Source of the DNA: a virus
Direction: 5' to 3' (one strand)
Length of the DNA: 64,000 nucleotides
Virus record (IMG/VR): IMGVR_UViG_3300045988_060960
Part shown: positions 1 to 64,000 of the stretch, one piece after another
Layout of the letters: each line of letters opens with the position of its first letter
Numbering within the stretch: the stretch's first letter is position 1
Program-made: the position numbers and the translations under genes
The notes under the pieces: generated by a model
The model's database searches: none
What the model saw: the letters and a program-made list of their open reading frames with translations, nothing else
Told to the model about the DNA's origin: nothing

Positions 1-28
1 TCAAGATGGTTAGCTCTATTTGCCTATA

Positions 29-187
29 TTAGTCCGCCGCTTCAAACGCCTCGCACGGGGCGTTGTTGATTTCTCCGTAGAACCGGATGTCGTCGTCCTG
101 AGAAACCTCCAAGCCTTTTACTTTGCAGAGGCAATCGCCGTCGCAAACGTCGTTGGGAACGCAGTTCTTGCATTTGCCGCAGGTCAT
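29..187 (-). CDS. Small Cys-rich hypothetical protein (52 aa)
   Basis: Absent from the ORF track (under 60 aa). My minus-strand translation is MTCGKCKNCVPNDVCDGDCLCKVKGLEVSQDDDIRFYGEINNAPCEAFEAAD*. The ATG at 187-185 follows GGAAGGAGGAAATAAT and lies about 45 nt downstream of a consensus promoter. Confidence 0.5.
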   Translation of the reverse strand: MTCGKCKNCVPNDVCDGDCLCKVKGLEVSQDDDIRFYGEINNAPCEAFEAAD

Positions 188-231
188 ATTATTTCCTCCT
201 TCCGCGGGCTTCCGCTTTTCTTTCTATTCTC

Positions 232-260
232 ATTATAGCACTTTAAGTCGTTTTTGTCAA
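232..260 (-). promoter_or_regulatory. Sigma-70-type promoter TTGACA-17-TATAAT reading leftward
   Basis: On the minus strand, TTGACA is at 260-255, followed by a 17-nt spacer and TATAAT at 237-232. The promoter plus leader is nearly identical to the one at 18507-18560. Confidence 0.55.
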
Positions 261-262
261 TG

Positions 263-289
263 TTTTTCGGGAAAATTTTTCCCGAAAAA
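263..289. promoter_or_regulatory. Perfect 27-bp A/T-tract palindrome, candidate operator
   Basis: TTTTTCGGGAAAA-T-TTTTCCCGAAAAA (13+1+13) lies 2 nt upstream of the -35 box. Degenerate copies sit next to the promoters at 18477-18503 and 19395-19425. Confidence 0.5.
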
Positions 290-349
290 ATACTTAAAAG
301 AAAAAAGTGGCGCAGCGGGCTTACTGGCCTGCCGCGCCACTTTCTCGCG

Positions 350-832
350 TCAGTTGGATTTAATGAGACGGGTCAGGAGCGAATCGTACAGTTCCTGAAG
401 GATCTTGCACCGCGCCTCTGCTTCTGCAAGACGGGTGTCCAAATCGGGAATGGGGGGGGTCTCCTCACTTCGAGCTTCGGGCATCGAATCAGCACCGGCT
501 GCCGGAGCAAGACCGAGAGAAATCAGCATTGCCGTCTCGATGCTGCTCATCTCTGCATCCGTCACAGTACCACAGTAGCTTCCGATGCGCTCGGTGGCAA
601 CCGTGGTGATCTGCTCACAGATCGCAGTGCTGACACGGCTGGTACTGCGGATCGTGACGTGCGTGGGGAGATCGTGCTTGGGTGCGGTGGTGAGGTACAC
701 CATCTCCACGGTGCTGCTGTGCTTGTTGTTGGCGTCGTTGGACACGATGATGGCAGGGCGACCCGGGCGCTGCTCGCTACCTGTGCTGTACCCGCTCTCG
801 ACATACCAGATGCTTCCGCGAACAAAATCCAT
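350..832 (-). CDS. PemK/MazF-family endoribonuclease toxin-like protein with a C-terminal extension of about 50 aa
   Basis: The product MDFVRGSIWYVESGYSTGSEQRPGRPAIIVSND...VYLTTAPKHDLPTHVTI...QITTVATERIG matches the MazF/PemK pattern (G.IW.V...GSEQ.G.RPA.V.S...TT). Start moved to the ATG at 832, which follows GAGGAGG plus 8 nt. The ATG at 850 overlaps that ribosome-binding site. Confidence 0.8.
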   Translation of the reverse strand: MDFVRGSIWYVESGYSTGSEQRPGRPAIIVSNDANNKHSSTVEMVYLTTAPKHDLPTHVTIRSTSRVSTAICEQITTVATERIGSYCGTVTDAEMSSIETAMLISLGLAPAAGADSMPEARSEETPPIPDLDTRLAEAEARCKILQELYDSLLTRLIKSN

Positions 833-846
833 CGCTATGTACCTCC

Positions 847-1578
847 TCACAGGTTGAAATCAATATCGCTGTCTTCAAACTTCGTCCCGTAAGCGTCGTT
901 GTAACTCACGATACACTCACCGGGAATATAGCTCTCGCCATCGGGGCTAAATCGTCCGGAACGAAGCACACTACGCAACGTGAGCGTAGACCGGTGCTTG
1001 TCCTCTCCCATGATGGCTTCTGCCTCATCCGCCGTAATGTTCAGTGTCACACCGAGACGCATCCACAGCTTTTTTGCCGCTGCTTCTGCCGGCTTGTTAT
1101 GCCGACAGCTATCCGTATCCCGGCTGTAATCGCAGTCGCCTGTTCCGCTATGCTGGCACTCATCACACAGCATCAGCCGCTTGCCGCAGACGGGGCAAAA
1201 GGCTTTATAGCCGTGGGCGTCGGTATTCCACACCATCTCGATCTCGCTCCCGCAGTGCGGACAAGCCTCCGTGACGATGTATGTTCTCGGTTCATCCTTT
1301 TCCAGATACGCTTTACGCAGAAGCTCTGCGGCCTGAAATACCGTGTCATCGGAAGCGGGACAGCCATCGCAGGTGTTGCCGTTCGCCCAGTTTTCGAGAC
1401 GTTTGATAACGCTTTTCGGGTCGCTCGACATAACCTTTTCAGCGGTCATGTCCGTAATTTCCGAATCGAAGAAATCAATCTCCATTCCAGTAGCCTTGCT
1501 CTTTGCCTCCCGCTCAGACGAGGCTTCTACCTCTACTTCGCCGTGGCGGAGTTCACTCACTCTGACTTTGTACTTCAT
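847..1578 (-). CDS. Hypothetical protein with zinc-ribbon-like Cys pairs
   Basis: 243-aa ORF with CPHCG...CPVCG...CDECQ motifs. It has 4-nt overlaps with neighbours in the same operon. Confidence 0.7.
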   Translation of the reverse strand: MKYKVRVSELRHGEVEVEASSEREAKSKATGMEIDFFDSEITDMTAEKVMSSDPKSVIKRLENWANGNTCDGCPASDDTVFQAAELLRKAYLEKDEPRTYIVTEACPHCGSEIEMVWNTDAHGYKAFCPVCGKRLMLCDECQHSGTGDCDYSRDTDSCRHNKPAEAAAKKLWMRLGVTLNITADEAEAIMGEDKHRSTLTLRSVLRSGRFSPDGESYIPGECIVSYNDAYGTKFEDSDIDFNL

Positions 1579-1964
1579 CCAAATACTACCTCCCCAAATA
1601 ACGCATACTGTACGATGGTATCAGCACAATCGGCGTCCATGTCTGACATATCAACAGAACCATCTTCTGCATTGATTGTGATGGGCGCGCCATCTTCAAT
1701 CGCCTTAGTTAAGCCACGCAGAAATTTGTCCAGCGTCAGCTCCCACTTGTCACTGCTCTCGATGTCATAGAGCATGAGGGAGCCGCCCCGCGCGATCTGC
1801 TCGCTGGCATACTCACCAAGCCTTTTGCCGACCGGATTTGCCGCTCTGCACCAGTGCGTGATACCGCCCTCCAAAGCGGTACACATGATGTCGTCGATGT
1901 CCTGCGTTGACACGCGCACTTTCAGTTCAAGCTCCACCTCGAACTCGCGGGTTTCGTTTTTCAC
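1575..1964 (-). CDS. Hypothetical phage protein
   Basis: 129-aa ORF with start and stop overlaps to flanking genes. I recognised no motif. Confidence 0.65.
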   Translation of the reverse strand: MKNETREFEVELELKVRVSTQDIDDIMCTALEGGITHWCRAANPVGKRLGEYASEQIARGGSLMLYDIESSDKWELTLDKFLRGLTKAIEDGAPITINAEDGSVDMSDMDADCADTIVQYALFGEVVFG

Positions 1965-2164
1965 TTCGATACCTCCTCAAAACTTTCCCTGCTGGCTGAA
2001 GCCAGCACTTCGTTGCCGTACTCGGTGAGCATCTCTTTGAACCAGCGCTCATTCTTTTCCAGCCACTTCTCGGCTTGTGCCTCGGTGAGCGTGATACCGT
2101 TCTGCTCTGCGGCCGCGATCACGTCTTCGGCGCACCAACGTACAACGCCGTACCACCTTTCCAA
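1961..2164 (-). CDS. Hypothetical phage protein
   Basis: 67-aa ORF that overlaps the downstream gene by 4 nt. Confidence 0.55.
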   Translation of the reverse strand: MERWYGVVRWCAEDVIAAAEQNGITLTEAQAEKWLEKNERWFKEMLTEYGNEVLASASRESFEEVSK

Positions 2165-2178
2165 TCAGCATCCTCCTC

Positions 2179-2592
2179 TCACCAAGTCCGCCGCAAACCG
2201 GAAGCGGGGGTCAACGCAACGCCGATGCAGCCGAACTCAGAGCAGTCCGGCATATCGCGATTGTACACATAAGCGAGCTGCTGCCCGTCCTCGATGTCTG
2301 CGCGGTCTCGCCCCCACTCCTCGGGATAATCGCTGACGTACAGGTAGCTTTCCATCTCGCCGAGGGATGTGAAGCTGTGGATGACGTGGTAAACCAGTGC
2401 GTTATTCTTTTCCTCGAATTCACGCACCCGAGCGAGCTGCTCGCCCTCCAACCAGTAGCAGGCCCCGAGAGGCGGGGCGCTTTCAGATACGAGATCCTCT
2501 TTCTCGAACTGCTTGCGGATGCCGGGGAAAATACCCCACAGCTTCATCCGGGCAATCGCTTCGGCTTTCTTTGCTTCTCTCGTTACACTCAT
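2179..2592 (-). CDS. Hypothetical phage protein
   Basis: The ORF track starts this at a TTG (2610). The ATG at 2592 follows AAAGGAG plus 8 nt and gives MSVTREAKKAEAI... (137 aa). Confidence 0.65.
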   Translation of the reverse strand: MSVTREAKKAEAIARMKLWGIFPGIRKQFEKEDLVSESAPPLGACYWLEGEQLARVREFEEKNNALVYHVIHSFTSLGEMESYLYVSDYPEEWGRDRADIEDGQQLAYVYNRDMPDCSEFGCIGVALTPASGLRRTW

Positions 2593-2606
2593 CGTGAAAA
2601 CTCCTT

Positions 2607-2945
2607 TCAAACCAGATTTTTGCTCATAAAATCGTCGAACTCTTTGTAGTTCGACCAGCCATTCGCATTACCCGCTCGGTGCATTATGTTCCACAGGCCG
2701 AGCAGATCATCGTCGTACCCCATCGTGTCCACGACGAGGTTCTGGTGGAGACAGTACGCTGTCCACAGAGCCAGCAGCTGGGTGCGGTAGACATCCTCCG
2801 TAAAGTCTCCCTCGATAATGAACGCTTTCATGTACCCGAACTCTGCCGTACGGTTAAGCGTGGCGAACTGCCGTTCGATGTACTGCGCGGCGTCCAGATA
2901 CCCGCCGATTTTCAGTTCAGCGATGATTTTCTGCACATCCACCAT
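2607..2945 (-). CDS. Hypothetical phage protein
   Basis: 112-aa ORF in the operon. I recognised no motif. Confidence 0.65.
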   Translation of the reverse strand: MVDVQKIIAELKIGGYLDAAQYIERQFATLNRTAEFGYMKAFIIEGDFTEDVYRTQLLALWTAYCLHQNLVVDTMGYDDDLLGLWNIMHRAGNANGWSNYKEFDDFMSKNLV

Positions 2946-2948
2946 TAT

Positions 2949-3191
2949 TCACCACCATTCTACGTCGCGGATTATGCCCCGGACCACCTGGGAGAGAGAC
3001 CAGTAGATGAACGGCAGAAACAGGGCGAAAACCTCGCCGCCCACGGCGAAATACCCGCGCTGCTGGAAGGCATACGCAGCGCCGCAGCGATAAAGCCAGA
3101 TTCCTACCAGCGTGAGCAGGCCGTACTTGATGATCGTAACCCAGCGGGCGATGTGCTTCCTACGCCCTCGGACCGGATGTCTTTTGTTCAT
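2949..3191 (-). CDS. Small membrane protein (80 aa)
   Basis: The ATG at 3191 follows AAAAGGAGGA. The product MNKRHPVRGRRKHIARWVTIIKYGLLTLVGIWLY...FALFLPFIYW has two hydrophobic segments. Confidence 0.6.
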   Translation of the reverse strand: MNKRHPVRGRRKHIARWVTIIKYGLLTLVGIWLYRCGAAYAFQQRGYFAVGGEVFALFLPFIYWSLSQVVRGIIRDVEWW

Positions 3192-3196
3192 AGCCG

Positions 3197-3334
3197 TCAA
3201 TCCTCCTTTTCCCATTCCATTTGCGCCCGGAGCGTTCGGGCGTACTCGTTGTACGCCCGAACGCTTTCCAGGCTGGCCCAATCGACTTGCTTATGCCGCT
3301 CGGCAAGAGCCGCATAATACTCAGCCTGCGTCAC
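3197..3334 (-). CDS. Small hypothetical protein (45 aa), GTG start
   Basis: Absent from the ORF track. The GTG overlaps the peptidase stop (GTGA). My translation is VTQAEYYAALAERHKQVDWASLESVRAYNEYARTLRAQMEWEKED*. Confidence 0.4.
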   Translation of the reverse strand: MTQAEYYAALAERHKQVDWASLESVRAYNEYARTLRAQMEWEKED

Positions 3335-4371
3335 TGAGGAAGCACCTCCTCCTCATCGTAGCCGAACATCCCGTAGTAGTCCTCGCCGAACTCAGACTGG
3401 CAGAGCATCGTGATTGCCCCATCGCCCATCTCCTCGCGCATCGCATCGAGTTCCTCCGGCGTGTAGAAGTCCAGCAGCGCAAAGTATTCCTCGCGGATAC
3501 TGTCGGGGATATGGGAGAGGTCAGCTCCGTCGCAGTCCGGCTCCAACTCGATGACCTTGCCGCCCTTCGTAGGCGGAAGATCTTTGGGGCGCAGACACGC
3601 GGAGCCACGATCGTAATAGTAGTCGTTGCCCCAATGGCCCCAGCCTCTGCCGAACGACCGCGCTGCCTCGATGTACTCGAACCGGGGGAAGTTGGAGGTC
3701 GTGGATTCTTCAACAATCTCCAAGACCTTTTTTACCGTCTGGTTCAGGTGTTTTCTGTTGATATACTCGTGGAGGGTGTGGGCGTTGTAATACCCAGAGG
3801 AAAGATTTACGGCTGCAACACCGAGCGCGGGCGCCACGTAAGAGATGTCGCTAAACGAACCCCACTCGGTAGCGAAGCCTTTTCCAGTTATGTAACTCTC
3901 GAACTCCGGGTTCTCGCAATCGTAATACACTGCATCGTTGCGGCCCTTGCGGTCGATTTCAATGAGCAGCTTCAAGTTACTCAGTTCTTTCGGGAGGCGG
4001 CCTTTCCCATGCTTTTCACAGAACGCGCTTGCGCCTACGCCGCCGACTTCCTCATCGCAGGTGAACAGGAGCCACGGCTTCACTTTGGCCTGCTCATAAA
4101 CTGCGTTCAGAGCATAAACGCCACAGCGGTCGTCACCGCCGATCCCCTGCGGAGACATCAGGATATTCCCGTTGTCCGAGCGGCAGATAGTCTTGACCCG
4201 CTCCTTGTGTACCGTATCGAGGTGAGCCAGCAGCATAACGGGTGCTTCGCCCTTCACGAGAAGATATTTGCCTTTCAAAACAAAGGTGTCTGCGCAGGTG
4301 CGGTATTTCGTCCGCAACATATCAAAAAGCTCTTTCTGGGTCTGGGTCAGGTAATGCTCCAAGGGTTTCAT
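3331..4371 (-). CDS. M20/M28-type metallopeptidase-like protein with an acidic C-terminal extension
   Basis: The motifs MLLAHLDTVH, GIGGDDRCGV and FTCDEEVGGVGA resemble the metal-ligand motifs of M20/M28/M42 peptidases (family recalled from memory). Confidence 0.7.
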   Translation of the reverse strand: MKPLEHYLTQTQKELFDMLRTKYRTCADTFVLKGKYLLVKGEAPVMLLAHLDTVHKERVKTICRSDNGNILMSPQGIGGDDRCGVYALNAVYEQAKVKPWLLFTCDEEVGGVGASAFCEKHGKGRLPKELSNLKLLIEIDRKGRNDAVYYDCENPEFESYITGKGFATEWGSFSDISYVAPALGVAAVNLSSGYYNAHTLHEYINRKHLNQTVKKVLEIVEESTTSNFPRFEYIEAARSFGRGWGHWGNDYYYDRGSACLRPKDLPPTKGGKVIELEPDCDGADLSHIPDSIREEYFALLDFYTPEELDAMREEMGDGAITMLCQSEFGEDYYGMFGYDEEEVLPQ

Positions 4372-6056
4372 ACAGCTTCCTCCTTTTCATTCTCCTCGAC
4401 AACTGCTCCGCAAGCGGGGCAGGTGCCATCGTTCCGAGCCTCAATCAAATCGCCGCAGTGCGGACAGGTTTCATAGAGTCTCGCACAGTCATCGCAAACT
4501 GTCACGACATCTCCGTCGGCTTTGTGGAGGGTCTGGACATCATCGCCGTGATACAGCTCATCACACCTGTCGCAAATGTAATAATCATCCATGCAATCGT
4601 CGCAGACATAAACCTCACGACTGCCGTTGTGAGCCAGGTGCATATCCTCCCGGCGGTGATATTCGCCGCACTCCTCACACTCCTCGTAATACTCGGAGAG
4701 ACAGCTGTCACAAACATCTCGACCGTCGATGTAATTCACGCTATCATTCGCGTGATATTCGCCGCAGACATCGCAGTAGGTGTAGTTCTCATCGCGGCAA
4801 CGCTCGCAAACCCGAATCCACTCGCCGCGCGAGTTGCGAACATCGAACAGCTCCTCCTCGTATTCCTCGCAATCGTCACACATCTCCGTGTCCCTGTTTT
4901 CCGGGTCGCAATCCTCGCAGTAAACGCCGTGACTGGTTTCGCAGCCGCACATTACGCAAAGCCCCCAGGTTCCAACATCGAGCGGGTTCGCATTTTGGTC
5001 AAAATCAACTCGGGTGCTGATGTGTCCGTCAAAGTCCGGGTAGGCCCAGTCGTGATACCCGCCAAAGCCCTCTCCGACGCAAACCAAATCGCGCCGATCT
5101 CCGGTGGACGAGGTGGTTTTCCACAGGTTCGGGACATTTTCGAGGGCGGAGATTTCACGCTGAACCAGATCGCGGTACAGTTTGGAATCTTCCGCAGCTC
5201 CGTAAACGCCTCCCGACGTGTTGTACATCCGGCTCTGCAAAAGCAGTCCGCTGCCGGGGCGATACGCAAAAATCTGCCGCGTGGTCTTGCGGTTATTAAG
5301 CGTTTCTGCATCCGTCGGGTCTGCTACGGTGAAAACGATGAAGCTAACATCGTCCCGAGCATATCCGGTGCAGCCGTTGTTGTACTCATACTCGGTCGAG
5401 TTAAACGAGTGGCAGCTCGTGAGCGTGCTTCCGCGATCATCGCATTTCGGATTGCTCATCGTGATGAAATGCGCCGGGTTGATGCTGACGAACATCTTGA
5501 ACCCAATCTTCTTGGAGTTCAGCTCATCCGCGAACTGTGCGAATAGCCGCTGGAACTCGCTGCCGGCGGTTTCGTCCGCCACACCAAGTTCAACACACAG
5601 AGCCTTAAAAATACGGCTCGGTTTTCGAGCGGGGGCGTAGGCTTTAGGAGCCAGTCGTTTAATAGCCGCGATATACTGCTCGCGCATATAATCATCGGCG
5701 TTCGGCTCAGAAAAGAACCGGATTGCGTAAACGATGTTGTCCCGAAGGATTCGGTCCCCATTGTGCATGGGGTCGTACAGAATCTGGCGGGCAAGCCGTT
5801 CGATGCGATTATAGTCAGGGTTGTGGGTTCTGGTTCCGTTGATAACCAGCGCGTCCAACTTAGTGTTCCAGACCGGGGACTTGCTGAACAACTCGCGCAG
5901 CCCCTGCTTTGCGATGCTGCTGTCCTTCGCAAGGCGCTTGATGAATTTCTCCGATACATCATTCAGCACATCGCGCTGACGGGTGTGGCGTCCGTAGTCT
6001 TCCATTGCCGTTCTGATATTCTGTTCGGCCTGCTCGATGATTTCCTGCATTTCCAT
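4368..6056 (-). CDS. Large hypothetical protein; the C-terminal third is an array of CxxC zinc-ribbon-like units
   Basis: 562 aa. The C-terminal region runs CVMCGC..CEDCD..CDDCE..CERCR..CDVCG..CDSCL..CEECG..CDDCM..CDRCD..CDDCA..CPHCG..CPACG. The N-terminal two-thirds are unrecognised. Confidence 0.75.
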   Translation of the reverse strand: MEMQEIIEQAEQNIRTAMEDYGRHTRQRDVLNDVSEKFIKRLAKDSSIAKQGLRELFSKSPVWNTKLDALVINGTRTHNPDYNRIERLARQILYDPMHNGDRILRDNIVYAIRFFSEPNADDYMREQYIAAIKRLAPKAYAPARKPSRIFKALCVELGVADETAGSEFQRLFAQFADELNSKKIGFKMFVSINPAHFITMSNPKCDDRGSTLTSCHSFNSTEYEYNNGCTGYARDDVSFIVFTVADPTDAETLNNRKTTRQIFAYRPGSGLLLQSRMYNTSGGVYGAAEDSKLYRDLVQREISALENVPNLWKTTSSTGDRRDLVCVGEGFGGYHDWAYPDFDGHISTRVDFDQNANPLDVGTWGLCVMCGCETSHGVYCEDCDPENRDTEMCDDCEEYEEELFDVRNSRGEWIRVCERCRDENYTYCDVCGEYHANDSVNYIDGRDVCDSCLSEYYEECEECGEYHRREDMHLAHNGSREVYVCDDCMDDYYICDRCDELYHGDDVQTLHKADGDVVTVCDDCARLYETCPHCGDLIEARNDGTCPACGAVVEENEKEEAV

Positions 6057-6061
6057 AACTC

Positions 6062-6499
6062 TTACCTCCTGAGCATTCCATCGTTGATGTAGTTGGCGAA
6101 GATCCAGTTCCGACAGGTCTTCTGCCGGCGAGTGTAAATTCCCGGCGGATTGGGAACATAATCCTCAAAGTGAATGCGCCGCGCGTCCGTGATCTTCAAT
6201 CGGATGAGCCGGTTGTTCACCGTAACTGTTTCGCCGGGAGCGGGGATGAACGCGATGTGCGTATTCTGGTGGTAGTTGAATCCGGCGCTCAGTCCGCAGA
6301 GGTAATACGCGACTGCTTTCGGGTGCTCGATAACGTCGATGTCGATGAGCGCCTTGGGCTGGTGCAGAGTTCCGTAGTAAACCCGATTGTCTTTTCCACC
6401 GATGAAACATTCCGCACAGCATTTACTGATGTCAACTCTGCGGATATCCCGCAGCCAGAAAAACTCGTGATATTTTTTGACTTCAAGCGTGAGGTGCAT
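6062..6499 (-). CDS. Cys-containing 145-aa family protein, paralog 1 of 3 (function unknown)
   Basis: MHLTLEVKKYHEFFWLRDIR..CCAECFIG..AYYLCGLS..NTHIAFIP..TCRNWIFANY. It shares these blocks with 19896-20330 and 57538-58008. The ribosome-binding site is AAGGAGGTG. Confidence 0.8.
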   Translation of the reverse strand: MHLTLEVKKYHEFFWLRDIRRVDISKCCAECFIGGKDNRVYYGTLHQPKALIDIDVIEHPKAVAYYLCGLSAGFNYHQNTHIAFIPAPGETVTVNNRLIRLKITDARRIHFEDYVPNPPGIYTRRQKTCRNWIFANYINDGMLRR

Positions 6500-6966
6500 T
6501 ACTTCACCTCCTTCTGCTCGTCCGCGACCTCGGTCTTTTCGGGGGTCTTCTTCTTACGACCGCGCTTCTTGGGCGCGGTCTTTTTCTTTCCGGTCTCCTT
6601 CTTCGTGACCGGCTCGTCAACCGCCCAGCTCAGCTGAACTTTGAAGCTGCCATCGCACATCTTCTCGATCTCGCAGCTCCAACCCTCACCGCTCACCGAG
6701 ACGGAATCGTCATCGCGGTTCGCGCTGTCCGCAGCGGTCTGGATCTGGCTCATGGCGTCCTCCGCTACGATCTGAAGTGCCTCGGCAGCTTTGAGATACT
6801 CAGCCAGCCAGAAAGCGGCTTTCTTGTAACTGCGCACCGTGTAGGTCGCATCCGCCTGACAGCGGCCAGACCCGATCACGATGTCCATGACATTCTCGGT
6901 CTCCGAGAAGTTCGCCTGACCGGGTTCGTGAACCTTGACCCAACGTCCCTGTTTTAGTTCTGCCAT
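6499..6966 (-). CDS. Hypothetical protein with a Lys/Arg-rich C-terminal tail
   Basis: 155 aa. The tail KKETGKKKTAPKKRGRKKKTPEK suggests nucleic-acid binding (inference). Confidence 0.65.
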   Translation of the reverse strand: MAELKQGRWVKVHEPGQANFSETENVMDIVIGSGRCQADATYTVRSYKKAAFWLAEYLKAAEALQIVAEDAMSQIQTAADSANRDDDSVSVSGEGWSCEIEKMCDGSFKVQLSWAVDEPVTKKETGKKKTAPKKRGRKKKTPEKTEVADEQKEVK

Positions 6967-7057
6967 TTGTTTGTCCTCCTTAGCAGTAATTCCGACCTGC
7001 CATCATCAGCGCCGGGGAGGTCGGCCCCCGGCGGACGCCCTTTCGGGCGTTTCGGCT

Positions 7058-7207
7058 TCAAACTGCTGCTTTCAGGCTTTTTATGTACTTTCGCTCGGCT
7101 TCAATGTAGGCGATGTCCTCCTCGCTCGGACCGGTGTCAGACTGGATCAGGTCTTCGATGAATCCCATCAGCGCCGTCTCCAAAATCTCTATGAACTTCT
7201 TATCCAT
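7058..7207 (-). CDS. Small acidic hypothetical protein (49 aa), first gene of the leftward operon
   Basis: Absent from the ORF track. My translation is MDKKFIEILETALMGFIEDLIQSDTGPSEEDIAYIEAERKYIKSLKAAV*. The ribosome-binding site is AAAGGAG. Confidence 0.5.
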   Translation of the reverse strand: MDKKFIEILETALMGFIEDLIQSDTGPSEEDIAYIEAERKYIKSLKAAV

Positions 7208-7265
7208 CTGAAAGTCTCCTTTCTTGACTGCCGGTGTTTTTGCTCAACTCCGGCCAATTATTGAA

Positions 7266-7772
7266 ATGGCTAAATCCCCTAAAATTGCTCTCGCTCTTGC
7301 GGCGGCAACTACGCTGCTTTGTCTCGCTGCCTGCGGGCCGAAGAACACGTCTCTGCCAGAACCGGAGGTGGAAGTTCTGCCTTCGGAGCCATACATCACG
7401 TCTGAGGCGCCGCAGGGCGAGAGCACATATTCTCCCAATCCTTGGTCTGATGAAGACGTGAACGCTATGGCGCTTACCCTCGCTGGGGAGTGCTACGAGG
7501 ACAAGCAGGAAGATAAACGGCTTGTCTGCGAAGTAATCCTGAACAGAGTGAGCGACGGCGGATTCGGCGGAGAAACTGTGCTGAGCGTGGTTTCTGCACC
7601 GAACCAATTCGACGGATACTGGAACCAGTCAAGGCCCGTAAGTGAGAACGATTACGCTGTTGCTGAGCAGGCTTTGGAAGACTGGCACGAAAACGGCTGC
7701 GAGCCGCTTTCGGATTACCTGTACTTCAGCGCTGGACCTGATCGGGAGAATGTTTTCAGGACTGACTATTGA
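7266..7772 (+). CDS. SleB-like cell-wall hydrolase lipoprotein
   Basis: MAKSPKIALALAAATTLLCLAACGPK has a lipobox (LAAC). LTLAGECYED...VILNRV...VVSAPNQFDGYW resembles the SleB/Hydrolase_2 family. Confidence 0.75.
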   Translation: MAKSPKIALALAAATTLLCLAACGPKNTSLPEPEVEVLPSEPYITSEAPQGESTYSPNPWSDEDVNAMALTLAGECYEDKQEDKRLVCEVILNRVSDGGFGGETVLSVVSAPNQFDGYWNQSRPVSENDYAVAEQALEDWHENGCEPLSDYLYFSAGPDRENVFRTDY

Positions 7773-7794
7773 ACAACTACAAGGAGGACAAAAA

Positions 7795-8241
7795 ATGTTT
7801 GAGGTTCGCGTTTTAATCGAATCCCCGCAGCTTGCGGAGGCCATCAACAATCTTGCCGCTGCCATCGGCAGTGCGAAGCAGATTCAGCAGACTGCACCTT
7901 CGCAGATCCCGGCTCCTGTTCTCAAACCGGCGCCTACCGATGTTACTGTGACGGTAAACCCTCCCTTCGCGCAGCCGGGTGTGCCGGTTGCCCCGGCGCA
8001 ACCTGTCCCTTCTGCTCCTGCCCCTGGTAATGTTCCTGTTCCCAATGTTCCTCTGGCTGAACCCCCCAAGTACACAGTTGACCAGATCATGGCCGCCGGA
8101 GCCACGCTGATGGATGCCGGTAAGGTCAACGAACTCATCAACCTGCTTCATTCGTTTGGCGTTCAGGCCGTGATGGATCTGAAACCTGAGCAGCTGGGCG
8201 CGTTTGCCACCGCAATGAGAGAACTGGGGGCAAAGATATGA
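7795..8241 (+). CDS. Hypothetical protein with a Pro-rich linker
   Basis: The ATG at 7795 follows AAGGAGGA. 148 aa. Confidence 0.6.
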   Translation: MFEVRVLIESPQLAEAINNLAAAIGSAKQIQQTAPSQIPAPVLKPAPTDVTVTVNPPFAQPGVPVAPAQPVPSAPAPGNVPVPNVPLAEPPKYTVDQIMAAGATLMDAGKVNELINLLHSFGVQAVMDLKPEQLGAFATAMRELGAKI

Positions 8242-9407
8242 GCGATCACGCACTTCTCTCTCCATCGAGCGCCCACAGATGGCTGCACTGCACACTCGCA
8301 CCTCGTTTGGAGGCAACGCTTCCTGAGAAGACGAGCGAGTTCGCCAGAGAGGGTACCATCGCTCACAGCGTCTGCGAGATATCTGCCAAAAAGCGGTTCA
8401 AGATGGCAAAAGCCGCTGAATATAACCGCGTAATTAAGAAGCTGAAAGCTGACCCGAGCTGGAACGACGAAATGCTCCACACCGCTGAGTTGTACGTTGA
8501 CCATCTCGCGGAACGGGCTATGGAGTTTGCAAACGAACCCTACGTAGCGTTCGAGGTCAGAGTTGACATCTCCGAGTATGTTCCAGACGCTTTCGGACGG
8601 TGCGACAATGTGATGCTGGGCGGAGACACGCTCATCATTACCGATTACAAGCACGGCAAAGGCGTGAAGGTAGAGGCCGACAGAAATCCGCAGATGATGC
8701 TGTACGCTCTGGGTGCGGTGAAACTCTACCGGCCACTTTTCGGGGGGTCGTTGAAGAATGTGAAGTTCTACATCGACCAACCGCGCTTGAACGCATACGA
8801 AGGCTGGGGCTGCTCCATCGACGAACTTTTGGAATGGGGCGAAAGCGTAAAGCCCATCGCTCAGAAAGCCTTCATGGGATTCGGAGAATATGCTGCCGGC
8901 GAGTGGTGCCGATTTTGCCGTGCGAACGGGCTTTGCAAGGCGCAAGCAGAGCAGCAGGTCAGCGCATTGGATGATTTCGCCGGCGTTATTGGAAATCCCA
9001 GCGCACTTCTTACGCCGGAGCAGATGGGCGACGTCCTTACCCGTGGCAAAACGCTGGTTGACTGGTACGAGGCGGTCAAAGAAAACGCCTTGGCTGCCAT
9101 CCTCAACGGAACCAAAATCCCCGGATACAAGGCTGTGGAGGGACGCAGCAGTCGCATCTGGACCAGCCAAGATGCTGCCTTGGAAAAGCTGCAAGCGAGC
9201 GGGATTGACCGCGCTGTAATCTACGACAGCGTTCCGAAAACACTCGCTCAGCTCGAAAAGATGCTTGGCAAAGCCAAGTTCAACGAGCTGGTTGGTGAGT
9301 TCGTGACCAAACCACAGGGCAAGCCTGCCCTTGCAACTGCTGATGACAGCAGGGCTGAATTCAGCAGAGCCGCGTCTGACTTCGCGGGTGTTGCTTCGCA
9401 GAGTTAA
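8238..9407 (+). CDS. PD-(D/E)XK (Cas4/RecB-like) nuclease, DUF2800-like
   Basis: The N-terminus LLSPSSAHRWLHC, the core ITDYKHGKGV and the Cys cluster WCRFCRANGLCKA match, as does its position at the start of the DUF2800/DUF2815/PolA replication module. Confidence 0.8.
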   Translation: MSDHALLSPSSAHRWLHCTLAPRLEATLPEKTSEFAREGTIAHSVCEISAKKRFKMAKAAEYNRVIKKLKADPSWNDEMLHTAELYVDHLAERAMEFANEPYVAFEVRVDISEYVPDAFGRCDNVMLGGDTLIITDYKHGKGVKVEADRNPQMMLYALGAVKLYRPLFGGSLKNVKFYIDQPRLNAYEGWGCSIDELLEWGESVKPIAQKAFMGFGEYAAGEWCRFCRANGLCKAQAEQQVSALDDFAGVIGNPSALLTPEQMGDVLTRGKTLVDWYEAVKENALAAILNGTKIPGYKAVEGRSSRIWTSQDAALEKLQASGIDRAVIYDSVPKTLAQLEKMLGKAKFNELVGEFVTKPQGKPALATADDSRAEFSRAASDFAGVASQS

Positions 9408-9479
9408 AGAGTTATGAGTTTATTCGATAAAAGTGAATTTGACGCAGAGCAAATGTTCCAGTATGAAAGGAGAAAAAAT

Positions 9480-10190
9480 ATGTATAACAACATCCCCACC
9501 AAGGTCCTGACCGGTGAAGTTCGTCTGTCCTATGTGAACCTTGTCGCCCCCCGCGTGAATAACAATGACCCCACGGCCACCCCCAAGTATTCTGCGACCC
9601 TGCTCATTCCGAAAACTGACGTCGCGGTCAAGCAGAACATCGACGCCAGCATCGAGGCTGCCGCCAAGGATGCCCAGGCTAAAATCTGGGGCGGTGTCCG
9701 TCCTCCCGTGCTGCCCATCCCCATCCACGACGGTGACGGCGTTCGCGAGAACGGCACCCCCTACGGCCCTGAGTGCAAAGGCTGCTGGGTCGTGACTGCC
9801 AGCTCGAAGAACAAGCCGCAGGTTGTTTCCCAGAGCGATATCAACACCGAGCTGCTGCCGCAGGACATTTACAGCGGTATGTACGCCCGGGTGACGATCA
9901 ACTTCTTCGGCTACAATCGCGCCGGCAAGCGAGGTGTGGGCTGCGGTCTTGGCAACGTGATGAAGACCCGTGATGGCGAGGCTCTGGCTGGCGGCGCGTC
10001 TGCTGCGGCTGACTTCGCCGGTATTGGTCAGGAGATTGCAGCTCCTGCTACTCCGGGATTCGGCGCGGCGATGCCGGCGACTCCCGGCCAGATGAATTAT
10101 CAGGGCGTAGGAACCAGCGCCCCTGCCAATCCGATGGGCGTCCAGCCCGGTGCAATCAATCCCCTCACCGGCCAGCCGTATTTCGGTTAA
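9480..10190 (+). CDS. DUF2815-like phage ssDNA-binding protein
   Basis: The ATG at 9480 follows GAAAGGAG. The product begins MYNNIPTKVLTGEVRLSYVNLVAPR. Synteny places it between the nuclease and the polymerase. Confidence 0.75.
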   Translation: MYNNIPTKVLTGEVRLSYVNLVAPRVNNNDPTATPKYSATLLIPKTDVAVKQNIDASIEAAAKDAQAKIWGGVRPPVLPIPIHDGDGVRENGTPYGPECKGCWVVTASSKNKPQVVSQSDINTELLPQDIYSGMYARVTINFFGYNRAGKRGVGCGLGNVMKTRDGEALAGGASAAADFAGIGQEIAAPATPGFGAAMPATPGQMNYQGVGTSAPANPMGVQPGAINPLTGQPYFG

Positions 10191-10199
10191 GTAGCGAAA

Positions 10200-10243
10200 G
10201 ACACGCGGCCGCAGTGTAAGCGGTCGCGTGTCTTTTTTGTTTT
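10200..10243 (+). terminator. Rho-independent terminator
   Basis: The stem GACACGCGGCCGC / GCGGTCGCGTGTC (one mismatch) has loop AGTGTAA and is followed by TTTTTTGTTTT. Confidence 0.7.
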
Positions 10244-10258
10244 AAGGAGGACAGATTT

Positions 10259-10630
10259 ATGGTCGAAAAAGCAAGATTTCGGGTTGAATACCCGAGCGGC
10301 TATGTGGATGTGGTCGTTGGAGAATTCTTCGGCGCATCCGATAAGGCGAAAATAAAAAAGCTCCTCCGACTTGCCAAGCGGCATTGTGCGGAGGAGCAGC
10401 GGTTAAAGTTGCGCGACGATATTCTTGCCGAGCACCAGCTGTGTGTCACGGCTCTCGACAGACTGCACGAGCTGCGGTTGGAACAACAGAACCTGCTGTC
10501 AGATTTCTTCGGCGGGATTACATGGCGGCAGCCTGACGCAATTACGGGCGCCGAGCGGGCCATTATGCGCCGACGTGATAAATTGATGTGGAGTTCGGGC
10601 CAGCTCCATGATGTGAGGTGGTTTGGATGA
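10259..10630 (+). CDS. Hypothetical protein
   Basis: 123-aa ORF after AAGGAGGA. Confidence 0.6.
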   Translation: MVEKARFRVEYPSGYVDVVVGEFFGASDKAKIKKLLRLAKRHCAEEQRLKLRDDILAEHQLCVTALDRLHELRLEQQNLLSDFFGGITWRQPDAITGAERAIMRRRDKLMWSSGQLHDVRWFG

Positions 10631-12612
10631 AACACCATCTTTCGATTGACCTTGAAACTTTCAGCAGCGAGCCGATCGCAAAAACCGGCGCTTACAAATA
10701 CGTGCAAAGCCCGGATTTTGAGATCCTGCTGTTTGCATATTGCCTTGATGACGGCCCCGTAGAGATCGTTGATCTGGCGAATGGAGAGATCCTCCCGGAT
10801 TGGCTCTACGACGCCATCTCGAACCCTGATTACATTAAACACGCATATAACGCGGCGTTTGAATGGTATTGCCTGTCTAAGTTCTGCGGACGCTTACTTC
10901 CGGTGGATCAGTGGCGCGATACGATGCTGCACGGCTTGTATTGCGGGTTCACCGCCGGCTTGGATGCCACCGGCAAGGCTCTTGGCTTGCCGGCTGAAAA
11001 ACAGAAGCTGTCGGTAGGCAAGGCCCTGATCCGGTATTTCTGTGTCCCATGCGTAGCTACCCAGAGCAACGGAGGCAGGCACAGAAATCTTCCAAAGCAC
11101 GATCCTGAAAAATGGGAGCTGTTCAAGACCTACTGCTGCGGGGATGTCACGACGGAAATGGAAATCGAGCGACGGCTATCTGGATTTCCGGTTCCTGCCG
11201 ATGTTGAGAAGCAATGGCAGACCGATTTGCTGATTAACGCCCGCGGTGTTTCCGTTGACATGGGCATGGTTCGCGGGGCGCTTGAAATCGACGCTACGTC
11301 CAGAGATAAGCTCACTCAGGAAGCGATCTCGCTCACCGGGTTGGAGAACCCGAACAGCATCTCGCAGCTGGCAAAATGGTTGGAAAAAGCCACAAGCACT
11401 CCGGTGACTGACCTGCGCAAGGATACGGTTGCTGAAATGCTGGAAGCGGCTGCCCTTCCGGGATCTGCCCGAAGGATGCTCGAAATCCGGCAGGAGCTGG
11501 GCAAAACCAGCACGAAGAAGTATGTTGCCATAGAGGCTGCTGTTTGCAGAGACAGCCGCGTTCGCGGGCTGCTCCAATTCTACGGCGCGAACCGGACTGG
11601 TCGTTGGGCAGGCAGACTTGTTCAGGTCCAAAACCTCCCTCGAACATACATTGGTCAGCTCCCGCTGGCCCGTGAAGCTGTCAGAGGTAGGCAGGGTGAG
11701 AAGCTGCAACTCCTGTACGGTTCAGTTCCTGACACGCTCTCGCAGCTCATCAGAACCTCATTTGTGGCTTCTGACGGTTGCAAGCTGGTTGACGCCGATT
11801 TCAGCGCCATTGAAGCCCGCGTTATTTCCTGGCTGGCGGGTGAACAGTGGCGACTGGAAGTATTCAGAACCCACGGTAAGATCTACGAGGCTTCGGCCAG
11901 CCAGATGTTTGGAGTTCCTTTGGAGAGGATCAAGAAGGGGAACCCTGAATACGCGCTGCGCCAGAAGGGCAAGGTTGCTGAGCTGGCGCTTGGTTATCAA
12001 GGCAGCTCTGGCGCTCTGATCGCTATGGGAGCTTTGCGAATGGGCATTCCCGAAGAAGATTTGCCGGACATCGTTTCTCGCTGGCGGGATTCTAACAAGC
12101 GGATCGTTGACCTCTGGTACTCTCTTGAAACCGCTGCTGTTTCCGTCATTCAAACCGGACACACAGCGGGTGTCAGAGGGCTGATCCTCGCCAGAGAGTT
12201 CGACGTCGAAAACAATCTGGATTTTCTCACCATTACGCTGCCGAGCAAACGGAAGCTGTACTATGCGAATCCAGCGCTTGGTGAGAACCAGTGGAATCGG
12301 CCATCTATCCTCTACCGGGGCGTGAACCAGACAACAAAGCAGTGGTCGCAGCTTGAAACCTACGGCGGAAAACTCGTGGAGAATGTAGTTCAGGCTATCG
12401 CGCGTGATTGCCTCGCAACGGCTATCGAGAACCTTGAAGCAGCCGGCTTTCCGGTGGTCTTCCACGTCCACGACGAAGTTGTAATCGACTGCCCCTCCGG
12501 AAAAGCAAATCTTGATGAGGTGGTGCAGATTATGACACGCACAATTCCGTGGGCGCCCGATCTCCCCCTCAATGCCGATGGCTGGGTGGGCGACTTCTTC
12601 AGAAAGGACTGA
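10627..12612 (+). CDS. Family A DNA polymerase with an N-terminal 3'-5' exonuclease
   Basis: Motifs seen: the exonuclease motif SIDLETFS, motif A DADFSAIEARV, motif B KGKVAELALGYQGS and motif C VHDEVV. The ATG at 10627 follows GAGGTG. Confidence 0.9.
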   Translation: MKHHLSIDLETFSSEPIAKTGAYKYVQSPDFEILLFAYCLDDGPVEIVDLANGEILPDWLYDAISNPDYIKHAYNAAFEWYCLSKFCGRLLPVDQWRDTMLHGLYCGFTAGLDATGKALGLPAEKQKLSVGKALIRYFCVPCVATQSNGGRHRNLPKHDPEKWELFKTYCCGDVTTEMEIERRLSGFPVPADVEKQWQTDLLINARGVSVDMGMVRGALEIDATSRDKLTQEAISLTGLENPNSISQLAKWLEKATSTPVTDLRKDTVAEMLEAAALPGSARRMLEIRQELGKTSTKKYVAIEAAVCRDSRVRGLLQFYGANRTGRWAGRLVQVQNLPRTYIGQLPLAREAVRGRQGEKLQLLYGSVPDTLSQLIRTSFVASDGCKLVDADFSAIEARVISWLAGEQWRLEVFRTHGKIYEASASQMFGVPLERIKKGNPEYALRQKGKVAELALGYQGSSGALIAMGALRMGIPEEDLPDIVSRWRDSNKRIVDLWYSLETAAVSVIQTGHTAGVRGLILAREFDVENNLDFLTITLPSKRKLYYANPALGENQWNRPSILYRGVNQTTKQWSQLETYGGKLVENVVQAIARDCLATAIENLEAAGFPVVFHVHDEVVIDCPSGKANLDEVVQIMTRTIPWAPDLPLNADGWVGDFFRKD

Positions 12613-12617
12613 TTACT

Positions 12618-12917
12618 ATGACGCGAAAAGAGCGCGAAGAAAATCCGGGCGAATCTTTCGACGGCGGATACCACCTCTACGCGAAAGAGAAGCATGACGA
12701 GCGCGTTGCAAAGAATCCTGATCGGATTCAATACGCCATCGAGCAATTCCAGCGGAACAACATTGAGTTCTCCCTGAAAAACGCCCAGACCGGGCACTTC
12801 CACTGCCGGCGGCAGTCGGATGACAAGCTGTTCCAGTTCTGGGCCGGGACAGGAAAGATCCTGGGATACGACAATGTTCGCGGCATTCACGCGCTGATTA
12901 AGATTCTCACGAGGTAG
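12618..12917 (+). CDS. Hypothetical protein
   Basis: 99-aa ORF immediately after the polymerase. Confidence 0.55.
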   Translation: MTRKEREENPGESFDGGYHLYAKEKHDERVAKNPDRIQYAIEQFQRNNIEFSLKNAQTGHFHCRRQSDDKLFQFWAGTGKILGYDNVRGIHALIKILTR

Positions 12918-12922
12918 TAGAT

Positions 12923-13156
12923 ATGGCACACGACAACAAATCAAGTCTCTATGAAAATTCGGAGGGCTACCTTGACCCCACAGTAGGCGAGGCGATGAGC
13001 AACATTGCTGCCGAACAGCGTCGAAAAGAGGCCGACAGACTTGCCGCCATCAGCGCACTCATTCCGATCCTGCGGCAGACAGCGGAACTTGTGGGCTTCG
13101 AGATTGTAGGCAGGGTGGTTCTTCTGGATAAGGAATCGGGCAAGAAGTACAGATGA
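12923..13156 (+). CDS. Hypothetical protein
   Basis: 77-aa ORF in the operon. Confidence 0.55.
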   Translation: MAHDNKSSLYENSEGYLDPTVGEAMSNIAAEQRRKEADRLAAISALIPILRQTAELVGFEIVGRVVLLDKESGKKYR

Positions 13157-13178
13157 CGGAAGGAGGTCGGAGCCGAAT

Positions 13179-15596
13179 ATGAAAAACGACCGCCAAATCA
13201 CGATCACCGTCGGTAATAACCGAAAGAGTGTAAATTGGCAGCCGCAGACCATCATGCTTTCGGAATTCTACGAAAAGCTCCGAATTCCGAGCCGTTCGAC
13301 AGAGACGATGCAGGAATATCTGGCTCTGAAGAAATCAGAGCAGGATGACCGGAAAGACATCGGTGGATTCGTCGCAGGCAGCCTGTCCGGCCCCCGCAGA
13401 AAAGCGGGAGCCGTGACGGGACGTGATGTGATAACGCTGGATTTTGACAACATTCCTCCCGGCGGCACGGAGGAAATAGAAAAACGGGTCGAGGGCCTCG
13501 GGTGTGGGTACTGTATCTATTCCACTCGGAAACACGCACCGGCCAACCCTCGGCTGCGGATTCTACTGCCGCTCGATCGGACAGTGACTTCGGATGAATA
13601 CGAGCCTCTCGCCAGATACATGGCGACTTGTATCGGCATCGAGTTCGCTGATCCGACTACGTTTGAGGCCACCCGGCTCATGTATTGGCCGAGTTGCTGC
13701 GCAGACAGCGAGTACGTCTTCGTGTTCGGAGACAAGCAGATGCTCTATGCAGATGGCCTCCTGCAAGTCCTTAACGAGAAATACGGCGACTGGCGCGATG
13801 TGAGCAAGTGGCCGCAGGTTCCCGGAGCGGACAACGCATATAAAAAGATGGCGATGAAGCAGAGCGACCCGCTGAGCAAAAATGGCGTAGTGGGCGCGTT
13901 CTGCCGGACATACGACATATATGGCGCGATGGACACCTATCTCGACGGGATCTATGCACCGGTGGATAATTCCAGAGGCCGTTTCACTTATCTTGGCGGC
14001 AGCACGACCGGCGGCGCTGTGGTGTATGACAACGGTATGTTCCTCTATTCGCACCACTCCACTGACCCCTGCTGCGGGAAGCTGGTCAACGCCTTCGATA
14101 TGGTTCGGCTGCACAAGTTCGGAGACCGAGATGACGGTGCTGACCCCAATACTCCCACGAATAGACTTCCATCCTACACAGCGATGTGCCAGCTTGCCTT
14201 GGATGACCCCAAGGTCTCCCGGCAGCTGGCGAAGGAAAGAGCCGATTCTGCGGTGAACGATTTCGGCGGGCTGGCAGCGGCGGCCAAAGAGGGCGAGAAC
14301 CTCGACTGGACGATGGATCTGGAACTGAACCAAAACGGCATGGTCAAGGCCACCATCGACAACATCTGGCTTATCCTTGAAAACGACCCGAACCTCCGTG
14401 GCAAATTCGCTCTAAACGAGTTTGCGGGTCGTGGCGAGGTGTTGGGCGACTTACCGTGGAGTTCTTTCGACCAGCGCAGAGCTTGGGCAGACAATGACAA
14501 TCAGGGCCTCTACTGGTACTTCGAGAAGGTCTACAAGATCACCGGAAACGGGAAGATCGACGGCGCTCTATCCCTGCACAGCGAGAAGCATAAGTTCAAT
14601 GACGTGCGCAACTATCTGTCCAAGCTCAGCTGGGACGGCTATCCGCGTCTGGACACGCTGCTGATTGAGTACCTGGGCGCGATGGATCGACCCTATGTTC
14701 GGGCGGTCACGCGAAAGGCTTTCACAGCTGCTGTGGCTCGGGCCATGACCCCCGGCTGCAAATACGATACGATGCTCATTTTGGCAGGCGCCCAGGGCCT
14801 TGGCAAGTCCACCCTTCTCGACAAGATGAGCAGAGGCTGGTTCAACGACGGTATCCGCACATTTGAGGGAAAGGAAGCCAGCGAGCTGCTACAAGGCGTG
14901 TGGCTGGTCGAGATCGGCGAGCTGGACGCCTTCAGGCAGACAGATGTCGCTCGCATCAAGCAGTTCCTATCCCTGCGAGCAGACCGCTTTCGGGCGGCCT
15001 ACGGGCGCCACGTGAAGGATATCCCGAGATGCTGCGTGTTCTTCGGAACCACGAATACCGCCATGTTCCTGCGGGACCGCACCGGCAACCGCCGGTTCTG
15101 GCCGGTAGATGTGGGCCTGCAACCGCGCATCAAGACTGTGTGGGACGATTTGGATGACGACACCATTGACCAGATATGGGCCGAGGCTGTTATGCGCTGG
15201 CGTTTGGGCGAGAGCCTATTCCTGACGGGAGAGTTGGAAGACGAGGCCAAAAAGGAGCAGGAAGATCACCGGGAGATCAGCAGCAAGGAGGGCATCATCC
15301 TCGATTTTGTCGAGAGACAGGTGCCGGAGGATTGGCAAAAATGGTCGCTGGATAAACGCCGGCTGTTCTTAAACGGTACAGTCGAGGGCAACGTAACCTT
15401 GGTTCCACGCAACCGAATTTGTGCGCTGGAAATCTGGTGCGAAGCCTTCGGCGGGCAGCCGAGAGATTTCCGGTATTCTGAATCCTCGGAAATCAACGAC
15501 ATCCTCAGAGCGATGCCTGGATGGGAGAAAGCTCCCAACGGTTTGCGCTTCGGATATTGCGGGTATCAGAGGGGGTTCCTTCGGAGAAAGGAGTGA
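13179..15596 (+). CDS. Primase/helicase of the VirE (virulence-associated protein E) type
   Basis: 805 aa. It has a P-loop (LILAGAQGLGKSTLLDK), FFGTTN and RRFWPV blocks typical of VirE-family phage replication proteins, and a prim-pol-like N-terminus (ITLDFDN). Confidence 0.8.
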   Translation: MKNDRQITITVGNNRKSVNWQPQTIMLSEFYEKLRIPSRSTETMQEYLALKKSEQDDRKDIGGFVAGSLSGPRRKAGAVTGRDVITLDFDNIPPGGTEEIEKRVEGLGCGYCIYSTRKHAPANPRLRILLPLDRTVTSDEYEPLARYMATCIGIEFADPTTFEATRLMYWPSCCADSEYVFVFGDKQMLYADGLLQVLNEKYGDWRDVSKWPQVPGADNAYKKMAMKQSDPLSKNGVVGAFCRTYDIYGAMDTYLDGIYAPVDNSRGRFTYLGGSTTGGAVVYDNGMFLYSHHSTDPCCGKLVNAFDMVRLHKFGDRDDGADPNTPTNRLPSYTAMCQLALDDPKVSRQLAKERADSAVNDFGGLAAAAKEGENLDWTMDLELNQNGMVKATIDNIWLILENDPNLRGKFALNEFAGRGEVLGDLPWSSFDQRRAWADNDNQGLYWYFEKVYKITGNGKIDGALSLHSEKHKFNDVRNYLSKLSWDGYPRLDTLLIEYLGAMDRPYVRAVTRKAFTAAVARAMTPGCKYDTMLILAGAQGLGKSTLLDKMSRGWFNDGIRTFEGKEASELLQGVWLVEIGELDAFRQTDVARIKQFLSLRADRFRAAYGRHVKDIPRCCVFFGTTNTAMFLRDRTGNRRFWPVDVGLQPRIKTVWDDLDDDTIDQIWAEAVMRWRLGESLFLTGELEDEAKKEQEDHREISSKEGIILDFVERQVPEDWQKWSLDKRRLFLNGTVEGNVTLVPRNRICALEIWCEAFGGQPRDFRYSESSEINDILRAMPGWEKAPNGLRFGYCGYQRGFLRRKE

Positions 15597-15602
15597 CGCG
15601 GT

Positions 15603-15941
15603 ATGGTTGTGAAAAAGGCTGGCGGAAAAATATACGGGGCGGTCTTTACAGCCGCCGAGCGGAAGGCCATGAACATCGAGATCGAGAGACAGCTTGCGGA
15701 GTATACGCGCAAATACGAAGTAGAGCTGAACGCCAGAGTTTTGTACGTTCTTCGAGAGCAGTTGGGTTTCGGTGAGCAGCGTCTGCGGAGGTTCTTCGAT
15801 CGGTTTCAGATCGAGATAGATGATCTGGTCAAATACTACGAGATGGGCGACGAGGACGCCGCGTGGCTCTGTACGAGGAAGCTCAAAGAAGCCGGAATCG
15901 ACGTCGCCCAGTGGTGCAAAGAGGCTGAAACATTGGAATGA
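15603..15941 (+). CDS. Hypothetical protein
   Basis: 112-aa ORF. Its last 17 nt, including the TGA stop, lie inside the 313-bp element. Confidence 0.6.
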   Translation: MVVKKAGGKIYGAVFTAAERKAMNIEIERQLAEYTRKYEVELNARVLYVLREQLGFGEQRLRRFFDRFQIEIDDLVKYYEMGDEDAAWLCTRKLKEAGIDVAQWCKEAETLE

Positions 15942-16237
15942 AACATCTGAATTTAAGTCAAACATTAGACACGAAATTCAAACTTTAGGCGGGAAATTCA
16001 ACCCAATGTTTCAGGCCGTGAATGTTTCAATGTATCGCCAATGTTTCACCAATGTATCGGCCAAAACCCCAGTAAAATCAAGGGTTTCCGGCGTTTTGAA
16101 ACATTGAAACATTCATTTCTATAAATTATGAAAATAGAGAGATTAGAGAGATTAGAGAAAATATCGCACGTCTCTAATCTCTCTAATCCGCCTGATTTGC
16201 GCGTAGTACGCGCGCGCGAAACGGCTGAATGTTTCAG
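15925..16237 (+). repeat. 313-bp non-coding element, copy A, bounded by 10-bp terminal inverted repeats CTGAAACATT...AATGTTTCAG
   Basis: It aligns end to end with the reverse complement of 41902-42214, which is the same length. It contains 8 exact TGAAACAT/ATGTTTCA octamers (15926, 15939, 16097, 16105 forward; 16006, 16022, 16041, 16229 reverse), an AT-rich block and an 18-bp hairpin (16141-16158 / 16171-16188). Confidence 0.85.
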
Positions 16238-16247
16238 GAGGAAAAAC

Positions 16248-16535
16248 ATGAATGAAAGTCGAATTGAGAGGCACCTCGTAGACGGTGTAAAAAGGCTCGG
16301 AGGAATGTGCGTGAAGTTCGTAAGTCCGGGAACTCCCGGCGTTCCTGACCGCATTATTATCACCGCCACAGGCCGCATCATTTTTGTTGAACTGAAGACC
16401 GAGACCGGGCGTTTGTCTAAAATCCAGCGGTATACGATTGGAGAGATGATGAAGCGCGGCGCTGACGTGAGAACTGTCAAGGGTCTCGACGCGGTGAAGG
16501 AGCTTCTCGCTGAAATTGGAGGGATGCACGTATGA
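16248..16535 (+). CDS. VRR-NUC domain nuclease
   Basis: ERHLVDGVKRLGGMCVKFVSPGTPGVPDRIIITATGRIIFVELKTETGRLSKIQ matches the VRR-NUC PD-(D/E)XK core. The ATG at 16248 follows CAGGAGGAAAAAC. Confidence 0.85.
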   Translation: MNESRIERHLVDGVKRLGGMCVKFVSPGTPGVPDRIIITATGRIIFVELKTETGRLSKIQRYTIGEMMKRGADVRTVKGLDAVKELLAEIGGMHV

Positions 16536-17902
16536 TATTTAGTCCGTATCCGTATCAGCAGTATTGTATCGACAGCATCATCTACAATCGAGCGATAGGT
16601 CTGTTTTTGGATATGGGTCTCGGAAAAACAGTCATCACCCTGTCTGCGATCCACGACCTTCGGTACAATCGGTGGGAGGTATCCAAGCCACTCATCATCG
16701 CCCCAAAAACGGTAGCCGAGGCCACCTGGACTACGGAGGCAAAAAAGTGGGACCACTTGAAAATGATGCGGGTTGTTCCGGTTCTTGGTACGGTGCAGCA
16801 GCGGCTGCGGGCGCTGGCTACTCCGGCGGATGCTTATGTAATCAACCGCGAGAATGTGACTTGGTTGGTGGAGCATTTCAAAAATGCGTGGCCGTTCGAC
16901 ATGGTAGTGCTGGATGAAAGTTCCAGTTTCAAAAACGCATCCAGCAAGCGGTTCAAATCCATGAAGCTGGTTCGCAGTCGGATCAAGCGGATCGTGGAGC
17001 TGACCGGTACCCCGTCCAGCAACGGGCTGGAAGATCTGTGGGCGCAGATTTATCTCCTTGACGGCGGCGCCCGATTGGGCAAAACCTTGGGTGCCTACCG
17101 GGATCGGTATTTCGTTCCTGGCCGGAGAAACCGCACGACGATTTTCAATTACGCGCCGAAAGACGGCAGCTTTGAGATGATAAAACAGGCCATCAGCGAT
17201 ATTTGTATCAGCATGAAGGCCAGCGATTACCTGACCCTGCCAGACATGATTCCGCATGATATCCCGGTTGCCTTGGACAGCGCAGCGAAGAAAGCCTACG
17301 CGCAGTTGGAAACCGATCTGCTTTTGCAGGTTGACGAGAACACCATCACGGCGCAGAGTGCCGGCGTTCTCACGGGAAAGCTGCTTCAGCTCTGCAACGG
17401 TGCAATCTATGACGAGAATCGGAACGCCGTCAAAGTACATGACTGCAAAATCAATGCCTTTTTGGAGTTGATTGAGCAGCTGAACGGGCAACACGCCCTG
17501 GTGTTCTACAATTTCCAGCATGATCGTGACCGGCTTGTGGAGGCTTTGGCGAGTACGAAGCTGCGGGTTCGTGTATATTCACAGGCCAAAGATGAGGCCG
17601 ATTGGAACAACGGAGAGATCGACGTCCTGCTGGCCCATCCCGCGAGCTGCGGCTACGGACTGAACCTTCAGCGCGGCGGCTACAATGCGATTTGGTTCGG
17701 GCTGACTTGGAGCTTGGAGCAGTATGAGCAGGCCAACAAGCGGCTTCACCGGCAGGGGCAAGAGCATCCGGTTGTGATCCACCACCTGATTGTGCAGGGC
17801 GGTATGGACGAATCGGTGGTCGCAGCCCTTCAGAGCAAGGGCGATATGCAAAACGCGCTGATGGATGCGCTGCGCGTTCGCATCAACAAATTACGCAGTT
17901 AA
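16532..17902 (+). CDS. SNF2-family helicase
   Basis: Motif I is LDMGLGKT and motif II is VVLDESSSFKN. The C-terminal helicase lobe contains QANKRLHRQGQ. Confidence 0.9.
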   Translation: MIFSPYPYQQYCIDSIIYNRAIGLFLDMGLGKTVITLSAIHDLRYNRWEVSKPLIIAPKTVAEATWTTEAKKWDHLKMMRVVPVLGTVQQRLRALATPADAYVINRENVTWLVEHFKNAWPFDMVVLDESSSFKNASSKRFKSMKLVRSRIKRIVELTGTPSSNGLEDLWAQIYLLDGGARLGKTLGAYRDRYFVPGRRNRTTIFNYAPKDGSFEMIKQAISDICISMKASDYLTLPDMIPHDIPVALDSAAKKAYAQLETDLLLQVDENTITAQSAGVLTGKLLQLCNGAIYDENRNAVKVHDCKINAFLELIEQLNGQHALVFYNFQHDRDRLVEALASTKLRVRVYSQAKDEADWNNGEIDVLLAHPASCGYGLNLQRGGYNAIWFGLTWSLEQYEQANKRLHRQGQEHPVVIHHLIVQGGMDESVVAALQSKGDMQNALMDALRVRINKLRS

Positions 17903-17919
17903 AAAAGGAGGAGTTCACC

Positions 17920-18411
17920 ATGAACAGAGATGAGATCGCGGAAGTCACCCGCATTGCCGCAGCTGAAGTTCTTGCCCGAAAGGATGAGCTGCTTGATGAG
18001 GAATATGACGCTCGTTATCACGACGTTAATCTGCTTATGAAAAACTACCGGAAGCTGAAAGCGCATTACTCCCACGTCTCTCCCGAGGCTCTGGAAGTGA
18101 GTTCGATCTGCTCGATGCGCCGGAAGACTGGGCTGATGATGAGCCACGTAGATAAAATGCTGGTGGCCTACGAGGCCATGTGCAAGGAATCCGAGAACTC
18201 TGATGAGGCCCGGCGCTGGGAGGCGCTGTATCTGCGGTACATCCAGCCCACTCGCATGAGTGTGGACGATATCGCTGATGAGCTGTGTATTGATAAGCGG
18301 ACCTTCTATCGCGACATCAATCGCGCGATGGAAGACATGGCCGTTTTGCTGTTCGGAATTGAGGCCATCGGGTCGTGGAGGCACAAGCGTGCTGCCGACG
18401 TCAAAAGATAA
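17920..18411 (+). CDS. Putative late-gene transcriptional activator (ArpU/RinA/sigma-70 region 4-like)
   Basis: It has NYRKLKAHY and a C-terminal HTH-like block SVDDIADELCIDKRTFYRDINRAMEDMA. It is the last gene of the replication operon. The family assignment is from memory and not verified. Confidence 0.55.
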   Translation: MNRDEIAEVTRIAAAEVLARKDELLDEEYDARYHDVNLLMKNYRKLKAHYSHVSPEALEVSSICSMRRKTGLMMSHVDKMLVAYEAMCKESENSDEARRWEALYLRYIQPTRMSVDDIADELCIDKRTFYRDINRAMEDMAVLLFGIEAIGSWRHKRAADVKR

Positions 18412-18419
18412 AATCGGAA

Positions 18420-18450
18420 GGGTCTGCCGGTCTTCGGCAGGCTCTTTTTT
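18420..18450 (+). terminator. Rho-independent terminator
   Basis: A stem of about 10 bp (GGGTCTGCCG / CGGCAGGCTC, with G-U pairs) is followed by TTTTTT. Confidence 0.7.
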
Positions 18451-18466
18451 ATTCCTGTCCGTTCTC

Positions 18467-18535
18467 TTTTCAGAAAATTTTTCGGGAAAAAATTTTAGGA
18501 AAAACCTTGACAAAAATGACCAAAAGTCGTATAAT
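18467..18535 (+). promoter_or_regulatory. Degenerate A/T-tract operator copy plus a TTGACA-17-TATAAT promoter
   Basis: TTTTTCGGGAAAAAATTTTAGGAAAAA is at 18477-18503. TTGACA is at 18507-18512 and TATAAT at 18530-18535. The leader AGAATAGAAAGAAAA is shared with the promoter at 232-260. Confidence 0.6.
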
Positions 18536-18582
18536 AAGAATAGAAAGAAAAAGAAAGAGACCGTAAGAGGAGGCCGATAAAG

Positions 18583-18870
18583 ATGATGAACACAGAAGAT
18601 TGCATCAGAGCTGAAGTTGAATATCGAGAATGGCGCGAATGCCCGCTTTGGTATTGCGTCAAGACCAAGCTCGGAAGCGACGGTTCAGTCGAGAGTGAGA
18701 TCGTCAGTGATGAGAAAACCAAAGTTCCAATCGCCATTCAGAGCGCGGATAAACCGCTGGACGGCGTGTTTGAGGACGCGAGCGGAGTTACCTACTACAC
18801 CTACCACGCCGGGTACAAGGCAGCAGCCAAGCAGGTTGAGGCCGCCAAGAAAGTAGGCAAACTCAGCTGA
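18583..18870 (+). CDS. Hypothetical protein (95 aa) driven by a consensus promoter
   Basis: The ribosome-binding site is AGAGGAGG. The product begins MMNTEDCIRAEVEYREWRECPLWYC. I recognised no family. Confidence 0.6.
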   Translation: MMNTEDCIRAEVEYREWRECPLWYCVKTKLGSDGSVESEIVSDEKTKVPIAIQSADKPLDGVFEDASGVTYYTYHAGYKAAAKQVEAAKKVGKLS

Positions 18871-18892
18871 CCATTTCAGTCATTTGTATCAC

Positions 18893-19108
18893 CTACTTTC
18901 CGACCGCTTCTCGGCGGCTTTTTCTTTGCCTGAAATCGAACTGATACAGATGTGTTTCAACGCCCAGTGCAGTTTCTCGGTAAAAAATACCGTCTGAAAT
19001 CCACTCTCGGACGATCCGCTCTCCGCCGTTCAACTCAGGCATACTGGCTTTTGCCAGATCTGCAAGCTCTGCCGCAACCGCAAGCAGAACTGAGATGGCC
19101 GTAATCAC
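18893..19108 (-). CDS. Possible small protein downstream of the cro-like gene (GTG start overlapping the TGA stop)
   Basis: There is a GTGA overlap with the stop of 19105-19311. However, the 3' end overlaps a plus-strand terminator-like hairpin, so this may be spurious. Confidence 0.3.
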   Translation of the reverse strand: MITAISVLLAVAAELADLAKASMPELNGGERIVREWISDGIFYRETALGVETHLYQFDFRQRKSRREAVGK

Positions 19109-19311
19109 TGGCCCTGATTTACGTCGTCGGCCAGAAGCTCCTCGATGGTGCAACCGTAGAGCTTCGCAAGCAAGGGCAGCTTATCCGCTCGCGGCTTAGA
19201 AAGCCCACGCTCCCACTTGCTTACGGCGGATTCCTTCACGCCAACGGCCTTTGCGACCTCACGCTGCGTAGGGATGGCTCCGCGAAGCCTCCGCTCTCTC
19301 ATTACGTTCAT
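19105..19311 (-). CDS. XRE-family HTH protein, Cro-like
   Basis: LRGAIPTQREVAKAVGVKESAVSKWERGLSKPRADKLPLLAKLYGCTIEELL is a canonical XRE helix-turn-helix. It is divergent from the second XRE gene. Confidence 0.8.
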   Translation of the reverse strand: MNVMRERRLRGAIPTQREVAKAVGVKESAVSKWERGLSKPRADKLPLLAKLYGCTIEELLADDVNQGQ

Positions 19312-19360
19312 CCTTTCACCTCCTGAACTACTTTGCGGTGGGTTTCTTAACTTACGGTTT

Positions 19361-19455
19361 CATTATAGCACTTATAGTCCTCAATGTCAACTCCCATTCT
19401 CTTTTTTCTCGAAAAATTTTCTGGTGTTGACAACTTGACTTAAAAGACATATAAT
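19361..19455. promoter_or_regulatory. Divergent lysogeny-switch promoters with an A/T palindrome between them
   Basis: Minus strand: TTGACA at 19390-19385, 18-nt spacer, TATAAT at 19366-19361. Plus strand: TTGACA at 19427-19432, 17-nt spacer, TATAAT at 19450-19455. Between them lies TTTTTTCTCGAAAAATTTTCTGG. Confidence 0.65.
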
Positions 19456-19482
19456 TGACTTTAAGGAAAGGTGGTGACACTT

Positions 19483-19899
19483 ATGGACGGATTCGGTGAT
19501 AGACTGAGAAGGCTCAGAAAAGACCGGGACATCACGCAAGGGCAGCTCGCTGAAGTGATCGGGGTTGTTCCATCTGCCGTGGGCAAATATGAAAGGATTC
19601 CGCAGTCTTACCCGAGTGTGGACGCTCTTATAAAGATTGCGGACTTCTTTGACGTCAGCATAGACTATTTGCTTCGCGGAACTCAGCCATCTCAAACTGT
19701 CGAAAATAACTTGAACGGGCAGATGCTCAACAGCTCTTTCGTGCAGGCCAACCACGGGGGAATCGTGTACAACGGAGACGGAGGTAATAATTTCTCCCCA
19801 GAGGCGTTGGAACTGCTGCGCATTTATGAGACCTTGAATGGCCGGGAACGCTTGAAGCTGCTGAACTTCGCTGTGGAATTGGACGGTGATACGAAATGA
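19483..19899 (+). CDS. XRE-family repressor, CI-like
   Basis: LRRLRKDRDITQGQLAEVIGVVPSAVGKYERIPQSYPSVDALIKIADFFDVSIDYLL. The ATG at 19483 follows AAAGGTGGTG. It is the first gene of an operon ending in the integrase. Confidence 0.8.
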   Translation: MDGFGDRLRRLRKDRDITQGQLAEVIGVVPSAVGKYERIPQSYPSVDALIKIADFFDVSIDYLLRGTQPSQTVENNLNGQMLNSSFVQANHGGIVYNGDGGNNFSPEALELLRIYETLNGRERLKLLNFAVELDGDTK

Positions 19900-20330
19900 G
19901 AGTGACGTTGGATATAAAAAAGCAGTGCTCTTTCTTCTGGCTGAGAGCTATCCGAAGCGCCCGTATAGACCGGTGCTGCGCCAAGTGTTTCATCGGGGAT
20001 GCCTACCACGAGGTCTATGAAGGAACCCGATTCAAAGATAAGGCGCACGTGGATCTGGAAATCACTCCTGATCCGCGTGTCAAGGCGTATTACCTTTGCG
20101 GTCTCAGCCGTGGATTCCGGTACAAGGATAATACTCACATCGCTTTCGTCCCCTGCGAGGGGCAAGACATTGAAGTGGAAAACGACAAGATTCGGCTCAT
20201 AATTACTGGCGCTCGCCAGATTGATTTCCAGAATTACAAGCCGAACCCGGAAGGCGAATATACCCACGAACAGCGTACCTGCCGAAACTGGATCTTCGCC
20301 AACTATTTGCTGGACGGGATGCCGCTTTGA
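19896..20330 (+). CDS. Cys-containing 145-aa family protein, paralog 2 of 3
   Basis: FFWLRAIR..CCAKCFIG..AYYLCGLS..NTHIAFVP..TCRNWIFANY. Its start overlaps the repressor stop (ATGA), and its stop overlaps the integrase start (TTGA). Confidence 0.8.
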   Translation: MRVTLDIKKQCSFFWLRAIRSARIDRCCAKCFIGDAYHEVYEGTRFKDKAHVDLEITPDPRVKAYYLCGLSRGFRYKDNTHIAFVPCEGQDIEVENDKIRLIITGARQIDFQNYKPNPEGEYTHEQRTCRNWIFANYLLDGMPL

Positions 20331-21727
20331 ACCGCGCAGCCCTCTACATCCGCGTCTCTACGCTTGAACAGGCGCAGGAGGGCTATTCCGTAGGCGAGCA
20401 GAAGGAACGCCTGATTGCGTACTGCAAAGCCAAAGACTGGATCATCGCAGACATCTATGTGGATGGCGGATATACCGGCAGCAATCTGAATCGCCCCGGT
20501 ATCCAGAAGCTCATCTCAGAAACGGATAAGTTTGATCTCGTGCTGGTCTACAAGCTGGACCGCCTCTCACGGTCTCAGCGGGACACGCTGTACCTCATCG
20601 AAGAAATATTCCGGCCCAAGGGCGTAGACTTTATCTCCATGCAGGAGAGCTTCGACACCTCTACGCCCTTCGGAAAAGCAATGATCGGCCTGCTGGCAGT
20701 ATTTGCCCAGCTTGAACGCGAGCAGATCAAGGAGCGAACGTGGATGGGCCGCGTTGCCCGAGCCAAAACCGGCCTCCATCACGGTGGCGGGTACATCCCT
20801 ATCGGCTACGAGTATGAGGACGGGCATCTCGTCATCAATCCGTATGAGGCAGAGCAGGTTCGGAAGATCTACGAATGGTATCTCGCCGGCGCTTCCCTGA
20901 AGACAATAACTGACCGGCTGCAAGAGGCGGGGTACACCAATAAATACAGCAGCTATACCTCGTGGTCAAGTGTTCGGAACATTCTCGGCAATGAGACCTA
21001 CACTGGGAGGCTGCACTTCGGAGATGTGGTCGTGGATCACGCACACGAAGCAATTATCAGTACAGAACAGTTCAACGCTGCACAGGTTCTGCGAGGTAAG
21101 AAGCAGGAACAATACGGCACGGCTTTCCAGTCGAAGCACCTCCTGACTGGGCTTATCTTTTGTGGACATTGCGGAGGACGGTATTACCTTCGCAACACCG
21201 GCAAGTACACCTACTATGCCTGCTACTCCCGCACCAAGCAGATAAAGAGCATGGTCAAGGACCCGAACTGCAAAAACAAGATCTGGAAAGGCTCTGAGCT
21301 GGAACCCATCATTGATGCCAAGATCCGGGAACTGCTGTCCTCCCCGCAGATGGCAGCCGAGATTGCGGCAGCTCGAAAGCCAAAGCCAGCCACCGGCAGC
21401 AGAAATACCGAAGTGGAAAAGCGGCTCCGGGAAATCGACAAACAAATTGGTAAGCTCATGGAGCTGTACCAGCACGACGATATACCGCCCGAGCTTCTGG
21501 GCGAGCGCATCAACAAGCTCTACAACGAGCGCACCGCGTTGGAATCCACCCTTGCCCCGGTGGTCGAGGATGAGGCCATGCCGTTCGATTTGGTGGAGGC
21601 CCTCATCTCGGACGCCGCGCAGGTCTGGGACTTCGCGGACGAGAGCCAGAAACGCCGCATCCTGCAAAGCCTCGTGTCCCGCATTGTGCTCACCGATGAT
21701 GACGTCAAGATTGAGTGGGCCTTCTGA
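20327..21727 (+). CDS. Large serine recombinase (phage integrase)
   Basis: AALYIRVSTLEQ carries the catalytic Ser motif. LVYKLDRLSRS is present, followed by recombinase and zinc-ribbon regions (CGHCGG..YYAC) and a coiled-coil tail. It uses a TTG start. Confidence 0.9.
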   Translation: MNRAALYIRVSTLEQAQEGYSVGEQKERLIAYCKAKDWIIADIYVDGGYTGSNLNRPGIQKLISETDKFDLVLVYKLDRLSRSQRDTLYLIEEIFRPKGVDFISMQESFDTSTPFGKAMIGLLAVFAQLEREQIKERTWMGRVARAKTGLHHGGGYIPIGYEYEDGHLVINPYEAEQVRKIYEWYLAGASLKTITDRLQEAGYTNKYSSYTSWSSVRNILGNETYTGRLHFGDVVVDHAHEAIISTEQFNAAQVLRGKKQEQYGTAFQSKHLLTGLIFCGHCGGRYYLRNTGKYTYYACYSRTKQIKSMVKDPNCKNKIWKGSELEPIIDAKIRELLSSPQMAAEIAAARKPKPATGSRNTEVEKRLREIDKQIGKLMELYQHDDIPPELLGERINKLYNERTALESTLAPVVEDEAMPFDLVEALISDAAQVWDFADESQKRRILQSLVSRIVLTDDDVKIEWAF

Positions 21728-21740
21728 TGGCAAACAAAAA

Positions 21741-21773
21741 AAAGCCCTACCGCTGCGTGAGCGGTAGGGCTTT
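21741..21773. terminator. Bidirectional terminator hairpin between the convergent integrase and lysis operons
   Basis: The 13-bp perfect stem AAAGCCCTACCGC / GCGGTAGGGCTTT has loop TGCGTGA and is flanked by an A-run and a T-run. Confidence 0.7.
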
Positions 21774-21777
21774 CTTG

Positions 21778-22290
21778 TTACTTCTCTGAAGACTGCGCGA
21801 TTGCGTTCTGCACAACGGCGGCTGCGGTCGCAGCAGCAGTGCTGGCGGCAACCGATGTAGCATTCGCAGAGCTGGCGCTTTCCAGTGCCGCAGTAGCGGC
21901 GGGCAGCACCTTCTGCTTGCGTACCTCGGCCTCAATGTAGGTGGTGAGGTACTCGGTCAGATCGCCATAGGTTTCCTCGATAAAGGCTTTGGTTGCGGGG
22001 CTGATCGCCTTGATACAGGCGGCAAGCGCCATAGCAAGGGCCTGCTTCTGAGCCTCCGCGTCAAAGCTGCCGGCCTTCTTCAGTTCATCGACATAGGTCT
22101 GCGAAACGGCAAACACAGCGATACTGACGATACCGGTTACTTCCTCGATGACGTTCCCCAGCAGAATGCTGTTGGTCTGCGCTGCGGCCTCCTCACCTTT
22201 CTTCTTGACGAAGGCGGCGACATAAGCGGAGAGCGCGGTCACTGCGGCGGTGACAACCGCCATCAGCAGGTTAAAGACAGCTTCATTCAT
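21778..22290 (-). CDS. Holin, LL-H-like
   Basis: It has an N-terminal TM segment (FNLLMAVVTAAVTALSAYVAAFV) followed by KKKG and a long helical region. The architecture and its position next to the endolysin fit the LL-H holin family (from memory). Confidence 0.65.
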   Translation of the reverse strand: MNEAVFNLLMAVVTAAVTALSAYVAAFVKKKGEEAAAQTNSILLGNVIEEVTGIVSIAVFAVSQTYVDELKKAGSFDAEAQKQALAMALAACIKAISPATKAFIEETYGDLTEYLTTYIEAEVRKQKVLPAATAALESASSANATSVAASTAAATAAAVVQNAIAQSSEK

Positions 22291-22302
22291 CAGTCGTACT
22301 CC

Positions 22303-23829
22303 TTACATTTTGGTGCAGTAGTCAAGGCTGACCCAGCCAGCGCCGGATTTCAGCTTGCCCCACTTGCTTGCGCCGGCCCCTGCGGATTCCTCCACAATCG
22401 TGTAGACACCGGGTTTGATGAATCCCTTGCGGGCGTAGCCGGTGCCGGGGCCAGACCGGATGTTGAGGTCGGTGGCGGTGATTCTCACCGTGTAGTTCAC
22501 GGCTGCGGAGCCGCCGGCCACCGAGATAGCGTTGGCGTCCACCCAGCCGTACACGTTGCTGGTGGCGTCCGTGTGGATGACGTGGTACGGATGCTTGGCG
22601 TTGGCAGAGATAGCCGTAATCTTGGCTGGCCCAGCCTTGGCCGCAGAGCCGCTGGCGGCGTTGGCGCTGGTGTAGTGCTTGCCACCAGCGAAGTTGACCA
22701 CCGTGCCGATGTCCAGCCCCGCAGCAGGGGTGCTGGGGGTCGAGGGCGCGGAAGGCTGCGCGGTGGAGCCACCGAGCTGCGCCGTGACCTTGCTTGCGAG
22801 GTCGCCCATACGGGCGTACATCCAGTCGCCGGGGCAGCTCTTGTTGGCGAACCATCTGTGGACGGTCAAGACCATCTCGTCAGACTTGGGGGAGTAGTTG
22901 AGGGTCTTGTTCTTGTCGCCCAGCCAGAGCAGCTTCTTCTTGCCGTTGCGCTTGCAGATGTCCACGCAGAGCGTGATGAGCTTCTGGTACACGACATCCT
23001 TGAAGGCATACGGCGCGGTGGTGTCGGACGCGCACTCGATGGTCACGGCTCGCTGGTCGTTGGCGTTGGAGGACGTACACCAAGAACGATTGCCCTCATC
23101 CACGCACAGCAGCACCCGGCCATCCACACCGATACCGTAGTTGCAGGACGCCTGACGGGACGTAGGCGCGAACACGTTGCCCAGCGTCTCCACAGAACAC
23201 TGGCCTACCACGCAATGCGGGGTGATGCAGTCGATGGCGTGGGTACGCTTGCCGGAATGATTCGGGCTGAGTTTCGTATAGTTTACGAGCGAACTGTTGC
23301 TCATGCTATTACCTCCATTCGCGGGCGCTGCGTACTTGTCGTAGTAGGTCTGACCGTACCCTGCCCGCTTGATTTTGACTGCCTCGCTTTGGTCAGCCGG
23401 ACGTTCAAAGTCCAGCAGCACACTGTCGCTGGCAGTCCGAACGGCAGTGGCGGTTTTCAGGGTGGACAGCACGGACCTGTAGCCGGTGGAAATCTCCTCA
23501 AACAAAAAATCGAGCTGCATTTCCAAGTCACCAATGGACTTGCCTGCGGCCCGAGCGAAGTTCAGCATATTCTGTTTTCGGCTCCAATACGTCCACTGAG
23601 CGAGGCCGTAGCCCGCGCTGTCGTGGACAAAGTTCTGGTACTTCCCGCTGTCTACGGCGGCGGTGTACGCCGCGTCTGTGTAGCCCAGCTTCTTCTCGTA
23701 GGTGTTCTGTAGGTTCTGCGGATTCAGGCCGCTCTCAGCGTAGAGGTTTCCCATGAGGCCGGCAGCGCCAGCCGGGGAAAGCCCCTTGCCAGTGAGGTAG
23801 TCCCAAATCCTTTTCTCGTTGGTGCTCAT
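22303..23829 (-). CDS. Multidomain endolysin: lysozyme-like N-terminus, amidase_2/PGRP-like middle, SH3b-like C-terminus
   Basis: N-terminus: GLSPAGAAGLMGNLYAESGLNPQN. Middle: ITPHCVVGQ...SNANDQRAVTIEC...HRWFANKSCPG. C-terminal repeats end in WGKLKSGAGWVSLDY. Confidence 0.85.
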   Translation of the reverse strand: MSTNEKRIWDYLTGKGLSPAGAAGLMGNLYAESGLNPQNLQNTYEKKLGYTDAAYTAAVDSGKYQNFVHDSAGYGLAQWTYWSRKQNMLNFARAAGKSIGDLEMQLDFLFEEISTGYRSVLSTLKTATAVRTASDSVLLDFERPADQSEAVKIKRAGYGQTYYDKYAAPANGGNSMSNSSLVNYTKLSPNHSGKRTHAIDCITPHCVVGQCSVETLGNVFAPTSRQASCNYGIGVDGRVLLCVDEGNRSWCTSSNANDQRAVTIECASDTTAPYAFKDVVYQKLITLCVDICKRNGKKKLLWLGDKNKTLNYSPKSDEMVLTVHRWFANKSCPGDWMYARMGDLASKVTAQLGGSTAQPSAPSTPSTPAAGLDIGTVVNFAGGKHYTSANAASGSAAKAGPAKITAISANAKHPYHVIHTDATSNVYGWVDANAISVAGGSAAVNYTVRITATDLNIRSGPGTGYARKGFIKPGVYTIVEESAGAGASKWGKLKSGAGWVSLDYCTKM

Positions 23830-23846
23830 CGCGCCTCAGTCCTTTC

Positions 23847-24281
23847 TTAGCCCACGCCCGTAGTCCCGTCCCCTGAAGCGTCAGAAATGACGTCTGCGGT
23901 GTCCGTAGGCAGCGTGGTGGGCTTGTCCGGCCAGTGATTGTTTTTGCTCAGGTTCTCGATGGCAGATTTGAGGCCGTACACAAGGACCACGCCGATAATC
24001 TGCGTGACGGCCACCTGTGATAAGCTCTCGGCAATCTGCATCTTGTCGAGGAAGGCGAGGACATAGCTGCACCATACCCATGCAAACCCGTTGGCAAGGC
24101 AGACCCACACGACCATCTTCATGGTCTCGTGCTTTTTCTTCTTCACCGCAGAATTGCCGGCCCGCGACTTCTTGCGCGAGCCAGCGCTTATGCTGCGGAT
24201 GACGAGATAGCCGAGGAAGACGACGCTCATAACGCCTACGCTGGCGAGAATGGCGATGAGGATATTCCAGCCAGTTCCCAT
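23847..24281 (-). CDS. Membrane protein with three hydrophobic segments, holin-like
   Basis: Segments WNILIAILASVGVMSVVFLGYLVI, MVVWVCLANGFAWVWCSYVLAFL and VAVTQIIGVVLVYGL. The start is uncertain (24281, 24287 or 24311). Confidence 0.55.
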   Translation of the reverse strand: MGTGWNILIAILASVGVMSVVFLGYLVIRSISAGSRKKSRAGNSAVKKKKHETMKMVVWVCLANGFAWVWCSYVLAFLDKMQIAESLSQVAVTQIIGVVLVYGLKSAIENLSKNNHWPDKPTTLPTDTADVISDASGDGTTGVG

Positions 24282-24314
24282 ACTCATACCTCCCTGTGGC
24301 GATAATGACATCGA

Positions 24315-24896
24315 CTACTGGACCTTATCCCCGCCGCTGCCGGGCCGGGTCCGTCCGGGGATAGGCTCATCGATGTTCACGATTTTCAGCTTGTTCATGG
24401 CCGGCTGAACGACGGAGTGAATGTACCCATCCCCACCGACATCCTCGTAGTCGCTGAACATCTCCCAAAACGCCTCGGCCTCCATCGTATTCCATGCGCC
24501 CGTAGGATTGCAGGACGGGTCGGTGTAGTACCGATAGCTCTGAAGCAGACGGTCTCTGAGCCGATTCCGCTCTCGGCGGGTCGTATCGTCCTCCATCTTC
24601 TTCAGCCGCGACGTCTGCTCGTTCTGGGCAGAGCGGAGCGCCTCAATCTCTGTCTGCAATTCCTTTTGGGTGCGGATACTCTGTGCGCGGTACTCAGGGT
24701 ACTTGCTTACGGCGTCAAGGGCGGTTTTGAGTTGCTCGTCCTTTTTCTTGCTGGCCTCGTACCTGCCAATCAGGTACTTTGACACTTTCTGATAAATCAG
24801 ATAGCAGAAAAGGATAGCGAGCGCAAATTCGACAACATTGAGTACCGTGATGCTGCCGAACATCTCCTTGAACTCATCTAAACCAGTCAACGGCAT
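24315..24896 (-). CDS. N-terminally anchored coiled-coil protein, hypothetical
   Basis: 193 aa. One TM segment (VVEFALAILFCYLIY) is followed by a charged helical region. Confidence 0.6.
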   Translation of the reverse strand: MPLTGLDEFKEMFGSITVLNVVEFALAILFCYLIYQKVSKYLIGRYEASKKKDEQLKTALDAVSKYPEYRAQSIRTQKELQTEIEALRSAQNEQTSRLKKMEDDTTRRERNRLRDRLLQSYRYYTDPSCNPTGAWNTMEAEAFWEMFSDYEDVGGDGYIHSVVQPAMNKLKIVNIDEPIPGRTRPGSGGDKVQ

Positions 24897-24935
24897 TACC
24901 TCCCACCCGTTTTTAGTCTGAAAAAGCCGGCGGCC

Positions 24936-25121
24936 TTATTCGGGCCGCCGGTATTCAGCCGTATTTACGTCGCCGACCAACGCTTGTAAACGGGCGGAAA
25001 GTGCCTCGTCTTCCACAGCCTGCGCCCCGAGCTGTTCCAGCACAAAAGCCTGGGCTTTTATGATCTCAGCCTGTCGAACGCAGATGTCGGCCAGTTTTTC
25101 GATCACTTCCGCGCTGCTCAC
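24936..25121 (-). CDS. Small hypothetical protein, GTG start
   Basis: 61 aa. There is a GTGA overlap with the stop of the XkdX-like gene. Confidence 0.5.
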   Translation of the reverse strand: MSSAEVIEKLADICVRQAEIIKAQAFVLEQLGAQAVEDEALSARLQALVGDVNTAEYRRPE

Positions 25122-25294
25122 TTTGCAGCGACAGGATACTTCTCGCCGGTAATCTCCTCGTAGCGGTCAGCGTTGATTTCGCCGTCCTCCACGCGGGACG
25201 CCAGCTCGGTCTTAACACTGTTCTTGCGGTAGTCGGGAACAGAATCCCAAACCTGCGTACCGGCAATCAGCCGGTTGGCCCAAATCTTATTCAT
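25118..25294 (-). CDS. XkdX-family small phage protein (58 aa)
   Basis: Absent from the ORF track. My translation is MNKIWANRLIAGTQVWDSVPDYRKNSVKTELASRVEDGEINADRYEEITGEKYPVAAK*. The W...I...YEEITGE pattern and its position after the fibres resemble XkdX. Confidence 0.6.
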   Translation of the reverse strand: MNKIWANRLIAGTQVWDSVPDYRKNSVKTELASRVEDGEINADRYEEITGEKYPVAAK

Positions 25295-25737
25295 CAGTTT
25301 GTACCTCCTTCAGAAATGGCAAGAGTGCTGACAAGGGAATCCAGCTCGCATACGGCGTCCTCAATGGCGCTCATACGCTCATCATTCATCTCGTCCTGCT
25401 CACACATGGCGTCCTCGATCTCGCTCATCCGGGTGCCGGTCAGCTCGTCCTGCTCACACAGGGCGTCTTCCAGCGCGGCAGTGCTCTCGTTGACCTGCTG
25501 GATAACAGGCCCGGTCTTATCGACGGCACGGTAATGCCGGTCGATCTCGTACCAGTCGTAGCAGTTGCCCTCCACGTCCTCGGCGCTCTCGATTTTCCGC
25601 ACGACGCGGAAGTTATCGGTGATGGTCTGGTCGGGGAATGTCTGCTCGATCTGGTGGAACCCGGTCAGGTCGGTGTGGGAATCGCCCTTTGTTTTGAGGA
25701 CTTCGATTTCGCCCTGCGTTCCAAATACGTATTCCAA
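25294..25737 (-). CDS. Hypothetical protein in the XkdW position, with EDAxCEQDE repeats
   Basis: A TTG start follows AAAGGAGGA. The repeats are EDALCEQDE, EDAMCEQDE and EDAVCELD. Confidence 0.6.
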   Translation of the reverse strand: MEYVFGTQGEIEVLKTKGDSHTDLTGFHQIEQTFPDQTITDNFRVVRKIESAEDVEGNCYDWYEIDRHYRAVDKTGPVIQQVNESTAALEDALCEQDELTGTRMSEIEDAMCEQDEMNDERMSAIEDAVCELDSLVSTLAISEGGTN

Positions 25738-26861
25738 GTGAGTTCCTCCTTTCGCTGCTTCTGCCGGATGATGCGCTTCAGCTCACGCATGAGACGTTCA
25801 CCTTGGAACAGCATCCGATAGATGTTGTGATTATTGCAGTGTTTCAACTGCCCGAGGCGGGAGAGCAGACTGGCCGCCGCTCCTGCCAAAATGCGCTTTT
25901 TCAAGCGTCTCCGCTTTCGATAACGAGCGATAGCCCGTTTAATGCGGAGAAGATTGTGTTTACGCGGGATGGTGTAACCGCGCCCATAGCGATAGCCTAC
26001 TGCATCAGGCATACGCTCTTTCGGCCTCTCATACCCGCGTCTTGGAGGGTTTAACGGGACGCGTGGATTCCTCCTCACTGTCGGGAATATCTGCCAATCG
26101 GCTTTGAGCCGGAGCTGATGGGCATTCAGCCATGTCTCCACGAGCACACGCAGCTTCTTCAGCTTGCGTTTGTTCGAGCCAAAAATGGTAAGGTTATCCA
26201 TGTAGCGGACGTAGTGCTTGCACAGCCCGCTCTCCCGGATAAGCATGTCCAGCGGCTGCAAGACCGTGTTGGCAAACCACTGAGAGGTATAGGCCCCAAT
26301 CAAAACGCCATCCTTGATGACGCGCCAAATGAGGTCGAGAACGCGATAGTCTTTGATGAGCTGGCGCATACGGTCCATCACGACCTCCGGCTTCAGGCTG
26401 TCGTAGAAGTGGTGGATGTCACCGCAGAACTCATACTTCGTCCCGCGAGGGTCTTTGTCCATCCAGATCTCGATGGCTTTCCGGGCGTGATGCGGGCCTC
26501 TGTCACGGATGCTCCCGCAGCAGTAGTAATCCATCCCGCGCATGAACACAGGCTGCAACACCTGAATCAGAGCGTGGTGGACGTACTGGTCGGGCCACTG
26601 GACCGGCTCGCTGACCGTGCGCCATTTCCGGGCGCTGGCGTCCCATCGCTGAGACACGTGAGGTTTCTTCTGCTCGAAACCGTCGATGATGATTTGCCGC
26701 AGCTCCTTGACGCGCTCCTCCTTTGTTTCCTCCACCCATGCGGTGCAAGAGTTCGGACGATGATGCGTTCGCCAGTGGTGAGTGCGGTTCACCTCGTCGA
26801 TGGCAAGCAGCAGGTTGTCATCAGATACGAGCTTCTCAAAGAGATTCTTTGCTCGCTTCAC
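25665..26861 (-). CDS. DGR-type reverse transcriptase
   Basis: It has NLFEKLVSDDNLLLAIDEV, HHALIQVLQPVF, the DGR hallmark IGAYTSQWFANTVL, and the catalytic box YVRYMDNLTIFG. The GTG start at 26861 follows AAAAGGAGGA plus 9 nt. The upstream in-frame part of the ORF is the TR. Confidence 0.9.
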   Translation of the reverse strand: MKRAKNLFEKLVSDDNLLLAIDEVNRTHHWRTHHRPNSCTAWVEETKEERVKELRQIIIDGFEQKKPHVSQRWDASARKWRTVSEPVQWPDQYVHHALIQVLQPVFMRGMDYYCCGSIRDRGPHHARKAIEIWMDKDPRGTKYEFCGDIHHFYDSLKPEVVMDRMRQLIKDYRVLDLIWRVIKDGVLIGAYTSQWFANTVLQPLDMLIRESGLCKHYVRYMDNLTIFGSNKRKLKKLRVLVETWLNAHQLRLKADWQIFPTVRRNPRVPLNPPRRGYERPKERMPDAVGYRYGRGYTIPRKHNLLRIKRAIARYRKRRRLKKRILAGAAASLLSRLGQLKHCNNHNIYRMLFQGERLMRELKRIIRQKQRKEELTWNTYLERRAKSKSSKQRAIPTPT

Positions 26862-27004
26862 AGGGATGTTCCTCCTTTTAGCTGTACGGGCTTTCCAGCG
26901 CCTCCGCAGAGGTGTACTAACCCGCTCCCCAAATTTGCTTATCTTCACCAAGGGGTGCGCGACTACCTGTGCCGTGAAATGGAGGATTAAGCAAAGCACA
27001 AAAA

Positions 27005-27147
27005 GGATGCGGCAGCCGATGTTCGCGTTCGAGTTCGAGACGTCGTTGTAGTTGACGTAGAACAGGCCGTGGTTGGTGTTCTGGTTGTAGTTGCCACCAA
27101 CGTAGAGGCACGGGTTCGACGAGTTGAAGTTCCAGTTATCGCACGTA
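27005..27147 (-). repeat. DGR template repeat (TR)
   Basis: 143 bp aligned to 27265-27407 (offset 260). It is rich in AAC codons on the minus strand (translates as CDNWNFNSSNPCLYVGGNYNQNTNHGLFYVNYNDVSNSNANIGCR). Confidence 0.9.
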
Positions 27148-27189
27148 ACCCAGAACGATGACATCGGCACTGCACAGGTAGCCCCGGTT

Positions 27190-27259
27190 GGTCCCCGCGC
27201 CTACGGCGCGGGTCCCTTATGAGGGGGCTTCGCCCCCTCAAACTCCCCCATTAGGGGAG
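27190..27259 (-). promoter_or_regulatory. Three consecutive GC-rich hairpins between VR and TR
   Basis: Hairpins: CTCCCC/GGGGAG (27243-27259, including the stop codon), GAGGGGGC-TTC-GCCCCCTC (27221-27239), and CCCGCGCC-TAC-GGCGCGGG (about 27193-27213). Confidence 0.6.
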
Positions 27260-29350
27260 TTCTTGGAGGCGGCAGCCGATGTTCGCGTACGAGTACGAGA
27301 CGCCGTTGAAGTAGACGAAGAACAGGCCGCGGTAGGTGCTCTGGACGTAGTAGCCACCAACGCAGAGGCACGGGTACGACGAGTTGAAGTACCAGTAATC
27401 GCACGAATACGTAGAATCGCTGCCACTGGACGCAGACGGCGCGAACACCGGGAACCCAGCCTGAGTTCTCACTGTGAACTTAGAAGGATAACCGCTCGTT
27501 AGCGTACCCACGTTCACGCCGTTGGCGCTGTCGCTGAACTGGTTGGGATTCTTGATGACGTTCAGGCCGCTGCCGTTGTAATAGCAACCGTCCATCCAGT
27601 CGTACACGTTATCCCACAAGCCCTCGATGTTGCGGTACTGGGTACCGCAGCCGTAGGTGGTGCGGGAGTTCTTCGTGGTGCCGGTATGGTAGGGCATACT
27701 GTCGGTGTACCCCATATTCTCGGTGTTGCTGTCGTTACCGCAGCCATACCCGATTTTCGCCTGAGAGTTCCAATCGGCGAACTCCACAATGTAGAGCAGC
27801 CAGATGGTGAAACGCATCAGGAAGTCCATCTGCCAGATGTTCGCGCCGAGGCCATGAATGGTGGAACGAGCACTGGACCGGGTGATGTTCGCCTTGGGGC
27901 GCTGGCCGCTGGTGGACTTGTTGCTGGACGTGCCGCAGTGATAACGACCGATGTACACGACATCGCGCTCGCCCTTGCCGTCGCCCCTGTCCATGTGGGC
28001 GGGGGAAACAGAAAAGCCGCTCTGCGCTCTGTCGGCGATCTGGATTTTCAGGCCGTTGCCGTTCTGGGTCAGCTTGTACCAGAACTTCGGGATGGCGACC
28101 ATCGTACCGCCGGTGCGCTCGCTCTTGACCATGCCCGCCCACGGCTGCAAATCGTCGAAGGGAGAGCTGTACTTACTTGCGCCCTGCACATACGGCACGG
28201 GGTCAGTGAAGCCCGCCGCCTCATCGGTGCGGGTCCACTTGGTCGTGCTGCTGCCATCCCAGCTCGCGCCGTAGATGTGGACCATGTTGGTCACGTTGAC
28301 CGTAAAGGTCTTGTTGGCGGGAGCGTTGTGGTTCGTGCCAGCCGCGACCTTTACGGTTACAGTCACGTTGCCCTCATCGAGCGCGGTGACGTTTACCTTG
28401 TTGCCGCTGACCGACACGCTGACGACATCGGGGTCGCCGGACGTGGCGGTAATCGCACCGTCGCCCGCACGGGTCACAGTGACGGAGCCGGTAGGCGAAT
28501 CGCCGTTCAGCGACAGCGAAGTCGGATTGAGGCTCAGAGAGCCAGCAGCCTTGGCAATGCTCCACGCCACGGTCTTGGCGGTGGTCGTGCCGTCGCTCCA
28601 CTGGTAGCCGGGCTTCGGAGTGAAGCTGGCATTGTAGCTGCCGGCGTTGGTGCCGCTGGTCGTGCCGCCCAGTGTCAGCTCGGCGCTGTTGTAATCGTCG
28701 AACGTGGGGGTCTGCGCCTGACCGGTGTAGGTCAAGCTCTCGCCCTGAGACGGGATGGCCGCAATGGGGATTTTGACGGTGGCGGTGTAGTTCTCGTCGG
28801 CCTCCGTCACGTTGACCTCTACGGACGCAGAGGTCTTGCCGGAAATTGTGGCGCTTACCGTGTATTTGCCGGCCTTCTTGACCGAGATCGCAGCCACGCC
28901 GCTGCCGTTGGCGGTTGCGGTGTAGGCGCTGCCACCGAGGACAGCCTTTGCCTCCGCGTTGGGGGCAGTCGTGACCGTAATGGTCGCGGTGAACACGGCC
29001 AGCGTGACTTCATACTGGCCGAAGTACGCGCCGGTGGTCACGGTTGCGGAATACTGCTCGCCAGACGCTGTGCTCGCGCTGACGGTGTACTCCGTGTTGC
29101 AGTTCTTGACGCTGACGGAATCCACAAGACCCTCCGGCACGGTGCCGGTCTTGGTGTCCCCCGCGCCGTCAGTAACCGTGTACTGCTGGCCGGCAAAGTC
29201 AGCGTCGAACGTGATTTTCAGGACGCACCCGGAACCGCCGCCCCCTTCAAGCGCCTCGTTCGCCTTCTCCAACGCGCTGTTGGCAAGGGCGCGAACCGCT
29301 TCAAGCTCGGGACCGCTCACGCCGGGTACGTTTACACTTCCATAGCCCAT
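27251..29350 (-). CDS. DGR target: receptor-binding tail-fibre protein with Ig-like repeats and a C-terminal FGE-sulfatase/C-type-lectin-like VR domain
   Basis: 699 aa. The central region has T/S/V-rich beta repeats. The C-terminus ...YIGRYHCG...GLWDNVYDWMDG...CDYWYFNSSYPCLCVGGYYVQSTYRGLFFVYFNGVSYSYANIGCRLQELP carries the VR. Confidence 0.85.
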   Translation of the reverse strand: MGYGSVNVPGVSGPELEAVRALANSALEKANEALEGGGGSGCVLKITFDADFAGQQYTVTDGAGDTKTGTVPEGLVDSVSVKNCNTEYTVSASTASGEQYSATVTTGAYFGQYEVTLAVFTATITVTTAPNAEAKAVLGGSAYTATANGSGVAAISVKKAGKYTVSATISGKTSASVEVNVTEADENYTATVKIPIAAIPSQGESLTYTGQAQTPTFDDYNSAELTLGGTTSGTNAGSYNASFTPKPGYQWSDGTTTAKTVAWSIAKAAGSLSLNPTSLSLNGDSPTGSVTVTRAGDGAITATSGDPDVVSVSVSGNKVNVTALDEGNVTVTVKVAAGTNHNAPANKTFTVNVTNMVHIYGASWDGSSTTKWTRTDEAAGFTDPVPYVQGASKYSSPFDDLQPWAGMVKSERTGGTMVAIPKFWYKLTQNGNGLKIQIADRAQSGFSVSPAHMDRGDGKGERDVVYIGRYHCGTSSNKSTSGQRPKANITRSSARSTIHGLGANIWQMDFLMRFTIWLLYIVEFADWNSQAKIGYGCGNDSNTENMGYTDSMPYHTGTTKNSRTTYGCGTQYRNIEGLWDNVYDWMDGCYYNGSGLNVIKNPNQFSDSANGVNVGTLTSGYPSKFTVRTQAGFPVFAPSASSGSDSTYSCDYWYFNSSYPCLCVGGYYVQSTYRGLFFVYFNGVSYSYANIGCRLQELP
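27265..27407 (-). repeat. DGR variable repeat (VR) at the 3' end of the target gene
   Basis: By my manual alignment there are 18 mismatches to the TR. Every one is at a position where the TR coding (minus) strand has A. The first non-A mismatch (27148/27408) marks the repeat boundary. Confidence 0.9.
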
Positions 29351-29354
29351 AGGC

Positions 29355-29744
29355 TTACTCCTTTCCTTCCTGAATCCGATACTTCACAGAGATGGCCGAC
29401 GCCGGGACCTGCAAAGCGCGGAACCGGAGCTTGCCGTCCTGCGTCTCCACAGTCGGGCAGAGGCCGCAAGCAACAGCAGCACTGACAGAGGCAGGATCGA
29501 GGAAGACCCTCACGTCATCAGCCGCCGTAACGCCCGCTGCGGTGAAGTCGTAGTATTGCGGGTAAGCATTGGTATCAGCAGACCACCCTGTCGCTGGAAT
29601 CGTTGCCGACACCTCCTGCGACTTGTCCGGCTTCTGAGCATCCATTTCCTCCAAAGCCTCCGCAGCGGCGCTCGCTACTTCGGCAATTTCGGACTTCGCT
29701 TGCAGAGCCAAAGACTTCAGATGGTCAAGGGTTACAACTGCCAA
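29355..29744 (-). CDS. Hypothetical tail-fibre-associated protein
   Basis: 129 aa. A TTG start follows AGGAGG. Confidence 0.6.
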   Translation of the reverse strand: MAVVTLDHLKSLALQAKSEIAEVASAAAEALEEMDAQKPDKSQEVSATIPATGWSADTNAYPQYYDFTAAGVTAADDVRVFLDPASVSAAVACGLCPTVETQDGKLRFRALQVPASAISVKYRIQEGKE

Positions 29745-29824
29745 TGTGAATCACCTCCTAATTTTTCTGAGAACGGACCAGCCCTCCACAACCCGCCCAT
29801 CGGTCCGCTCGTCAGGTCTCTATC

Positions 29825-30742
29825 TTAGGCGGTGGGGAAAATCTCGGCCAGCATTTCCGTGACCTCCTCATCGGTGGCGATAGTCACCACGGGGGTCTCG
29901 GAACCGTTAATCTTGATGTTGCCGGGAGTGGTGCTGGCCTCGACCTTAGTCGCGCCAGCGGCGACGTCCTCGACCTTGGCGAAGTGCTCCTTGGACATCA
30001 GACCGTCGGCCTCAGCAGTGGCCTTCTGGTAGGTGGTGTCCTGACCGGGGATGCCCAGACCGGTGATGTCCTCCTTGGTGACAGCCTCAGCGTCAGACAC
30101 ATGACCCTGAGCGTCCACAGTTACCTTGTACAGCCCGCTCTCGTGAGCAGTGTGGGCAGGGTGGGTGTAGTTGTTTGCGCCCTCTGCGATGCCGTCCAGC
30201 TTGGCCTTGTCAGCGGCGGACATAGCGCCGGCGGTGCTGGCGGTAGCCACATCCAGCTTGAAGCCGGCAGCGGTCACGCCGAGGCCGTTGGCATTGGCGG
30301 TGTCAATCCTTGCAGAAATCAGGTTCTGGGCGCTGACCTCGATGCCGTTGCCGCCGGTGTAGGCGTCCACCAGCTCATTGACGGGCAGGTAGACGTGGGA
30401 GGCGGTGTCATCGGCGCTCTTGCTGTTGATAACAAAGTCGATGTACAGGTCGCCCACCTGAGCACCCTCGTAGGGGGTATCAGCGGTTTCGACGGTCTTG
30501 ATGTCAGCACTGTTGACGAGGAAGTCCTTGGGAATGTTAATCTTCTCGCCCACCTGGGCACCATCCTTGGTCAGATAGTAGGTGGACAGGAAGCCGGTCT
30601 CAGCAGTAGCCTGCTTGGCCACGCTGTACTCGGGGACCTTGATGGCGGCCAGCTCCGCTTTGGTGGCGTAATCAGACTTGATCTTGTTCGCCAGAGACTT
30701 CAGGTGGCCGAGCTTGGTGAGCTTGTTGACATCGTAACTCAT
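29825..30742 (-). CDS. Tail-fibre component
   Basis: 305 aa. It starts MSYD..K and ends with the shared tag IATDEEVTEMLAEIFPTA. Confidence 0.65.
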   Translation of the reverse strand: MSYDVNKLTKLGHLKSLANKIKSDYATKAELAAIKVPEYSVAKQATAETGFLSTYYLTKDGAQVGEKINIPKDFLVNSADIKTVETADTPYEGAQVGDLYIDFVINSKSADDTASHVYLPVNELVDAYTGGNGIEVSAQNLISARIDTANANGLGVTAAGFKLDVATASTAGAMSAADKAKLDGIAEGANNYTHPAHTAHESGLYKVTVDAQGHVSDAEAVTKEDITGLGIPGQDTTYQKATAEADGLMSKEHFAKVEDVAAGATKVEASTTPGNIKINGSETPVVTIATDEEVTEMLAEIFPTA

Positions 30743-30775
30743 GATAAAATCCTCCTAATAAGTTTTGGTATTATC

Positions 30776-31126
30776 TCAGGCTTCGGGGTCTTCCGAGCCA
30801 AAGATTTCGGAAATCATCTCAGCGACTTCGCCGTCAGTGGCGATACGGTCATCCACGATGGCGTCCACGTCGCCTTCGAGGTCTCCGGTGCCGAGAGCTT
30901 CCAGCTCGCCGGCGGCGTTCTTAATCTGGTAGACGGTGGAGACGCCTTCCTCCACCACAGCGATGACCTGACCGACATAGGCGGTCGGGTTGGTCTGTGC
31001 GTAGGTTTGCGCGTCGGACATAGAGTAGAACACCGAGTTTTTGTCCAGCGGGAAAGCATCCTGCCGGGACATACTCAGCGGGAACTCCATAAAGGCAAAA
31101 CTCTTGTCAGAACCGTTGATAGCCAT
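30776..31126 (-). CDS. Small tail-fibre-associated protein
   Basis: 116 aa. It ends with IATDGEVAEMISEIFGSEDPEA. Confidence 0.6.
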   Translation of the reverse strand: MAINGSDKSFAFMEFPLSMSRQDAFPLDKNSVFYSMSDAQTYAQTNPTAYVGQVIAVVEEGVSTVYQIKNAAGELEALGTGDLEGDVDAIVDDRIATDGEVAEMISEIFGSEDPEA

Positions 31127-31142
31127 ACTTCATTCCCTCCTC

Positions 31143-32585
31143 TCAGCCCAGCGTGACCTTCAGGGTCGCGGCGTTCTCGTAAGGCACAGCAGGCTCAAAC
31201 ACCCACACGTTGTACGCAACGGCGGTGTAGCCCTCAGCGCCCTCGACATTGACGGAAGACTGCGTAAAGGTGCCGGTCACGTCGGCGTTCATCGCGGTCT
31301 CGTTGATGACCTTGGTCACGCCGGTCTTGCCAGCGATGCAGGCGATGACCACACGCTGCGCCCCGGCAGGGACGTTGATAGTCAGCGTACCGGCGGCATA
31401 CGCCTTGTTGCTCTTGGTCAGACCCCGGATGTAGGCACTGTCAACGGTGGGCTTCTCTGTGGTGGCCCCGTAGAAGTAGTTCCGGTAGGGCGTGTAGGCC
31501 CCGGTGGTCTTCTCCTTCGTACCGGAAGCGATGTTCACGGCAGGGTCAGAGGCGCTGCCGAGGTTGTCGTTGGCAGTCACACCAGCGCCGTGAGTGGCGA
31601 TGGCCTTGTACTTCAGGGACGCCACGACGTTCTCGCCGCCCTGGTCTCCGATGATAAAGCCATCGCCGCCATTGTTATCGGAACCGGCGCTCAGGCTGGC
31701 AGCGTCCACGCTGGCAATCTGCTCAGTGCCGCCGTCAGTGATACGCTGCACCACCCAGTTGGAGGCGGTGACACCGGTCTCCGGGCCGTACTGGTAGCTG
31801 CCGGGGTTCAGATTGCCTGCCGTATACGCAGCAGACGCCAGAGAGGTGCCGGCCTCCACAGCCTTCGCACCGGACAGGTTGAACCCGCTGATGCTGGGCT
31901 GGGCGGTGATAGTGGGCTGAAGGCGTTTGCTCAGGATTTCGGTGAACACGTCCAGCACACTCTTGCCCTTAGAGCTGAGAGTGGCGGTGCCGTCCGCGTT
32001 CTTGGTCAGGTTGCCGAACTGGGTGTAGTTGCCGGCCAGCGTGATGTTCTCCGGCATAATCACCTTGTCGGCATCCACATTACCGGTGATGCTCACCCAG
32101 TCCTCGCCGTCGAAACGGTAGGCGGTCATCTCATAGGTGATGCTGTCCACCACAGTGACCACAGCAAACATATCTCCGGCCTTCGGGGTAATGTCGCTGT
32201 GCTCAGTGAAGTACGCCTCGATGACCGAAGCGTCGGTCGCTTCAAGGTCGGTCTTGGTGCCGGTGTACACCGCACCGCCGCCCACGCCGTTGAGCGCCTC
32301 AGCCAGATCATCGTCGGTTACGTAGCCGTCCAGACTGACGGTGGTATCGTCGAGCAGCTCGACCACACCATCAATCAGGGCGTACACGTCGTAATGGCCG
32401 GTCTCATCGTTGTGGACGAGGTACAGCACGTTTTCCTCAGCCGTGCCAGCGTCAGGCACGGTATCGGACTTCTGGAAGCGGGCGTGGCCCGCTTTGGAAA
32501 TCGCGGCGAGATATTCCGTCTTAATGCGGGTCGCCGTGTCCTTCAGGGCTTTTACGTTTACGACCTTGGTCTCGTCATAAGCCAT
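31143..32585 (-). CDS. Tail-fibre / structural protein
   Basis: 480 aa. It starts MAYD..K, similar to 29825-30742. The composition is beta-rich. Confidence 0.65.
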   Translation of the reverse strand: MAYDETKVVNVKALKDTATRIKTEYLAAISKAGHARFQKSDTVPDAGTAEENVLYLVHNDETGHYDVYALIDGVVELLDDTTVSLDGYVTDDDLAEALNGVGGGAVYTGTKTDLEATDASVIEAYFTEHSDITPKAGDMFAVVTVVDSITYEMTAYRFDGEDWVSITGNVDADKVIMPENITLAGNYTQFGNLTKNADGTATLSSKGKSVLDVFTEILSKRLQPTITAQPSISGFNLSGAKAVEAGTSLASAAYTAGNLNPGSYQYGPETGVTASNWVVQRITDGGTEQIASVDAASLSAGSDNNGGDGFIIGDQGGENVVASLKYKAIATHGAGVTANDNLGSASDPAVNIASGTKEKTTGAYTPYRNYFYGATTEKPTVDSAYIRGLTKSNKAYAAGTLTINVPAGAQRVVIACIAGKTGVTKVINETAMNADVTGTFTQSSVNVEGAEGYTAVAYNVWVFEPAVPYENAATLKVTLG

Positions 32586-32606
32586 ATTTCGGTCTCCTCC
32601 TATTTC

Positions 32607-33653
32607 TTAGTTTTGCGGTTCGTTTTCCTCGGGCGGGAACACCTCGTCAAGCATCTGCTCCGTGTCGCCGGTGGTCACGATGGCCTCGTCGGGAAGGCCG
32701 GAGCCTTCATACGAGAGTGTGCCATCGGGCGTGGTGGAGAATCCGTCGCCGAGTTTTACGCCGCCCAAGCGGTCCTTAGTTGCTACTGGCAATACATAGG
32801 TGCCACCCCCTCCACTGATGCCGCCGTCGGCAGACAGCAACACGAGGGTAGCCGCCATGTCCTCCGTCGGCGCTTGCTGCACCCAGAACCGCACAGCGCC
32901 GTCAAGCACACGGGAAGATGTGCTCATGCCGGCTGCCTTTGCGATATTCTGGGCGGCTTTATGCAACATGACCTGCGGAATCAAGCCCTCAACAGCCTCC
33001 TCAACGGGGAGGTCCAGATAAAGCTCTCCTTCCACAATGTCTTCTGCATCTTCCAAATCCGCGCTGCTGGCCCAGCCGGCGGCGGGAATCGTGATTTCGA
33101 CCTCGGCCACATCGCCACCGCCGCCCAGACTGCCGCCGTGGGCGTTGGGGTCTGAGTTGTGGTCGGCAATCATCTGCTGCACCTGAGAAACGGTGGCGAT
33201 GGCCTCCGGGTCGATGATCGCAGTGACGGCATCTACGTCACCAACTGCGGCGATGAGGTCAAACGTGGCGAGCTTGCCAACGATGGAGCTGGCAGGCCGA
33301 ATCCACTCCGGTTCGTTTTCAAGGGACAGATAGGTGAACGGGACTTCGCCCTCATCCGGGTCCTCGGCGAACAGCACGATGTTCGTCAGGTAGAAACCCG
33401 CCGCCACGTTGTCGCTTTTGATTTGCACCGTGACTTGGCACTCGCCGTCCACGGGATTGGTGACTGCGGCAATCATCGCATCCATGACGTAGCCAGCAGG
33501 CTCCATCATGGTCTTGGGCGTCAAACCCTCTGGAATCTGGCCGCTGCCTGCTGCCGCCCTCGTGTATTTCATCGAGCATCTACCCGCGAGGACTTTTCCA
33601 ATCAGGCTCACGCCGGTGAGGGAACCGTAGCTCCCGTCTTCAAACTTGGACAT
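32607..33653 (-). CDS. Tail-fibre / baseplate-proximal fibre protein
   Basis: 348 aa. It ends with IVTTGDTEQMLDEVFPPEENEPQN. Confidence 0.65.
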   Translation of the reverse strand: MSKFEDGSYGSLTGVSLIGKVLAGRCSMKYTRAAAGSGQIPEGLTPKTMMEPAGYVMDAMIAAVTNPVDGECQVTVQIKSDNVAAGFYLTNIVLFAEDPDEGEVPFTYLSLENEPEWIRPASSIVGKLATFDLIAAVGDVDAVTAIIDPEAIATVSQVQQMIADHNSDPNAHGGSLGGGGDVAEVEITIPAAGWASSADLEDAEDIVEGELYLDLPVEEAVEGLIPQVMLHKAAQNIAKAAGMSTSSRVLDGAVRFWVQQAPTEDMAATLVLLSADGGISGGGGTYVLPVATKDRLGGVKLGDGFSTTPDGTLSYEGSGLPDEAIVTTGDTEQMLDEVFPPEENEPQN

Positions 33654-33668
33654 AATCGCTCCTCCTTC

Positions 33669-34511
33669 TTAATCAATTCTTTTGGCCTTGATTCGCGTGT
33701 GATAGACAGCCCCTCCTGCGCCGTCCTGGCGGCCTCTGTGCGCCCTCCTTTCTGGGGGCGGGGTAGATGTCACGGTAGGTGTCTGAACGGCTCCACGCAA
33801 GAGCTGGACGGGCATCTGGGCGGTTCTATCAGCACTGAACGGAGGAGGCTCGAATTTCGCCCCCGCAAACCCGCCGAAGTGGACGCCCAGCACGTCTGTG
33901 CTTTCTCTGTCTTGGCTCACCGGCACAGCGGACACATCGGCGTCCACAAACCCGCAGTGCAGCAAAGTCAGGTCATAGCGGTAGGTGCGGTAGGTGCGAA
34001 GATAAAGCCGCATCCCGACACCGGCCACCAGAATACGCTTGATGGCATAGGCTATCGGCTCGATCAGTTCCTCCCGATCGGGAGAAAGCAGAGCCATATC
34101 CACGTACAGAGCAATCTTGGCTGGGAATACATCATCCAGTTCAACATCGCTCTGCTCTACATCAAGCAGCATAGCTGCCGCCCGAATTACCGTATCTGTG
34201 TCGCCGCCCGAAAGCTGCGCCATGATTTTCACTTTGATTGCGAGGCGGTAAAACCTATCATCAGAGCTGACCCGCTTGACGCCAAAATTCGCGCCGTAGC
34301 GGTCAAGCACAGAGCCGCAGGCATAGTCGAGGTCATCCCACAGCTTTACCAGCGCAGCCTGCTCCTCGACAGTTTCGAGGCCCCACGCCAGAATCGAAAA
34401 TAGCTTTCCGATAACGGTTTCCAGCGGTAGGCCCAGCTTCACATTGTCGTAGTCTTTTCTGCTGTACGCACTGGTCAGCGCATACAGCATTTTGGAAAGG
34501 AACTTATTCAT
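33669..34511 (-). CDS. Baseplate wedge partner (XkdU position, DUF2313-like)
   Basis: 280 aa. It has a 4-nt overlap with the baseplate J-like gene. The assignment rests on PBSX-like synteny. Confidence 0.55.
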   Translation of the reverse strand: MNKFLSKMLYALTSAYSRKDYDNVKLGLPLETVIGKLFSILAWGLETVEEQAALVKLWDDLDYACGSVLDRYGANFGVKRVSSDDRFYRLAIKVKIMAQLSGGDTDTVIRAAAMLLDVEQSDVELDDVFPAKIALYVDMALLSPDREELIEPIAYAIKRILVAGVGMRLYLRTYRTYRYDLTLLHCGFVDADVSAVPVSQDRESTDVLGVHFGGFAGAKFEPPPFSADRTAQMPVQLLRGAVQTPTVTSTPPPERRAHRGRQDGAGGAVYHTRIKAKRID

Positions 34512-35686
34512 GCGACCACCACCATGCTCTCATCCGTTACCGCTTTCTCGCGGGCGGCGATGGTGATGTTTTTCCAGCTAAAAGTCTCTCCGTCCGAGCT
34601 GATTTGCAGGTCGAAGTCTACGACACCTTGGACCTTGAAAACCTCGGTGGGCAGGGCCACGCACACGACGTTTTGGCCGATGTTCAGGCCGCCGCGCGTG
34701 TCGGAACCGATGTACTCGGTAAGCCGCTGCTTGATTTGCTCCACGCCGTCCAACGGAAAGGTGTTGTCAGTTTGGAGGTTGAACACCTTGATCCACACGT
34801 TCACCGGAGTGGGCCGGCTGAAGTTGATGGCCTTGATCCGCCCGGAGGCGTCCACGACCGGCACAGATACGTTTCCGTAGGTCTGGATGCCGGCACCTTT
34901 CCGGCGGTGGATAGTGGTGGCGATGGATTCATCCAGCCCTCCGTACACCACCAGCTCTATGGAATGGGGCGGCAAGCCGCTGGCGTTTATTTCGTCGGTA
35001 TCATTTTCCTCTCCGGTTACAGCTATGACGGCTTCTACGTTCTCGTAGATCGCCGCGATAATCGCGTCAATGTTGACGCCGCCGGCAAAATCCGTAGAGA
35101 TGTAATACCGGGCGCGGAACTCAGCATCAGTCTCTGTGTTCCGCCCGCCCTCGAACGGAGCAGCGTTTGACACGGCGGAGATACCGTTCTTCGGGTTGGT
35201 GATAACTGTAATCGTCCCCGCTTCTGTATTGCCATCGGGGCCAGCTACGACTGCGGAAGCCGGAAGCGTAATGCTCCCATCCAAAATCACGCCAGACTGA
35301 AGCGTTATATATTGCTGGCCCGCGATAGTCTCGGCAAGGTAGCCTTCCGGGACCTCCGCGCCTATCTCGCCTGTAAAGGTGAGGTAGCCCACGGCTTTCT
35401 GCGCCCCCAGCAGCCGCAGCCCAATCGCTCGACCGAGGTTGTACAGGCTGTGGCCGACTGCGGTATCAACGAACCGGCTATTGTAGACATCTTCTAGGGT
35501 CGAGAACAGGAGGTTGAGCATCCATGCAAAAATCCGCAGGAAGATACCGAGCGGAGAGCGCACGGTAAGGTTTGCTTTTGAACCGAACAGCTCTCTGGCC
35601 TTGTATTCGAGCGCGTCCAGTAGTTCAGCGTAAGTGGGGCGTCTAAAACCGGCGTCAGTCAAGCCCCAGTCCGTTGTTTTTGCCAT
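34508..35686 (-). CDS. Baseplate J/gp47-like protein (XkdT position)
   Basis: 392 aa. Size and position between the gp25/W-like and XkdU-like genes support the call. Confidence 0.7.
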   Translation of the reverse strand: MAKTTDWGLTDAGFRRPTYAELLDALEYKARELFGSKANLTVRSPLGIFLRIFAWMLNLLFSTLEDVYNSRFVDTAVGHSLYNLGRAIGLRLLGAQKAVGYLTFTGEIGAEVPEGYLAETIAGQQYITLQSGVILDGSITLPASAVVAGPDGNTEAGTITVITNPKNGISAVSNAAPFEGGRNTETDAEFRARYYISTDFAGGVNIDAIIAAIYENVEAVIAVTGEENDTDEINASGLPPHSIELVVYGGLDESIATTIHRRKGAGIQTYGNVSVPVVDASGRIKAINFSRPTPVNVWIKVFNLQTDNTFPLDGVEQIKQRLTEYIGSDTRGGLNIGQNVVCVALPTEVFKVQGVVDFDLQISSDGETFSWKNITIAAREKAVTDESMVVVA

Positions 35687-36057
35687 TATGCTGTCACCTC
35701 CAATGTGATAGTTTCGCCGTTCACCAACGTAGCTGAGAAAGCCACGGAGACCTCTCTGCGCTCACAGGATACGGACATCGAATCAATGCGGGATACATCT
35801 GGCTCTTGGAAAATAGCCTCCCGCATGATCTCTTTGATCTCCTCCTCATCCACGTCGTTCTGATTTACACCGAGAATCCGTTCATAGTCCGTGCCGTGCG
35901 TTTCGTCGGCAAAGAACTCGGCTTTCCACGTCAGGAGAGCGTGACGGACATTTTGAACCGTAGTGTCCCGGTCAAAAATCTTCTGGAAGTGACCATCCTC
36001 GTCCAGAACAAGGTCTCGAGTTTCTGGGTCAATCAGCAGTGTCATGTTGTCTCCCAC
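35686..36057 (-). CDS. Baseplate protein, gp25/W-like (XkdS position)
   Basis: A GTG at 36057 follows AGGGAGG plus 8 nt. The ORF could extend to the ATG at 36084. Confidence 0.55.
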   Translation of the reverse strand: MGDNMTLLIDPETRDLVLDEDGHFQKIFDRDTTVQNVRHALLTWKAEFFADETHGTDYERILGVNQNDVDEEEIKEIMREAIFQEPDVSRIDSMSVSCERREVSVAFSATLVNGETITLEVTA

Positions 36058-36070
36058 GTGAATCACCTCC

Positions 36071-36673
36071 CTACATAGGTTCACCGGTTACGCCGCCGGA
36101 ATCGCCAAGGTGTTTGTGGTGCGCCCCGCTGACGCGCTCCTCAGAAACGACGTCTTTTGAAGCTGTGATTTTCCCTTCCACATGGACGTCGCCCAAGATT
36201 TGCACCCCGGCCTTCGTGACTGCAACATAAACACTACCGTCGTCCGTTGCGAGAACGAGGCTCTCGCCGGGAAGACCCCGCACCGCGTAGTCACCCGCCA
36301 CGATTCCGCCGATGAAAACAGCGTCCGTGGTTGCGTGGTTTCGTTCGGTGAGCGGTTGAGCTTCTTTGCCTCCGCTCACCGTACTGTCCATATCGTGATC
36401 GAGATAGACCACCACTCCCACGTCGCCCGCTTTTATCCAAGGGCGTATGATAAACCCGCCGCTCCGAGTGCAAGCGACGGGTATGCTCAGAATGGGAGGT
36501 TGGCTTTCATACTTCCCGTTCTGCAAATGTTTCGACAGGGGCTGTACATCCACCGTCATCTTGGCTGGGTCGAATGACTTGACCGACACGACTGCCGCCA
36601 CGCAAATGGATTCAGCCAGCTTCCGGTCGTGAATTTGCTGGTAGTTATATGGCTTTACGTTTGCCACCGGCAC
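36071..36673 (-). CDS. Baseplate central spike / gpV-gp45-like (XkdR position)
   Basis: 200 aa with an OB-fold-like N-terminus (AAVVSVKSFDPAKMTVDVQP). The call is positional. Confidence 0.55.
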   Translation of the reverse strand: MPVANVKPYNYQQIHDRKLAESICVAAVVSVKSFDPAKMTVDVQPLSKHLQNGKYESQPPILSIPVACTRSGGFIIRPWIKAGDVGVVVYLDHDMDSTVSGGKEAQPLTERNHATTDAVFIGGIVAGDYAVRGLPGESLVLATDDGSVYVAVTKAGVQILGDVHVEGKITASKDVVSEERVSGAHHKHLGDSGGVTGEPM

Positions 36674-36679
36674 ACCTCC

Positions 36680-37522
36680 TCAGTACGGTCGCAGCTCCAT
36701 CGAAGTCTCCCAGTCACTTGTCCTGCCGCCGCTATGCTTGCCTTCCACGACAATAAAGCGGCCATTCAGGTCAGCAGACTGAATTTTGATGACCTCTGCG
36801 GTTGCCACACGATAGTTGAGCAGGCAGGAGCGGGAAATAGTGTCTTCCTCCCGGTCCTCCCCAGTTGTCTGCGAGTTCAGGTCGGTTTCAACGGGAATCT
36901 GAACCTTTTCCTCATCTGCTCTGAGCAGCCCGTTCGAGGGCGTCAAGGTCAATCCGTTGTCGATTCCGTCATCGGACTTGGTGATGTAGATTTGCCCCGT
37001 AGTCCGTATGATGAAACGGCTCTTGCACTCATTCACCACGATCTCCGTCAGAACCTGCTTCAGATTTCCCCGGCATACCCGCCCACGCGGATAACTCACG
37101 TCGGTGGTCAGCTCGCATTTTGAGACCTCGACGCCGAAGATGTTCAGCAGGTCTTTCACAATGGCTGACGCCTTAGAGTTCTGCACGTAGGTCTTGTTGA
37201 TGAGCTTGCCGAGGATTTCATCGGCACAAGGCTGTATCGTCAGCGTGGAGGTCCAGTCCACATTGGACTGCTTGTGCTTCAGGCCGACTACTTTCCCAAT
37301 CAGGATGCAGCCGACATCGCCTTCGTATCCCGCATTGAGGATGACGGGGTCCTTTTTCTTGATGCCGGCGCGAGTATTGGCGGAGAGGTTCGTCACCGTC
37401 ACCGTAGCCACCGGCGGCTCATCGCTGTCATCAAACGGGATGCTGAACTTGAAATCCAGATCCGCAAGTGAATATTTCTTGTTCCCGATAACCAGCGTGG
37501 CTTCCCGAATCCAAAACGCCAT
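36680..37522 (-). CDS. Baseplate hub, XkdQ/gpD-like
   Basis: 280 aa in the synteny position after the tape-measure-proximal genes. Confidence 0.5.
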   Translation of the reverse strand: MAFWIREATLVIGNKKYSLADLDFKFSIPFDDSDEPPVATVTVTNLSANTRAGIKKKDPVILNAGYEGDVGCILIGKVVGLKHKQSNVDWTSTLTIQPCADEILGKLINKTYVQNSKASAIVKDLLNIFGVEVSKCELTTDVSYPRGRVCRGNLKQVLTEIVVNECKSRFIIRTTGQIYITKSDDGIDNGLTLTPSNGLLRADEEKVQIPVETDLNSQTTGEDREEDTISRSCLLNYRVATAEVIKIQSADLNGRFIVVEGKHSGGRTSDWETSMELRPY

Positions 37523-37523
37523 A

Positions 37524-37880
37524 TCACTCCACCTTCCTTTCGTAGAGGTAGAGCTTGACTTCTTTTCCGAAGTTCTCCGGCGTTACCTCCGAGATTTCCT
37601 CGCCGGTTATGCAGACGGGGATGATGACAGGCAGCGGAAACCGCTCGTCTTCTACCACGTTGAACAGCGCCCTGCCGTAGCGAATAACCTCGCCAAATAC
37701 CAAAACGTCGCCGTTCAGGTCCAGCAGGTCAACGGTGAAGAACTTGCCGATCTCGTTGTACTTGACAGTGAACGTGTATGTCTTATCCGTCAGCTTGACA
37801 GAGAATGAGTACGGCACTTTCGACACATCAATGTTGATGTACTCAATGTCCTCGTTCAGGTCAATCAGTTGCAGCGCCAC
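37524..37880 (-). CDS. Hypothetical tail protein
   Basis: 118-aa ORF in the tail operon. Confidence 0.55.
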   Translation of the reverse strand: MALQLIDLNEDIEYINIDVSKVPYSFSVKLTDKTYTFTVKYNEIGKFFTVDLLDLNGDVLVFGEVIRYGRALFNVVEDERFPLPVIIPVCITGEEISEVTPENFGKEVKLYLYERKVE

Positions 37881-37895
37881 ACTCTATCACCTCCG

Positions 37896-38492
37896 TCAGT
37901 TGGCTTCCAGACCGTCATAGCCGCCCGTGCTCCGCGTAAGCGGAGCCGAGCTGCTCGGCGTATCATAGGCTTCTCTGTACCGCTCTGCGCTTGCGGAGCT
38001 GACCGATTGCAGAGAAACCGTTGTCATTCCCACACTGGCTGTTTGCGCCAGCTGCTGGTTATCTGTTTTGCCGGCGTCCTGACTGGACATCAGCACTTCC
38101 GAATCCATCGGCACGAATTCAGAAGAAACCAGCCGTACTTGTTTCAGCGTGGCCGAGAAGGACGCGCCGTTTCTGTTCTTATAGCTGCGGTCAAATTTCA
38201 GACTGGTAAAGACGAGGTTTGCCATGCGGGTCACGCCGGTGTACGTGATGATATCCCGCGAATCCCGCATGGCTTTCAGTGCGTTGATCGCGCTGTCCCC
38301 GCCCACGATGGTGCCTGAAATAGTCAGCTGCCCCGCAGCGTTGTTCACGTGGTCGTTGATATCAGCCCCGCTCTCCACGGGGTTCGAGGTGACAGAGCTG
38401 CTGTAACTCTCACTCTCTTTCTCGACCACACCGTTCTCGAAAGGTACGAAACGAACTGTCCCGCCCTTTCTACCGGTGAGCGTATACGCCAT
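37896..38492 (-). CDS. Hypothetical tail protein (XkdP position)
   Basis: 198-aa ORF immediately after the tape measure gene. Confidence 0.55.
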   Translation of the reverse strand: MAYTLTGRKGGTVRFVPFENGVVEKESESYSSSVTSNPVESGADINDHVNNAAGQLTISGTIVGGDSAINALKAMRDSRDIITYTGVTRMANLVFTSLKFDRSYKNRNGASFSATLKQVRLVSSEFVPMDSEVLMSSQDAGKTDNQQLAQTASVGMTTVSLQSVSSASAERYREAYDTPSSSAPLTRSTGGYDGLEAN

Positions 38493-38506
38493 TCCGACAC
38501 CTCCTA

Positions 38507-41422
38507 TCAGAACGAATACTGGTTCTTCAAGGACATCTGCTGCAATTCCTCCTCGCGGAACTCGTCGTAAAGCTCACGAACAGTGTCACGCAGAGAATCA
38601 CGCATATTGTCCACGGTTTCCTCGGAAACTTCCCCATACACGTGAACTACGATGCTCGGGGAGAATACCGGAGCTGGACTGGCAGGGAAATCGCCATCAG
38701 GCGATACATCCCCTGGCGGCGGCCCTACTTTTGGCTTGTCCCCATCGTCATCCGATCCTTCGGTGTTAGGACCGTTTACCTCGTCCGCAGGCTTCTGATC
38801 CGCCAAAAAGCGAATAAGCTCAGGGCTTACCATGATGACTTGCATAGCCTGCCCACCGAGATCAACGGGGTTGAAATCTCCAACAACCGGATTGACCTTG
38901 TACGAAACATCCGAAACAGGAGGAGTGTTGACGTCGGCCACAACAGGCATCACGCTATACGACACGTCAGACGATACTTTTGTCGGCAAATCAAACTCGG
39001 TAGGAAGGGCATTCTCCATGTCTTTCTTGACACCGCCCATCGACTTATCGAAGCCTTCTCCAACACCGAGCGCCATGTTCTTACCAACTTGGTCGGCAAA
39101 AACAGTGGACGGGCTGTGGATGCCCAGAAGACCTTTGACACCATCAACGATGCCGCCAAAGAATCCGGCCACTTTGTCTTTAATCCAACCTGCCATCGCA
39201 GAAATACCGTTCCAGATACCCTGAACGATATTCTTGCCGATGTCCACGATACCACCCATCAAGGCGCTCATGCCGCTCACGATTGCAGAAATGATCTGCG
39301 GGAGCTGTGCCACCAGTTGAGGAATGGCCTGAATGATGCCGCTCGCCAGCTGAAGCAGAAGCTGCACACCGGTTTCAAGGATCAGCGGCATATTCTCTGC
39401 TATCGTCCCAGTAATCGAGGTGATGATGGATGGCAGCTGTTCCAGCAGAATGGGGATAGCCTGAATGATGCCAAACGCCAGATTGGTGAGAATCTGGATG
39501 CCCTGTTCCATGATGATCGGCATATTCTCCGTGAAGAAAGTGATGAGCGATTCAATGATGACCGGCAGCTGTTCCAACAGCAGAGGCACCGTGTCAACTA
39601 TACCCTGTACGAGATTCATAATGATCGCTGCGCCCTGTTCCAGAATCAGCGGCAGGCTCTCTGTGAGCGCCACAATGATGCCGTCGATGATAAGCGGGAG
39701 TTGCTCAATCAGCATCGGGAGAGCGGTCATAATACCCTCTGCCAGCCCGCTCAGGAGCTGCATACCCGCCTCTATGAGCATCGGGACATTCTCAATCAGA
39801 GATGTTGCCACGGACACGATAGCGTTTACGAACTCCGGTATGAGCGTCGGCAGCATTTGCCCGACCGATGTAATCAGGCTGTCCACCAACTGAATGGCGG
39901 CATCTGCGATGACCGGCACATTCTCTACAAGGGTCTGCGCAATCATCAACACCGCATCAACCGCAACCGGAGCCAGCTCAGGCAGCAGCCCGATCAGAGA
40001 GCTGAGCACCTCGTCGAAGATGCCGGCAGCCGCCTCCACAATGGGCGGAAGCAACCCGCTGATTGCAGGGACTGCCTGCCCCAGCGCCTCCGGGAGAGCA
40101 GCGGCAAGGTTTTCTACGACCGGCGTGACATTCTTCACGACATTTCCGAAGTTGGCCGTGACGTCGTTCACCAGCTTGCCAATGTCAGCATTTTCATTAC
40201 CGAGGCCGGCAAACAGGTTTTCCACGGCAGCTTTTGTGCTGGCCCATGAGCCGCTGATCGTCTCAGCGGCTTCTTTCGCGGTGGTGCCGGTAATGCCCAT
40301 CTCCGTCTGAATGACGTGGATGGCCTCGGTGATGTCCGCAAAGGAGTTGATGTCGAACTTCGTACCAGCCAACTTACCCGCATCATCCAGCAGTCGCTGC
40401 ATTTCGTCCTGAGTGCCACTGTAACCGAGCTTCAGGTTGTCCAACATGGTGTAGTTCTGCATGGAGAATCCGCGATAGGCGTTTTGAATATCCTCCAAGC
40501 TCGTACCCATTTTATTGGAGTTGTCGGCCATGTCTGTGATTGCCAGGTCAACCTGCTTAGCAGCCGCTGCGGTATCGCCGCCGAGGGAGCTTATCATACT
40601 CGCCGAGAAACTCGTAGCGAGATTCATGTAGTTATTCGCCGACATACCAGCGGTCTGGAAAGCGTTTGAAGCGTACTGCTGCACCGTACCAGACGCGCTC
40701 TTGAACAGCGTGTCTACACCGCCTACGAGCTGCTCATAGTCGGCATAGGCAGACACGACCTGTTTGCCGATGGCAATGGCCCCGGCCACCGCAGCGGCGC
40801 TCACGGCTCCGATTGCAGCACCGGCTCCTTTCAGAACACCGCCAAGCCTGCTGAACTTGTCGTTCGTAGAATCAGCAGCGGCGCCCAGCCCATCAACATC
40901 TCTGCGGGCGGCGCCCGCCGAATTTCCGAGATCATCTGTCTGGGTGGCTGCTTGTTGCGCACTTCTCGCCATATCAATCAGGCGAGACCTGGCGTTCTGT
41001 ACGGCGTTGCCAAAGCCGTCTCGGATGGTACTGATGGGGTGAGCAAACTTCGATCCGATACTGGCGATATTGGACGCCGTATTATTCGCAAAATCACGCA
41101 CCTTGCCAGTGACATAATCGAAAGCCCCGCCGACGCCCTGCCGCACAGACGATGAGAAGCTGTCTCCGCTGTCGATACCCCGGAGGAATGATGCGCGGAA
41201 CGCATTCCCGACAGAATTAGCCTGCGTCTGGACACCGCCGAGGCTGCTTGTTACACCTCGGATGCCTGATTCAGCGCCGGATGTGTCAGCGTCCACAGTG
41301 ATGCGGCTGCCGGCACCATTCAGTCCGCCAAGGCCGCTGGTCAGATTGCGAATACTGCTCTCTGCCCGCGAGGTATTGGCCTCGACATTTATGCTGTATG
41401 TTAAGCTGCGAGCCTCATCCAC
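38507..41422 (-). CDS. Tail tape measure protein
   Basis: 971 aa, Ala/Gly/Ile-rich and helical. It has tandem units of about 40 aa (LPxLIEQLPxII...) and follows the chaperone genes. Confidence 0.9.
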   Translation of the reverse strand: MDEARSLTYSINVEANTSRAESSIRNLTSGLGGLNGAGSRITVDADTSGAESGIRGVTSSLGGVQTQANSVGNAFRASFLRGIDSGDSFSSSVRQGVGGAFDYVTGKVRDFANNTASNIASIGSKFAHPISTIRDGFGNAVQNARSRLIDMARSAQQAATQTDDLGNSAGAARRDVDGLGAAADSTNDKFSRLGGVLKGAGAAIGAVSAAAVAGAIAIGKQVVSAYADYEQLVGGVDTLFKSASGTVQQYASNAFQTAGMSANNYMNLATSFSASMISSLGGDTAAAAKQVDLAITDMADNSNKMGTSLEDIQNAYRGFSMQNYTMLDNLKLGYSGTQDEMQRLLDDAGKLAGTKFDINSFADITEAIHVIQTEMGITGTTAKEAAETISGSWASTKAAVENLFAGLGNENADIGKLVNDVTANFGNVVKNVTPVVENLAAALPEALGQAVPAISGLLPPIVEAAAGIFDEVLSSLIGLLPELAPVAVDAVLMIAQTLVENVPVIADAAIQLVDSLITSVGQMLPTLIPEFVNAIVSVATSLIENVPMLIEAGMQLLSGLAEGIMTALPMLIEQLPLIIDGIIVALTESLPLILEQGAAIIMNLVQGIVDTVPLLLEQLPVIIESLITFFTENMPIIMEQGIQILTNLAFGIIQAIPILLEQLPSIITSITGTIAENMPLILETGVQLLLQLASGIIQAIPQLVAQLPQIISAIVSGMSALMGGIVDIGKNIVQGIWNGISAMAGWIKDKVAGFFGGIVDGVKGLLGIHSPSTVFADQVGKNMALGVGEGFDKSMGGVKKDMENALPTEFDLPTKVSSDVSYSVMPVVADVNTPPVSDVSYKVNPVVGDFNPVDLGGQAMQVIMVSPELIRFLADQKPADEVNGPNTEGSDDDGDKPKVGPPPGDVSPDGDFPASPAPVFSPSIVVHVYGEVSEETVDNMRDSLRDTVRELYDEFREEELQQMSLKNQYSF

Positions 41423-41441
41423 ACATCATCCCTCCTTTCCA

Positions 41442-41675
41442 TCAGGATTTTTTATTCCACTCATTTTGCCACAGGAGGCGGGCCTGCTCAGCTTCTGTAA
41501 ACTCAAACAGATCCATTTCTTTCAGCTCTGTATAGCTGATTCCCCCCATGCAGAATGTCATCCGCCAAAAGCGTTCATTCCTGCGCGCTCGTTTCTCGGC
41601 GGCTTTAGGATTTTGCTCGCTCCGCAAGAAAGTTTTCGATCTCGCGTACCAGCTCACCCGGCGTTGCGAGATCAT
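41442..41675 (-). CDS. Tail assembly chaperone extension ORF (possible frameshift product or a small separate gene)
   Basis: It overlaps the 3' end of 41605-41886 by 71 nt in the +1 frame. An internal ATG at 41561 is an alternative independent start. Confidence 0.4.
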   Translation of the reverse strand: MISQRRVSWYARSKTFLRSEQNPKAAEKRARRNERFWRMTFCMGGISYTELKEMDLFEFTEAEQARLLWQNEWNKKS

Positions 41676-41886
41676 CCTGATCGTCGAAGTAACGGATTCC
41701 GCCCTTCGAGACTTCCACGGGCGCAGTTACGCAGCCCTTGATGAGTGCGTCCGCGTATTTCGCGGTATTCTTTCTTCCATTGGCGGGGTTGATGTAGAGG
41801 TCAGTCAGGTTCGAGTACCACGAAAAGGTGACACTCTGAAGCTGGTAATCCACGCCACCGACGGTGACTGTTTTAGTACGGGCCAT
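41605..41886 (-). CDS. Tail assembly chaperone (XkdN position)
   Basis: 93 aa, between the tube and tape measure genes. The ribosome-binding site is GAAGGAG. Confidence 0.65.
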   Translation of the reverse strand: MARTKTVTVGGVDYQLQSVTFSWYSNLTDLYINPANGRKNTAKYADALIKGCVTAPVEVSKGGIRYFDDQDDLATPGELVREIENFLAERAKS

Positions 41887-41901
41887 AGGTCAACACTCCT
41901 T

Positions 41902-42214
41902 CTGAAACATTCAGCCGTTTCGCGCGCGCGTACTATGCACGAATTAGGCGTATTAGAGAGAATAGGCGTATACGTGCTGCACACGAATACGCCTAAATAC
42001 TCTATTTTAGATATTATTAGGAATAAATGTTTCAATGTTTCAAAACGGTCAAAACCCCAGTAAATACGGGGATTTTGGGTGAAACATTGCCGATACATTG
42101 GCGAAACTTTGAAACATTCGGGGGCTGAAACATTGGGTTGAATTTCCCGCCTAAACTTCGACTTTCGTGTCTAATGTTAGACTTTAATTCAGATGTATCA
42201 CCCCAATGTTTCAG
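41902..42214 (-). repeat. 313-bp non-coding element, copy B (inverted relative to copy A)
   Basis: It has the same 10-bp termini and the same length. It contains 7 exact TGAAACAT/ATGTTTCA octamers (41903, 42080, 42110, 42126; 42027, 42035, 42206) and a hairpin TAGGCGTAT/ATACGCCTA (41963-41971 / 41987-41995) at the position homologous to the hairpin in copy A. Confidence 0.85.
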
Positions 42215-42606
42215 TTTTGCAGCGTCAGATCCGGGATGATAAAGATGATGGAAACGTCCGCAGCTTCCTTCGCACGGGAGCGGTCGGGCAGCTTGGACAC
42301 CATCACATTCCGGGCAAAAATCACAGTGCCGTTGTCATTGGCATCCGTGACAGCCAGATTGCCCATTGTGTTCTGCTCGGCGCACCGCTCGATGAACGAG
42401 ATGTCCGGAGAATCGGGCTGAAGCGTGATGGTCAGCTTAGCAGCCTTGTTGGCGTTCAGGATGTAGGTCCCGTCGCCCTTCACGCCTTTCTTCAGCGTCA
42501 CGTTATCCTCGTCTCTTGCAAGGGTGAACAAGCTGTCACCGAACATACGGAGCTGATGATTGTTGAAGGTCACGTTTACCTTCTGGGGATCGTAGGTCTG
42601 TAACAT
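42211..42606 (-). CDS. Tail tube protein (XkdM position)
   Basis: 131 aa, immediately after the sheath gene. Its TGA stop lies inside the terminal repeat of the element. Confidence 0.7.
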   Translation of the reverse strand: MLQTYDPQKVNVTFNNHQLRMFGDSLFTLARDEDNVTLKKGVKGDGTYILNANKAAKLTITLQPDSPDISFIERCAEQNTMGNLAVTDANDNGTVIFARNVMVSKLPDRSRAKEAADVSIIFIIPDLTLQN

Positions 42607-42625
42607 AGTTTCTCACACTCCTTCT

Positions 42626-44107
42626 TTACAGAGAAACGCGGAGGACGCCCTTGGTTTTAACCTGATGCACGGCGCCAGAGAGCTGCGCTTCCCAGTAGAT
42701 GTCGGGCATAACGCGATTCCGGCGCTGATCGTCCGTGGCGTCTGCAAACTTGGGGATAGTGACGGTGTACAGCCCGGCGCGGCTTTTCTGGTCAACGGCA
42801 ACGATTTTGTGGTCGTCGTCAGCGGCCTCGGCGAGAGTCTGCAAGACGGCAGATGCAATCAGCCCGAAGCCGGCATCATCGTAGTCGATGTTGGCGTTTT
42901 CGAGCATGATGTCGTAGAGCAGGTCACGCATACGTTTTGCGATCCAGTCTCCGCCGAGAACAACGTCGATGAACTCGCCGTTGAGGCACACGCCCTCCTT
43001 CACATACTGGCGTTTGTACTCCTCCGTGAGGAAGTTCACGTGGTTTTCCAGAAGCTGCTCCCGCTCGGCGTCGGTCAGACGCGGGAGCGAGATGAGTTTC
43101 TCACCCTCGCTGGTGTTGGCGTTGCCGTCTTGGGGGCGCTTGAATTTCCAAGTGACCGCCTTCGGATAAAAGGGACCCACATTTCCGGTGTAAGAGGCGT
43201 CCGGTTCCTCGTTCAGATACTCCTCATCCGTGTAGATTACAGCGGCCCGAGCGGTGGAGCTGACGAGCTGCTTATTGCTGGTCTGCCCCATGTAGAACTT
43301 TCGGTGGTCTTCAACACCAGCACCAAGCTCTGCCTCAGTAGGTTCACTGGCCTCCGCAAACTTCGCGAGGGCAATGACGTATTCGTCGTCGTCCTTGTCG
43401 GTCAGCAGGTAGTACCAGTCATTCGTTACCTCCGTCTGAAATTGCTTGATGGCGTTTACGAGATTATCAGCAGCGCTGATCTCGTCCGAGCCGTTTACAA
43501 ACTCCGCAGTCAGTTCGGCGGCGAAGGGAGTGGTCATGCCTTCGTCCTCGAAGATTTCAACCCGCTCGGGGATGGAATCTGCTTCACCGGAAACGGTAGC
43601 CGTGTAGAGGACGGTATCACCCACAGCCGCGCCGGAGTAAGTTTTCCCGCCAATCTCAAAGCTGGTTCCATCAAACAACGCGGCAAACTGTGCTGCGGTA
43701 GTTACGGCTGATTTGGCGGTCACTTTCACAAGGGCCTTGCCGTCTCCGCCAATTCTCGCCCACAGCTCCTTGCTTGCGTCCACACTCTGCGGTTCCGCGA
43801 ATGTTACAGCGAAGGTTGCGGTCACGGCAGGAGATGCGCTGGGAGGCTCAAAGCCTACGATTTTGAACTTGCTGATAAGGGTGTCCGCGAGGGTCGTTTT
43901 ACCCTGATTTAGCAAGGTTGTCACCTTGCGAACGATTTTGGAGTTGGGGCAAGGCCCGTCGGGGCCAAACACGGCCTCAACACTCGCCAGATCCCGGTAC
44001 GTGTTCACCGGATATTCGCCGGTGGTGGACACGAGAAGGATGTCGAGGCTCTCCTTTTCAGTGGGCAGCGCGTCTCGCTGCACCACGACGATGATGTCTT
44101 TTGCCAT
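42626..44107 (-). CDS. Contractile tail sheath protein (XkdK position)
   Basis: 493 aa. The call rests on size and synteny with the tube, chaperone and tape measure genes. Confidence 0.7.
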   Translation of the reverse strand: MAKDIIVVVQRDALPTEKESLDILLVSTTGEYPVNTYRDLASVEAVFGPDGPCPNSKIVRKVTTLLNQGKTTLADTLISKFKIVGFEPPSASPAVTATFAVTFAEPQSVDASKELWARIGGDGKALVKVTAKSAVTTAAQFAALFDGTSFEIGGKTYSGAAVGDTVLYTATVSGEADSIPERVEIFEDEGMTTPFAAELTAEFVNGSDEISAADNLVNAIKQFQTEVTNDWYYLLTDKDDDEYVIALAKFAEASEPTEAELGAGVEDHRKFYMGQTSNKQLVSSTARAAVIYTDEEYLNEEPDASYTGNVGPFYPKAVTWKFKRPQDGNANTSEGEKLISLPRLTDAEREQLLENHVNFLTEEYKRQYVKEGVCLNGEFIDVVLGGDWIAKRMRDLLYDIMLENANIDYDDAGFGLIASAVLQTLAEAADDDHKIVAVDQKSRAGLYTVTIPKFADATDDQRRNRVMPDIYWEAQLSGAVHQVKTKGVLRVSL

Positions 44108-44122
44108 AAGGCTTCCTCCTTC

Positions 44123-44653
44123 TTATGAATGAGCATTTCCCGAAGGATCGTTTACTCGCTCGACTGTTACTGTCGGCATCTCATCGGTTCTGACAAACGA
44201 GATGCGGATGTCGAATCCATACCGGCGAACGGAATCCTCTACGAGAAAGCTGGTGCGGTTTGCGGCGGCGCCCACATTATTCACAACAACATCGCCAAAT
44301 TCGGTTCTGATGTTGTGTCCGTTCAGCAAGAAAAAGCCTAAGCCTTTTTCACAAAGGGCGAGGGCTTCATCCTCTCCGTACACAAAACCATTTTCAGTTT
44401 CACGGTTCATGCTGCAAAAAGTGAAGGACATTGTAGCCATCACAGGTTCTGACCTGCGACGGATGAACTCTCCGTCTTTCTCGATCAGCTCTTGCAAGCC
44501 GAAAGCGTGTTCTGAAATTCGCGGAGCAAGAATGCTGTAATAGCAATACGGATAATCTGGCATATCTTCGATCTGCTCAGATAGCCGAACCGGTCGTCCG
44601 ATGTGGGCTTCCAGTCCTGCAACGATTGCGTTGCGAGCTTGTTCCAGCGTCAT
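44123..44653 (-). CDS. Tail completion / neck protein
   Basis: 176 aa. The call is positional. Confidence 0.5.
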   Translation of the reverse strand: MTLEQARNAIVAGLEAHIGRPVRLSEQIEDMPDYPYCYYSILAPRISEHAFGLQELIEKDGEFIRRRSEPVMATMSFTFCSMNRETENGFVYGEDEALALCEKGLGFFLLNGHNIRTEFGDVVVNNVGAAANRTSFLVEDSVRRYGFDIRISFVRTDEMPTVTVERVNDPSGNAHS

Positions 44654-45000
44654 TTCTTTACCACCCCTTCCACCAAAAAGCGGAGCATGGGGTGAATAGA
44701 GTTGTGCGACAGTTTTTGCGTGACGGTGTACTGCTGACCGTCGTAGGTGTCTCGGATAATCTGTCCGGGAGAAATGTCGATCGGGTCATCGGTGTACAGC
44801 TTCTGAGAGTTTTGTGTGTAGGTTCCTTCAGGAAGCATCTTCCAATCCAAGTTGGAAAGGGGGAGCACTACGCCCCAGAAGCTCTTTACCGGTTTTTCCA
44901 CGGGCCTCGACTGCCCGCCGGGGCCGCGCTCGAATGTGCGGTCTGTCACGGTCAGAATGTGTAAAAGCGCTCGTGGAAGTCTTGGTGTTGCACGAAGCAT
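44650..45000 (-). CDS. Head-tail adaptor / head closure-like protein
   Basis: 116 aa. The call is positional. Confidence 0.5.
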   Translation of the reverse strand: MLRATPRLPRALLHILTVTDRTFERGPGGQSRPVEKPVKSFWGVVLPLSNLDWKMLPEGTYTQNSQKLYTDDPIDISPGQIIRDTYDGQQYTVTQKLSHNSIHPMLRFLVEGVVKK

Positions 45001-45003
45001 AGA

Positions 45004-45432
45004 TTACTCCTCCACTTTGTACGCGATGCGGTCTCTGATGTGAGTACCTGTTTCATACAGCGTCGTGTGCTGCGTTTTCTTTGAGAAATCAGATTGCGGC
45101 TTGACACGGTTATCGTCGATGAAGTTCTGCACGAGTTGAGCAGCCTGCGCCCCAATGGCGTTCGCTGCGGAACTTGCGGATGTTTCACCTGTCAGAACCT
45201 TGTCTACCTGCTTTGTAACAATGCCGCTGAGCTTTTCTTGGTCGGCATCGAAACTCGCTCGTATGAACGAGCGTTCTGGCAGCTTATCAGTACCGTACTC
45301 ATGCGCGTGGGCAATCGCGATAACTTCCGAATCTGCCTCGCCCACAATCCCGACAATGATTTTCTTGCCCGCCATCTCACGGCAGGCGGATTTCAGGCGC
45401 TCAAAGTCGCTGAGTATCGCATTGGTGTCCAC
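45004..45432 (-). CDS. HK97 gp10-like head-tail joining protein
   Basis: AIAHAHEYGTDKLPERSFIRASF resembles the gp10-family core. The GTG at 45432 follows GGAGG plus 8 nt. Confidence 0.6.
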   Translation of the reverse strand: MDTNAILSDFERLKSACREMAGKKIIVGIVGEADSEVIAIAHAHEYGTDKLPERSFIRASFDADQEKLSGIVTKQVDKVLTGETSASSAANAIGAQAAQLVQNFIDDNRVKPQSDFSKKTQHTTLYETGTHIRDRIAYKVEE

Positions 45433-45434
45433 GA

Positions 45435-46058
45435 TCAATACCTCCGATACATATTGATAATCTGGGACCAAGATTCAGGCTGAGACTTGTCGAAATTCCA
45501 TGTCACGTCAGAGATAGAGAAAGACGACAGCCCCTGAGAACCATTTTGCAGATTGGTATACGCCTGAGAGACGATATCCCAAATCAGCCCTTCAAGATCC
45601 GCAGGCAGGGTCTGAGGGTCATCGGCAGTGGCATCCTTTGGTAAAACATATCCCGCCGTGTAGCTCACTTCGATGGCCCTCTTGGGCGCTACAATGTCGT
45701 AGGCCAGACCTCTGCGGTATCCTGCTTTCAGCCAGCCCTCGTCCCGGTAAATCACCCCGATCTGTCCGTCCTGCGAGAAGTCATAGGTTTTCGGGTCAAC
45801 TACTTTGCCGTCTTCCTTGACATACTCCACACTGATGATGGGGTATTCCAGAGTGACGAGTTCCTGCTGTCCGTCGGCATCGTATTTTTGCCGGTAAGAC
45901 CGGCGGCCCAAATGCCTGCCGATCTGGCGCTCGATCCACGAGGACGCCCGGTTAATCAGGAGCGTGATGACCTCATCAGTTTGAGCATCCTCTACTCCTG
46001 CCAACCCCAGCATCAGCTTCATTCTGTCGAGGGTTGTGAGCGCATTGTCTGCAAGCAT
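45435..46058 (-). CDS. gp6-like head-tail connector
   Basis: The N-terminus LTTLDRMKLMLGLAGVEDAQTDEVITLLINRASSWIE is typical of the Phage_connect_1-type family. Confidence 0.65.
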   Translation of the reverse strand: MLADNALTTLDRMKLMLGLAGVEDAQTDEVITLLINRASSWIERQIGRHLGRRSYRQKYDADGQQELVTLEYPIISVEYVKEDGKVVDPKTYDFSQDGQIGVIYRDEGWLKAGYRRGLAYDIVAPKRAIEVSYTAGYVLPKDATADDPQTLPADLEGLIWDIVSQAYTNLQNGSQGLSSFSISDVTWNFDKSQPESWSQIINMYRRY

Positions 46059-46087
46059 ATAGACCTCCTAAATGAGAGGCGGCAAGA

Positions 46088-46234
46088 TTATTTCTCGCCG
46101 CCAGCGTCTTTCTTTTTGTCGTCGGGCTTTACGCCCCCGGCGGGTGCGGGTGCCGCCGAGCCGGGAGCCTTGTTGCTGCTGGGGCCAGTTGCCTTGTTGG
46201 CGGAAGGCCCGACAGGTTTGTAGATTCTCGGCAT
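46088..46234 (-). CDS. Small low-complexity basic protein (48 aa)
   Basis: Absent from the ORF track. My translation is MPRIYKPVGPSANKATGPSSNKAPGSAAPAPAGGVKPDDKKKDAGGEK*. The ribosome-binding site is GGAGGG plus 7 nt. Confidence 0.4.
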   Translation of the reverse strand: MPRIYKPVGPSANKATGPSSNKAPGSAAPAPAGGVKPDDKKKDAGGEK

Positions 46235-46248
46235 GGTCATTCCCTCCG

Positions 46249-46617
46249 TTACACGGGCTGGGTGTGCTTGTCGCCGAGAGCGATGGACAGGGCAGTGCCG
46301 GTAGCGGCAGCGCCGGAGGCGGTAATCTTCACAAAGTCCTTCAGACCCAGCAGGTCGATGTCGATGTTCACGACATCATCTTTTGCCAGCTCCTCAGTGG
46401 TGAAGGTACCGCCCTCGGTCTGCTTCTCAGGAAACACCTGAACATCGGTTACGGGGACGAAATCGGAATTGTCATCACTGTGGGTGACGGTCAGGGTCAG
46501 CGCACCGGCGGTCCCGATCTTGGCGCCAATCACGCCGGACAGGAAACCGGACCGGTCAATGGCCTCCCCAGAGGTGTAGGGCAGAACTTTGACGTTCTGA
46601 AGCAGTTCTCTTTTCAT
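46249..46617 (-). CDS. Hypothetical head-module protein
   Basis: 122 aa, directly after the major capsid gene. Confidence 0.6.
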   Translation of the reverse strand: MKRELLQNVKVLPYTSGEAIDRSGFLSGVIGAKIGTAGALTLTVTHSDDNSDFVPVTDVQVFPEKQTEGGTFTTEELAKDDVVNIDIDLLGLKDFVKITASGAAATGTALSIALGDKHTQPV

Positions 46618-46633
46618 TGCTGTTTACCTCCTA

Positions 46634-48256
46634 TTACACGGGGACAGAAACCTTGGAGGCCACGGCGAAACTCTCGTCATGGCGCAGGCCGGTGTCCACA
46701 TTGTTGATGGCGCGAACCAGCGTCTGGTCGTTCTCGAAAGCGGAGATCAGGTTGCCGGCGTCATCGGTCCAAGAGCCTTCACGGCTGGTCTCGATTTCCA
46801 GAGCGCCCTGCTCGCCGATAACCAGATCGTTCCAGTTGCCGAAGATGATCTGGGTTTTACCGCCCACAGTTTCCAGCAGGTTGGTGGTCTTGTAGGGGTA
46901 GCCAACCAGAGTGCCGTTCTTGTTCATCTCGTCAGCGAAGATGAAGCCGCCAACATTGTCGCGAAGGGACTTGAAGAACTGTTCCACGCTGGTGTTGAAC
47001 ACGAAGCCCAGACCGTCGGCATAGACGTTGTTCTTCAGGACGGAAGCCACGAGGTAGTTGGGGAAGGCGGCGGTCAGGACGCCGGCAGTGCTGGCGTATT
47101 CAGTGCCGAGGCTGGTCACGTCCAGATTCAGGACGTTCTTGTTGCGGGTGATACCGAGAGGCTGGAACTCACCGCCGGAACCCAGAAGCGCGCCGAAGTC
47201 AACGCCGAGGGCCATCTGCTTGGTGACATCCTGACCAACGATGACGTCGTTGTCGAAGTTGGTAGAGCGCAGCAGATCGTTACTCATGGGGATGAGGGCG
47301 GTCAGCTTCTTGGCAGACAGCTTCAGGTTGCCGAACTTGGGAGCGGACTTGGGCAGAGAACGGCTCTCACCAGTAAACAGAGCACGGGAACCGGTCTTGA
47401 TCTTGGGGATGTTCAGGTTGCCATTATTCATGCCGAGCCGGCGGGCGCCCAGGCTATAAATAACGGTGGAGGGGTACAGCAGCTCGATGATCTCGTTGGC
47501 GTACACCTCGGGAACCAGATAACCACCGTCGGAAGGAGAGGTCACAGACAGGGCCTTAAACTCATGCGCCATCTCAGTGTCGCCGAATTTACGCTCCGCA
47601 GTGAAAGCGGCCTTCTCGGCGTCGCCGCCGGATGCGTGGATGCACTTCACAGCACGGCCAAACATACCGTAGGCAGCTTTGCGGCGCTCGGGGCCGGACA
47701 TGGATTCCATACGAGCCTTGAAGCCGGTAGTCCGCACACTGTCACGAGAAGCGCCGGTAGAGAGGAACAGGCTTGCGTACTTGCGCTGGGGAGCGCCCAC
47801 ACGCTCACCAGAGCGGGCCGCCTTGGTCTCAGTGACACCGGCGGTACCCTTTGTCTCAGAGGCGGGAGCGGCGCTCTTGGCGCCCTCAGAAGCGCCCATA
47901 GCACCCAGAGCGGCGATCACCTTGGCGATCAGCTCGGGAGACACGGCAGCGCCCATGTCTTCGCCTTCGCCCTTCTCAGCGACGACGCCAGCAGCGGGAG
48001 CGGCAAAAGCGAGCGGGTCGGTAACAGCGAGCGGGTCGGTAACAGCAGCTGCGGCAACACCGTCGCCTTCGCTCTCACCAGAGCCAAAGCCTTCGTCACC
48101 CAGCGCGCCGAGGATGTTGTTTACCTCGGAGATAATATCATCGGTGGAGAAGCCGCCGGGGGCACCTTCGCCCTCCTTGCAAGCCTTGCGACGCTCGTCG
48201 AGATTGGAAAACACCTTCGCAATCAGTTCGGCGAGCTGTTCCTGAGTAAGTTTCAT
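46634..48256 (-). CDS. Major capsid protein, HK97 fold, with a long N-terminal low-complexity/scaffold-like region
   Basis: 540 aa. The C-terminal ~350 aa include KLSAKKLTALIPMSNDLLRSTNFD. It follows the prohead protease. Confidence 0.85.
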   Translation of the reverse strand: MKLTQEQLAELIAKVFSNLDERRKACKEGEGAPGGFSTDDIISEVNNILGALGDEGFGSGESEGDGVAAAAVTDPLAVTDPLAFAAPAAGVVAEKGEGEDMGAAVSPELIAKVIAALGAMGASEGAKSAAPASETKGTAGVTETKAARSGERVGAPQRKYASLFLSTGASRDSVRTTGFKARMESMSGPERRKAAYGMFGRAVKCIHASGGDAEKAAFTAERKFGDTEMAHEFKALSVTSPSDGGYLVPEVYANEIIELLYPSTVIYSLGARRLGMNNGNLNIPKIKTGSRALFTGESRSLPKSAPKFGNLKLSAKKLTALIPMSNDLLRSTNFDNDVIVGQDVTKQMALGVDFGALLGSGGEFQPLGITRNKNVLNLDVTSLGTEYASTAGVLTAAFPNYLVASVLKNNVYADGLGFVFNTSVEQFFKSLRDNVGGFIFADEMNKNGTLVGYPYKTTNLLETVGGKTQIIFGNWNDLVIGEQGALEIETSREGSWTDDAGNLISAFENDQTLVRAINNVDTGLRHDESFAVASKVSVPV

Positions 48257-48261
48257 TTTCG

Positions 48262-49014
48262 TTACCTCCTGTTAGGTGAGGGGACAATCTCGAAGACAAT
48301 CCCCGATGTTTTGGTCTGCTCAGGTTTCTGCGCAGATTTTTGGATGTTGTTCTGGGTCTGAGTTTCCTCCGGCGGCGCCGGTTCAAGGAACGGGCCGAGG
48401 ATTTCAGCAAGTTCCCGGACAACTGCGATAAAGGGTTTCAGAGCGTCAAGCCGTGCGCGGGTAATTTTGCCAGCCTTGATCTCAGAACGGAGATCTTCGG
48501 CGAGCGATTTTACCTCGTTGATCTTGGCCTGGTCATTCATAGCCCAGGTCACAATGGAAACTTCCCACAGCCTGATTTCTTTCAGATGCCGAACGCCATC
48601 ATCTTTGTCGAAGTCGAAAGATACTGCATCGTAGCCGATAGACAGTTCTGTCAGTACGCCGTCTCTGAGCAGCGTTTTGATGTCGCGGCCCATAGAGGTG
48701 TCACTGATTTTGCCCCGGATGAAAAGACCTCTCTCATCCTCACGCAGTTCCAATGGTCTGCCGACAGGAAGCCAGCAATCGTTGTGCAGCGCGAGGATCT
48801 TGATTCGGTCAAAATCCTCTCTGATGGTCTTGGAGAACGCGCCTTTCTCGATGATGTCATCGCCGCTGTCCCTGTTTCCAAACACAGCCGCGTACCCAGA
48901 GAACTCGCCACTCTCATCAGAGTTTTCCAGTTCAAACTTGAACGCCTTGTACTCACAAGTAGAGGCTTTCGGCTCCGGCGTAGCACCGGCAGCTCGTTTT
49001 CCCTTAATAGCCAT
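48262..49014 (-). CDS. HK97-family prohead protease
   Basis: FSGYAAVFGNRDSGDDIIEKGAFSKTI and LHNDCWLPVGR match the prohead protease family. Confidence 0.85.
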   Translation of the reverse strand: MAIKGKRAAGATPEPKASTCEYKAFKFELENSDESGEFSGYAAVFGNRDSGDDIIEKGAFSKTIREDFDRIKILALHNDCWLPVGRPLELREDERGLFIRGKISDTSMGRDIKTLLRDGVLTELSIGYDAVSFDFDKDDGVRHLKEIRLWEVSIVTWAMNDQAKINEVKSLAEDLRSEIKAGKITRARLDALKPFIAVVRELAEILGPFLEPAPPEETQTQNNIQKSAQKPEQTKTSGIVFEIVPSPNRR

Positions 49015-49050
49015 ACGGTTTACCTCCTTTCCTCAGAGATTAGGGCAATC

Positions 49051-51171
49051 TTAAAAACCGCCGTATGTCAGGTAACAACGGCAGTTGATAAGCTCTTCCG
49101 GGCGAGGGTCCTGCGGATCACGCGGATAGCGCAAACCGTTAGAGAACCTGCCATCAATCGGCACGGTCTCGCCATTTAGGATTACATGGTTAGGTCCATT
49201 CGACCCGTCCCTCGGGTTTTTCTGTGGCCTGTGATGCCATGTTTTAGTTTTCGCGCCGGCAGATTTCATCATGTCAAACTGCCCTGTGGCCAGTGTCGTC
49301 ATGGTTTCTTGCCGCGCAATGGTTTTCACGCGGGCAGCAGACGCAAAATTCATCTCGTCCTTGATGTACTGTCGCAAGGTGGCTTGGCTCGAACCCTCCG
49401 CCACTCCGCGCGATATGATTTCCGCAATCTTACGCTTGGTGGCTTGTTCAATACCGACGATCCTTTGCCCGCCGTTCACCTTGGCGTGGGTTACGAATTC
49501 AGGCCGGTCCACTTCAGTGAGGTTGTAGATTTCCTCACTGATTTTTACGCCATCGGAGTAGGTTTTCCGCCAGATCGGGTTAAAAAGTTGAATCAACTTC
49601 TCGGCTTCAGCGTTCCAATCCAGCAGCCCATCGGCAATGGCCTCGGTGATCCGGCGCTGCTCATCTTCTGGCAGAGCGTCCCACAGGTCAGGGTCGAACA
49701 TACCGTCGTCTGTGAGGAACCGGGACAGTGCCTCGAATACGTCGTCTGCGACGGCCTTGCTCGTGAGGCCGAGAGCCTCTGACACAGCGTCGATCTGGTC
49801 GCGGAAGTGTTTGGTCACGGCAGCCTCGAAAAGCCGCACGTCGGCCCGCTCGGCCTCAGCTTCGCGGCGGACGAGAGCTTCGGGGTTTACTCTGGCCCTC
49901 TTTTTCTCTCCCCATCCCCAGGACTGCTGCAACGCAAGATCATCTTGGAGCATGGATTGAGAAACGTCAGCCATGCTGTCTGTTTCATTCAAGAACAGGT
50001 CGTTGATGGAAACTTTGAATACATTCCCACCTTCGATGTCGGGCATATCCAGAAGTCTCCGAGCCTCGTTCTGCATGAGCAGGCCGGAGTTCCAGCCGTC
50101 GAGAGCCTTTGCCTTATCGAACTCCTTATCGTAGGGAATCACAGGGTCAAATCGCCAGATAAGTCCGTCTCCGAACAGGGGGAGCAGCTGCTTGTTGATG
50201 GCTTCCTCACGCATTTTGATGCGCGGGGCGAGTACATTCTTGGCGTAGATATACTGCGCAGCGTCGGCAGTTGCGCGGTTGCTGTTCTCGGTGATGCCCA
50301 TGATCTCGCGCGGAACACCAAAGTGTTCCAGAACAGCATCTCGAATTGCGATGCGGCTTTCCACGAAGCTCAGGTTCTTTCCGTTGCTGCTCCCCAGTTC
50401 TTTCACATCTACACGGCCCGAAAAGGCAGCTGCTAGGTGGCTGTTCTCCACTCCGCGATGCTTCTGGTTCCAGCGGGCCAGAAAGGCATCCCGCTGGTCA
50501 TCCGTGGCATCCGGCATGAGGAATACCACCGGGGGCGTGGCGTCGTTGTAGAAGAAGCGCTTTTGGAACCTTGCGGCGTACTCGTCAATTTCGACCTCAT
50601 CAGCTATGCTCTCGGCAATACCGAGGCCGCGCAAGAACGGGTCGAGCGGGTTAAGCTGCTTCATCACGAACATATCATCGACGGGGACCTGCATTGTCAG
50701 CCCTCCGGGGGAGACAATGGTATAGGTTGGGCTGCCGAGATACGGCGTCATCTTTACCCAATGCGGGGGGACATTCCACAGCTCAACGGGACGATTCCGT
50801 TCATCCCGCTCGATAAGGAAAAAGCTCTCACCGACGAGCATCAGATAAATCTCATGTAGTCGCCAGATGGCGGAGCTGGTCATCTCGTACAGAGGGTTGG
50901 GCTGCTCCATGAAATCGAGAAAACGATGGCTCGTAATCTCAGTTTCTGTTCCGTCCTCCTCCACTTTCAACAGCTTCCCGCTGATGGTGGCAAGGTCGCT
51001 CGCAATACGGTCCACCACAGCAAGTCGAGGGCTTTTGGAGAACATATCCAGCCACTGCGCCGTGTTCAAAGAGGGCGGTCTCGCCCAGCGCGAAACGAAG
51101 TTATCCTTGGCGGTTTTCATATACTCGTCCCGGACACTTCGGCGCGTGATTTCAAGATTAAAGATTCTCAT
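49051..51171 (-). CDS. Portal protein fused to a MuF/SPP1 gp7-like head morphogenesis domain
   Basis: 706 aa. The N-terminal ~400 aa are portal-like. The C-terminus ARQETMTTLATGQFD...NGPNHVILNGETVPIDGRF...INCRCYLTY is MuF-like. Confidence 0.85.
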   Translation of the reverse strand: MRIFNLEITRRSVRDEYMKTAKDNFVSRWARPPSLNTAQWLDMFSKSPRLAVVDRIASDLATISGKLLKVEEDGTETEITSHRFLDFMEQPNPLYEMTSSAIWRLHEIYLMLVGESFFLIERDERNRPVELWNVPPHWVKMTPYLGSPTYTIVSPGGLTMQVPVDDMFVMKQLNPLDPFLRGLGIAESIADEVEIDEYAARFQKRFFYNDATPPVVFLMPDATDDQRDAFLARWNQKHRGVENSHLAAAFSGRVDVKELGSSNGKNLSFVESRIAIRDAVLEHFGVPREIMGITENSNRATADAAQYIYAKNVLAPRIKMREEAINKQLLPLFGDGLIWRFDPVIPYDKEFDKAKALDGWNSGLLMQNEARRLLDMPDIEGGNVFKVSINDLFLNETDSMADVSQSMLQDDLALQQSWGWGEKKRARVNPEALVRREAEAERADVRLFEAAVTKHFRDQIDAVSEALGLTSKAVADDVFEALSRFLTDDGMFDPDLWDALPEDEQRRITEAIADGLLDWNAEAEKLIQLFNPIWRKTYSDGVKISEEIYNLTEVDRPEFVTHAKVNGGQRIVGIEQATKRKIAEIISRGVAEGSSQATLRQYIKDEMNFASAARVKTIARQETMTTLATGQFDMMKSAGAKTKTWHHRPQKNPRDGSNGPNHVILNGETVPIDGRFSNGLRYPRDPQDPRPEELINCRCYLTYGGF

Positions 51172-51183
51172 ATTTCACCTCGA

Positions 51184-52644
51184 TTAGAAATTGAAAGAGA
51201 AGCCGAACGGCTGCTTTTCTTCCAGTTCAAGGTAGGCGTTTGCTGACGCATCCACCATATCTTTCAGTTTCCCTACGGGGAAGTTTTCAAGCTGCCTGAA
51301 ATACTCGTCATTCCACTCTGCGAGTTTTACATCGACATTTCCGGCAAGCCACTGAGAGGAAAATGGTTCTGCTCTTGTTACCTTGTCTCCGCTTTCAAGC
51401 GAGGTGGTAACAGTGAAGCCTCCCAGCATTCTCACAAAGCTCTGGGCCTGATCCTTTCCAGCTTGTCCGGGGTCCTGCGGAAGTCGGATAGTCACATTTC
51501 CGTAGAGCGCATTGTCGCTCTGGGCAGTGTTCAGAATGAGTTGTCGCACATCAGCGCCGTTTTCGCGGACATTTATGACGTCCGCGACAAAGATCCGGCC
51601 ATTCTTTCTCTTTCCGAGAAGAACGCCTGCTGTATAAGCGCTGCTGTCGCTACGACTGTTTTTACGTAGAGCCTGCGGCAGTCCGTCAAGTTCGTCCACT
51701 TCACCGGGCGCCGTAGCGGCAAGGTCCCAAGCACGAACCCACCGAACAACGTCGGTAGGCACCGCATGGAACATCTGCCCGACTTTGGAGCGTTTGAAGT
51801 AATGCCCGGCGGATCTTCGGATTTTCCAGTTGCCGTTCAGCAGCTGTTCCTGGTCGAACTCAGACATCGCTCTCAGAGCGCCCATGTATCCAGGGTCGTG
51901 TTTCATCATGGCGGCGTTGTCCGTCAGCTTGGCGCTGATGAAGGATACGGACTTTACGTCTTCTTGCTCCTCCGGGGAATACAGACGGAAAGTTTCGTAC
52001 AGTTCCTGCGGAGTATCGGCCCAGTGGATGATGTTATTTCGCCGGACGAAGTATCGCAGCTTTCCGCATTTACTTTCGTCAGCGTACCCGGTTTCCGGGT
52101 CGATCCACCAGTCGATGAACTTCGCCACCCAGCTCTCGCCGTCAGGGTTGCAAGTGGCGCGGATATGCGGCTTTACGCCGCAGGTTGAGCGGTTACGAGA
52201 GAACATATAGAAAAACTGGCTCTCCGTGAAATGCACGAGTTCGTCGAACATCAGGAGCGGGATCTGAGAACCCTGCCAGTTGTATTTCTCTTTCTCGTAG
52301 AACATATGAGCGAACGTCACTTTGGCGCCAGACTGAAATCGCCACTGCACATTTGGCGTCAAAACGCTTGTCGCACCAAGATACGGATAGATCTCTTGGC
52401 TTGTGGCGTACAGACCGCCAGCGCTCATAATCTGCGGTCTGGACTGGCGGAATATTACGGCCTCGAACAGTTTGTTATCTACGTGCCGCAGACATTCAAG
52501 CAGCAGCGCAAAGGTCTTTCCGCCGCCCGCTGCGCCGCCATAAATACAAATGTCAGCCGGGGACCGCAGAAACATTTCCTGCTTTCCCTTTTGCGGGCGA
52601 ATAATTACCGGGCAGCTGCCGGAATCAGTCTTTCTTTTTGCCAT
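51184..52644 (-). CDS. terL: Terminase large subunit
   Basis: It has a Walker A motif (IYGGAAGGGKTFALL), LLMFDELVHF, and a C-terminal nuclease region. The ATG at 52644 follows GGAGG. Confidence 0.9.
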   Translation of the reverse strand: MAKRKTDSGSCPVIIRPQKGKQEMFLRSPADICIYGGAAGGGKTFALLLECLRHVDNKLFEAVIFRQSRPQIMSAGGLYATSQEIYPYLGATSVLTPNVQWRFQSGAKVTFAHMFYEKEKYNWQGSQIPLLMFDELVHFTESQFFYMFSRNRSTCGVKPHIRATCNPDGESWVAKFIDWWIDPETGYADESKCGKLRYFVRRNNIIHWADTPQELYETFRLYSPEEQEDVKSVSFISAKLTDNAAMMKHDPGYMGALRAMSEFDQEQLLNGNWKIRRSAGHYFKRSKVGQMFHAVPTDVVRWVRAWDLAATAPGEVDELDGLPQALRKNSRSDSSAYTAGVLLGKRKNGRIFVADVINVRENGADVRQLILNTAQSDNALYGNVTIRLPQDPGQAGKDQAQSFVRMLGGFTVTTSLESGDKVTRAEPFSSQWLAGNVDVKLAEWNDEYFRQLENFPVGKLKDMVDASANAYLELEEKQPFGFSFNF

Positions 52645-53059
52645 TCTCACCAACCTCCGAATCTCTCTCAGGCAGGTAAATCTGGACCTGCGGCTGGACA
52701 GAAAGGGGAGTTCCAGTGATCTTGGCCTCCACAGCTTTCCGGTCGTTGAAGAAGTCGCCGCCGTACACCTTCAAGGCATAAATTATGGCGGTCGTATCTC
52801 CACTCGACACGCGCTCCATCAATTTGTTCTGGCACATAGCCACAACGGCAAGACGGCCATTCTTGATGGCTTTCTCCAAAGCAGCGTGTTCTTTTTGGAG
52901 GTTTTGCAAGGTTCGTCTGGTGATGTCGAACACTTTCGCGATCTCATCCATCGACTTACCCTGCATGGCGAGGGACTGCACAATGGCGAGGTTGTTTTCA
53001 ACCTCGCCAGATTCTATCCACTGCTCGAACAGGTCCTTTCTCTTTTTCTCATTAGCCAT
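52625..53059 (-). CDS. terS: Terminase small subunit
   Basis: 144 aa. It has an HTH (GKSMDEIAKVFDITRRTLQNLQKEH) and sits immediately upstream of terL. Confidence 0.75.
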   Translation of the reverse strand: MANEKKRKDLFEQWIESGEVENNLAIVQSLAMQGKSMDEIAKVFDITRRTLQNLQKEHAALEKAIKNGRLAVVAMCQNKLMERVSSGDTTAIIYALKVYGGDFFNDRKAVEAKITGTPLSVQPQVQIYLPERDSEVGENGKKKD

Positions 53060-54455
53060 ACCTCTCCGCTACCTTTTCGATTAGGGCAGTCATAAGACCT
53101 ACGTGCTTGTTGTGCTTGAAGCCGCCGGGGTACTCGATGTTCAGCTCCTTTTCCAGATAAGTCTCATAGACTTCGTCGGGAAGCTGCTTGGGCTTCATGC
53201 AGGCGCAGTAGATATACCCAGCATTGCAGGCCAGAACGCCGACCTCATCGAAATAGTTTTCGAGGAGCGCAACATAGCTCTCACGGGTGTGGAACTTCTG
53301 CTTAAACACGATGCCGTTGGTGACGCCAAGCGTGTAGTTCTTGTCATCAAGATACCACAGGCAGTCACCCGCTCCGGCGGACAGCTTGGTTTTGTCGTAT
53401 GCCTTCTCAACATACGCAAGGTTTCTGGTGCAGGTAATCAGAACGCCGCTGGCTTTCAGAACGGCATTACAGGCGGTGAGAACCGCCTTCTCGAACTCAT
53501 CGTCCACGACAGAGTTGATTACGGCTTCCAGAACGCAGTAATCGAACAATCCGTCTGTGCGGACGTGCCGCTCGGCGCTCAGAATGTTGGCGATGATGCC
53601 CTTCATGTCCAGCTTGTTCGCGCCCTTCACCATAAGGGACGGCTCATACGCATGAATGTCGTAGCCCTTGGATTTCAGCAGCTTCACATAGGCCATGCGC
53701 CCCGCCCCGATGTCGATGATACTGTCCGACCGCTGCAAGCGTGGAATCAGGTACTTCTCATACAGGACAGAAGAATTGGACTGCCGGCCATCCGTACTCA
53801 GGCGCTTGGGCTGCGCAAGGAACTGGTGGTAGGTCTGAACACCGAGATTGTCGAAGTTGTACTTGCCGTACTCGACGCCCATACATTCGAGGAACTCGGC
53901 AACATCCTCGTTTTGGATGGCGTAGCACAGAACGCCGTAGCCCAGCTTCTTGGAGCAGTAGGCATACTCGGAGTTGAGGATGACATTGCCATCCCCATCC
54001 GTAACAACACTGCCCCACTCGCCGTAGCGGGACATCAGCTTGGTGATCTCCGAGCACACGAGAACATTCTGCGGCTCGCTCTCGATCTTGATTTTGTCCG
54101 AGGGGCAATAGTGGTAGCCGCCCACCGTGAACTCCTCGATGCGAACCGTGGTTTTGCTGGTCTCAATCGAGTTGTGCATCAGGTTGAACAGAATCTCGTC
54201 CTGAAGATTGGGGCTTTTGATTCTGATACAAGGCAGGTACTCCAAGCCGATGGCAGTGGCCGCCTTCTTTCTCTGGTGGCCGGCGGTGATGACATTGTTG
54301 GTGGAGTTGACAATCAGGGGCTTAACCATGCCAAACCGACGGATGCTGTGCTGAAGGGCTTCCAGCGCCTCTGGCGTGATGGAGCGGGGGTTGTACTCTG
54401 ATCCGGTTACTTCGTCGATCGGAACCTTCTCCACGAAATCAATCACGGTTTTCAA
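53052..54455 (-). CDS. ParB-N (ParB/Srx-like) domain fused to a class I SAM-dependent methyltransferase
   Basis: N-terminus: EYNPRSITPEALEALQHSIRRFGMVKPLIVN..ITAGHQRKKAA. C-terminus: motif I IIDIGAGRMAY, acidic post-I HAYEPS, motif II FDYCVLEAVINSV. I saw no [DNS]PP[YFW] tetrad anywhere in the 467 aa. Confidence 0.8.
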   Translation of the reverse strand: MKTVIDFVEKVPIDEVTGSEYNPRSITPEALEALQHSIRRFGMVKPLIVNSTNNVITAGHQRKKAATAIGLEYLPCIRIKSPNLQDEILFNLMHNSIETSKTTVRIEEFTVGGYHYCPSDKIKIESEPQNVLVCSEITKLMSRYGEWGSVVTDGDGNVILNSEYAYCSKKLGYGVLCYAIQNEDVAEFLECMGVEYGKYNFDNLGVQTYHQFLAQPKRLSTDGRQSNSSVLYEKYLIPRLQRSDSIIDIGAGRMAYVKLLKSKGYDIHAYEPSLMVKGANKLDMKGIIANILSAERHVRTDGLFDYCVLEAVINSVVDDEFEKAVLTACNAVLKASGVLITCTRNLAYVEKAYDKTKLSAGAGDCLWYLDDKNYTLGVTNGIVFKQKFHTRESYVALLENYFDEVGVLACNAGYIYCACMKPKQLPDEVYETYLEKELNIEYPGGFKHNKHVGLMTALIEKVAERYG

Positions 54456-55296
54456 CCCCCTTCAGAAGATAATTCGCAAAGCTCTCCGCCAGAATTGCGC
54501 CAGAGTCGATGTACTCCTTGTACTTCTCGTTCAGCCGGTCCATCTCCACCTGGGAGATGAAGAACGACACATCGCCGAACCGGAACTGACAGAACGGAAG
54601 AGCTGCTTTGGATTCCTTTTTCTGAGGCTCGTCATCGGCTTCGGGGGCCTCATAGGACGCTGCGTTTTCGGCTGCGGGAACGGAAGCGGCGGGCACATCA
54701 GGCTGGGACGCCAGCGTGGGATAGGAAACCTCCGGCGTCGGGGCCGTATCAACTTCATCATACCCGCCCGCAACTGCATCATTTTCTGCGTTGATGATGG
54801 AATTGCTGTCAACGGTGTGGACGGTGGGCTTCTTGGCCTTGGGCTTGTCGTTTACGCCCATGAAGTTGAAAGCCGGAATCTTGATCTCAGCCTGCTCCGG
54901 CTCGATGTCAAACACCTCGGTGCTCAGCTCGAAGCGATCCAACAGCAGCTGGTTCTTGTCAAGCGTGAGGTCAACGAGGGACAGTTCTTCTTTCAGCTTC
55001 TCAAAGTCCCAGTCGCTGTACTCGCTGGTTTTGTTGTCAACCAGTCGGAACAGATTGATCTGCTCCTCAGACAGCTCATCTGCGACGATGCAGGGAACAG
55101 TCTGGATTCCCATTTCACGGCAGGCCCGCACACGGGTGTGACCGCACACGATTGTGTAATTCATGTCGATAACAACCGGGAACAAGAAGCCGAACCGCTC
55201 GATGCTGTATTTCACCTTCTCTACGGCAAGGTCGTTGTTTCGCGGGTTGTTCTCATATTCCCGCAGACGGGATACGGAAACTTCTCTGATGTTCAT
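54439..55296 (-). CDS. ParB-N domain protein (285 aa)
   Basis: LREYENNPRNNDLAVEKVKYSIERFGFLFPVVID..IVCGHTRVRACREMG. The C-terminal motif FRFGDVSFF...RLNEKYKEYI is shared with the next gene. Confidence 0.8.
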   Translation of the reverse strand: MNIREVSVSRLREYENNPRNNDLAVEKVKYSIERFGFLFPVVIDMNYTIVCGHTRVRACREMGIQTVPCIVADELSEEQINLFRLVDNKTSEYSDWDFEKLKEELSLVDLTLDKNQLLLDRFELSTEVFDIEPEQAEIKIPAFNFMGVNDKPKAKKPTVHTVDSNSIINAENDAVAGGYDEVDTAPTPEVSYPTLASQPDVPAASVPAAENAASYEAPEADDEPQKKESKAALPFCQFRFGDVSFFISQVEMDRLNEKYKEYIDSGAILAESFANYLLKGVENRD

Positions 55297-55820
55297 TCTG
55301 CATTACCTCCCGTCAGATACAGGACAAAACCAAGGTAGGTCTTGTTCTTTTCGATATACGCGTCGTATACGGCCTTCAGGCGGGCGTATTCTTCTTCGGA
55401 CAGCGGAAGTTCTGTGCTGCCGAAAATGAGGCATTTGTGCTCAGTGAAGAACTTTCTGTCCCTGTTCGGCGTGAAGAAGGTGGTCTTGAAATCCATGCCG
55501 ATGCCGCTCAGCTCTTTGTGCAGCTTACCGACATCCCACGTGGAATACTCGTGGCTCTTGTTGTCGATGATCCGGGCCAACTTGGCATCTTCCTCAGACA
55601 TTTCCTGAACAATGCAGGGAACCTCGGTCATTCCAAGCCGTTTCGCGGCCTTCAATCTGGTGTGGCCGGAGATGATGACATTATTCGCGTCGATAGTGAT
55701 AGGGTTGAGGAATCCGAACTCGCGGATGCTTTCTGCAACCTTCGCGACACCGCCATCATTCCGGCGGGCATTTCCCTCGTATTCAACGAGTTCATCTACC
55801 CGCTTGTAAACAATTTCCAT
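55293..55820 (-). CDS. ParB-N domain protein (175 aa)
   Basis: LVEYEGNARRNDGGVAKVAESIREFGFLNPITID..IISGHTRLKAAKRLG. The C-terminal motif is LIFGSTELP...RLKAVYDAYI. Confidence 0.8.
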   Translation of the reverse strand: MEIVYKRVDELVEYEGNARRNDGGVAKVAESIREFGFLNPITIDANNVIISGHTRLKAAKRLGMTEVPCIVQEMSEEDAKLARIIDNKSHEYSTWDVGKLHKELSGIGMDFKTTFFTPNRDRKFFTEHKCLIFGSTELPLSEEEYARLKAVYDAYIEKNKTYLGFVLYLTGGNAE

Positions 55821-55840
55821 GTCGTGTCCTCCTTGTGTGT

Positions 55841-55880
55841 GAGCATAAAAAATGGGAGCCTTTCAGAACGGAAGGCTCCC
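55841..55880 (-). terminator. Rho-independent terminator after the SAM synthetase gene
   Basis: On the minus strand, the 9-bp stem GGGAGCCTT / AAGGCTCCC has a 9-nt loop and is followed by ATTTTTT. Confidence 0.7.
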
Positions 55881-55905
55881 AAATTTATCAGGTATTCAGT
55901 TTCCG

Positions 55906-56700
55906 TTAAAACAGGCCCCACTCAGCGAACTTTTCAAAACCGCCGCAGTTCTTGATAAACTCTCTGGCGATCTCAACGATTTCGCTGTAAGGCTTCCCGT
56001 CAACCTCGTCGTCGCCGATGGCGCAGAACAGCTTGACCGGCTTGCCGGTATGCTGCGCTTTGAGGAAAGCGTAAATATTGACGGACACATCCGCCTTGGA
56101 CAGGTCCTTTCCGTGCAGCCCGCCGCCCGTGACAGAATCAGCCATGTCAGAGCCGAGCTTTCGGTTAGTTGCTCCGGTATCAACATCCGTTCCGCCAGTC
56201 CAGTCGCCGAGCGGGTTGATCTCGGCGGTGGGGTACATCTTTTCGAGGTCTGCCTTCGCAGCGTTGCTCTGGCAGATAATGAGCTGATCTTCGCTCTTGA
56301 TATACTTGCCGTCAAACGGATAGGCTGCATAGATGTCGTGGGCAATCGCGGAGAGCGTCTTCTGCTCCTCCGTGAGCGGCATCCCTTTGAAGATACCGTT
56401 GTCGCCGCAGTGAACACCCCGCTCCTGATTTCCTGCGAGGTGTACATCCTGCGGGACGATAACGAGGTCGATCTGCACGAAGCCAGCGATGCGGCGGATC
56501 GCGTTGTGGATTGCAACGACAACTTCGGGCATAAGAAGCGGCGCCGAAGTCTCGACAACCGCATGGCATACGCCGTGGCCCACCAGAACCTCAACCGCGA
56601 TTTTGGGGTCGGGCTGTACCTGATAGGCAATGTCTACGATCGCGCCGGCAATCCGGTCTGCGATTTTGTCCGGGTGGGACGGATTTACTTTCTCAATCAT
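55906..56700 (-). CDS. Miniature S-adenosylmethionine synthetase (MAT/MetK-like, 264 aa)
   Basis: SHPDKIADRIAGAIVD (compare GHPDKICDQISDA), CGDNGIFKG (compare GDQGLMFGY), and TGATNRKLGSD...GGGLHGKDLSKADVSVN (compare TGRK...GGGAFSGKDPSKVDRSA). Confidence 0.8.
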   Translation of the reverse strand: MIEKVNPSHPDKIADRIAGAIVDIAYQVQPDPKIAVEVLVGHGVCHAVVETSAPLLMPEVVVAIHNAIRRIAGFVQIDLVIVPQDVHLAGNQERGVHCGDNGIFKGMPLTEEQKTLSAIAHDIYAAYPFDGKYIKSEDQLIICQSNAAKADLEKMYPTAEINPLGDWTGGTDVDTGATNRKLGSDMADSVTGGGLHGKDLSKADVSVNIYAFLKAQHTGKPVKLFCAIGDDEVDGKPYSEIVEIAREFIKNCGGFEKFAEWGLF

Positions 56701-56704
56701 GGTC

Positions 56705-57541
56705 TCAGTTCCTTTGCTTTATTTTTTCGTTCCCGTTGAGAGGCGGCCCGAGGAGGTCGCAATCCACGTCAGGAGCGGGCTGAACATAGCCGTAGTGGTT
56801 TGCATAACAGTAGGCGCAGCCGTTGCTGCAAGTGCTGTACGCACCGATATCGACGCTCTCAACGCATTGGCAAAGGCCGCGCTGGTTGCGGTCCTTTGGC
56901 TTGTCAACGCCAAACATTTTTCCATCGACGCAGCAAGAATGGGGTATTCCCAAATCCTCTGCGCAGGAACTTAAAACGATCCCGTGCTGCCGTGCAATCT
57001 CGAAAAGTTCCTGCGCAAATTCGCGCTGCTGCTCCGGCGACAAGGGCTGTATTTTGAGCGGTCGGAGGTCTACGCTTCGGTAGGAATCGACGAAGCTCAT
57101 CACCGCCTTATACGTGTGGCCTTCGAGCGCCTCCGCGATTTTGGTAAAAGCCCTGACGTGATAATCCCAGGTGTATTTCTCATTCAGAAAGACGGGATCG
57201 TAACGCCAGATGGCCTTATCCGCCCCGATCTTTTTGAACGCCGGAATAACAATCTCGTTCTTATCGGGAATATTCCGCTCCACATCCCGGCCATACGGGG
57301 TGATGGTGTACTGGAAATAATATTTGAACGCATCCAGCTCGTGAATTCTATCGAGCATGGGGGCTGCGTTTTTGGTCCAAAAAACAAACCCATCTACTTT
57401 GTCGGGCGTGAGGGATACACGCCCGACTTGTAGAGGGTTGTATGGGTTTCTAAGGAGGACAAATCCCTTACCCACGCGGTTGTAAAACCACTCGGAGAAC
57501 AAAGCCGGGATGTCCGTCCGTCTACTTGCGCTCACGATCAT
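56705..57541 (-). CDS. DUF1848-like protein with a C-terminal Cys cluster (putative Fe-S, radical-SAM-like)
   Basis: The N-terminus is MIVSASRRTDIPALFSEWFYNRV and the C-terminus is GLCQCVESVDIGAYSTCSNGCAYCYANH. Start set at 57541 (ATGA overlap with the upstream gene). The track ORF extends further by read-through. Confidence 0.8.
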   Translation of the reverse strand: MIVSASRRTDIPALFSEWFYNRVGKGFVLLRNPYNPLQVGRVSLTPDKVDGFVFWTKNAAPMLDRIHELDAFKYYFQYTITPYGRDVERNIPDKNEIVIPAFKKIGADKAIWRYDPVFLNEKYTWDYHVRAFTKIAEALEGHTYKAVMSFVDSYRSVDLRPLKIQPLSPEQQREFAQELFEIARQHGIVLSSCAEDLGIPHSCCVDGKMFGVDKPKDRNQRGLCQCVESVDIGAYSTCSNGCAYCYANHYGYVQPAPDVDCDLLGPPLNGNEKIKQRN

Positions 57542-58008
57542 AATGGCATCCCATCCTTCAAGTAATTCGCAAATATCCAGTTTCGGCAGGTCCGCTGAGA
57601 CTTTGTATAAACTCCGGGCGGATTCGGAACATAGTCCCAGAAGTGAATTCTGCGGGCGTTTGTGATGTCGAGCTTGATTCTGTCGTTTTCGATGTGAACT
57701 TCCGAATTGCTGTCCGGCACAAACGCGACGTGCGTATTCAACTCCCACACAAAACCATCGCTCAGCCCGCAAAGATAATACGCTTTCGCTCGCGGGCTTT
57801 GCCCCACCATGATGTCAACAACGGCCTGCGATTTGTGCAGTGTTCCGTAGTAGACCCGGTTGTCCTTCTCGCCGATAAAACACTTGGCGCAGCATTGCGA
57901 GATGTCAACGTCCCGAATGTCTCGGAGCCAGAAGAAATTGCATTTCTTCCGAATCTCCAATCGCAGGTGCATCGGCGCGTGTGTAACTATGAAATCCGAT
58001 GGTATCAT
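57538..58008 (-). CDS. Cys-containing 145-aa family protein, paralog 3 of 3
   Basis: MHLRLEIRKKCNFFWLRDIR..CCAKCFIG..AYYLCGLS..NTHVAFVP..TCRNWIFANY. The likely true start is the ATG at 57972, because the ATG at 58008 lies inside the -10 box. Confidence 0.8.
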   Translation of the reverse strand: MIPSDFIVTHAPMHLRLEIRKKCNFFWLRDIRDVDISQCCAKCFIGEKDNRVYYGTLHKSQAVVDIMVGQSPRAKAYYLCGLSDGFVWELNTHVAFVPDSNSEVHIENDRIKLDITNARRIHFWDYVPNPPGVYTKSQRTCRNWIFANYLKDGMPL

Positions 58009-58036
58009 TATAGCACCCCCTTAAATGACAGGTCAA
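58007..58036 (-). promoter_or_regulatory. Candidate promoter TTGACC-18-TATAAT for the three-gene SAM cassette
   Basis: On the minus strand, TTGACC is at 58036-58031 and TATAAT at 58012-58007. Confidence 0.45.
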
Positions 58037-58440
58037 TGACAGCTTTGTGACACGACGGAGACCCCTTGAATTTCAGGGTTCTGCGCCATGATCCAGTTCC
58101 CGAACTCGGTCAGGATCACCTCGCAGGGGCAAGAAAGCGCCGGCAAGAACTCCACGCCGGTCTCACTCATCGCACTGCGAACCGCAATGAACTCGCGGTC
58201 ATACCCGCTCACACGAGTTCTGGAAACCTTGGCTCGGTCGCCGTGGTCAGTGAAGCTCTCGAACAATGCGTGAGCGAGCGGATTTCCGGCGCTCAGCGAT
58301 TCACCCACAGTGAGCCGAGCTAAAACAACTTTGTAGCCTCCCGGAACAGTACCGACGAGGGTGTATTCACTGACGTTGCTCACGTAGTTCGGGAGAGGAT
58401 TGCCGCCCTCAAAGGGCTGCGGAATAAAATTCTTAATCAT
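58033..58440 (-). CDS. Hypothetical protein
   Basis: 135-aa ORF that overlaps its neighbours. Confidence 0.6.
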   Translation of the reverse strand: MIKNFIPQPFEGGNPLPNYVSNVSEYTLVGTVPGGYKVVLARLTVGESLSAGNPLAHALFESFTDHGDRAKVSRTRVSGYDREFIAVRSAMSETGVEFLPALSCPCEVILTEFGNWIMAQNPEIQGVSVVSQSCH

Positions 58441-58681
58441 CGTTGTCTACAACCTCCACAAAAGTATTTTCATCTTCGCAGTCCAGAGCGAGCATCAGGT
58501 CTGTATAGCTGGCGTTCTGAATTTCGATGGAACGCGAATTGGTGAGATCGCGTACCGTGATTTTCCGAGTGGGATGAAGGGCAGATACGAGATCAACCAG
58601 GTATTTCAAAACGCAGCAAACCAGAACCGTAAAACCGAGCCAGATCCAGAAGCTCGAAAAGATAAACTTAATAAATTCCAT
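58433..58681 (-). CDS. Small membrane protein (82 aa)
   Basis: The ATG overlaps the upstream stop. The product begins MEFIKFIFSSFWIWLGFTVLVCCVL. Confidence 0.55.
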   Translation of the reverse strand: MEFIKFIFSSFWIWLGFTVLVCCVLKYLVDLVSALHPTRKITVRDLTNSRSIEIQNASYTDLMLALDCEDENTFVEVVDNDD

Positions 58682-59223
58682 CACACGTTTCCTCCTCCAA
58701 CTGTTGAATCGTGCCACTGCAAACCGCGCTTTTTGTAAAGCGGAATCCAATGTTCGGCGTAGAAATCATAACCGGCTCCGTCGATTCCGAAGAAGTACCC
58801 CCACTCATCGTGGTGATAAATTCGGAATCCGCAGTCCGACATCGCACGAATGCCATCCTCATTTTCGAGCCAGTAATCATCGCAGGAATCTCCGAAGCTC
58901 CACATCGTTCCCCACATGGGGAGCGGATCATCGTTTGCCAATTCCAGATTATCCGGTTCTACGAGGATGGAAGGTCCTCCATCCAGATCCACACGGTACT
59001 TGTCGATCTCCGCGGAATACGCGACGACCTCGCCGAGATGTTCCAGCGTGTCACAATTTTCGGGCAGATCGAATACGTAAACCCGCCTGCCGGCACTGGG
59101 AAACGTCAGCTCCTCCCACTCCTCGCACTTAGACTGCATGAGCCGCTCAATCATACCCTGCGGAATGGCATTGAACTCGCGGACCCATTTTTGAGTGGCG
59201 TCATTTATAGATAAGCCTTTCAT
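58681..59223 (-). CDS. Hypothetical conserved phage protein
   Basis: 180 aa. It has a PMWGTMWSF...GIDGAGYDFYAEHWIPLYKKRGLQWH block. I recall the pattern from phage proteins of unknown function. Confidence 0.65.
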   Translation of the reverse strand: MKGLSINDATQKWVREFNAIPQGMIERLMQSKCEEWEELTFPSAGRRVYVFDLPENCDTLEHLGEVVAYSAEIDKYRVDLDGGPSILVEPDNLELANDDPLPMWGTMWSFGDSCDDYWLENEDGIRAMSDCGFRIYHHDEWGYFFGIDGAGYDFYAEHWIPLYKKRGLQWHDSTVGGGNV

Positions 59224-59238
59224 GTCCTTTTCACCTCC

Positions 59239-59940
59239 TTACAGTTCATACTCTTTGGGTCGCCCAGCCTTTCCCTTGTACCGAACGCTGGGACGCACCC
59301 ACACAGTTTTGCCGGACTTGTAATGCCGCAAGTGGCCTCTGATATTGACCTCGTGCTCAGGCTTGGTATACTTGCGCTTGGCGCCTTCCGGCTTCGGCAA
59401 ATCCTCCGGCTGGAAATCGCCGAGCGTGTAGATGCGTCGGATGAGGGGCTGCGGTCGCCGTATGTGGCGGCCTTTTTTCTTGGACTTCGCAGGTCGATGC
59501 TCCGTTCGCTGCTCGACCTTGACCACCTCCCGGTAGTGGGTCATAAACAGCATCAGCGCGTGATACTTCTGCGCCTCTTTCCGGCACATATTGTCCGACA
59601 TGACGAGCACATTGAGCAGCTCCAAATCCACCGCAGTCTGACTACCTGCCGGAGCCACCCGGCGGTTTCGGATTTCGGTGGTCTCCGGGTCATAGTCGAA
59701 CGCCACGATGGGCGGGAGGTTCGGCTTCGTTGTGACATACACAACGATCTCCGCGAAGCTGCCCTTGCTCTCGAACGTGAACTCGACCTGCTCCTCGCAA
59801 AGTTCCACAACACCGGATTCCATAGGGGCCAGAAATTTCTCGCGGTCGAGCCAGTTGAAGTTCTCGAAGTACCAATCGAGAACCAGCTGCATACGAGCGT
59901 TGCTCTTAACAATGATGCGATCAGCCGAGTTCCTGTTCAC
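59239..59940 (-). CDS. Hypothetical protein with a basic C-terminus
   Basis: 233 aa. A GTG start follows GGAGGG. Confidence 0.65.
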   Translation of the reverse strand: MNRNSADRIIVKSNARMQLVLDWYFENFNWLDREKFLAPMESGVVELCEEQVEFTFESKGSFAEIVVYVTTKPNLPPIVAFDYDPETTEIRNRRVAPAGSQTAVDLELLNVLVMSDNMCRKEAQKYHALMLFMTHYREVVKVEQRTEHRPAKSKKKGRHIRRPQPLIRRIYTLGDFQPEDLPKPEGAKRKYTKPEHEVNIRGHLRHYKSGKTVWVRPSVRYKGKAGRPKEYEL

Positions 59941-59943
59941 AGG

Positions 59944-60561
59944 TCAACCCTCCAATCTGGTGCTCCACCGAGCAGCTTTTTCGCGGATGAACCGCTCAAC
60001 TTCATCCTGGTCCAATCCCAAAGCTGCCGCGCACACAACCACATCGGCGAACTCCTCATTCAAAGCGCGGGACGCCTCACTCGTACTGACCGGGGTGCGG
60101 TTGCGCTTGTCAATAGTTCTGCGCAACTTCAGTGCGGCCTGAGACAATTCAGCGGCTTCCTCTGCCAGCCCTGCCAGAAGCTCACAGCAGCCAAGCAAAG
60201 TGTGTACTTCCGCAAGCTCACGGCCCCAGTCTTCGAGAGCCTTTTCGATACTTACCTCCGGGCGAATTACCTCGCGGATAATCTCTACCCGAAGGCAGCC
60301 CTCGATATCCTCCGATTCGTCGGCATGGTCATAATCAGCGAGCTTAACTTTCAGAGCCAGATCCCGAGACGGGATGAAAGCATCCACAATGGAGGGGATG
60401 CAGCTGAACCCGTTGTCGGTGTTCCAGCAGACTGCGAAGTCCTTCCCGCTTTGCCGCAGAACGTAGCACAGCTCGTTCAGCGAGCGAGGGTTGCTCTTGG
60501 CGAGGAGCGGGTGCTTTGCAAACTCCTCGTCAAGCCAGGTCTTGAATTGCTCAATATTCAT
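59944..60561 (-). CDS. MazG-like nucleotide pyrophosphohydrolase domain protein
   Basis: The C-terminal half LLAGLAEEAAELSQAALKLRR...LNEEFADVVVCAAALGLD matches the MazG EExxE/helical pattern. The ATG at 60561 follows AAAAGGAGGA. Confidence 0.65.
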   Translation of the reverse strand: MNIEQFKTWLDEEFAKHPLLAKSNPRSLNELCYVLRQSGKDFAVCWNTDNGFSCIPSIVDAFIPSRDLALKVKLADYDHADESEDIEGCLRVEIIREVIRPEVSIEKALEDWGRELAEVHTLLGCCELLAGLAEEAAELSQAALKLRRTIDKRNRTPVSTSEASRALNEEFADVVVCAAALGLDQDEVERFIREKAARWSTRLEG

Positions 60562-60585
60562 CTCATGTCCTCCTTTTTTGGGCAA

Positions 60586-60615
60586 TAGAAAAAGGCCCGC
60601 CGGTTTGGCGGGCCT
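60586..60615 (-). terminator. Rho-independent terminator (minus strand), mirrored at 60868-60897
   Basis: The 9-bp stem AGGCCCGCC / GGCGGGCCT is followed by a T-run on the minus strand. Confidence 0.6.
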
Positions 60616-60921
60616 CTCGGTATAGGCAAATTCAGCTATCTATCAAGGTGGAAACTATACCAAAAAGTCTTTTGGACTTCAATGTATCACCGCCTATTCG
60701 CAATCTTTATGTCACAGAACAGCCATTAGTCACACGGGGTATACCCCGTGTGACTAATGGCTGTTCTGTGACATAAAGATTGCGAATAGGCGGTGATACA
60801 TTGAAGTCCAAAAGACTTTTTGGTATAGTTTCCACCTTGATAGATAGCTGAATTTGCCTATACCGAGAGGCCCGCCAAACCGGCGGGCCTTTTTCTATTG
60901 CCCAAAAAAGGAGGACATGAG

Positions 60922-61539
60922 ATGAATATTGAGCAATTCAAGACCTGGCTTGACGAGGAGTTTGCAAAGCACCCGCTCCTCGCCAAGAGCAACCCTCGCT
61001 CGCTGAACGAGCTGTGCTACGTTCTGCGGCAAAGCGGGAAGGACTTCGCAGTCTGCTGGAACACCGACAACGGGTTCAGCTGCATCCCCTCCATTGTGGA
61101 TGCTTTCATCCCGTCTCGGGATCTGGCTCTGAAAGTTAAGCTCGCTGATTATGACCATGCCGACGAATCGGAGGATATCGAGGGCTGCCTTCGGGTAGAG
61201 ATTATCCGCGAGGTAATTCGCCCGGAGGTAAGTATCGAAAAGGCTCTCGAAGACTGGGGCCGTGAGCTTGCGGAAGTACACACTTTGCTTGGCTGCTGTG
61301 AGCTTCTGGCAGGGCTGGCAGAGGAAGCCGCTGAATTGTCTCAGGCCGCACTGAAGTTGCGCAGAACTATTGACAAGCGCAACCGCACCCCGGTCAGTAC
61401 GAGTGAGGCGTCCCGCGCTTTGAATGAGGAGTTCGCCGATGTGGTTGTGTGCGCGGCAGCTTTGGGATTGGACCAGGATGAAGTTGAGCGGTTCATCCGC
61501 GAAAAAGCTGCTCGGTGGAGCACCAGATTGGAGGGTTGA
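60922..61539 (+). CDS. Mirror copy of the MazG-like gene
   Basis: Its translation is identical to 59944-60561. Confidence 0.5.
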   Translation: MNIEQFKTWLDEEFAKHPLLAKSNPRSLNELCYVLRQSGKDFAVCWNTDNGFSCIPSIVDAFIPSRDLALKVKLADYDHADESEDIEGCLRVEIIREVIRPEVSIEKALEDWGRELAEVHTLLGCCELLAGLAEEAAELSQAALKLRRTIDKRNRTPVSTSEASRALNEEFADVVVCAAALGLDQDEVERFIREKAARWSTRLEG

Positions 61540-61542
61540 CCT

Positions 61543-62244
61543 GTGAACAGGAACTCGGCTGATCGCATCATTGTTAAGAGCAACGCTCGTATGCAGCTGG
61601 TTCTCGATTGGTACTTCGAGAACTTCAACTGGCTCGACCGCGAGAAATTTCTGGCCCCTATGGAATCCGGTGTTGTGGAACTTTGCGAGGAGCAGGTCGA
61701 GTTCACGTTCGAGAGCAAGGGCAGCTTCGCGGAGATCGTTGTGTATGTCACAACGAAGCCGAACCTCCCGCCCATCGTGGCGTTCGACTATGACCCGGAG
61801 ACCACCGAAATCCGAAACCGCCGGGTGGCTCCGGCAGGTAGTCAGACTGCGGTGGATTTGGAGCTGCTCAATGTGCTCGTCATGTCGGACAATATGTGCC
61901 GGAAAGAGGCGCAGAAGTATCACGCGCTGATGCTGTTTATGACCCACTACCGGGAGGTGGTCAAGGTCGAGCAGCGAACGGAGCATCGACCTGCGAAGTC
62001 CAAGAAAAAAGGCCGCCACATACGGCGACCGCAGCCCCTCATCCGACGCATCTACACGCTCGGCGATTTCCAGCCGGAGGATTTGCCGAAGCCGGAAGGC
62101 GCCAAGCGCAAGTATACCAAGCCTGAGCACGAGGTCAATATCAGAGGCCACTTGCGGCATTACAAGTCCGGCAAAACTGTGTGGGTGCGTCCCAGCGTTC
62201 GGTACAAGGGAAAGGCTGGGCGACCCAAAGAGTATGAACTGTAA
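61543..62244 (+). CDS. Mirror copy of the 233-aa hypothetical protein
   Basis: Its translation is identical to 59239-59940. Confidence 0.5.
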   Translation: MNRNSADRIIVKSNARMQLVLDWYFENFNWLDREKFLAPMESGVVELCEEQVEFTFESKGSFAEIVVYVTTKPNLPPIVAFDYDPETTEIRNRRVAPAGSQTAVDLELLNVLVMSDNMCRKEAQKYHALMLFMTHYREVVKVEQRTEHRPAKSKKKGRHIRRPQPLIRRIYTLGDFQPEDLPKPEGAKRKYTKPEHEVNIRGHLRHYKSGKTVWVRPSVRYKGKAGRPKEYEL

Positions 62245-62259
62245 GGAGGTGAAAAGGAC

Positions 62260-62802
62260 ATGAAAGGCTTATCTATAAATGACGCCACTCAAAAATGGGT
62301 CCGCGAGTTCAATGCCATTCCGCAGGGTATGATTGAGCGGCTCATGCAGTCTAAGTGCGAGGAGTGGGAGGAGCTGACGTTTCCCAGTGCCGGCAGGCGG
62401 GTTTACGTATTCGATCTGCCCGAAAATTGTGACACGCTGGAACATCTCGGCGAGGTCGTCGCGTATTCCGCGGAGATCGACAAGTACCGTGTGGATCTGG
62501 ATGGAGGACCTTCCATCCTCGTAGAACCGGATAATCTGGAATTGGCAAACGATGATCCGCTCCCCATGTGGGGAACGATGTGGAGCTTCGGAGATTCCTG
62601 CGATGATTACTGGCTCGAAAATGAGGATGGCATTCGTGCGATGTCGGACTGCGGATTCCGAATTTATCACCACGATGAGTGGGGGTACTTCTTCGGAATC
62701 GACGGAGCCGGTTATGATTTCTACGCCGAACATTGGATTCCGCTTTACAAAAAGCGCGGTTTGCAGTGGCACGATTCAACAGTTGGAGGAGGAAACGTGT
62801 GA
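62260..62802 (+). CDS. Mirror copy of the 180-aa hypothetical protein
   Basis: Its translation is identical to 58681-59223. Confidence 0.5.
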   Translation: MKGLSINDATQKWVREFNAIPQGMIERLMQSKCEEWEELTFPSAGRRVYVFDLPENCDTLEHLGEVVAYSAEIDKYRVDLDGGPSILVEPDNLELANDDPLPMWGTMWSFGDSCDDYWLENEDGIRAMSDCGFRIYHHDEWGYFFGIDGAGYDFYAEHWIPLYKKRGLQWHDSTVGGGNV

Positions 62803-63050
62803 TGGAATTTATTAAGTTTATCTTTTCGAGCTTCTGGATCTGGCTCGGTTTTACGGTTCTGGTTTGCTGCGTTTTGAAATACCTGGTTGATCTCGTATCT
62901 GCCCTTCATCCCACTCGGAAAATCACGGTACGCGATCTCACCAATTCGCGTTCCATCGAAATTCAGAACGCCAGCTATACAGACCTGATGCTCGCTCTGG
63001 ACTGCGAAGATGAAAATACTTTTGTGGAGGTTGTAGACAACGATGATTAA
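62802..63050 (+). CDS. Mirror copy of the small membrane protein
   Basis: Its translation is identical to 58433-58681. Confidence 0.45.
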   Translation: MEFIKFIFSSFWIWLGFTVLVCCVLKYLVDLVSALHPTRKITVRDLTNSRSIEIQNASYTDLMLALDCEDENTFVEVVDNDD

Positions 63051-63450
63051 GAATTTTATTCCGCAGCCCTTTGAGGGCGGCAATCCTCTCCCGAACTACG
63101 TGAGCAACGTCAGTGAATACACCCTCGTCGGTACTGTTCCGGGAGGCTACAAAGTTGTTTTAGCTCGGCTCACTGTGGGTGAATCGCTGAGCGCCGGAAA
63201 TCCGCTCGCTCACGCATTGTTCGAGAGCTTCACTGACCACGGCGACCGAGCCAAGGTTTCCAGAACTCGTGTGAGCGGGTATGACCGCGAGTTCATTGCG
63301 GTTCGCAGTGCGATGAGTGAGACCGGCGTGGAGTTCTTGCCGGCGCTTTCTTGCCCCTGCGAGGTGATCCTGACCGAGTTCGGGAACTGGATCATGGCGC
63401 AGAACCCTGAAATTCAAGGGGTCTCCGTCGTGTCACAAAGCTGTCATTGA
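63043..63450 (+). CDS. Mirror copy of the 135-aa hypothetical protein
   Basis: Its translation is identical to 58033-58440. Confidence 0.5.
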   Translation: MIKNFIPQPFEGGNPLPNYVSNVSEYTLVGTVPGGYKVVLARLTVGESLSAGNPLAHALFESFTDHGDRAKVSRTRVSGYDREFIAVRSAMSETGVEFLPALSCPCEVILTEFGNWIMAQNPEIQGVSVVSQSCH

Positions 63451-63474
63451 CCTGTCATTTAAGGGGGTGCTATA

Positions 63475-63945
63475 ATGATACCATCGGATTTCATAGTTAC
63501 ACACGCGCCGATGCACCTGCGATTGGAGATTCGGAAGAAATGCAATTTCTTCTGGCTCCGAGACATTCGGGACGTTGACATCTCGCAATGCTGCGCCAAG
63601 TGTTTTATCGGCGAGAAGGACAACCGGGTCTACTACGGAACACTGCACAAATCGCAGGCCGTTGTTGACATCATGGTGGGGCAAAGCCCGCGAGCGAAAG
63701 CGTATTATCTTTGCGGGCTGAGCGATGGTTTTGTGTGGGAGTTGAATACGCACGTCGCGTTTGTGCCGGACAGCAATTCGGAAGTTCACATCGAAAACGA
63801 CAGAATCAAGCTCGACATCACAAACGCCCGCAGAATTCACTTCTGGGACTATGTTCCGAATCCGCCCGGAGTTTATACAAAGTCTCAGCGGACCTGCCGA
63901 AACTGGATATTTGCGAATTACTTGAAGGATGGGATGCCATTATGA
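63475..63945 (+). CDS. Mirror copy of the Cys-containing family protein (paralog 3)
   Basis: Its translation is identical to 57538-58008. Confidence 0.5.
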   Translation: MIPSDFIVTHAPMHLRLEIRKKCNFFWLRDIRDVDISQCCAKCFIGEKDNRVYYGTLHKSQAVVDIMVGQSPRAKAYYLCGLSDGFVWELNTHVAFVPDSNSEVHIENDRIKLDITNARRIHFWDYVPNPPGVYTKSQRTCRNWIFANYLKDGMPL

Positions 63946-64000
63946 TCGTGAGCGCAAGTAGACGGACGGACATCCCGGCTTTGTTCTCCGAGTGGTTTTA
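63942..64000 (+). CDS. Mirror copy of the DUF1848-like gene, 5' fragment truncated by the window end
   Basis: It begins ATGATCGTGAGCGCAAGTAGACGG = MIVSASRR. Confidence 0.5.
   Translation, partial: MIVSASRRTDIPALFSEWF

Follow-up and report, generated by a model that had tools for sequence, protein, structure and literature searches.

A family of small phage proteins with a conserved Cys/His site, present in three copies in one prophage genome and commonly encoded beside ParB-fold methyltransferases

Three copies of one gene in a phage genome

The window analyzed here is the whole 64,000-nucleotide stretch of IMG/VR virus record IMGVR_UViG_3300045988_060960, in which a preliminary description, made from the sequence alone, had pointed to three divergent copies of a gene encoding about 145 amino acids, each coupled to a different partner. 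The genes and features that concern us are the following.

3331 to 4371, minus strand: 346-aa M20/M28-like peptidase (Pfam Peptidase_M20 at 23.4 bits, below the cut-off of 24.6)
4368 to 6056, minus strand: 562-aa acidic CxxC-rich protein (pI 4.65), downstream of copy 1
6062 to 6499, minus strand: copy 1 (145 aa), an ORF aligned with copies 2 and 3
6499 to 6966, minus strand: 155-aa gene upstream of copy 1, no match to any family, Lys/Arg-rich tail
6991 to 7057, minus strand: type II hammerhead ribozyme (Rfam RF02276, 46.2 bits against a gathering score of 37)
19471 to 19899, plus strand: 142-aa XRE/CI-type HTH repressor-like protein (HTH_3, 4e-13), without a peptidase domain
19896 to 20330, plus strand: copy 2 (144 aa), the middle gene of an operon that runs repressor, copy 2, integrase
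20327 to 21727, plus strand: large serine recombinase (integrase) with Resolvase, Recombinase and Zn_ribbon_recom domains
51184 to 53059, minus strand: terminase small (terS, 144 aa; PHROG terS, 3.7e-17) and large (terL, 489 aa; Terminase_6N/6C) subunits
53052 to 55820, minus strand: three ParB_N-fold genes (175 aa, 285 aa and 467 aa, the last with Methyltransf_23)
55906 to 56700, minus strand: short S-adenosylmethionine (SAM)-synthetase-like protein (264 aa; S-AdoMet_synt_N, 2.4e-10; PHROG 1569, 1.9e-66)
56705 to 57541, minus strand: DUF1848 protein (278 aa; PF08902, 8.5e-88), downstream of copy 3
57538 to 58008, minus strand: copy 3 (156 aa), an ORF in which the domain starts at M13 (position 57972)
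63475 to 63945, plus strand: copy 3 in mirror image, hence not counted as a separate copy

The ORF listing and a MAFFT alignment confirmed that the three ORFs share the motifs by which they had been recognized. Copy 1 is 65% identical to copy 3 and 55% identical to copy 2 (roughly two-thirds and one-half as estimated by eye), and 71 columns, covering all of the motifs quoted earlier, are invariant across the three copies. This similarity is far above chance (profile E-values of ~1e-80). A repeat scan revealed that positions 60742-64000 are the exact reverse complement of positions 57483-60741, with no spacer between them, and the ORF at 63475-63945 is therefore copy 3 seen in mirror image. The true contig is ~60.7 kb long, in line with related complete contigs of 60.7-62.8 kb. 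Copy 3 probably starts at position 58008, because a good Shine-Dalgarno sequence (AAGGGGG) precedes this position and its orthologues are 154-156 aa long; we note that a match to 11 of the 12 positions of an extended -10 element (58036-58007) overlaps this likely start codon and its ribosome-binding site. A sequence identical to copy 1 is present in 315 blocks of the searched collection, and orthologues of copy 1 (63-87% identity, 17 genome loci) gave a dN/dS of ~0.1. The representative of the 90% identity cluster of copy 3 (P0001, 94% identical to copy 3) is present in 1057 collection blocks.

The hammerhead ribozyme, in which the CUGAUGA and GAAAC cores are intact, heads the block containing the 155-aa gene and copy 1, and it occupies the identical position in three related loci (L113, L115 and L124). 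The 155-aa gene and copy 1 overlap by 1 nt (TAATG), and a 5-nt gap separates copy 1 from the 562-aa gene, with an AGGAGG ribosome-binding site located within the last codons of copy 1. Copy 1 had been described as adjoining a CxxC-rich giant protein and a peptidase. Both genes are present in this order, but the CxxC-rich protein, at 562 aa, is not a giant. This protein is conserved behind copy 1 in related loci and has no match in Pfam, PHROG or the PDB; the peptidase-like protein matches PHROG peptidase families (1e-28 to 8e-48). Copy 2 is indeed flanked by a CI-like repressor gene (with an HTH_3 domain) and a large serine recombinase gene, overlapping the former by ATGA and the latter by TTGA, the integrase start codon being TTG. 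A perfect sigma70-like promoter (19427-19455) lies upstream of the repressor-like gene and copy 2, and a gene for a Cro-like protein of 68 aa (19105-19311) is divergent from the repressor-like gene. As judged from this arrangement, copy 2 is transcribed together with the repressor-like gene from a sigma70-type promoter facing the Cro-like gene. Copy 3, as had been proposed, heads the DUF1848/SAM synthetase cassette: the PF08902 and S-AdoMet_synt_N matches lie downstream of it, and copy 3 overlaps the DUF1848 gene by ATGA. The gene order is copy 3, DUF1848, SAM-synthetase-like gene, three ParB_N genes, terS and terL, so that copy 3 lies five genes upstream of terS/terL with the three ParB_N genes in between. 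Separately, we note that the window contains a complete diversity-generating retroelement.

Paralog groups in prophages of Clostridia

Sequences closely related to the three copies, marked by the motif TCRNWIF and referred to here as the close subfamily, are found in prophages of numerous Clostridia and their relatives, where each contig carries two or three of them, the hosts including Butyricicoccus pullicaecorum DSM 23266, Oscillospiraceae, Lachnospiraceae, Acetatifactor and Schwartzia. The close subfamily consists of three paralog groups of 54, 37 and 65 distinct sequences, with identities of 77-80% within groups, 56-63% between groups and ~30% to the remaining, distant subfamily. All three groups are under purifying selection, with dN/dS values of 0.04-0.19 where dS was finite and unsaturated. 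On the basis of sequence comparison, we conclude that the three ORFs in the window are real, selected and functional paralogs of one family.

Each paralog keeps its own neighbors in ~40 related prophage loci. Loci of the copy 1 group have the order 155-aa gene, copy 1, 562-aa protein and peptidase-like gene, and a homologue of the 155-aa gene precedes copy 1 in all of them. The order HTH repressor, copy 2 and serine integrase is found in ~12 related loci, and the copy 3 group is characterized by a 135-aa gene, copy 3, DUF1848, an optional SAM-synthetase-like gene and ParB_N genes. In a circularly permuted relative (L012), the blocks containing copies 1 and 3 are co-directional in one long early-to-late region. 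The genes upstream of the three copies show no similarity to one another, which speaks against a two-gene cassette as the duplicated unit; further, the 155-aa gene in the window has no similarity to the gene upstream of a family member in another locus (L093).

The preliminary description had proposed a modular adaptor, regulator or specificity subunit on the basis of this coupling. We took this to mean that each paralog physically binds and targets its own downstream effector, namely the CxxC protein/peptidase, the serine integrase or DUF1848. The retention of a particular downstream gene by each paralog in the ~40 related loci, the start and stop codons that overlap or nearly touch, and the seven positions that are fixed differently among the three groups are as expected for such a subunit. 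However, the whole phage genome is syntenic and a fixed neighbor is expected anyway, so synteny with the effectors does not prove physical or functional coupling, and overlapping junctions are ordinary in phage operons. Moreover, the gene is kept in loci from which the “partner” is missing, i.e. L126, where ParB_N lies directly behind copy 3, and L141, where copy 2 has no integrase. Against the seven positions stand 57 that are fixed identically in all groups, including the whole Cys/His/Arg/Asn site described below.

Family size, conserved site and predicted fold

A profile search of a 5.8-billion-protein collection yielded 421 close-subfamily and 462 distant-subfamily clusters at 90% identity, all of them named “hypothetical”; precomputed Pfam domains were absent from all 883 clusters, and the resulting family size of ~880 clusters at 90% identity is a lower bound. 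An exhaustive HMMER search of 1.84 billion representatives returned 277 representatives (50% identity) at E ≤0.001, nearly all of which are single-domain proteins of 135-190 aa. The family is found in phages of Firmicutes, Bacteroidota, Akkermansia, Streptomyces and a planctomycete as well as in a methanogen provirus, and its proteins are basic on average (median pI of 8.5, with pI >8 in 47 of 74 members). When the three copies and 74 diverse members were compared with Pfam, PHROG, NCBIfam and PADLOC, only sub-threshold chance matches were seen. PDB sequence-profile searches with the family found nothing, tblastn with three members against 50,697 GenBank phage records gave no match, and literature searches on DUF488, DUF1848 and ParB-like methyltransferases near the terminase turned up nothing naming the family. 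By these searches, the family appears to be a large, phage- and prophage-restricted and undescribed group of single-domain proteins of ~140 aa.

Several apparent departures from the single-domain form were discarded. A BlaR1-M56 fusion to a truncated family domain (P0121) comes from a single 3.4-kb contig and is probably an assembly chimera; a fusion of ~330 aa to the domain (P0131) rests on one 2.9-kb contig; and “long forms” of 399, 250 and 215 aa are ORF over-extensions in high-GC DNA or frameshifts. A fusion to DUF488-N3a, present in four contigs, is the only replicated domain fusion. It has a ParB-methyltransferase on one side and a DAM-like-phage1/GNAT-phage-like protein on the other, with ParB_N, terS and terL following; in two other loci, DUF488-N3a is a separate gene directly behind the family gene (position +1).

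To define the conserved positions, we used an alignment of 354 distinct full-length members, reaching down to ~22% identity. C28, C68, H81 and C129 are jointly present in 353 of them, and the sole exception (P0135) has lost all four residues along with W15, Y66, R130 and N131. Each of W15, Y66, N79, R130 and N131 is conserved in at least 351 members, and residue 27 is His in 188 members and Cys in 164. The motif CCA.CFIG, one of those quoted in the preliminary description, is found in all three copies, but its second Cys (C31) is variable family-wide, being freely replaced by Ser, Gly, Thr or Ala. No invariant acidic residue was found in the alignment. The near-invariant site thus spans ~350 sequences, several bacterial phyla and an archaeon. 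The co-invariance of C28, C68, H81 and C129, their simultaneous disappearance from P0135 and the exchange of His for Cys at residue 27 suggest that these residues probably form a metal centre, presumably binding zinc. This putative centre and the adjacent Arg, Asn, Asn, Tyr and Trp residues would constitute one conserved functional site.

Two family members were modelled by AlphaFold using deep alignments (pLDDT 94.5 and pTM 0.88; pLDDT 97.4 and pTM 0.90). The predicted fold comprises six to seven β-strands, including one long hairpin, together with short helices and a C-terminal helix. In the models, the long β-hairpin and the helix that follows it carry N79/H81 and R130/N131, and C28 and C129 are located at helix N-termini. 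Foldseek searches with both models found no match in the PDB (best E of 0.12 and 0.56; TM ≤0.33), and in a library of predicted viral structures only two uncharacterized phage proteins matched, both of which are family members. The models therefore describe, at very high prediction confidence, a compact β-rich fold with C-terminal helices that has no PDB analogue. The earlier view that the family could not be assigned is borne out by the profile scans, the PDB sequence searches and Foldseek alike.

The site and the setting of copy 2 also allowed us to consider a cysteine-type protease. Under this reading, copy 2 would be an ImmA-like anti-repressor that cleaves the XRE-type repressor, and copies 1 and 3 would be responsible for processing other proteins of the phage. 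In ICEBs1, the gene order is immR-immA-int, which the repressor-copy 2-integrase order matches, within one operon. The 142-aa repressor carries an HTH without an S24 peptidase domain, no Peptidase_M78 gene is recorded in the 20 kb around the operon of copy 2, and invariant Cys, His and Asn residues are present, with C28 and C129 predicted to lie at helix N-termini. However, the resemblance to ImmA/IrrE (Peptidase_M78, COG2856) is limited to copy 2. The family has no HEXXH motif, no invariant Glu and no PF06114-type match, and its predicted fold differs from that of ImmA/IrrE and was not matched by Foldseek to a papain-like or transglutaminase-like fold. Family members are mostly found outside immunity regions, in a context of methyltransferase and terminase genes, and the presence of three invariant cysteines is more readily explained by a metal site than by a catalytic triad. 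We therefore regard a protease as highly unlikely.

Gene neighborhoods across phages and a possible role in DNA modification

The genomic context outside the Clostridia lineage was surveyed in 92 distinct distant-subfamily loci from IMG/VR and GTDB genomes, all carrying the family and originating from Bacteroidales, Akkermansia, Blautia, Streptomyces, a planctomycete and others. A second family copy within 12 kb was not found in any of these distant loci. A ParB_N-containing cluster is present in 79 of the 92 loci, immediately upstream of the family gene in 61, and the remaining 13 have no ParB_N neighbor within five genes. Among 63 distinct upstream neighbors, Methyltransf_23 was detected in 42 and ParB_N in 35. 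The commonest +1 neighbor, at this position in 38 of the 92 loci, is an HTH protein of 130-147 aa and a homologue of terS: an HMM built from the +1 neighbors matched only the terS ORF among all ORFs of the window. The gap between the family gene and terS is ~3-12 nt, or the two genes overlap, and beyond the terS homologue lie a SNF2 helicase of ~557 aa, a small HTH protein and then terL. The usual setting of the family is thus beside ParB_N-fold SAM-methyltransferases and just upstream of terS. In one distant locus, a hammerhead ribozyme also lies upstream of the family member.

Some loci depart from this order. In Akkermansia-type prophages, the pair formed by the ParB-methyltransferase and the family gene lies between terL and the portal gene in some loci and, in others, a few genes upstream of a split ParB_N and methyltransferase; in the Methanobrevibacter provirus, the family gene faces two ParB_N genes in convergent orientation. 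In 21 loci, distances between family members tracked those between ParB-methyltransferases more closely than those between terS proteins (partial r of 0.64 versus -0.17), which is weak evidence because the 21 loci are related. The preliminary description had called for a survey of neighbors across phages and had held that a well-known domain with no preferred neighborhood would speak against its reading. Instead, the survey found a preferred partner, ParB_N, in 79 of the 92 loci, often with terS behind, and the searches found no domain match; because the family has a preferred neighborhood, that objection does not apply. At the same time, the family-wide partner is the ParB_N-methyltransferase with terS and none of the three effectors in the window. 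The partner genes of the proposed adaptor are thus kept in ~40 prophages, but they are not the partners of the family at large, and the site is shared by all paralogs. We consider an adaptor unlikely: the conservation of the site points to one biochemical activity or target rather than to a variable specificity or adaptor subunit, and such a target could also be that of a regulator.

The position next to terS is one at which HK97-like phages encode HNH endonucleases (gp74 type), and the family resembles these in being small, basic and Cys/His/Asn-bearing and often encoded directly upstream of terS. A packaging-associated nuclease in an HNH-like role would use His81, Asn79 and Asn131 together with a structural zinc; the invariance of His, Asn and Cys and the predicted hairpin-then-helix element bearing N79/H81 and R130/N131 are in keeping with it. 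However, there is no sequence match to Pfam HNH (PF01844), Foldseek finds no ββα-metal nuclease, the motif order differs, and the conserved H and N are at least 50 residues apart, a spacing far wider than in HNH. A true HNH gene adjoins the family gene in some loci, and the closest linkage of the family is to ParB_N methyltransferases. The adjacency to terS/terL seen in distant loci does not extend to copies 1 and 2 of the window, which lie away from the packaging genes in other operons. A nuclease of this type is, in our view, quite unlikely.

Gram-positive phages also encode late regulators just upstream of terS, where the family is typically found, and this led us to weigh a small zinc-containing regulator of gene expression, with one paralog each for the lysogenic, early and late operons. 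By binding RNA polymerase, mRNA or DNA, such a regulator would turn on its own operon, in a role comparable to that of Mu Com, P2 Ogr, lambda Q or RinA. In support, the protein combines small size and basic charge with Cys and His residues, its three copies are in three differently timed transcription units, and its invariant residues could touch a conserved host machine. Like Mu Com and P2 Ogr, it is a small Cys-containing phage protein, and as the Com gene overlaps a DNA-modification gene, so the family gene does with DUF1848 and DUF488. Com and Ogr, however, are C4 fingers of 60-70 aa made of paired CxxC motifs; the family is a domain of 140 aa without sequence similarity to them, with C, C, H and C spread along the chain and a single CxxC whose second Cys (C31) is the variable one. 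Neither an HTH nor a sigma-like region is present, Pfam and NCBIfam give no match to RinA, ArpU, Ogr or Com, and the β-rich predicted fold further separates the family from the RinA/ArpU/Ltr activators. The downstream gene follows within ~12 nt or overlaps, which leaves no room for a regulated promoter or terminator, and in the operons of copies 1 and 3 other genes come first. The adjacency to ParB-methyltransferases, moreover, survives inversion, which favors a link at the protein level over operon control. Overall, a regulator appears doubtful, although the invariant residues would also fit one that binds a universally conserved host target. For some of the known systems compared here, the resemblance of the family is in gene position only.

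Uncharacterized domains that accompany the phage ParB-CTPase fold have been described, for example DUF3850, DUF4417 and Methyltransf_23 fusions (PMC12704722). The family shares with these an enrichment in phages and prophages, the lack of an assigned function and an association with ParB_N-fold methyltransferases; it differs from them in being a separate gene, with no fusion to ParB_N and none of those Pfam domains. The family is not mentioned in the available part of the survey (PMC12704722).

The predicted metal site and the adjacent polar residues lead us to propose a metal-dependent, nucleic-acid-directed factor, and the reading we tentatively favor, as possible rather than probable, is that the family provides one conserved activity of this kind, tied to phage DNA modification and reused in three operons. 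The protein would be a small metal-dependent enzyme or DNA/RNA-binding subunit, and its partner would be the DNA-modification module of the phage ParB-fold methyltransferase, acting before packaging. The gene would have been triplicated long ago in the Clostridia phage lineage. Because three ParB_N genes lie between copy 3 and terS/terL, copy 3 would have kept the ancestral setting, with DUF1848 and the SAM-synthetase-like gene inserted ahead of the ParB genes; copy 2 would have been taken into the lysogeny operon (repressor-copy 2-integrase), and copy 1 into the early operon behind the hammerhead ribozyme. Because the full site is kept in all three copies, the same chemistry or binding, deployed at different times or with different partners, is the most likely arrangement, and partner-specific adaptor surfaces are less likely. 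Several findings argue against this proposal: the lack of an invariant acidic residue is unusual for a metal-dependent nuclease or transferase, no ParB or methyltransferase gene lies anywhere near copy 1 or copy 2, and 13 of the 92 distant loci have no ParB_N neighbor within five genes.

A more specific version, to which we give little weight, is that the novel metal-dependent fold is a dedicated partner of the ParB-CTPase-fold methyltransferase and that its duplicates were recruited to new jobs. It would then be a new DNA-modification or anti-restriction enzyme, or the missing module that loads ParB_N proteins without an HTH onto DNA or gives them specificity, and the duplicates might have taken on new functions, one of them ImmA-like within the lysogeny switch and the other in the ribozyme-headed early operon.

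No database names this family, and it is absent from the cultured phages of the searched collection; the prophage described here is very common in human gut metagenomes, with the copy 3 cluster in more than 1000 collection blocks. With its near-invariant Cys/His/Arg/Asn site and a confident fold prediction that has no counterpart in the PDB, the family is a compact structural and biochemical target, and Butyricicoccus pullicaecorum DSM 23266 offers a cultured host with a related multi-copy prophage (NZ_FUXW01000002.1, ~120-147 kb). The question of why phages carry ParB_N-fold methyltransferases is left unanswered in a recent survey (PMC12704722), and the linkage of the family to these enzymes is a lead on why they are carried and on their role. 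Finally, the apparently ancient triplication, with copies now in lysogenic, early and late operons, is a natural example of how one small domain can be put to repeated use.

Terminal palindrome of the window

As positions 57483-60741 and 60742-64000 form a perfect, spacer-free palindrome of 3259 nt that reaches the end of the window, the apparent fourth copy of the family, together with duplicates of five other genes, is false. We conclude that this palindrome is an assembly fold-back or padding and not biology.

Promoters, repeats and mobile features

We noted four perfect (12/12) matches to the promoter TTGACA-17-TATAAT in the window:

232-260, - strand, promoter match
18507-18535, + strand, promoter match
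19362-19390, - strand, promoter match
19427-19455, + strand, promoter match

The last two make up the divergent switch between the repressor-like and the Cro-like gene, and the first two sit within an 85% inverted repeat (216-289 / 18478-18551), indicating that a promoter element has been duplicated at the heads of two operons. A further inverted repeat (15925-16242 / 41897-42214) comprises 222 nt at 81% and 69 nt at 90%; both arms are intergenic, lie ~26 kb apart and contain a 33-aa ORF starting MFQCFKT.

The window also carries a complete set of retroelement parts:

25665-29350, - strand, diversity-generating retroelement (reverse transcriptase ORF, RT-18 RNA, template and variable repeats)
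25665-27170, - strand, reverse transcriptase ORF (RVT_1)
26872-26957, RT-18 RNA
27005-27145, template repeat
27265-27405, variable repeat, at the 3' end of the 699-aa gene
27251-29350, - strand, 699-aa gene ending in the variable repeat

All mismatches between the template and variable repeats (17/17) fall at template positions that read T on the + strand and A on the coding strand.

Four relatives of the window phage (L001, L002, L011 and L013) share one common prophage end with differing host genes alongside (DctP and a two-component system; PhoH/YbeY/Era; a SHOCT protein; a sigma factor). This junction lies ~20 kb (by the shorter arc) from the serine integrase gene rather than adjoining it. 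A PemK/MazF-type toxin gene is located near one end of the phage genome:

350-850, - strand, PemK/MazF-type toxin gene (2.6e-21)

Ribozymes and genes adjoining copies 1 and 3

Upstream of copy 1, the gap separating a 49-aa gene from the 155-aa gene that precedes this copy is occupied by a ribozyme with both cores (CUGAUGA and GAAAC) intact:

6991-7057, - strand, type II hammerhead ribozyme (RF02276; score 46.2 bits, gathering threshold 37)

The predicted hammerhead would cleave the polycistronic mRNA immediately ahead of the 155-aa gene/copy 1 pair. Its position is matched in three related loci (L113, L115 and L124); in L093, the distant family member is preceded by two hammerheads (4386-4450 and 5420-5486), and L121 has a twister-P5 ribozyme at 1339-1406.

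Downstream of copy 1, the window encodes a very acidic (pI 4.65) 562-aa protein (4368-6056, - strand), whose C-terminal third is made up of CxxC...CxxC units in series and which had no match in Pfam, PHROG or PDB; related phages keep it at this place. The genes downstream of copy 3 are directly consecutive:

55906-57541, - strand, DUF1848 gene, then 264-aa SAM-synthetase-like gene

This pair is kept behind copy 3 in many relatives, with the synthetase-like gene being optional. The DUF1848 protein of the window has a C-terminal Cys cluster, and the match of the 264-aa protein to SAM synthetase is limited to the N-terminal domain. Together, the two proteins could constitute a SAM-dependent modification or anti-defence pair.

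Follow-up and report, generated by a model that had tools for sequence, protein, structure and literature searches.

A duplicated, iteron-bearing element as the probable replication origin of a temperate Clostridia phage

In this analysis we describe an element of 313 nt that is found twice in a 60-kb temperate siphovirus-like gut phage of Clostridia, and that is probably a composite replication origin of the iteron type (as in SaPI and P4), with its octamers as iterons and a duplicate in the late operon. We favour this reading because the octamers change in step with two residues at the C-terminus of the primase-helicase. An initial annotation of the 64,000-nt stretch of DNA analysed here (the window) had offered three possibilities: a MITE-like insertion, a promoter/leader cassette bound by a phage regulator such as that encoded at 17920-18411, and an iteron-type origin within the replication module. 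The last has gained from this co-variation and from a layout of the SaPI type; the MITE-like insertion is rejected, and the promoter cassette finds no support as far as the octamers go. The main features are the following.

13179-15596, plus strand: gene of an 805-aa primase-helicase with a VapE-like SF3 helicase, the proposed reader of the octamers
15207-15593, plus strand: its C-terminal domain, residues 677-805, a predicted winged helix
15925-16237, plus strand: copy A, composite origin-like element (nhmmer profile match 15923-16240, E 3e-82)
17920-18411: gene of a 163-aa regulator (matches to HTH_23 and to PHROG 'transcriptional regulator/activator')
41605-41886, minus strand: gene of 93 aa adjoining copy B, upstream of the tape-measure gene
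41902-42214, minus strand: copy B, inverted, flanked by the tail-tube-like gene and the 93-aa gene (sequence alignment and profile search)
42211-42606, minus strand: tail-tube-like gene adjoining copy B

The two copies, their modules and their relatives

Copy A and copy B are both 313 nt long. Copy A starts CTGAAACATT and ends AATGTTTCAG, the reverse complement of copy B has the same termini, and the two can be aligned end to end with 81% identity over the first 222 nt and 90% over the last 69 nt; the DNA flanking them does not align between the loci. These points reproduce the initial annotation, as does the identity of the final stretch, then given as 32 nt and here found to be free of differences over 32-34 nt. 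The copies are 25.6 kb apart and inverted relative to each other. The '10-bp terminal inverted repeats' described earlier do match at the ends, but they are merely the first and last octamer plus one base per side.

In the window the element begins 329 nt past the primase-helicase gene. One 112-aa ORF (15603-15941) lies between, and its stop codon (15939-15941) falls inside the element as had been noted, within the second octamer of copy A. At its other end copy A abuts the GGAGG ahead of the ATG at 16248 of a VRR-NUC nuclease gene, again as seen before, and this gene and an SNF2 helicase gene come after it. This position, directly 3' of the initiator gene, is the usual site for such origins. 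The cumulative GC skew of the window, taken as an origin marker, has no clear inflection at 16 kb and flattens only near 42 kb.

For the octamer TGAAACAT the window has 17 occurrences where 1.86 would be expected, and none of 100 shuffles reached 17. Fifteen of the 17 lie inside the two copies (8 in A, 7 in B), and two are strays at 6403 and 45180. Copy A has four in forward orientation (15926, 15939, 16097 and 16105) and four in reverse (16006, 16022, 16041 and 16229), as well as AATGTATCG variants; the earlier count of four and four plus variants is confirmed, and the tandem reported with it corresponds to the two abutting forward iterons at 16097 and 16105. The modules of the two copies are arranged as follows.

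15926-15965, plus strand: distal forward iterons of copy A, TGAAACAT at 15926 and 15939 and a degenerate TCAAACAT at 15958
15965-15999, plus strand: M2, two direct repeats TTAGRCRSGAAATTC with a period of 20, kept in close relatives
16006-16059, minus strand: array of five reverse iterons (ATGTTTCA three times, ATGTATCG twice) with spacings of 16, 8, 11 and 11 nt
16060-16096, plus strand: M4, spacer with the conserved box AAAACCC...GGGTTT, kept as GCYAAAACCCTTG across iteron classes
16097-16112, plus strand: two abutting forward iterons TGAAACATTGAAACAT, position invariant in all relatives
16095-16150: AT-rich block, 76-84% A+T against about 45% in the window, the proposed DNA-unwinding region
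16133-16196: M3, long imperfect palindrome of 9-nt repeats (AWTAGAG three times, then CTCTAAT twice and GCCTGAT)
16199-16218: GC-rich hairpin GCGCGTAGTACGCGCGCGCG, kept across iteron classes
16229-16236, minus strand: terminal reverse iteron, adjoining the VRR-NUC Shine-Dalgarno
42193-42213, minus strand: distal forward iterons of copy B (TGAAACAT, TGATACAT)
42080-42133, plus strand: five-iteron array, reverse relative to the element
42027-42042, minus strand: two abutting forward iterons
41990-42054: AT-rich block, 72-80% A+T
41943-42006: M3 palindrome, whose arms are unlike those of copy A yet still pair (TAGGCGTAT / ATACGCCTA)
41903-41910, plus strand: terminal reverse iteron, adjoining the Shine-Dalgarno of the 93-aa gene

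After the distal ones, the iterons of the element run from five reverse to two forward, followed by the AT-rich block, which in copy A holds a -10-like TATAAA at 16120, and by one reverse iteron. The arms of the M3 palindrome co-vary across relatives.

We find the composite element in over 40 contigs of related Clostridia phages and prophages, at two shared sites. One directly follows the primase-helicase gene, whose stop codon is in many relatives overlapped by the first iteron; the other lies between the genes for tail tube and tail chaperone. Two clusters with the same repeats in one genome are also found in more than 10 relatives. The proteins of relatives that share both orthologous sites are only 56-90% identical, and the layout outside the iterons is preserved in all iteron classes. 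One relative (L050) is without the tail-site copy and has an unrelated spacer of 110 nt there instead; in another (L080) the two copies, both of the G-type described below, are direct and not inverted. Copies A and B of one genome are 75-80% identical, which equals or exceeds the identity of A with A or B with B between lineages (57-77%). Such concerted evolution points to occasional recombination or gene conversion between the copies.

Co-variation of the iterons with the primase-helicase

The proposed initiator matches the Pfam VapE-like_dom at residues 480-698 (E 7.5e-76), SaPI1 Rep in the PDB (7pds, E 1e-71) and the families phrog_256 and phrog_9765; its N-terminal part is annotated as a primase in PHROGs, and the first 470 aa gave no match when searched by sequence against the PDB. 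For an AlphaFold model of the C-terminal domain (pLDDT 84) the sole significant Foldseek match in the PDB was again 7pds (E 7e-7, TMq 0.71), to whose C-terminal part it aligns, with weak winged-helix domains ranking next. On this model the domain is predicted to fold as a winged helix resembling the one in SaPI1 Rep. The domain also occurs on its own, as a 161-aa protein (P0013) of an unrelated mobile element (L114-L116); with no iteron cluster nearby, this case is uninformative.

In a survey of about 60 loci the octamer took the forms TGAAACAT, TGGAACAT, TGTAACAT, TGACACAT, GTTACTTT and others, and each variant tracked residues in the C-terminal beta-hairpin of the primase-helicase. The two specificity-linked residues, G788 (codon 15540-15542) and Y796 (codon 15564-15566), both lie in this terminal hairpin. 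At octamer position 3 a Y at residue 796 goes with A and a K with G: proteins that end in ...NGLRFGYCGYQRGF have TGAAACAT iterons (T-type) in every case, and those that end in ...xS[LVI]RFGYCGKQRGF have TGGAACAT (G-type) in every case. At least five separate lineages show the K/G state while their closest relatives are of the Y/A type. Where residue 796 is R the iterons are GGAACAT or TGACACAT; the other classes are A with TGTAACAT, L with GTTACTTT, V with TGTAACTT, F with TTGTAAAC and T with TCTTACA, and eight or more iteron classes show this co-variation of residue and iteron. The iteron type of copy B matches that of copy A in the same genome; in contigs 083900 and 028045 copy B has 11 G-type cores and no T-type core.

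From this pattern in the sequences we propose that the C-terminal domain binds the iterons specifically. A single residue is not the whole code, since R is paired with two different iterons (L120, L131). It might also be possible that the co-variation in part reflects co-inheritance of one recombination block, because the 3' end of the gene adjoins copy A; between L084 and L082 the whole 3' part of the primase-helicase gene is more diverged than the remainder. The independent lineages and the joint switching of copy B argue against this account, but do not abolish it. Within 10 kb on either side of the primase-helicase no gene was partitioned by T- and G-type in its presence, absence or identity.

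How might such an origin work? The C-terminal domains would bind the 8-11 octamers, which stand in opposing orientations around the AT-rich block; the primase-helicase would then assemble and, as a self-loading helicase, melt the AT-rich block and the palindrome region, after which the N-terminal primase of the same protein would begin DNA synthesis. The M2 repeats, the AAACCC box, the 9-mer palindrome and the GC hairpin would belong to the architecture of this origin. Copy B would present a second binding cluster for the primase-helicase inside the tail operon.

Other readings of the element

The strongest competitor, although in our view an unlikely one, is a portable promoter/leader cassette in which the tandem octamers replace the -35 and are bound by an activator, a TAnnnn hexamer is the -10, and the palindrome and GC hairpin form the 5' leader of the mRNA. 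Downstream would be the VRR-NUC/SNF2/regulator operon on one side and the tail chaperone, tape measure and lysis genes on the other. In every context seen the element runs in the same direction as the genes on either side and stops at a ribosome-binding site, and in all relatives the TAnnnn stands 6-7 nt past the tandem octamers, all of which suits a promoter too. In copy A one can read TTGAAA-18 nt-TATAAA, single-sequence folds give a stable hairpin just past the putative start in almost all representative leaders, and a regulator gene lies downstream. However, a consensus scan gave no sigma-70-type promoter in copy A or B, TTGAAA-18-TATAAA is without the conserved T at -10 position 6, and the -35-like match is gone in the G-type and other iteron classes. 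The palindrome moreover has no strand asymmetry or G-U excess.

The regulator encoded at 17920-18411 is rejected as the binder of the octamers. It had been called ArpU/sigma-like, but its matches are to the HTH_23 and PHROG families listed above and not to ArpU or sigma models. A T-type phage (L055) and a G-type phage (L052) do not differ in its HTH region, which stays the same between TGAAACAT and TGGAACAT phages and so does not co-vary with the octamer as the C-terminus of the primase-helicase does. A promoter could coexist with origin function, since replication origins frequently contain promoters, and a weak or activator-dependent one may lie within the AT-rich block. A terminator scan placed a sole terminator-like site inside an element, at 41985-41967 (minus strand) of copy B, which is within shuffle expectation.

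That the element is a structured cis-acting RNA, one copy for each transcription arm, for example a put-like antitermination element, seems very improbable. It is true that two stem-loops precede the downstream genes, and that between relatives a change in one stem arm is compensated in the other. But the palindrome folds alike on the two strands (mean MFE -22.6 and -22.7 kcal/mol) with only 6-9% of pairs being G-U, from which we take it to be a feature of the DNA and not of an RNA, and its stems are made of 9-nt direct repeats as is typical for DNA binding or unwinding elements. With RNAalifold, 23 diverse leaders gave no consensus structure, for which shifts of the repeat register in the alignment are responsible. 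An Rfam scan had been suggested in the initial annotation; run on both copies against Rfam 15, it gave nothing at gathering score and chance-level matches only, at E up to 1.

There is similarly little to recommend the view that the inverted 313-bp repeats are a recombination substrate by which the 25.6-kb segment inverts and genome isomers arise. The repeats are inverted, 79-90% identical and in concerted evolution, but the relatives in which both loci were recovered all share the relative gene orientation of the window, the copies of L080 are direct, and recombination would leave the iteron architecture and its co-variation with the helicase C-terminus unexplained.

Hardly credible at all is a MITE-like non-autonomous insertion with terminal inverted repeats and sub-terminal transposase-binding sites: in its favour are the 10-bp terminal inverted repeat, the sharp shared ends and the unrelated flanks, but the repeat is the outermost iteron pair, there are only two copies in the window, which occupy the same orthologous sites in dozens of relatives, and only one weak match was found among 50,697 phage records; neither a target-site duplication nor a precise empty site nor dispersed copies turned up, the flanks of copy B being AAAA and AAGG, the GAGG on both sides of copy A being a ribosome-binding site, and the L050 tail site being an unrelated spacer.

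Known origins, the second copy and significance

An iteron-type origin would place the element next to several known systems, first of all the SaPIs with their Rep and PriRep proteins. Their Reps are initiator-helicases whose C-terminal winged helix reads iterons of 5-6 nt immediately downstream of rep, pointing in opposite directions around an AT-rich centre (PMC9371898). As in the SaPIs, the initiator here is a VapE-like SF3 helicase with a (here predicted) C-terminal winged helix, the SaPI5 form being primase-fused as well (PMC9371898), and 6-12 short iterons of opposing direction with an AT-rich centre lie just downstream of its gene. The SaPIs are, however, satellite islands of Staphylococcus aureus and not a 60-kb Clostridia phage, and the iterons here have 7-8 nt. 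The two 15-nt direct repeats, the AAACCC box, the 9-mer palindrome, the GC hairpin and the full second copy in the tail operon set the phage apart; the match to the SaPI origin family is incomplete, since SaPI origins are without the M2, palindrome and GC-hairpin modules.

In the satellite phage P4 the octameric iterons of ori and crr form two clusters kilobases apart, one adjoining the initiator gene, and the phage here likewise has two separated octameric clusters, one beside the initiator gene. The P4 iteron TGTTCACC resembles ATGTTCCACC or ATGTTTCACC here. The P4 primase is DnaG-like. P4 crr is not a full copy of ori, whereas the copies here are collinear over 313 nt. The alpha protein of P4 unites primase, SF3 helicase and a C-terminal winged-helix origin-binding domain in one polypeptide (PMC2777425). 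The 805-aa protein has the same three parts, its winged helix being predicted, and neither in sequence nor in fold was a match to the P4 domain found.

The Bacillus phage SPP1 offers a parallel for the position of copy B. Its two origin-like regions, oriL and oriR, are similarly made up of repeats and an AT-rich unwinding element. One belongs to the replication module, while its counterpart lies in an intergenic gap that breaks up the late structural genes; the same origin-binding protein binds both, and for oriR a fork stall and a theta-to-sigma switch with a Holliday-junction resolvase have been proposed (PMC6316719, PMC3485210). One origin-like region in the replication module and a second among late structural genes is what we see here too, and copy A is followed by the VRR-NUC nuclease and SNF2 helicase genes. 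Yet SPP1 gp38 is unrelated to the initiator here and works only with a separate loader and a helicase of the DnaB type, oriL is located within gene 38 whereas copy A lies downstream of the initiator gene, and the SPP1 origins, unlike A and B, are not near-identical full-length copies.

Foley and co-workers are said to have described in 1998, for Sfi21-type phages of Streptococcus thermophilus, a non-coding origin of about 300 bp after a primase/VapE-type gene, with direct and inverted repeats, which when cloned reportedly gave phage-encoded resistance. These phages have a single copy and not two, and we know of no co-variation of iteron and initiator described for them.

What might the second copy do? 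On these analogies copy B could be a second origin, a cis-enhancer like P4 crr, or, as has been proposed for SPP1 oriR, a protein-bound fork barrier that aids the switch from theta to concatemer replication. A bolder idea, which we put forward tentatively and consider rather doubtful, is that copy B is no redundant origin but a programmed control point, at which the bound initiator-helicase stalls the fork from copy A and forces a theta-to-rolling-circle switch, or couples replication to expression of the tail and lysis genes, which begin directly where copy B ends, and that the palindrome and GC hairpin are a new loading or priming module common to the iteron classes. In the integrated prophage the copies face outward to attL and attR, so replication in situ could run into host DNA.

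Elements of this kind can be misannotated as MITEs or promoters. To our knowledge hardly any replication origin has been mapped in the temperate phages of gut Clostridia. The element is a concrete candidate origin for a large family of Clostridia prophages, whose hosts are Butyricicoccus, Oscillospiraceae and Lachnospiraceae; among them is the T-type prophage (L132) of the cultured strain Butyricicoccus pullicaecorum DSM 23266. The family is also a natural specificity series: eight or more variants of the iteron each go with changes in a two-strand 'wing' of the initiator, among them repeated changes from Tyr to Lys matched by A to G. The series would provide a ready-made recognition code for self-loading helicases of the SF3 kind, which as far as we know have been studied structurally in SaPIs only. 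With its full-length copy B kept in step with A, the phage would be a clean system for the role of a second origin, a question still debated for SPP1 oriR and P4 crr. Cloned copies of the element might titrate the initiator and in this way lead to phage resistance.

Layout and setting of the element

The window carries two 313-nt copies of one element, copy A at 15925-16237 (+) and copy B as the reverse complement of 41902-42214, both starting with CTGAAACATT and ending with AATGTTTCAG. As the initial annotation had described, they can be aligned end to end and their flanking DNA cannot; in a repeat search A and B were 81% complementary across a 222-nt stretch and 90% across the final 69 nt. 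The window contains 17 occurrences of the octamer TGAAACAT where 1.86 would be expected (0/100 shuffles reach 17): copy A holds eight, four per strand as first counted, and copy B seven. Variants of the form AATGTATCG are also found. Two stray octamers outside the elements (6403-6410 and 45180-45187) are compatible with chance (1.9 expected). The stop codon of ORF 15603-15941 indeed lies inside copy A, within the second octamer, and the copy ends at the GGAGG belonging to the next gene, whose start is at 16248. Terminal inverted repeats had also been proposed; the matching ends exist, but the layout of copy A identifies them as merely the first and last octamer.

Layout of copy A
15926, 15939, 15958 (+): two forward octamers and a degenerate third
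15965-15999: two direct 15-nt repeats, TTAGRCRSGAAATTC
16006-16059 (-): five reverse octamers
16060-16096: spacer with conserved AAACCC box
16097-16112 (+): two abutting forward octamers
16095-16150: AT-rich block, 76-84% A+T (window average ~45%)
16133-16196: palindrome of 9-nt repeats (AWTAGAG x3, CTCTAAT x2-3)
16199-16218: GC hairpin
16229-16236 (-): final single reverse octamer

The window represents a temperate siphovirus-like phage genome of ~60.7 kb. Its + strand encodes, at 8.2-21.7 kb, a PD-(D/E)XK nuclease (DUF2800), an Enc34-type ssDNA-binding protein, a family-A DNA polymerase and an 805-aa VapE-like primase-helicase, followed by a 112-aa ORF, copy A, a VRR-NUC nuclease, an SNF2 helicase, a 163-aa HTH regulator, an XRE-type regulator and a 466-aa ORF (20327-21727, +) that by eye reads like a serine recombinase. 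Structural and lysis genes occupy the - strand; there copy B is flanked by a tail-tube-like gene (phrog_280) on one side and, on the other, by a 93-aa gene immediately upstream of a 971-aa tape-measure ORF. At both sites the element is oriented like its neighbouring genes. Only ~50 nt separate the end of the putative recombinase ORF from the last gene on the - strand, and attP probably lies in this gap (21727-21778); in that case an integrated prophage would have both putative origin copies facing outward, towards attL and attR.

Several further features were noted. The final 3259 nt repeat the previous 3259 nt as an exact reverse complement (57483-64000, zero spacer, centre 60741/60742). This suggests a fold-back artefact of assembly or a reflected contig end, and the true sequence therefore probably stops at 60741. 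A DGR at 26872-27405 comprises an RT-18 RNA (RF03021, 69.7 bits; 26872-26957, -) and a 141-nt repeat pair (27005-27145 and 27265-27405) in which 17/17 mismatches fall at T of the first copy (+ strand; A on the - strand), the adenine-specific template-to-variable pattern. A type II hammerhead ribozyme (RF02276, 46.2 bits, above gathering score) lies among early-left genes at 6991-7057 (-). A second intergenic repeat family, containing TTTTCGGGAAAATTTTTCCCGAAAAA, forms a 74-nt inverted pair (216-289/18478-18551, 85% complementary) and recurs at 230-260 and 19360-19390; its sites adjoin the regulator and XRE genes and the window start, and may be operators or terminators.

An origin-like arrangement and its candidate initiator

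Judging from sequence, the element is quite probably a SaPI/P4-type iteron origin read by the primase-helicase as initiator, in a Clostridia phage family. Among the options of the initial annotation, the iteron-type origin is favoured over the others, as the octamers co-vary with the primase-helicase C-terminus and the layout fits SaPI origins. The protein has a VapE-like domain at residues 480-698 (Pfam), its N-terminal 440 residues are primase according to PHROGs, and its sole PDB sequence match is 7pds, SaPI1 Rep (E 1e-71). A structural model of residues 677-805 (pLDDT 84, pTM 0.74) has one clear match, the C-terminal part of 7pds (E 7e-7, TMq ~0.7), with winged-helix DNA-binding domains next, weakly. 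SaPI Reps are self-loading initiator-helicases whose C-terminal winged helix reads iterons of five or six nucleotides; these number 6-12, lie directly downstream of rep and flank an AT-rich centre, at least two per side and in opposing directions, and in SaPI5 a primase is fused to Rep (PMC9371898). In sequence and layout, the element and predicted initiator described here would fit each of these points. The P4 alpha protein combines primase, SF3 helicase and C-terminal winged helix (PMC2777425).

The 9-mer arms form a long hairpin in almost all of 24 representative sequences (single-sequence folds; z-scores -0.5 to -6.5), with compensating arm changes across relatives, e.g. AGAGAGATTAGAG/CTCTAATCTCTCT versus GGCGGATTAGGCG/CGCCTAATCCGCC. 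Since both strands fold equally (mean -22.6 vs -22.7 kcal/mol), G-U pairs are rare on either strand (6-9%), RNAalifold gave no consensus RNA structure, the proposed Rfam scan of the element matched no family and a sigma-70 scan called no promoter in copy A or copy B, we infer that the palindrome is a DNA feature, a part of the origin serving as unwinding, loading or priming module. A weak promoter co-resident in the AT-rich block is possible because element orientation is constant and a TAnnnn hexamer is fixed in position.

Co-variation of octamer and candidate initiator

Among loci from related phage and prophage contigs (L-numbers), TGGAACAT (G-type) replaces TGAAACAT (T-type) at every octamer position in L048, L052-L057 and L023-L034, and such wholesale replacement points to altered specificity of some binding protein. 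The 163-aa regulator (17920-18411), previously suggested to bind the element as a portable promoter cassette, was rejected as this protein because T-type L055 and G-type L052 have the same HTH region in it. Neither the presence nor the overall identity of any gene within 10 kb follows the type. The final 25 residues of the primase-helicase do follow it, all T-type proteins reading ...NGLRFGYCGYQRGF... and all G-type ...xS[LVI]RFGYCGKQRGF..., a co-variation to be read with the physical linkage of the initiator gene 3' end to copy A. Residues G788 and Y796 lie in the last beta-hairpin ("wing") of the modelled domain. At least five lineages show the K/G state (L083/84/96/108; L130; L097/98/129; L094; L099/100), and the relatives closest to them, judged both from the first 650 residues and from the whole C-terminal region, are Y/A-type. 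Lys or Arg facing G is chemically sensible in protein-DNA recognition. Architecture is otherwise unchanged across further variants.

Further key residues and iterons
R: GGAACAT (L120)
R: TGACACAT (L131)
A: TGTAACAT (L141)
L: GTTACTTT (L117)
V: TGTAACTT (L119)
F: TTGTAAAC (L118)
T: TCTTACA (L110)

Copy B has the iteron type of copy A despite ~26 kb of separation; in L025 and L027 it contains 11 G-type cores and no T-type core, on contigs shared with the G-type proteins L084 and L111. A-B identity inside one genome is 75-80%, against 57-77% for orthologous copies across lineages. At the sequence level, the shared type shows copy B to have been kept able, presumably, to bind the same protein as copy A.

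Loci L114-L116 (3001-3486) encode P0013 (named from Acutalibacter sp.), a separate 161-aa protein that corresponds to the primase-helicase C-terminal domain, K-type. The mobile element around it is unrelated (MmeI-type enzyme, NikA-like, Bro-N), no iteron cluster was found near it in these loci, and the protein could represent a remnant or act as a titrating regulator.

Placement in relatives and the second copy

A 20-mer from the element retrieved 13 IMG/VR contigs, all with the whole element upstream of a VRR-NUC homologue. About 100 further loci were gathered by tail-tube protein, regulator and primase-helicase searches, and an nhmmer profile detected the element in nearly all. Both copies share one contig in, e.g., 035115, 045836, 027555, 011755, 106917, 033494, 083900 and 028045. 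Hosts according to genome records are Clostridia, namely Butyricicoccus pullicaecorum DSM 23266 (isolate) and Oscillospiraceae and Lachnospiraceae MAGs. In many relatives the first octamer contains the primase-helicase stop codon. In L023-L034 an additional gene (~2915-3700) separates tail-tube gene and element; its product, starting MIEKVNPSHPDKIADRIAG, may resemble the N-terminus of S-adenosylmethionine synthetases.

A MITE-like insertion, as once suggested, is ruled out by the fixed sites in relatives, the lack of target-site duplication in the flanks of copies A and B, and L050, the one relative without the tail-site copy, which has an unrelated 110-nt spacer there. By these comparisons the element has been inherited vertically and keeps fixed positions. 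More distant relatives also carry copies (L080, 766-1064 and 4864-5161; L075, 736-1043), but there the second copy is outside the tail operon, a short way downstream of the 163-aa regulator gene (~900 nt in L080); it is directly oriented and nearly identical in sequence to the first copy. The two-copy state thus recurs with varied locations.

P4 alpha binds octameric iterons at both ori and the distant crr. In SPP1, oriL is part of the replication module and oriR occupies an intergenic gap interrupting late structural genes; both have the same repeats and an AT-rich unwinding element and are bound by gp38, and oriR is proposed to stall the fork, leading to concatemeric replication aided by a Holliday-junction resolvase (PMC6316719, PMC3485210). 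SPP1 oriL/oriR and P4 ori/crr are two precedents for a second copy like copy B. What goes beyond known SaPI/P4-type origins here is the extra conserved modules and the full second copy in the late operon. This phage family would also offer a rich natural range of specificity switches between initiator and iteron.

Follow-up and report, generated by a model that had tools for sequence, protein, structure and literature searches.

The 64,000-nt stretch of viral DNA analyzed here (IMG/VR record IMGVR_UViG_3300045988_060960; hereafter the window) very probably carries a functional, accessory-free diversity-generating retroelement (DGR) whose elements are ordered target/VR - TR - RT. The phage is a temperate gut phage of Clostridia, with a contractile tail and most probably Oscillospiraceae/Butyricicoccaceae as hosts. 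This type of system is well known, and the peculiarities of the lineage are the lack of Avd and an Asp-to-Asn change in the active site of the reverse transcriptase (RT). The analysis computed the adenine specificity of the repeats in the phage and its relatives, the DGR type of the RT, covariation in the RNA, the C-type lectin fold of the target and the absence of Avd. A preliminary description of this DNA had already read the locus as a DGR, and each of its testable elements (adenine specificity, RT type, VR position, fold and sister phages) held.

The Repeat Pair

The TR (27005-27147) and the VR (27265-27407), read on the minus strand and compared without gaps, are 143 nt long and differ at 18 positions, and 18/18 of these are adenines in the TR. 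Given the 38 A of the TR, the chance that all 18 mismatches fall on A is 1.05e-12 (hypergeometric P). These counts, and both repeat peptides, reproduce exactly what the preliminary description gave. An independent repeat search returns the same pair (141 nt, 88% identity, offset 260), which is the sole long direct repeat in the window.

Two of the mismatches, 27146/27406 and 27008/27268, recur without exception in the related loci with A at these sites (16/16 and 18/18, respectively) and are fixed boundary differences rather than mutagenesis events. The exchanged core spans 137 nt with 16 A-substitutions:

27269..27405, minus strand: VR core, 137 nt, target codons 651-691, 16 substitutions against the TR, each at an adenine of the TR
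27009..27145, minus strand: TR core, 137 nt, 36 mutable adenines in 23 codons

The mutable adenines of the TR core, which has 13 AAC codons, never occupy codon position 3. Their mutagenesis cannot generate stop codons and allows about 2e21 peptides. The TR is identical in the window and in four related loci (L003, L005, L009, and L032).

The Reverse Transcriptase

25665..26861, minus strand: DGR reverse transcriptase, 398 aa, pI 10.4, Pfam RVT_1, phrog_1423

The RT starts at GTG 26861, behind AAGGAGGA (26870-26877); the longer ORF 25665-27170 runs on through the TR as an artefact. The ORF is intact, and 398 aa is the length of most homologues. The DGR hallmark IGAYTSQWFAN, noticed earlier, is present at residues 188-198 (26268-26300) and fits (I/L)GxxxSQ. 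Among solved structures, bRT of the Bordetella phage is the best match, in sequence searches (8ub7, E 5.5e-13) as well as in a Foldseek comparison of the predicted fold (TM 0.80), and together these matches indicate a DGR-type enzyme. Compared with bRT, the protein is 70 aa longer, and in the model it has gained a basic insert (aa 264-298) and, at the C-terminus, one more basic helix (aa 356-389).

The catalytic motif is YMDN (26193-26204) instead of YxDD (YMDD in bRT), an unusual Asp-to-Asn change. In the Ty1 RT, replacement of the second catalytic Asp by Asn lowers kpol 223-fold and abolishes transposition (PMC2148107), a result that counts against a functional DGR here. However, the Asn is conserved throughout the RT clade, whose members show A-specific VR divergence, and thus the motif is not a recent lesion.

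TR Flanks and Spacer RNA

27172..27186, minus strand: long-range duplex, 5' strand CGGGGCUACCUGUGC (RNAalifold, de novo)
26973..27004, minus strand: spacer linker from TR to duplex, poorly conserved and U-rich (alignment)
26958..26972, minus strand: long-range duplex, 3' strand GCACAGGUAGUCGCG (RNAalifold, covariation)
26872..26957, minus strand: Rfam RT-18 RNA, 69.7 bits (gathering score 41.3)

The predicted duplex that brackets the TR consists of 14 pairs, with 97.3% of cells paired and compensatory changes in 5 pairs, and resembles the Bordetella “cPRT Stop.” The linker contains a conserved AAUCCUCC box (26981-26988) and no stable stem-loop (self-fold energy 0 to -4 kcal/mol in 14/16 loci), meaning that it offers no counterpart of the Avd-binding stem-loop of BPP-1. 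RT-18 begins with a 4-bp hairpin with a tetraloop (26946-26957) and an A-rich single strand, AAGAUAAGCAAA (26934-26945), and continues into a long stem-loop with internal loops (26880-26939), followed by the Shine-Dalgarno sequence. Its stems covary, and it lies directly upstream of the RT in 14/14 scanned loci of the RT family. The match spans the full length of the Rfam model (RF03021), and its place just before the RT gene agrees with the published description (Weinberg et al., 2017). RT-18 was published without an assigned function, only RT-10 being tied to a DGR and the rest left to speculation (Weinberg et al., 2017, PMC5737381). In this locus RT-18 makes up the 3' two-thirds of the DGR spacer, and the Rfam model does not include the partner strand upstream of the TR. 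A search of the spacer RNA found no priming nucleotide and no template:primer duplex, and no promoter-like site was found near the TR; these results also count against a functional DGR.

The VR Boundary

27265..27277, minus strand: IMH candidate GGCTGCCGCCTCC, A-free, ending with the fixed C (27268) that sets the VR apart from the TR
27005..27017, minus strand: IMH* GGCTGCCGCATCC, TR counterpart of the IMH, differing at the fixed A 27008
27241..27261, minus strand: hairpin 1, AACTCCCC-TAAT(G)-GGGGAGTT, beginning 3 nt past the IMH (folds)
27221..27239, minus strand: hairpin 2, GAGGGGGC-GAA-GCCCCCTC, G5/C5 stem conserved and loop variable (folds, relatives)
27194..27212, minus strand: hairpin 3, CCCGCGCC-GTA-GGCGCGGG, variable or absent in distant relatives

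The 3' end of the VR had been described as invariant, which is true of GGCTGCCGCCTCC but not of the AAC and ATC codons preceding it. The CGCGAACATCGGC stretch is unaltered between TR and VR in the window, whereas substitutions in related loci affect its AAC adenines (15/22 and 8/22) and its ATC adenine (3/21). IMH behavior appears limited to GGCTGCCGCCTCC, and the sole boundary/IMH candidate is the A-free GGCTGCCGC(C/A)TCC. All related VRs keep GGCTGYCGYCTCC, where the TR copies read CGC[A/C/T]...

The loop of hairpin 1 holds the stop codon of the target, TAA, and the hairpin is kept in all loci, down to 66% RT identity. It is a candidate target-site DNA hairpin or cruciform, for which BPP-1 provides the precedent (Guo et al., 2011, PMC3240598). 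BPP-1 likewise has a GC-rich IMH followed by a GC hairpin, with one hairpin where two are conserved here. Hairpin 3 lacks a T-run and is therefore rejected as a canonical terminator.

Target Protein and Tail Module

27251..29350, minus strand: target gene, 699 aa, fifth and last of the fibre-like genes that follow those of the baseplate
27254..28168, minus strand: C-terminal 305-aa domain, predicted C-type lectin/FGE-like fold, VR forming the last ~46 residues

The VR occupies the 3' end of the target gene, in the tail module. The protein consists of an N-terminal coil, a phrog_37900 middle (aa 196-356) and the C-terminal variable domain; aa 412-699 match PHROG 5302, “tail protein,” and the protein has no match in Pfam (FGE-sulfatase and DUF1566 included) or NCBIfam. 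Its position and the generic PHROG match suggest a tail-fibre-like protein with the VR at its tip. Genes for Baseplate_J, the sheath initiator and the plug lie upstream. The module had been called PBSX-like: a contractile-tail baseplate is indeed present, but the XkdX matches are sub-threshold (Pfam E 5e-4; NCBIfam 18.7 bits against a cut-off of 28.2).

The AlphaFold model of the C-terminal domain (pLDDT 80.7, pTM 0.87; residues 132-178 of low confidence) best matches a DGR variable protein, TaqVP of Thermus aquaticus (PDB 5VF4; Foldseek E 3e-7, probability 1.0, TMq 0.58). PvdO, TvpA (2Y3C, another C-type-lectin variable protein of a DGR), FGE, and EgtB come next, in line with the CLec/FGE-type folds named earlier as classic DGR targets. 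Identity to TaqVP and TvpA is only 13-14%, and no PDB chain matches the domain at the sequence level. The domain has 2177 homologues, carried on variable N-termini.

Proposed Mechanism

From these elements we infer how the RNA would be transcribed, synthesis primed, the copy homed and receptor binding altered. An RNA from about 27190 to the RT start would be made, probably via read-through from the late tail operon. Pairing of the 5' flank (27172-27186) with the spacer (26958-26972) into the 14-bp duplex would loop out the TR, and the small hairpin, the A-rich strand and the long RT-18 stem-loop would come next, the same order as “cPRT Stop,” “Thumb Ring” and RT-binding stem in BPP-1. The RT would bind this scaffold, start copying the TR inside GGCUGCCGC or immediately 3' of it, proceed toward the TR 5' end, and misincorporate opposite adenines. 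The cDNA would then replace the VR, with the IMH (27265-27277) and adjacent GC hairpins setting the 3' boundary and homology the 5' boundary. As a result, 23 codons on the C-type-lectin-like tip of the tail-fibre-like protein would be re-randomized and receptor specificity changed.

Comparison With Known Systems and the Question of Accessory Factors

The BPP-1 DGR (mtd-VR, avd, TR, brt) shares the adenine-specific transfer from TR to VR, the VR at the C-terminus of a C-type-lectin receptor-binding phage tail protein (a probable role here), and a spacer RNA with a TR-flanking duplex, a short stem-loop, adenosines and a long RT-binding stem. By contrast, its spacer belongs to Rfam RT-10, the host here is a Gram-positive gut anaerobe, and the avd gene and Avd-binding stem-loop of BPP-1 were not found.

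Searches with Pfam, NCBIfam and PHROG profiles found no avd, HRDC or other accessory gene. The locus, described earlier as “complete,” is complete as an accessory-free architecture only. The same gene order and the same lack of avd, HRDC, MSL or CH1 genes characterize Architecture A1 and the avd-less Lineage 3 (Wu et al., 2018). Architecture A1 makes up 29% of a curated DGR set, and an Avd-independent mechanism was postulated for it (Wu et al., 2018, PMC5758913). The acidic ORF downstream (25294-25737) is the one conserved neighbor of the cassette; it is like CH1 in charge only and is a phage gene that also occurs in phages without an RT.

Avd is essential in BPP-1, where it positions the template:primer duplex, and the lack of an accessory protein therefore counts against a functional DGR. 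It could mean that the locus is a real DGR which is not self-sufficient and needs a factor encoded outside the cassette (a divergent relative of Avd, or some other protein of the phage or the host), in which case “complete” would be wrong. The searches used profiles only, and conservation of avd genes is said to be very poor (Wu et al., 2018, PMC5758913). Nevertheless, this dependence is unlikely: a six-frame set of 122 ORFs (90-175 aa) spanning the phage genome yields no match to the Avd family, the gene list of the relative L001 contains no Avd Pfam, the spacer lacks the Avd-binding stem-loop, and the conserved neighbor ORF persists in RT-less phages. Moreover, no remote avd was found in genomes with accessory-free DGRs, from which an Avd-independent mechanism was concluded (Wu et al., 2018, PMC5758913).

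The closest cultured phages with RT cassettes are Butyrivibrio phages Arawn and Idris and, by RT sequence only, Lactobacillus phage LBR48. Arawn also has its RT about 375 nt after the target gene with no avd between, and an imperfect repeat pair 242 nt apart upstream of the RT, whose copies differ where the RT-proximal copy has A. However, RT identity to these cassettes is only 38%, their motif is the canonical YMDD, and a scan of Arawn gave no RT-18 match. In shared features (phage-encoded, gut, Firmicutes hosts, a tail-protein target, Ig-like domains adjoining the C-type-lectin VR domain) the locus resembles viral gut DGR clades 1, 4, and 6, which are frequently active (Roux et al., 2021, PMC8144416).

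Activity in the Lineage

Among 22 loci of related phages, 371/793 TR adenines differ in the VR, against 6/2221 other bases. In three groups of sister loci with identical TRs, the VRs differ at 28-29 adenine columns and are only 80-89% identical, while their flanks are 97-100% identical. The preliminary description named a lack of A-restricted variation as the pattern that would speak against a DGR; in the sister phages sharing the TR of the window, 28 VR columns vary and all are TR adenines. One further variable column among identical-TR sisters lies outside the repeat core. Comparison with the relatives settles that the DGR is active in the lineage. This evidence for activity is that of the lineage only, which counts against the functional reading; IMGVR_UViG_3300045988_060960 itself may be active today.

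It is quite improbable that this particular copy is a fossil, inactivated recently, whose TR/VR differences testify only to activity in the past. One genome cannot show variation within a population, and the YMDN motif might mark a crippled active site; in addition, in the related contig L004 the VR is fused to the TR (VR::TR) with an exact 260-bp deletion, which would abolish the system and is either a real loss or an assembly product. However, the RT is full length, YMDN is common to the whole clade with A-specific VR divergence, and sister phages with different VRs share the TR, IMH, hairpins and RT-18 in identical or almost identical form. Divergence without reverse transcription, through ordinary mutation, recombination of paralogous segments or the diversifying selection common on receptor-binding tips, is effectively refuted by substitutions concentrated at a single base of the template (A with 371, the three others together with 6), a VR that varies while the TR stays constant, AAC-rich mutable adenines confined to codon positions 1 and 2 with no stops possible, and the adjacent DGR-type RT. 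The A-only pattern expected of a functional DGR is also present in the prophage of Butyricicoccus pullicaecorum DSM 23266, with 17 TR/VR differences.

Repeat Pair and Mutagenic Homing

The diversity-generating retroelement (DGR) is real, and the preliminary description was right in its interpretation: the element at 25665-29350, complete in the accessory-free sense, diversifies the tip of a presumed tail fibre. Phage tail-fibre DGRs are textbook material and those of gut phages have been catalogued by tens of thousands; both the DGR type and the accessory-free architecture are already known, and the window is a further instance. Its protein-coding and candidate target-site components are as follows.

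25665-26861, minus strand: reverse transcriptase (RT), 398 aa, with a GTG start at 26861 behind AAGGAGGA
27221-27239, minus strand: GC hairpin 2, 3′ of the candidate boundary sequence of the variable repeat (IMH), kept alongside hairpin 1
27241-27261, minus strand: GC hairpin 1, directly 3′ of the IMH, with the stop codon within its loop
27251-29350, minus strand: target ORF, 699 aa, the last of five fibre-like genes

On the minus strand, the template repeat (TR, 27005-27147) and the variable repeat (VR, 27265-27407) form a gap-free alignment of 143 nt containing 18 mismatches, and constitute the sole long direct repeat of the 64-kb window. All 18 mismatches fall on TR adenines, of which there are 38 (P = 1.05e-12 for random placement). 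Length, mismatch number and adenine restriction all agree with what had been claimed from manual alignment, and the two peptides quoted for TR and VR were recovered exactly. Two of the mismatches, the terminal ones at 27146/27406 and 27008/27268, are shared by all related loci with an A there (16/16 and 18/18, respectively) and are fixed differences. The exchanged core extends over 27009-27145 (TR) and 27269-27405 (VR) and contains 16 real substitutions.

The VR spans codons 651-691 of the 699-codon target, at the 3′ end of the gene, and the TR is non-coding and lies between the target stop codon and the RT start. An ORF running through the TR (25665-27170) was discarded as a gene, being a spurious upstream extension of the RT frame. 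In the TR, 23 codons (13 of them AAC) contain a total of 36 mutable adenines, and codon position 3 is never affected; adenine mutagenesis cannot generate a stop codon and can yield up to about 2e21 peptides (upper bound). The adenines of GAT (27139) and CAG (27082) are substituted in no locus compared, which presumably reflects structural selection.

Relatives of the RT were gathered from IMG/VR, one Logan assembly and GTDB genomes, and substitutions were counted in the repeat core only, in the 22 loci with a recognisable TR/VR pair. There, the VR departs from the TR at 371 of 793 adenines, against 6 of 2221 positions with C, G or T; the adenine changes comprise 230 A>G, 127 A>T and 14 A>C. 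The window locus shares an identical TR with three related loci (L003, L005, and L009), and the VRs of the four differ at 28 columns, all of them TR adenines. The same TR is present in the related contig L032 (CATZQR010000018.1), whose own VR departs from it at 13 core positions, adenines only, and two more groups of loci with identical TRs display the same adenine-limited VR variation. The flanks are far better preserved: the 1.5 kb upstream of the VR is ungapped and 96.7-98.1% identical to the window in the relatives L001, L005, and L007, and all eight close relatives keep 99-100% identity in the spacer between VR and TR, whereas the VRs reach only 80-89%. The VR varies between genomes, and at adenines only; this is the pattern whose absence had been named beforehand as a refutation of the DGR. 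As judged from these sequences, the comparison between genomes shows recent mutagenic homing in the lineage, rather than in the individual window genome. A prophage of Butyricicoccus pullicaecorum DSM 23266 (contig NZ_FUXW01000002.1, about 143.6-150.8 kb), with 80% RT identity, has 17 VR differences, at A only.

In the related contig L004 (IMGVR_UViG_3300045988_027555), VR and TR are merged at 4640-4880 into one chimera with a VR-like 5′ end and a TR-like remainder. With the exact 260-bp deletion that this entails, the IMH and the stop codon are gone, as are the hairpins and the box that precedes the TR; the fusion represents either a DGR-destroying homologous recombination between VR and TR or an assembly collapse of the repeat. 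L032, a contig of 55.7 kb with 95% RT identity, is binned in a “Bacteroidales” metagenome-assembled genome; the other host assignments are all Clostridia (Butyricicoccus, Oscillospiraceae), and L032 is probably a mis-binned phage contig.

Boundary Sequences and Candidate Target-Site Hairpins

At the 3′ boundary, GGCTGCCGCCTCC in the VR (27265-27277) corresponds to GGCTGCCGCATCC in the TR, with a C/A difference that is fixed in 18/18 loci, and the two form a candidate GC-rich IMH/IMH* pair. The preliminary description had regarded the 3′ end as an invariant IMH. This does not hold for the adenines of GCGAACATC, which are substituted in 15/22, 8/22, and 3/21 loci among the relatives; the A-free GGCTGCCGCCTCC, with its TR counterpart, is for that reason retained as the IMH candidate.

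The two GC hairpins that follow are kept down to 66% RT identity, and a third one after them is variable among relatives. The DNA fold of the hairpin region downstream of the IMH has z = -5.8. In phage BPP-1, a target-site hairpin/cruciform is required for efficient homing (Guo et al., 2011, PMC3240598), and by analogy the two hairpins are candidates for such a structure. In the related locus L012 (~4560-4600), a tandem duplication downstream of the VR involves the 22-nt GCTGCCGCCTCCAAGAACTCCC, which comprises most of the IMH and the first arm of hairpin 1.

Reverse Transcriptase

In length the RT agrees with the majority of the 1137 homologues detected, and it matches the profiles Pfam RVT_1 and PHROG 1423. 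Its best solved relative by sequence is the RT of the Bordetella phage BPP-1 DGR (bRT; PDB 8ub7, E 5.5e-13), which ranks above group II intron and retron RTs. Motif 4, (I/L/V)GxxxSQ, is present: IGAYTSQWFAN, recovered exactly as first reported, aligns to IGSLTSQLFAN of bRT. The best superposition of the AlphaFold model (pLDDT 78) is with bRT in its ribonucleoprotein (E 5e-14, TM 0.80 over bRT, rmsd 3.6 Å). Motif, sequence match and predicted fold together indicate that the RT belongs to the DGR clade. It differs from bRT by a basic insert at aa 264-298, modelled with low confidence, and by an additional basic C-terminal helix at aa 356-389 (segment pI 10.8-12). An exact-sequence lookup returned no recorded match for the RT. 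A near-identity DNA search of the phage collection gave no match; the best cultured-phage RT has 38% identity.

RT residues 220-223 (26193-26204, minus strand) read YMDN instead of the canonical YxDD, within RYMDN as against RYMDD in bRT, where D215 and D216 are catalytic. Of the canonical triad (the motif A Asp and the two Asp of YxDD), the RT retains D148 and D222 and has Asn in place of the second Asp of YxDD. The Asn is invariant across a 36-sequence alignment, occurs in 115/120 closest homologues, and is found in all 18 translated RTs of related loci (66-97% RT identity), including those with A-specific VR divergence. At the 50% clustering level, the motif could be read in 83 representatives and is YxDN in 22; these are the ones nearest to the query (~43% identity or more), and the farther ones have YxDD, as do cultured-phage relatives such as Butyrivibrio phage Arawn (YMDD). 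Two distant members, L046 (YLDN) and L047 (YMDN), adjoin TR/VR pairs with 14 and 22 template-adenine mismatches, respectively, their few non-A mismatches lying at the edges of the aligned span. The motif is taken here to be genuine and conserved, in a clade whose enzymes apparently work. In Ty1 RT, the equivalent substitution, D211N, keeps polymerase activity, lowers kpol 223-fold and favours Mn2+ (PMC2148107). No mention of a YxDN motif in any RT was found in the searchable literature.

RNA Scaffold

The spacer between TR and RT contains a full-length (1-84) match to the Rfam family RT-18 (RF03021), scoring 69.7 bits where the gathering score is 41.3. RT-18 lies directly upstream of the RT in 14/14 family loci scanned, and was found neither in one RT-less control locus nor in Arawn. 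Weinberg et al. linked RT-10 alone to a DGR (PMC5737381). RNAalifold further predicts a 14-bp duplex that brackets the TR, in which a conserved box upstream of the TR (27172-27186) pairs with spacer positions 26958-26972. Across 16 non-redundant sequences, 97.3% of its cells are paired and 5 pairs carry compensatory changes; no shuffled and no slid control matched the observed whole-structure values. On its 3′ side the duplex is followed by a hairpin, CACC-CCUU-GGUG (4 bp and a tetraloop), by the A-rich AAGAUAAGCAAA, and then by the long RT-18 stem. This is the order of the “cPRT Stop,” the “Thumb Ring” and the bRT-binding stem in BPP-1, described in a study that surveyed such RNA elements in DGRs containing the accessory variability determinant (Avd), a DGR helper protein, only (Handa et al., bioRxiv 10.1101/2023.10.23.563531).

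Two elements of BPP-1 were not found. The 25-46-nt linker has no stable or conserved stem that could serve as an Avd-binding stem-loop, and the TR forms no consistent template:primer duplex with it of the BPP-1 TR:spacer kind. A short unstructured linker is in line with the absence of Avd. The priming site was not located, and scans for promoters and terminators around the TR gave no sites between VR and RT. A second helix, in which the 5′ flank GCCGAUGU (27161-27168) would pair with ACAUCGGC at the 3′ end of the TR, was set aside as unproven: only 83.6% of its cells are paired, it has one covarying pair, and it is difficult to square with mutagenesis of the AAC/AUC adenines that it would cover. 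A separate conserved box in the spacer linker, which varies elsewhere, AAUCCUCC (26981-26988, minus strand), is complementary to the Shine-Dalgarno sequence of the RT (26870-26877); from this complementarity, it might sequester the ribosome-binding site or serve as a primer strand.

Accessory Genes and Possible Independence from Avd

Avd accompanies ~74% of DGRs and is hence not universal. No Avd family match was obtained in 44 selected small ORFs or in 122 six-frame ORFs of 90-175 aa across the phage genome, NCBIfam and PHROG scans of the neighbouring genes gave none, and Avd is absent from the Pfam gene list of the relative L001. The VR-TR gap, of 117 nt, is also without avd. In this the element resembles the accessory-free “Architecture A,” which makes up 29% of the DGRs of Wu et al. 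(2018) and for which those authors inferred an Avd-independent mechanism, flagged as unlike that of the Bordetella phage (PMC5758913). No paper that works out the accessory-free mechanism was found in the literature searched.

The acidic ORF at 25294-25737 (pI 4.05) overlaps the RT 3′ end by 73 nt and follows the RT in every related locus. It was rejected as a CH1-like accessory protein: homologues with 56-61% identity are also present in RT-less phages, where they lie directly after tail-fibre genes and before XkdX-like genes, and the ORF is a phage gene in the XkdW position. This gene starts with TTG at 25737, and the AGGAGG that serves as its Shine-Dalgarno sequence is part of the RT gene. 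A 54-nt tandem repeat lies within it at 25340-25447; the overlap with the RT (25665-25737), in a different frame, is kept in all related loci.

A speculative reading, which we hold to be rather doubtful, is that the lineage represents a self-sufficient, Avd-independent DGR. The RT and the RNA formed by RT-18 and the TR-bracketing duplex would alone carry out primed, A-mutagenic reverse transcription, the basic insert and C-terminal helix would replace Avd in positioning the RNA, and the active site would work with two carboxylates and a conserved Asn. By analogy, YxDN would be a natural counterpart of Ty1 D211N, perhaps with altered metal use or slower catalysis.

By itself the instance adds little, and its worth lies in being a clean, well-populated example of the accessory-free class. 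RT-18 and the covarying TR-bracketing duplex can be set against the solved BPP-1 ribonucleoprotein one element at a time. Further interest comes from the occurrence of this scaffold without Avd, from the conservation of YxDN in the active site and from the existence of a cultured-host relative. Owing to that relative in B. pullicaecorum DSM 23266, questions such as Avd-independent homing are approachable experimentally. A compact two-part DGR, consisting of an RT and an RNA, would also be attractive for targeted in vivo mutagenesis tools.

Target Protein and Phage Context

The last 305 aa of the target are modelled confidently (pTM 0.87). The best Foldseek match of this domain is TaqVP, a DGR variable protein of C-type lectin fold (E 3e-7), followed by PvdO, TvpA, FGE and EgtB; according to the model, a C-type lectin fold displays the variable residues. 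Searched by sequence, the target gave no match in Pfam or NCBIfam, and in the PDB it gave only antibody light chains, dismissed as chance hits. The C-terminal domain family comprises 2177 hits, on varied N-termini.

The window encodes genes of a temperate phage, namely a family A DNA polymerase, a VapE-like protein, a PD-(D/E)XK nuclease and a serine recombinase, as well as terminase, portal and contractile-tail baseplate genes. The five fibre-like genes are followed by the RT, the XkdW/XkdX-position genes and the endolysin. This gene order and the contractile-tail genes fit a PBSX-like (XkdV-W-X) junction, but the XkdX candidate is below threshold: the ORF at 25118-25294 reaches 18.7 bits, where TIGR01669 has its cut-off at 28.2, and gives E 5e-4 with Pfam Phage_XkdX. 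Relatives are found as a prophage of B. pullicaecorum DSM 23266 and in metagenome-assembled Oscillospiraceae genomes, in agreement with the viral DGR clades that Roux et al. described from the gut (2021, PMC8144416).

Further features lie elsewhere in the window. Among the small ORFs, one has a match to the PemK/MazF toxin family (E 2.6e-21) and a second one to VRR-NUC; from the sequence match, the phage may carry a toxin-antitoxin module. A match to the Rfam type II hammerhead ribozyme lies at 6991-7057 on the minus strand, in the early/replication region (46.2 bits, gathering score 37). The right end of the window is a perfect 3259-nt palindrome (57483-60741 and 60742-64000), 100% complementary with 0 nt between the arms and with four ORFs duplicated in mirror image; its probable origin is a fold-back artefact of the assembly or a duplication of the contig end. 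Finally, the regions 15925-16242 and 41897-42214, ~25.7 kb apart, share two inverted-repeat pairs that lie next to each other, one of 222 nt at 81% and the other of 69 nt at 90%. Enclosed between them are the integrase, lysis, DGR, tail-fibre, baseplate and tape-measure genes.
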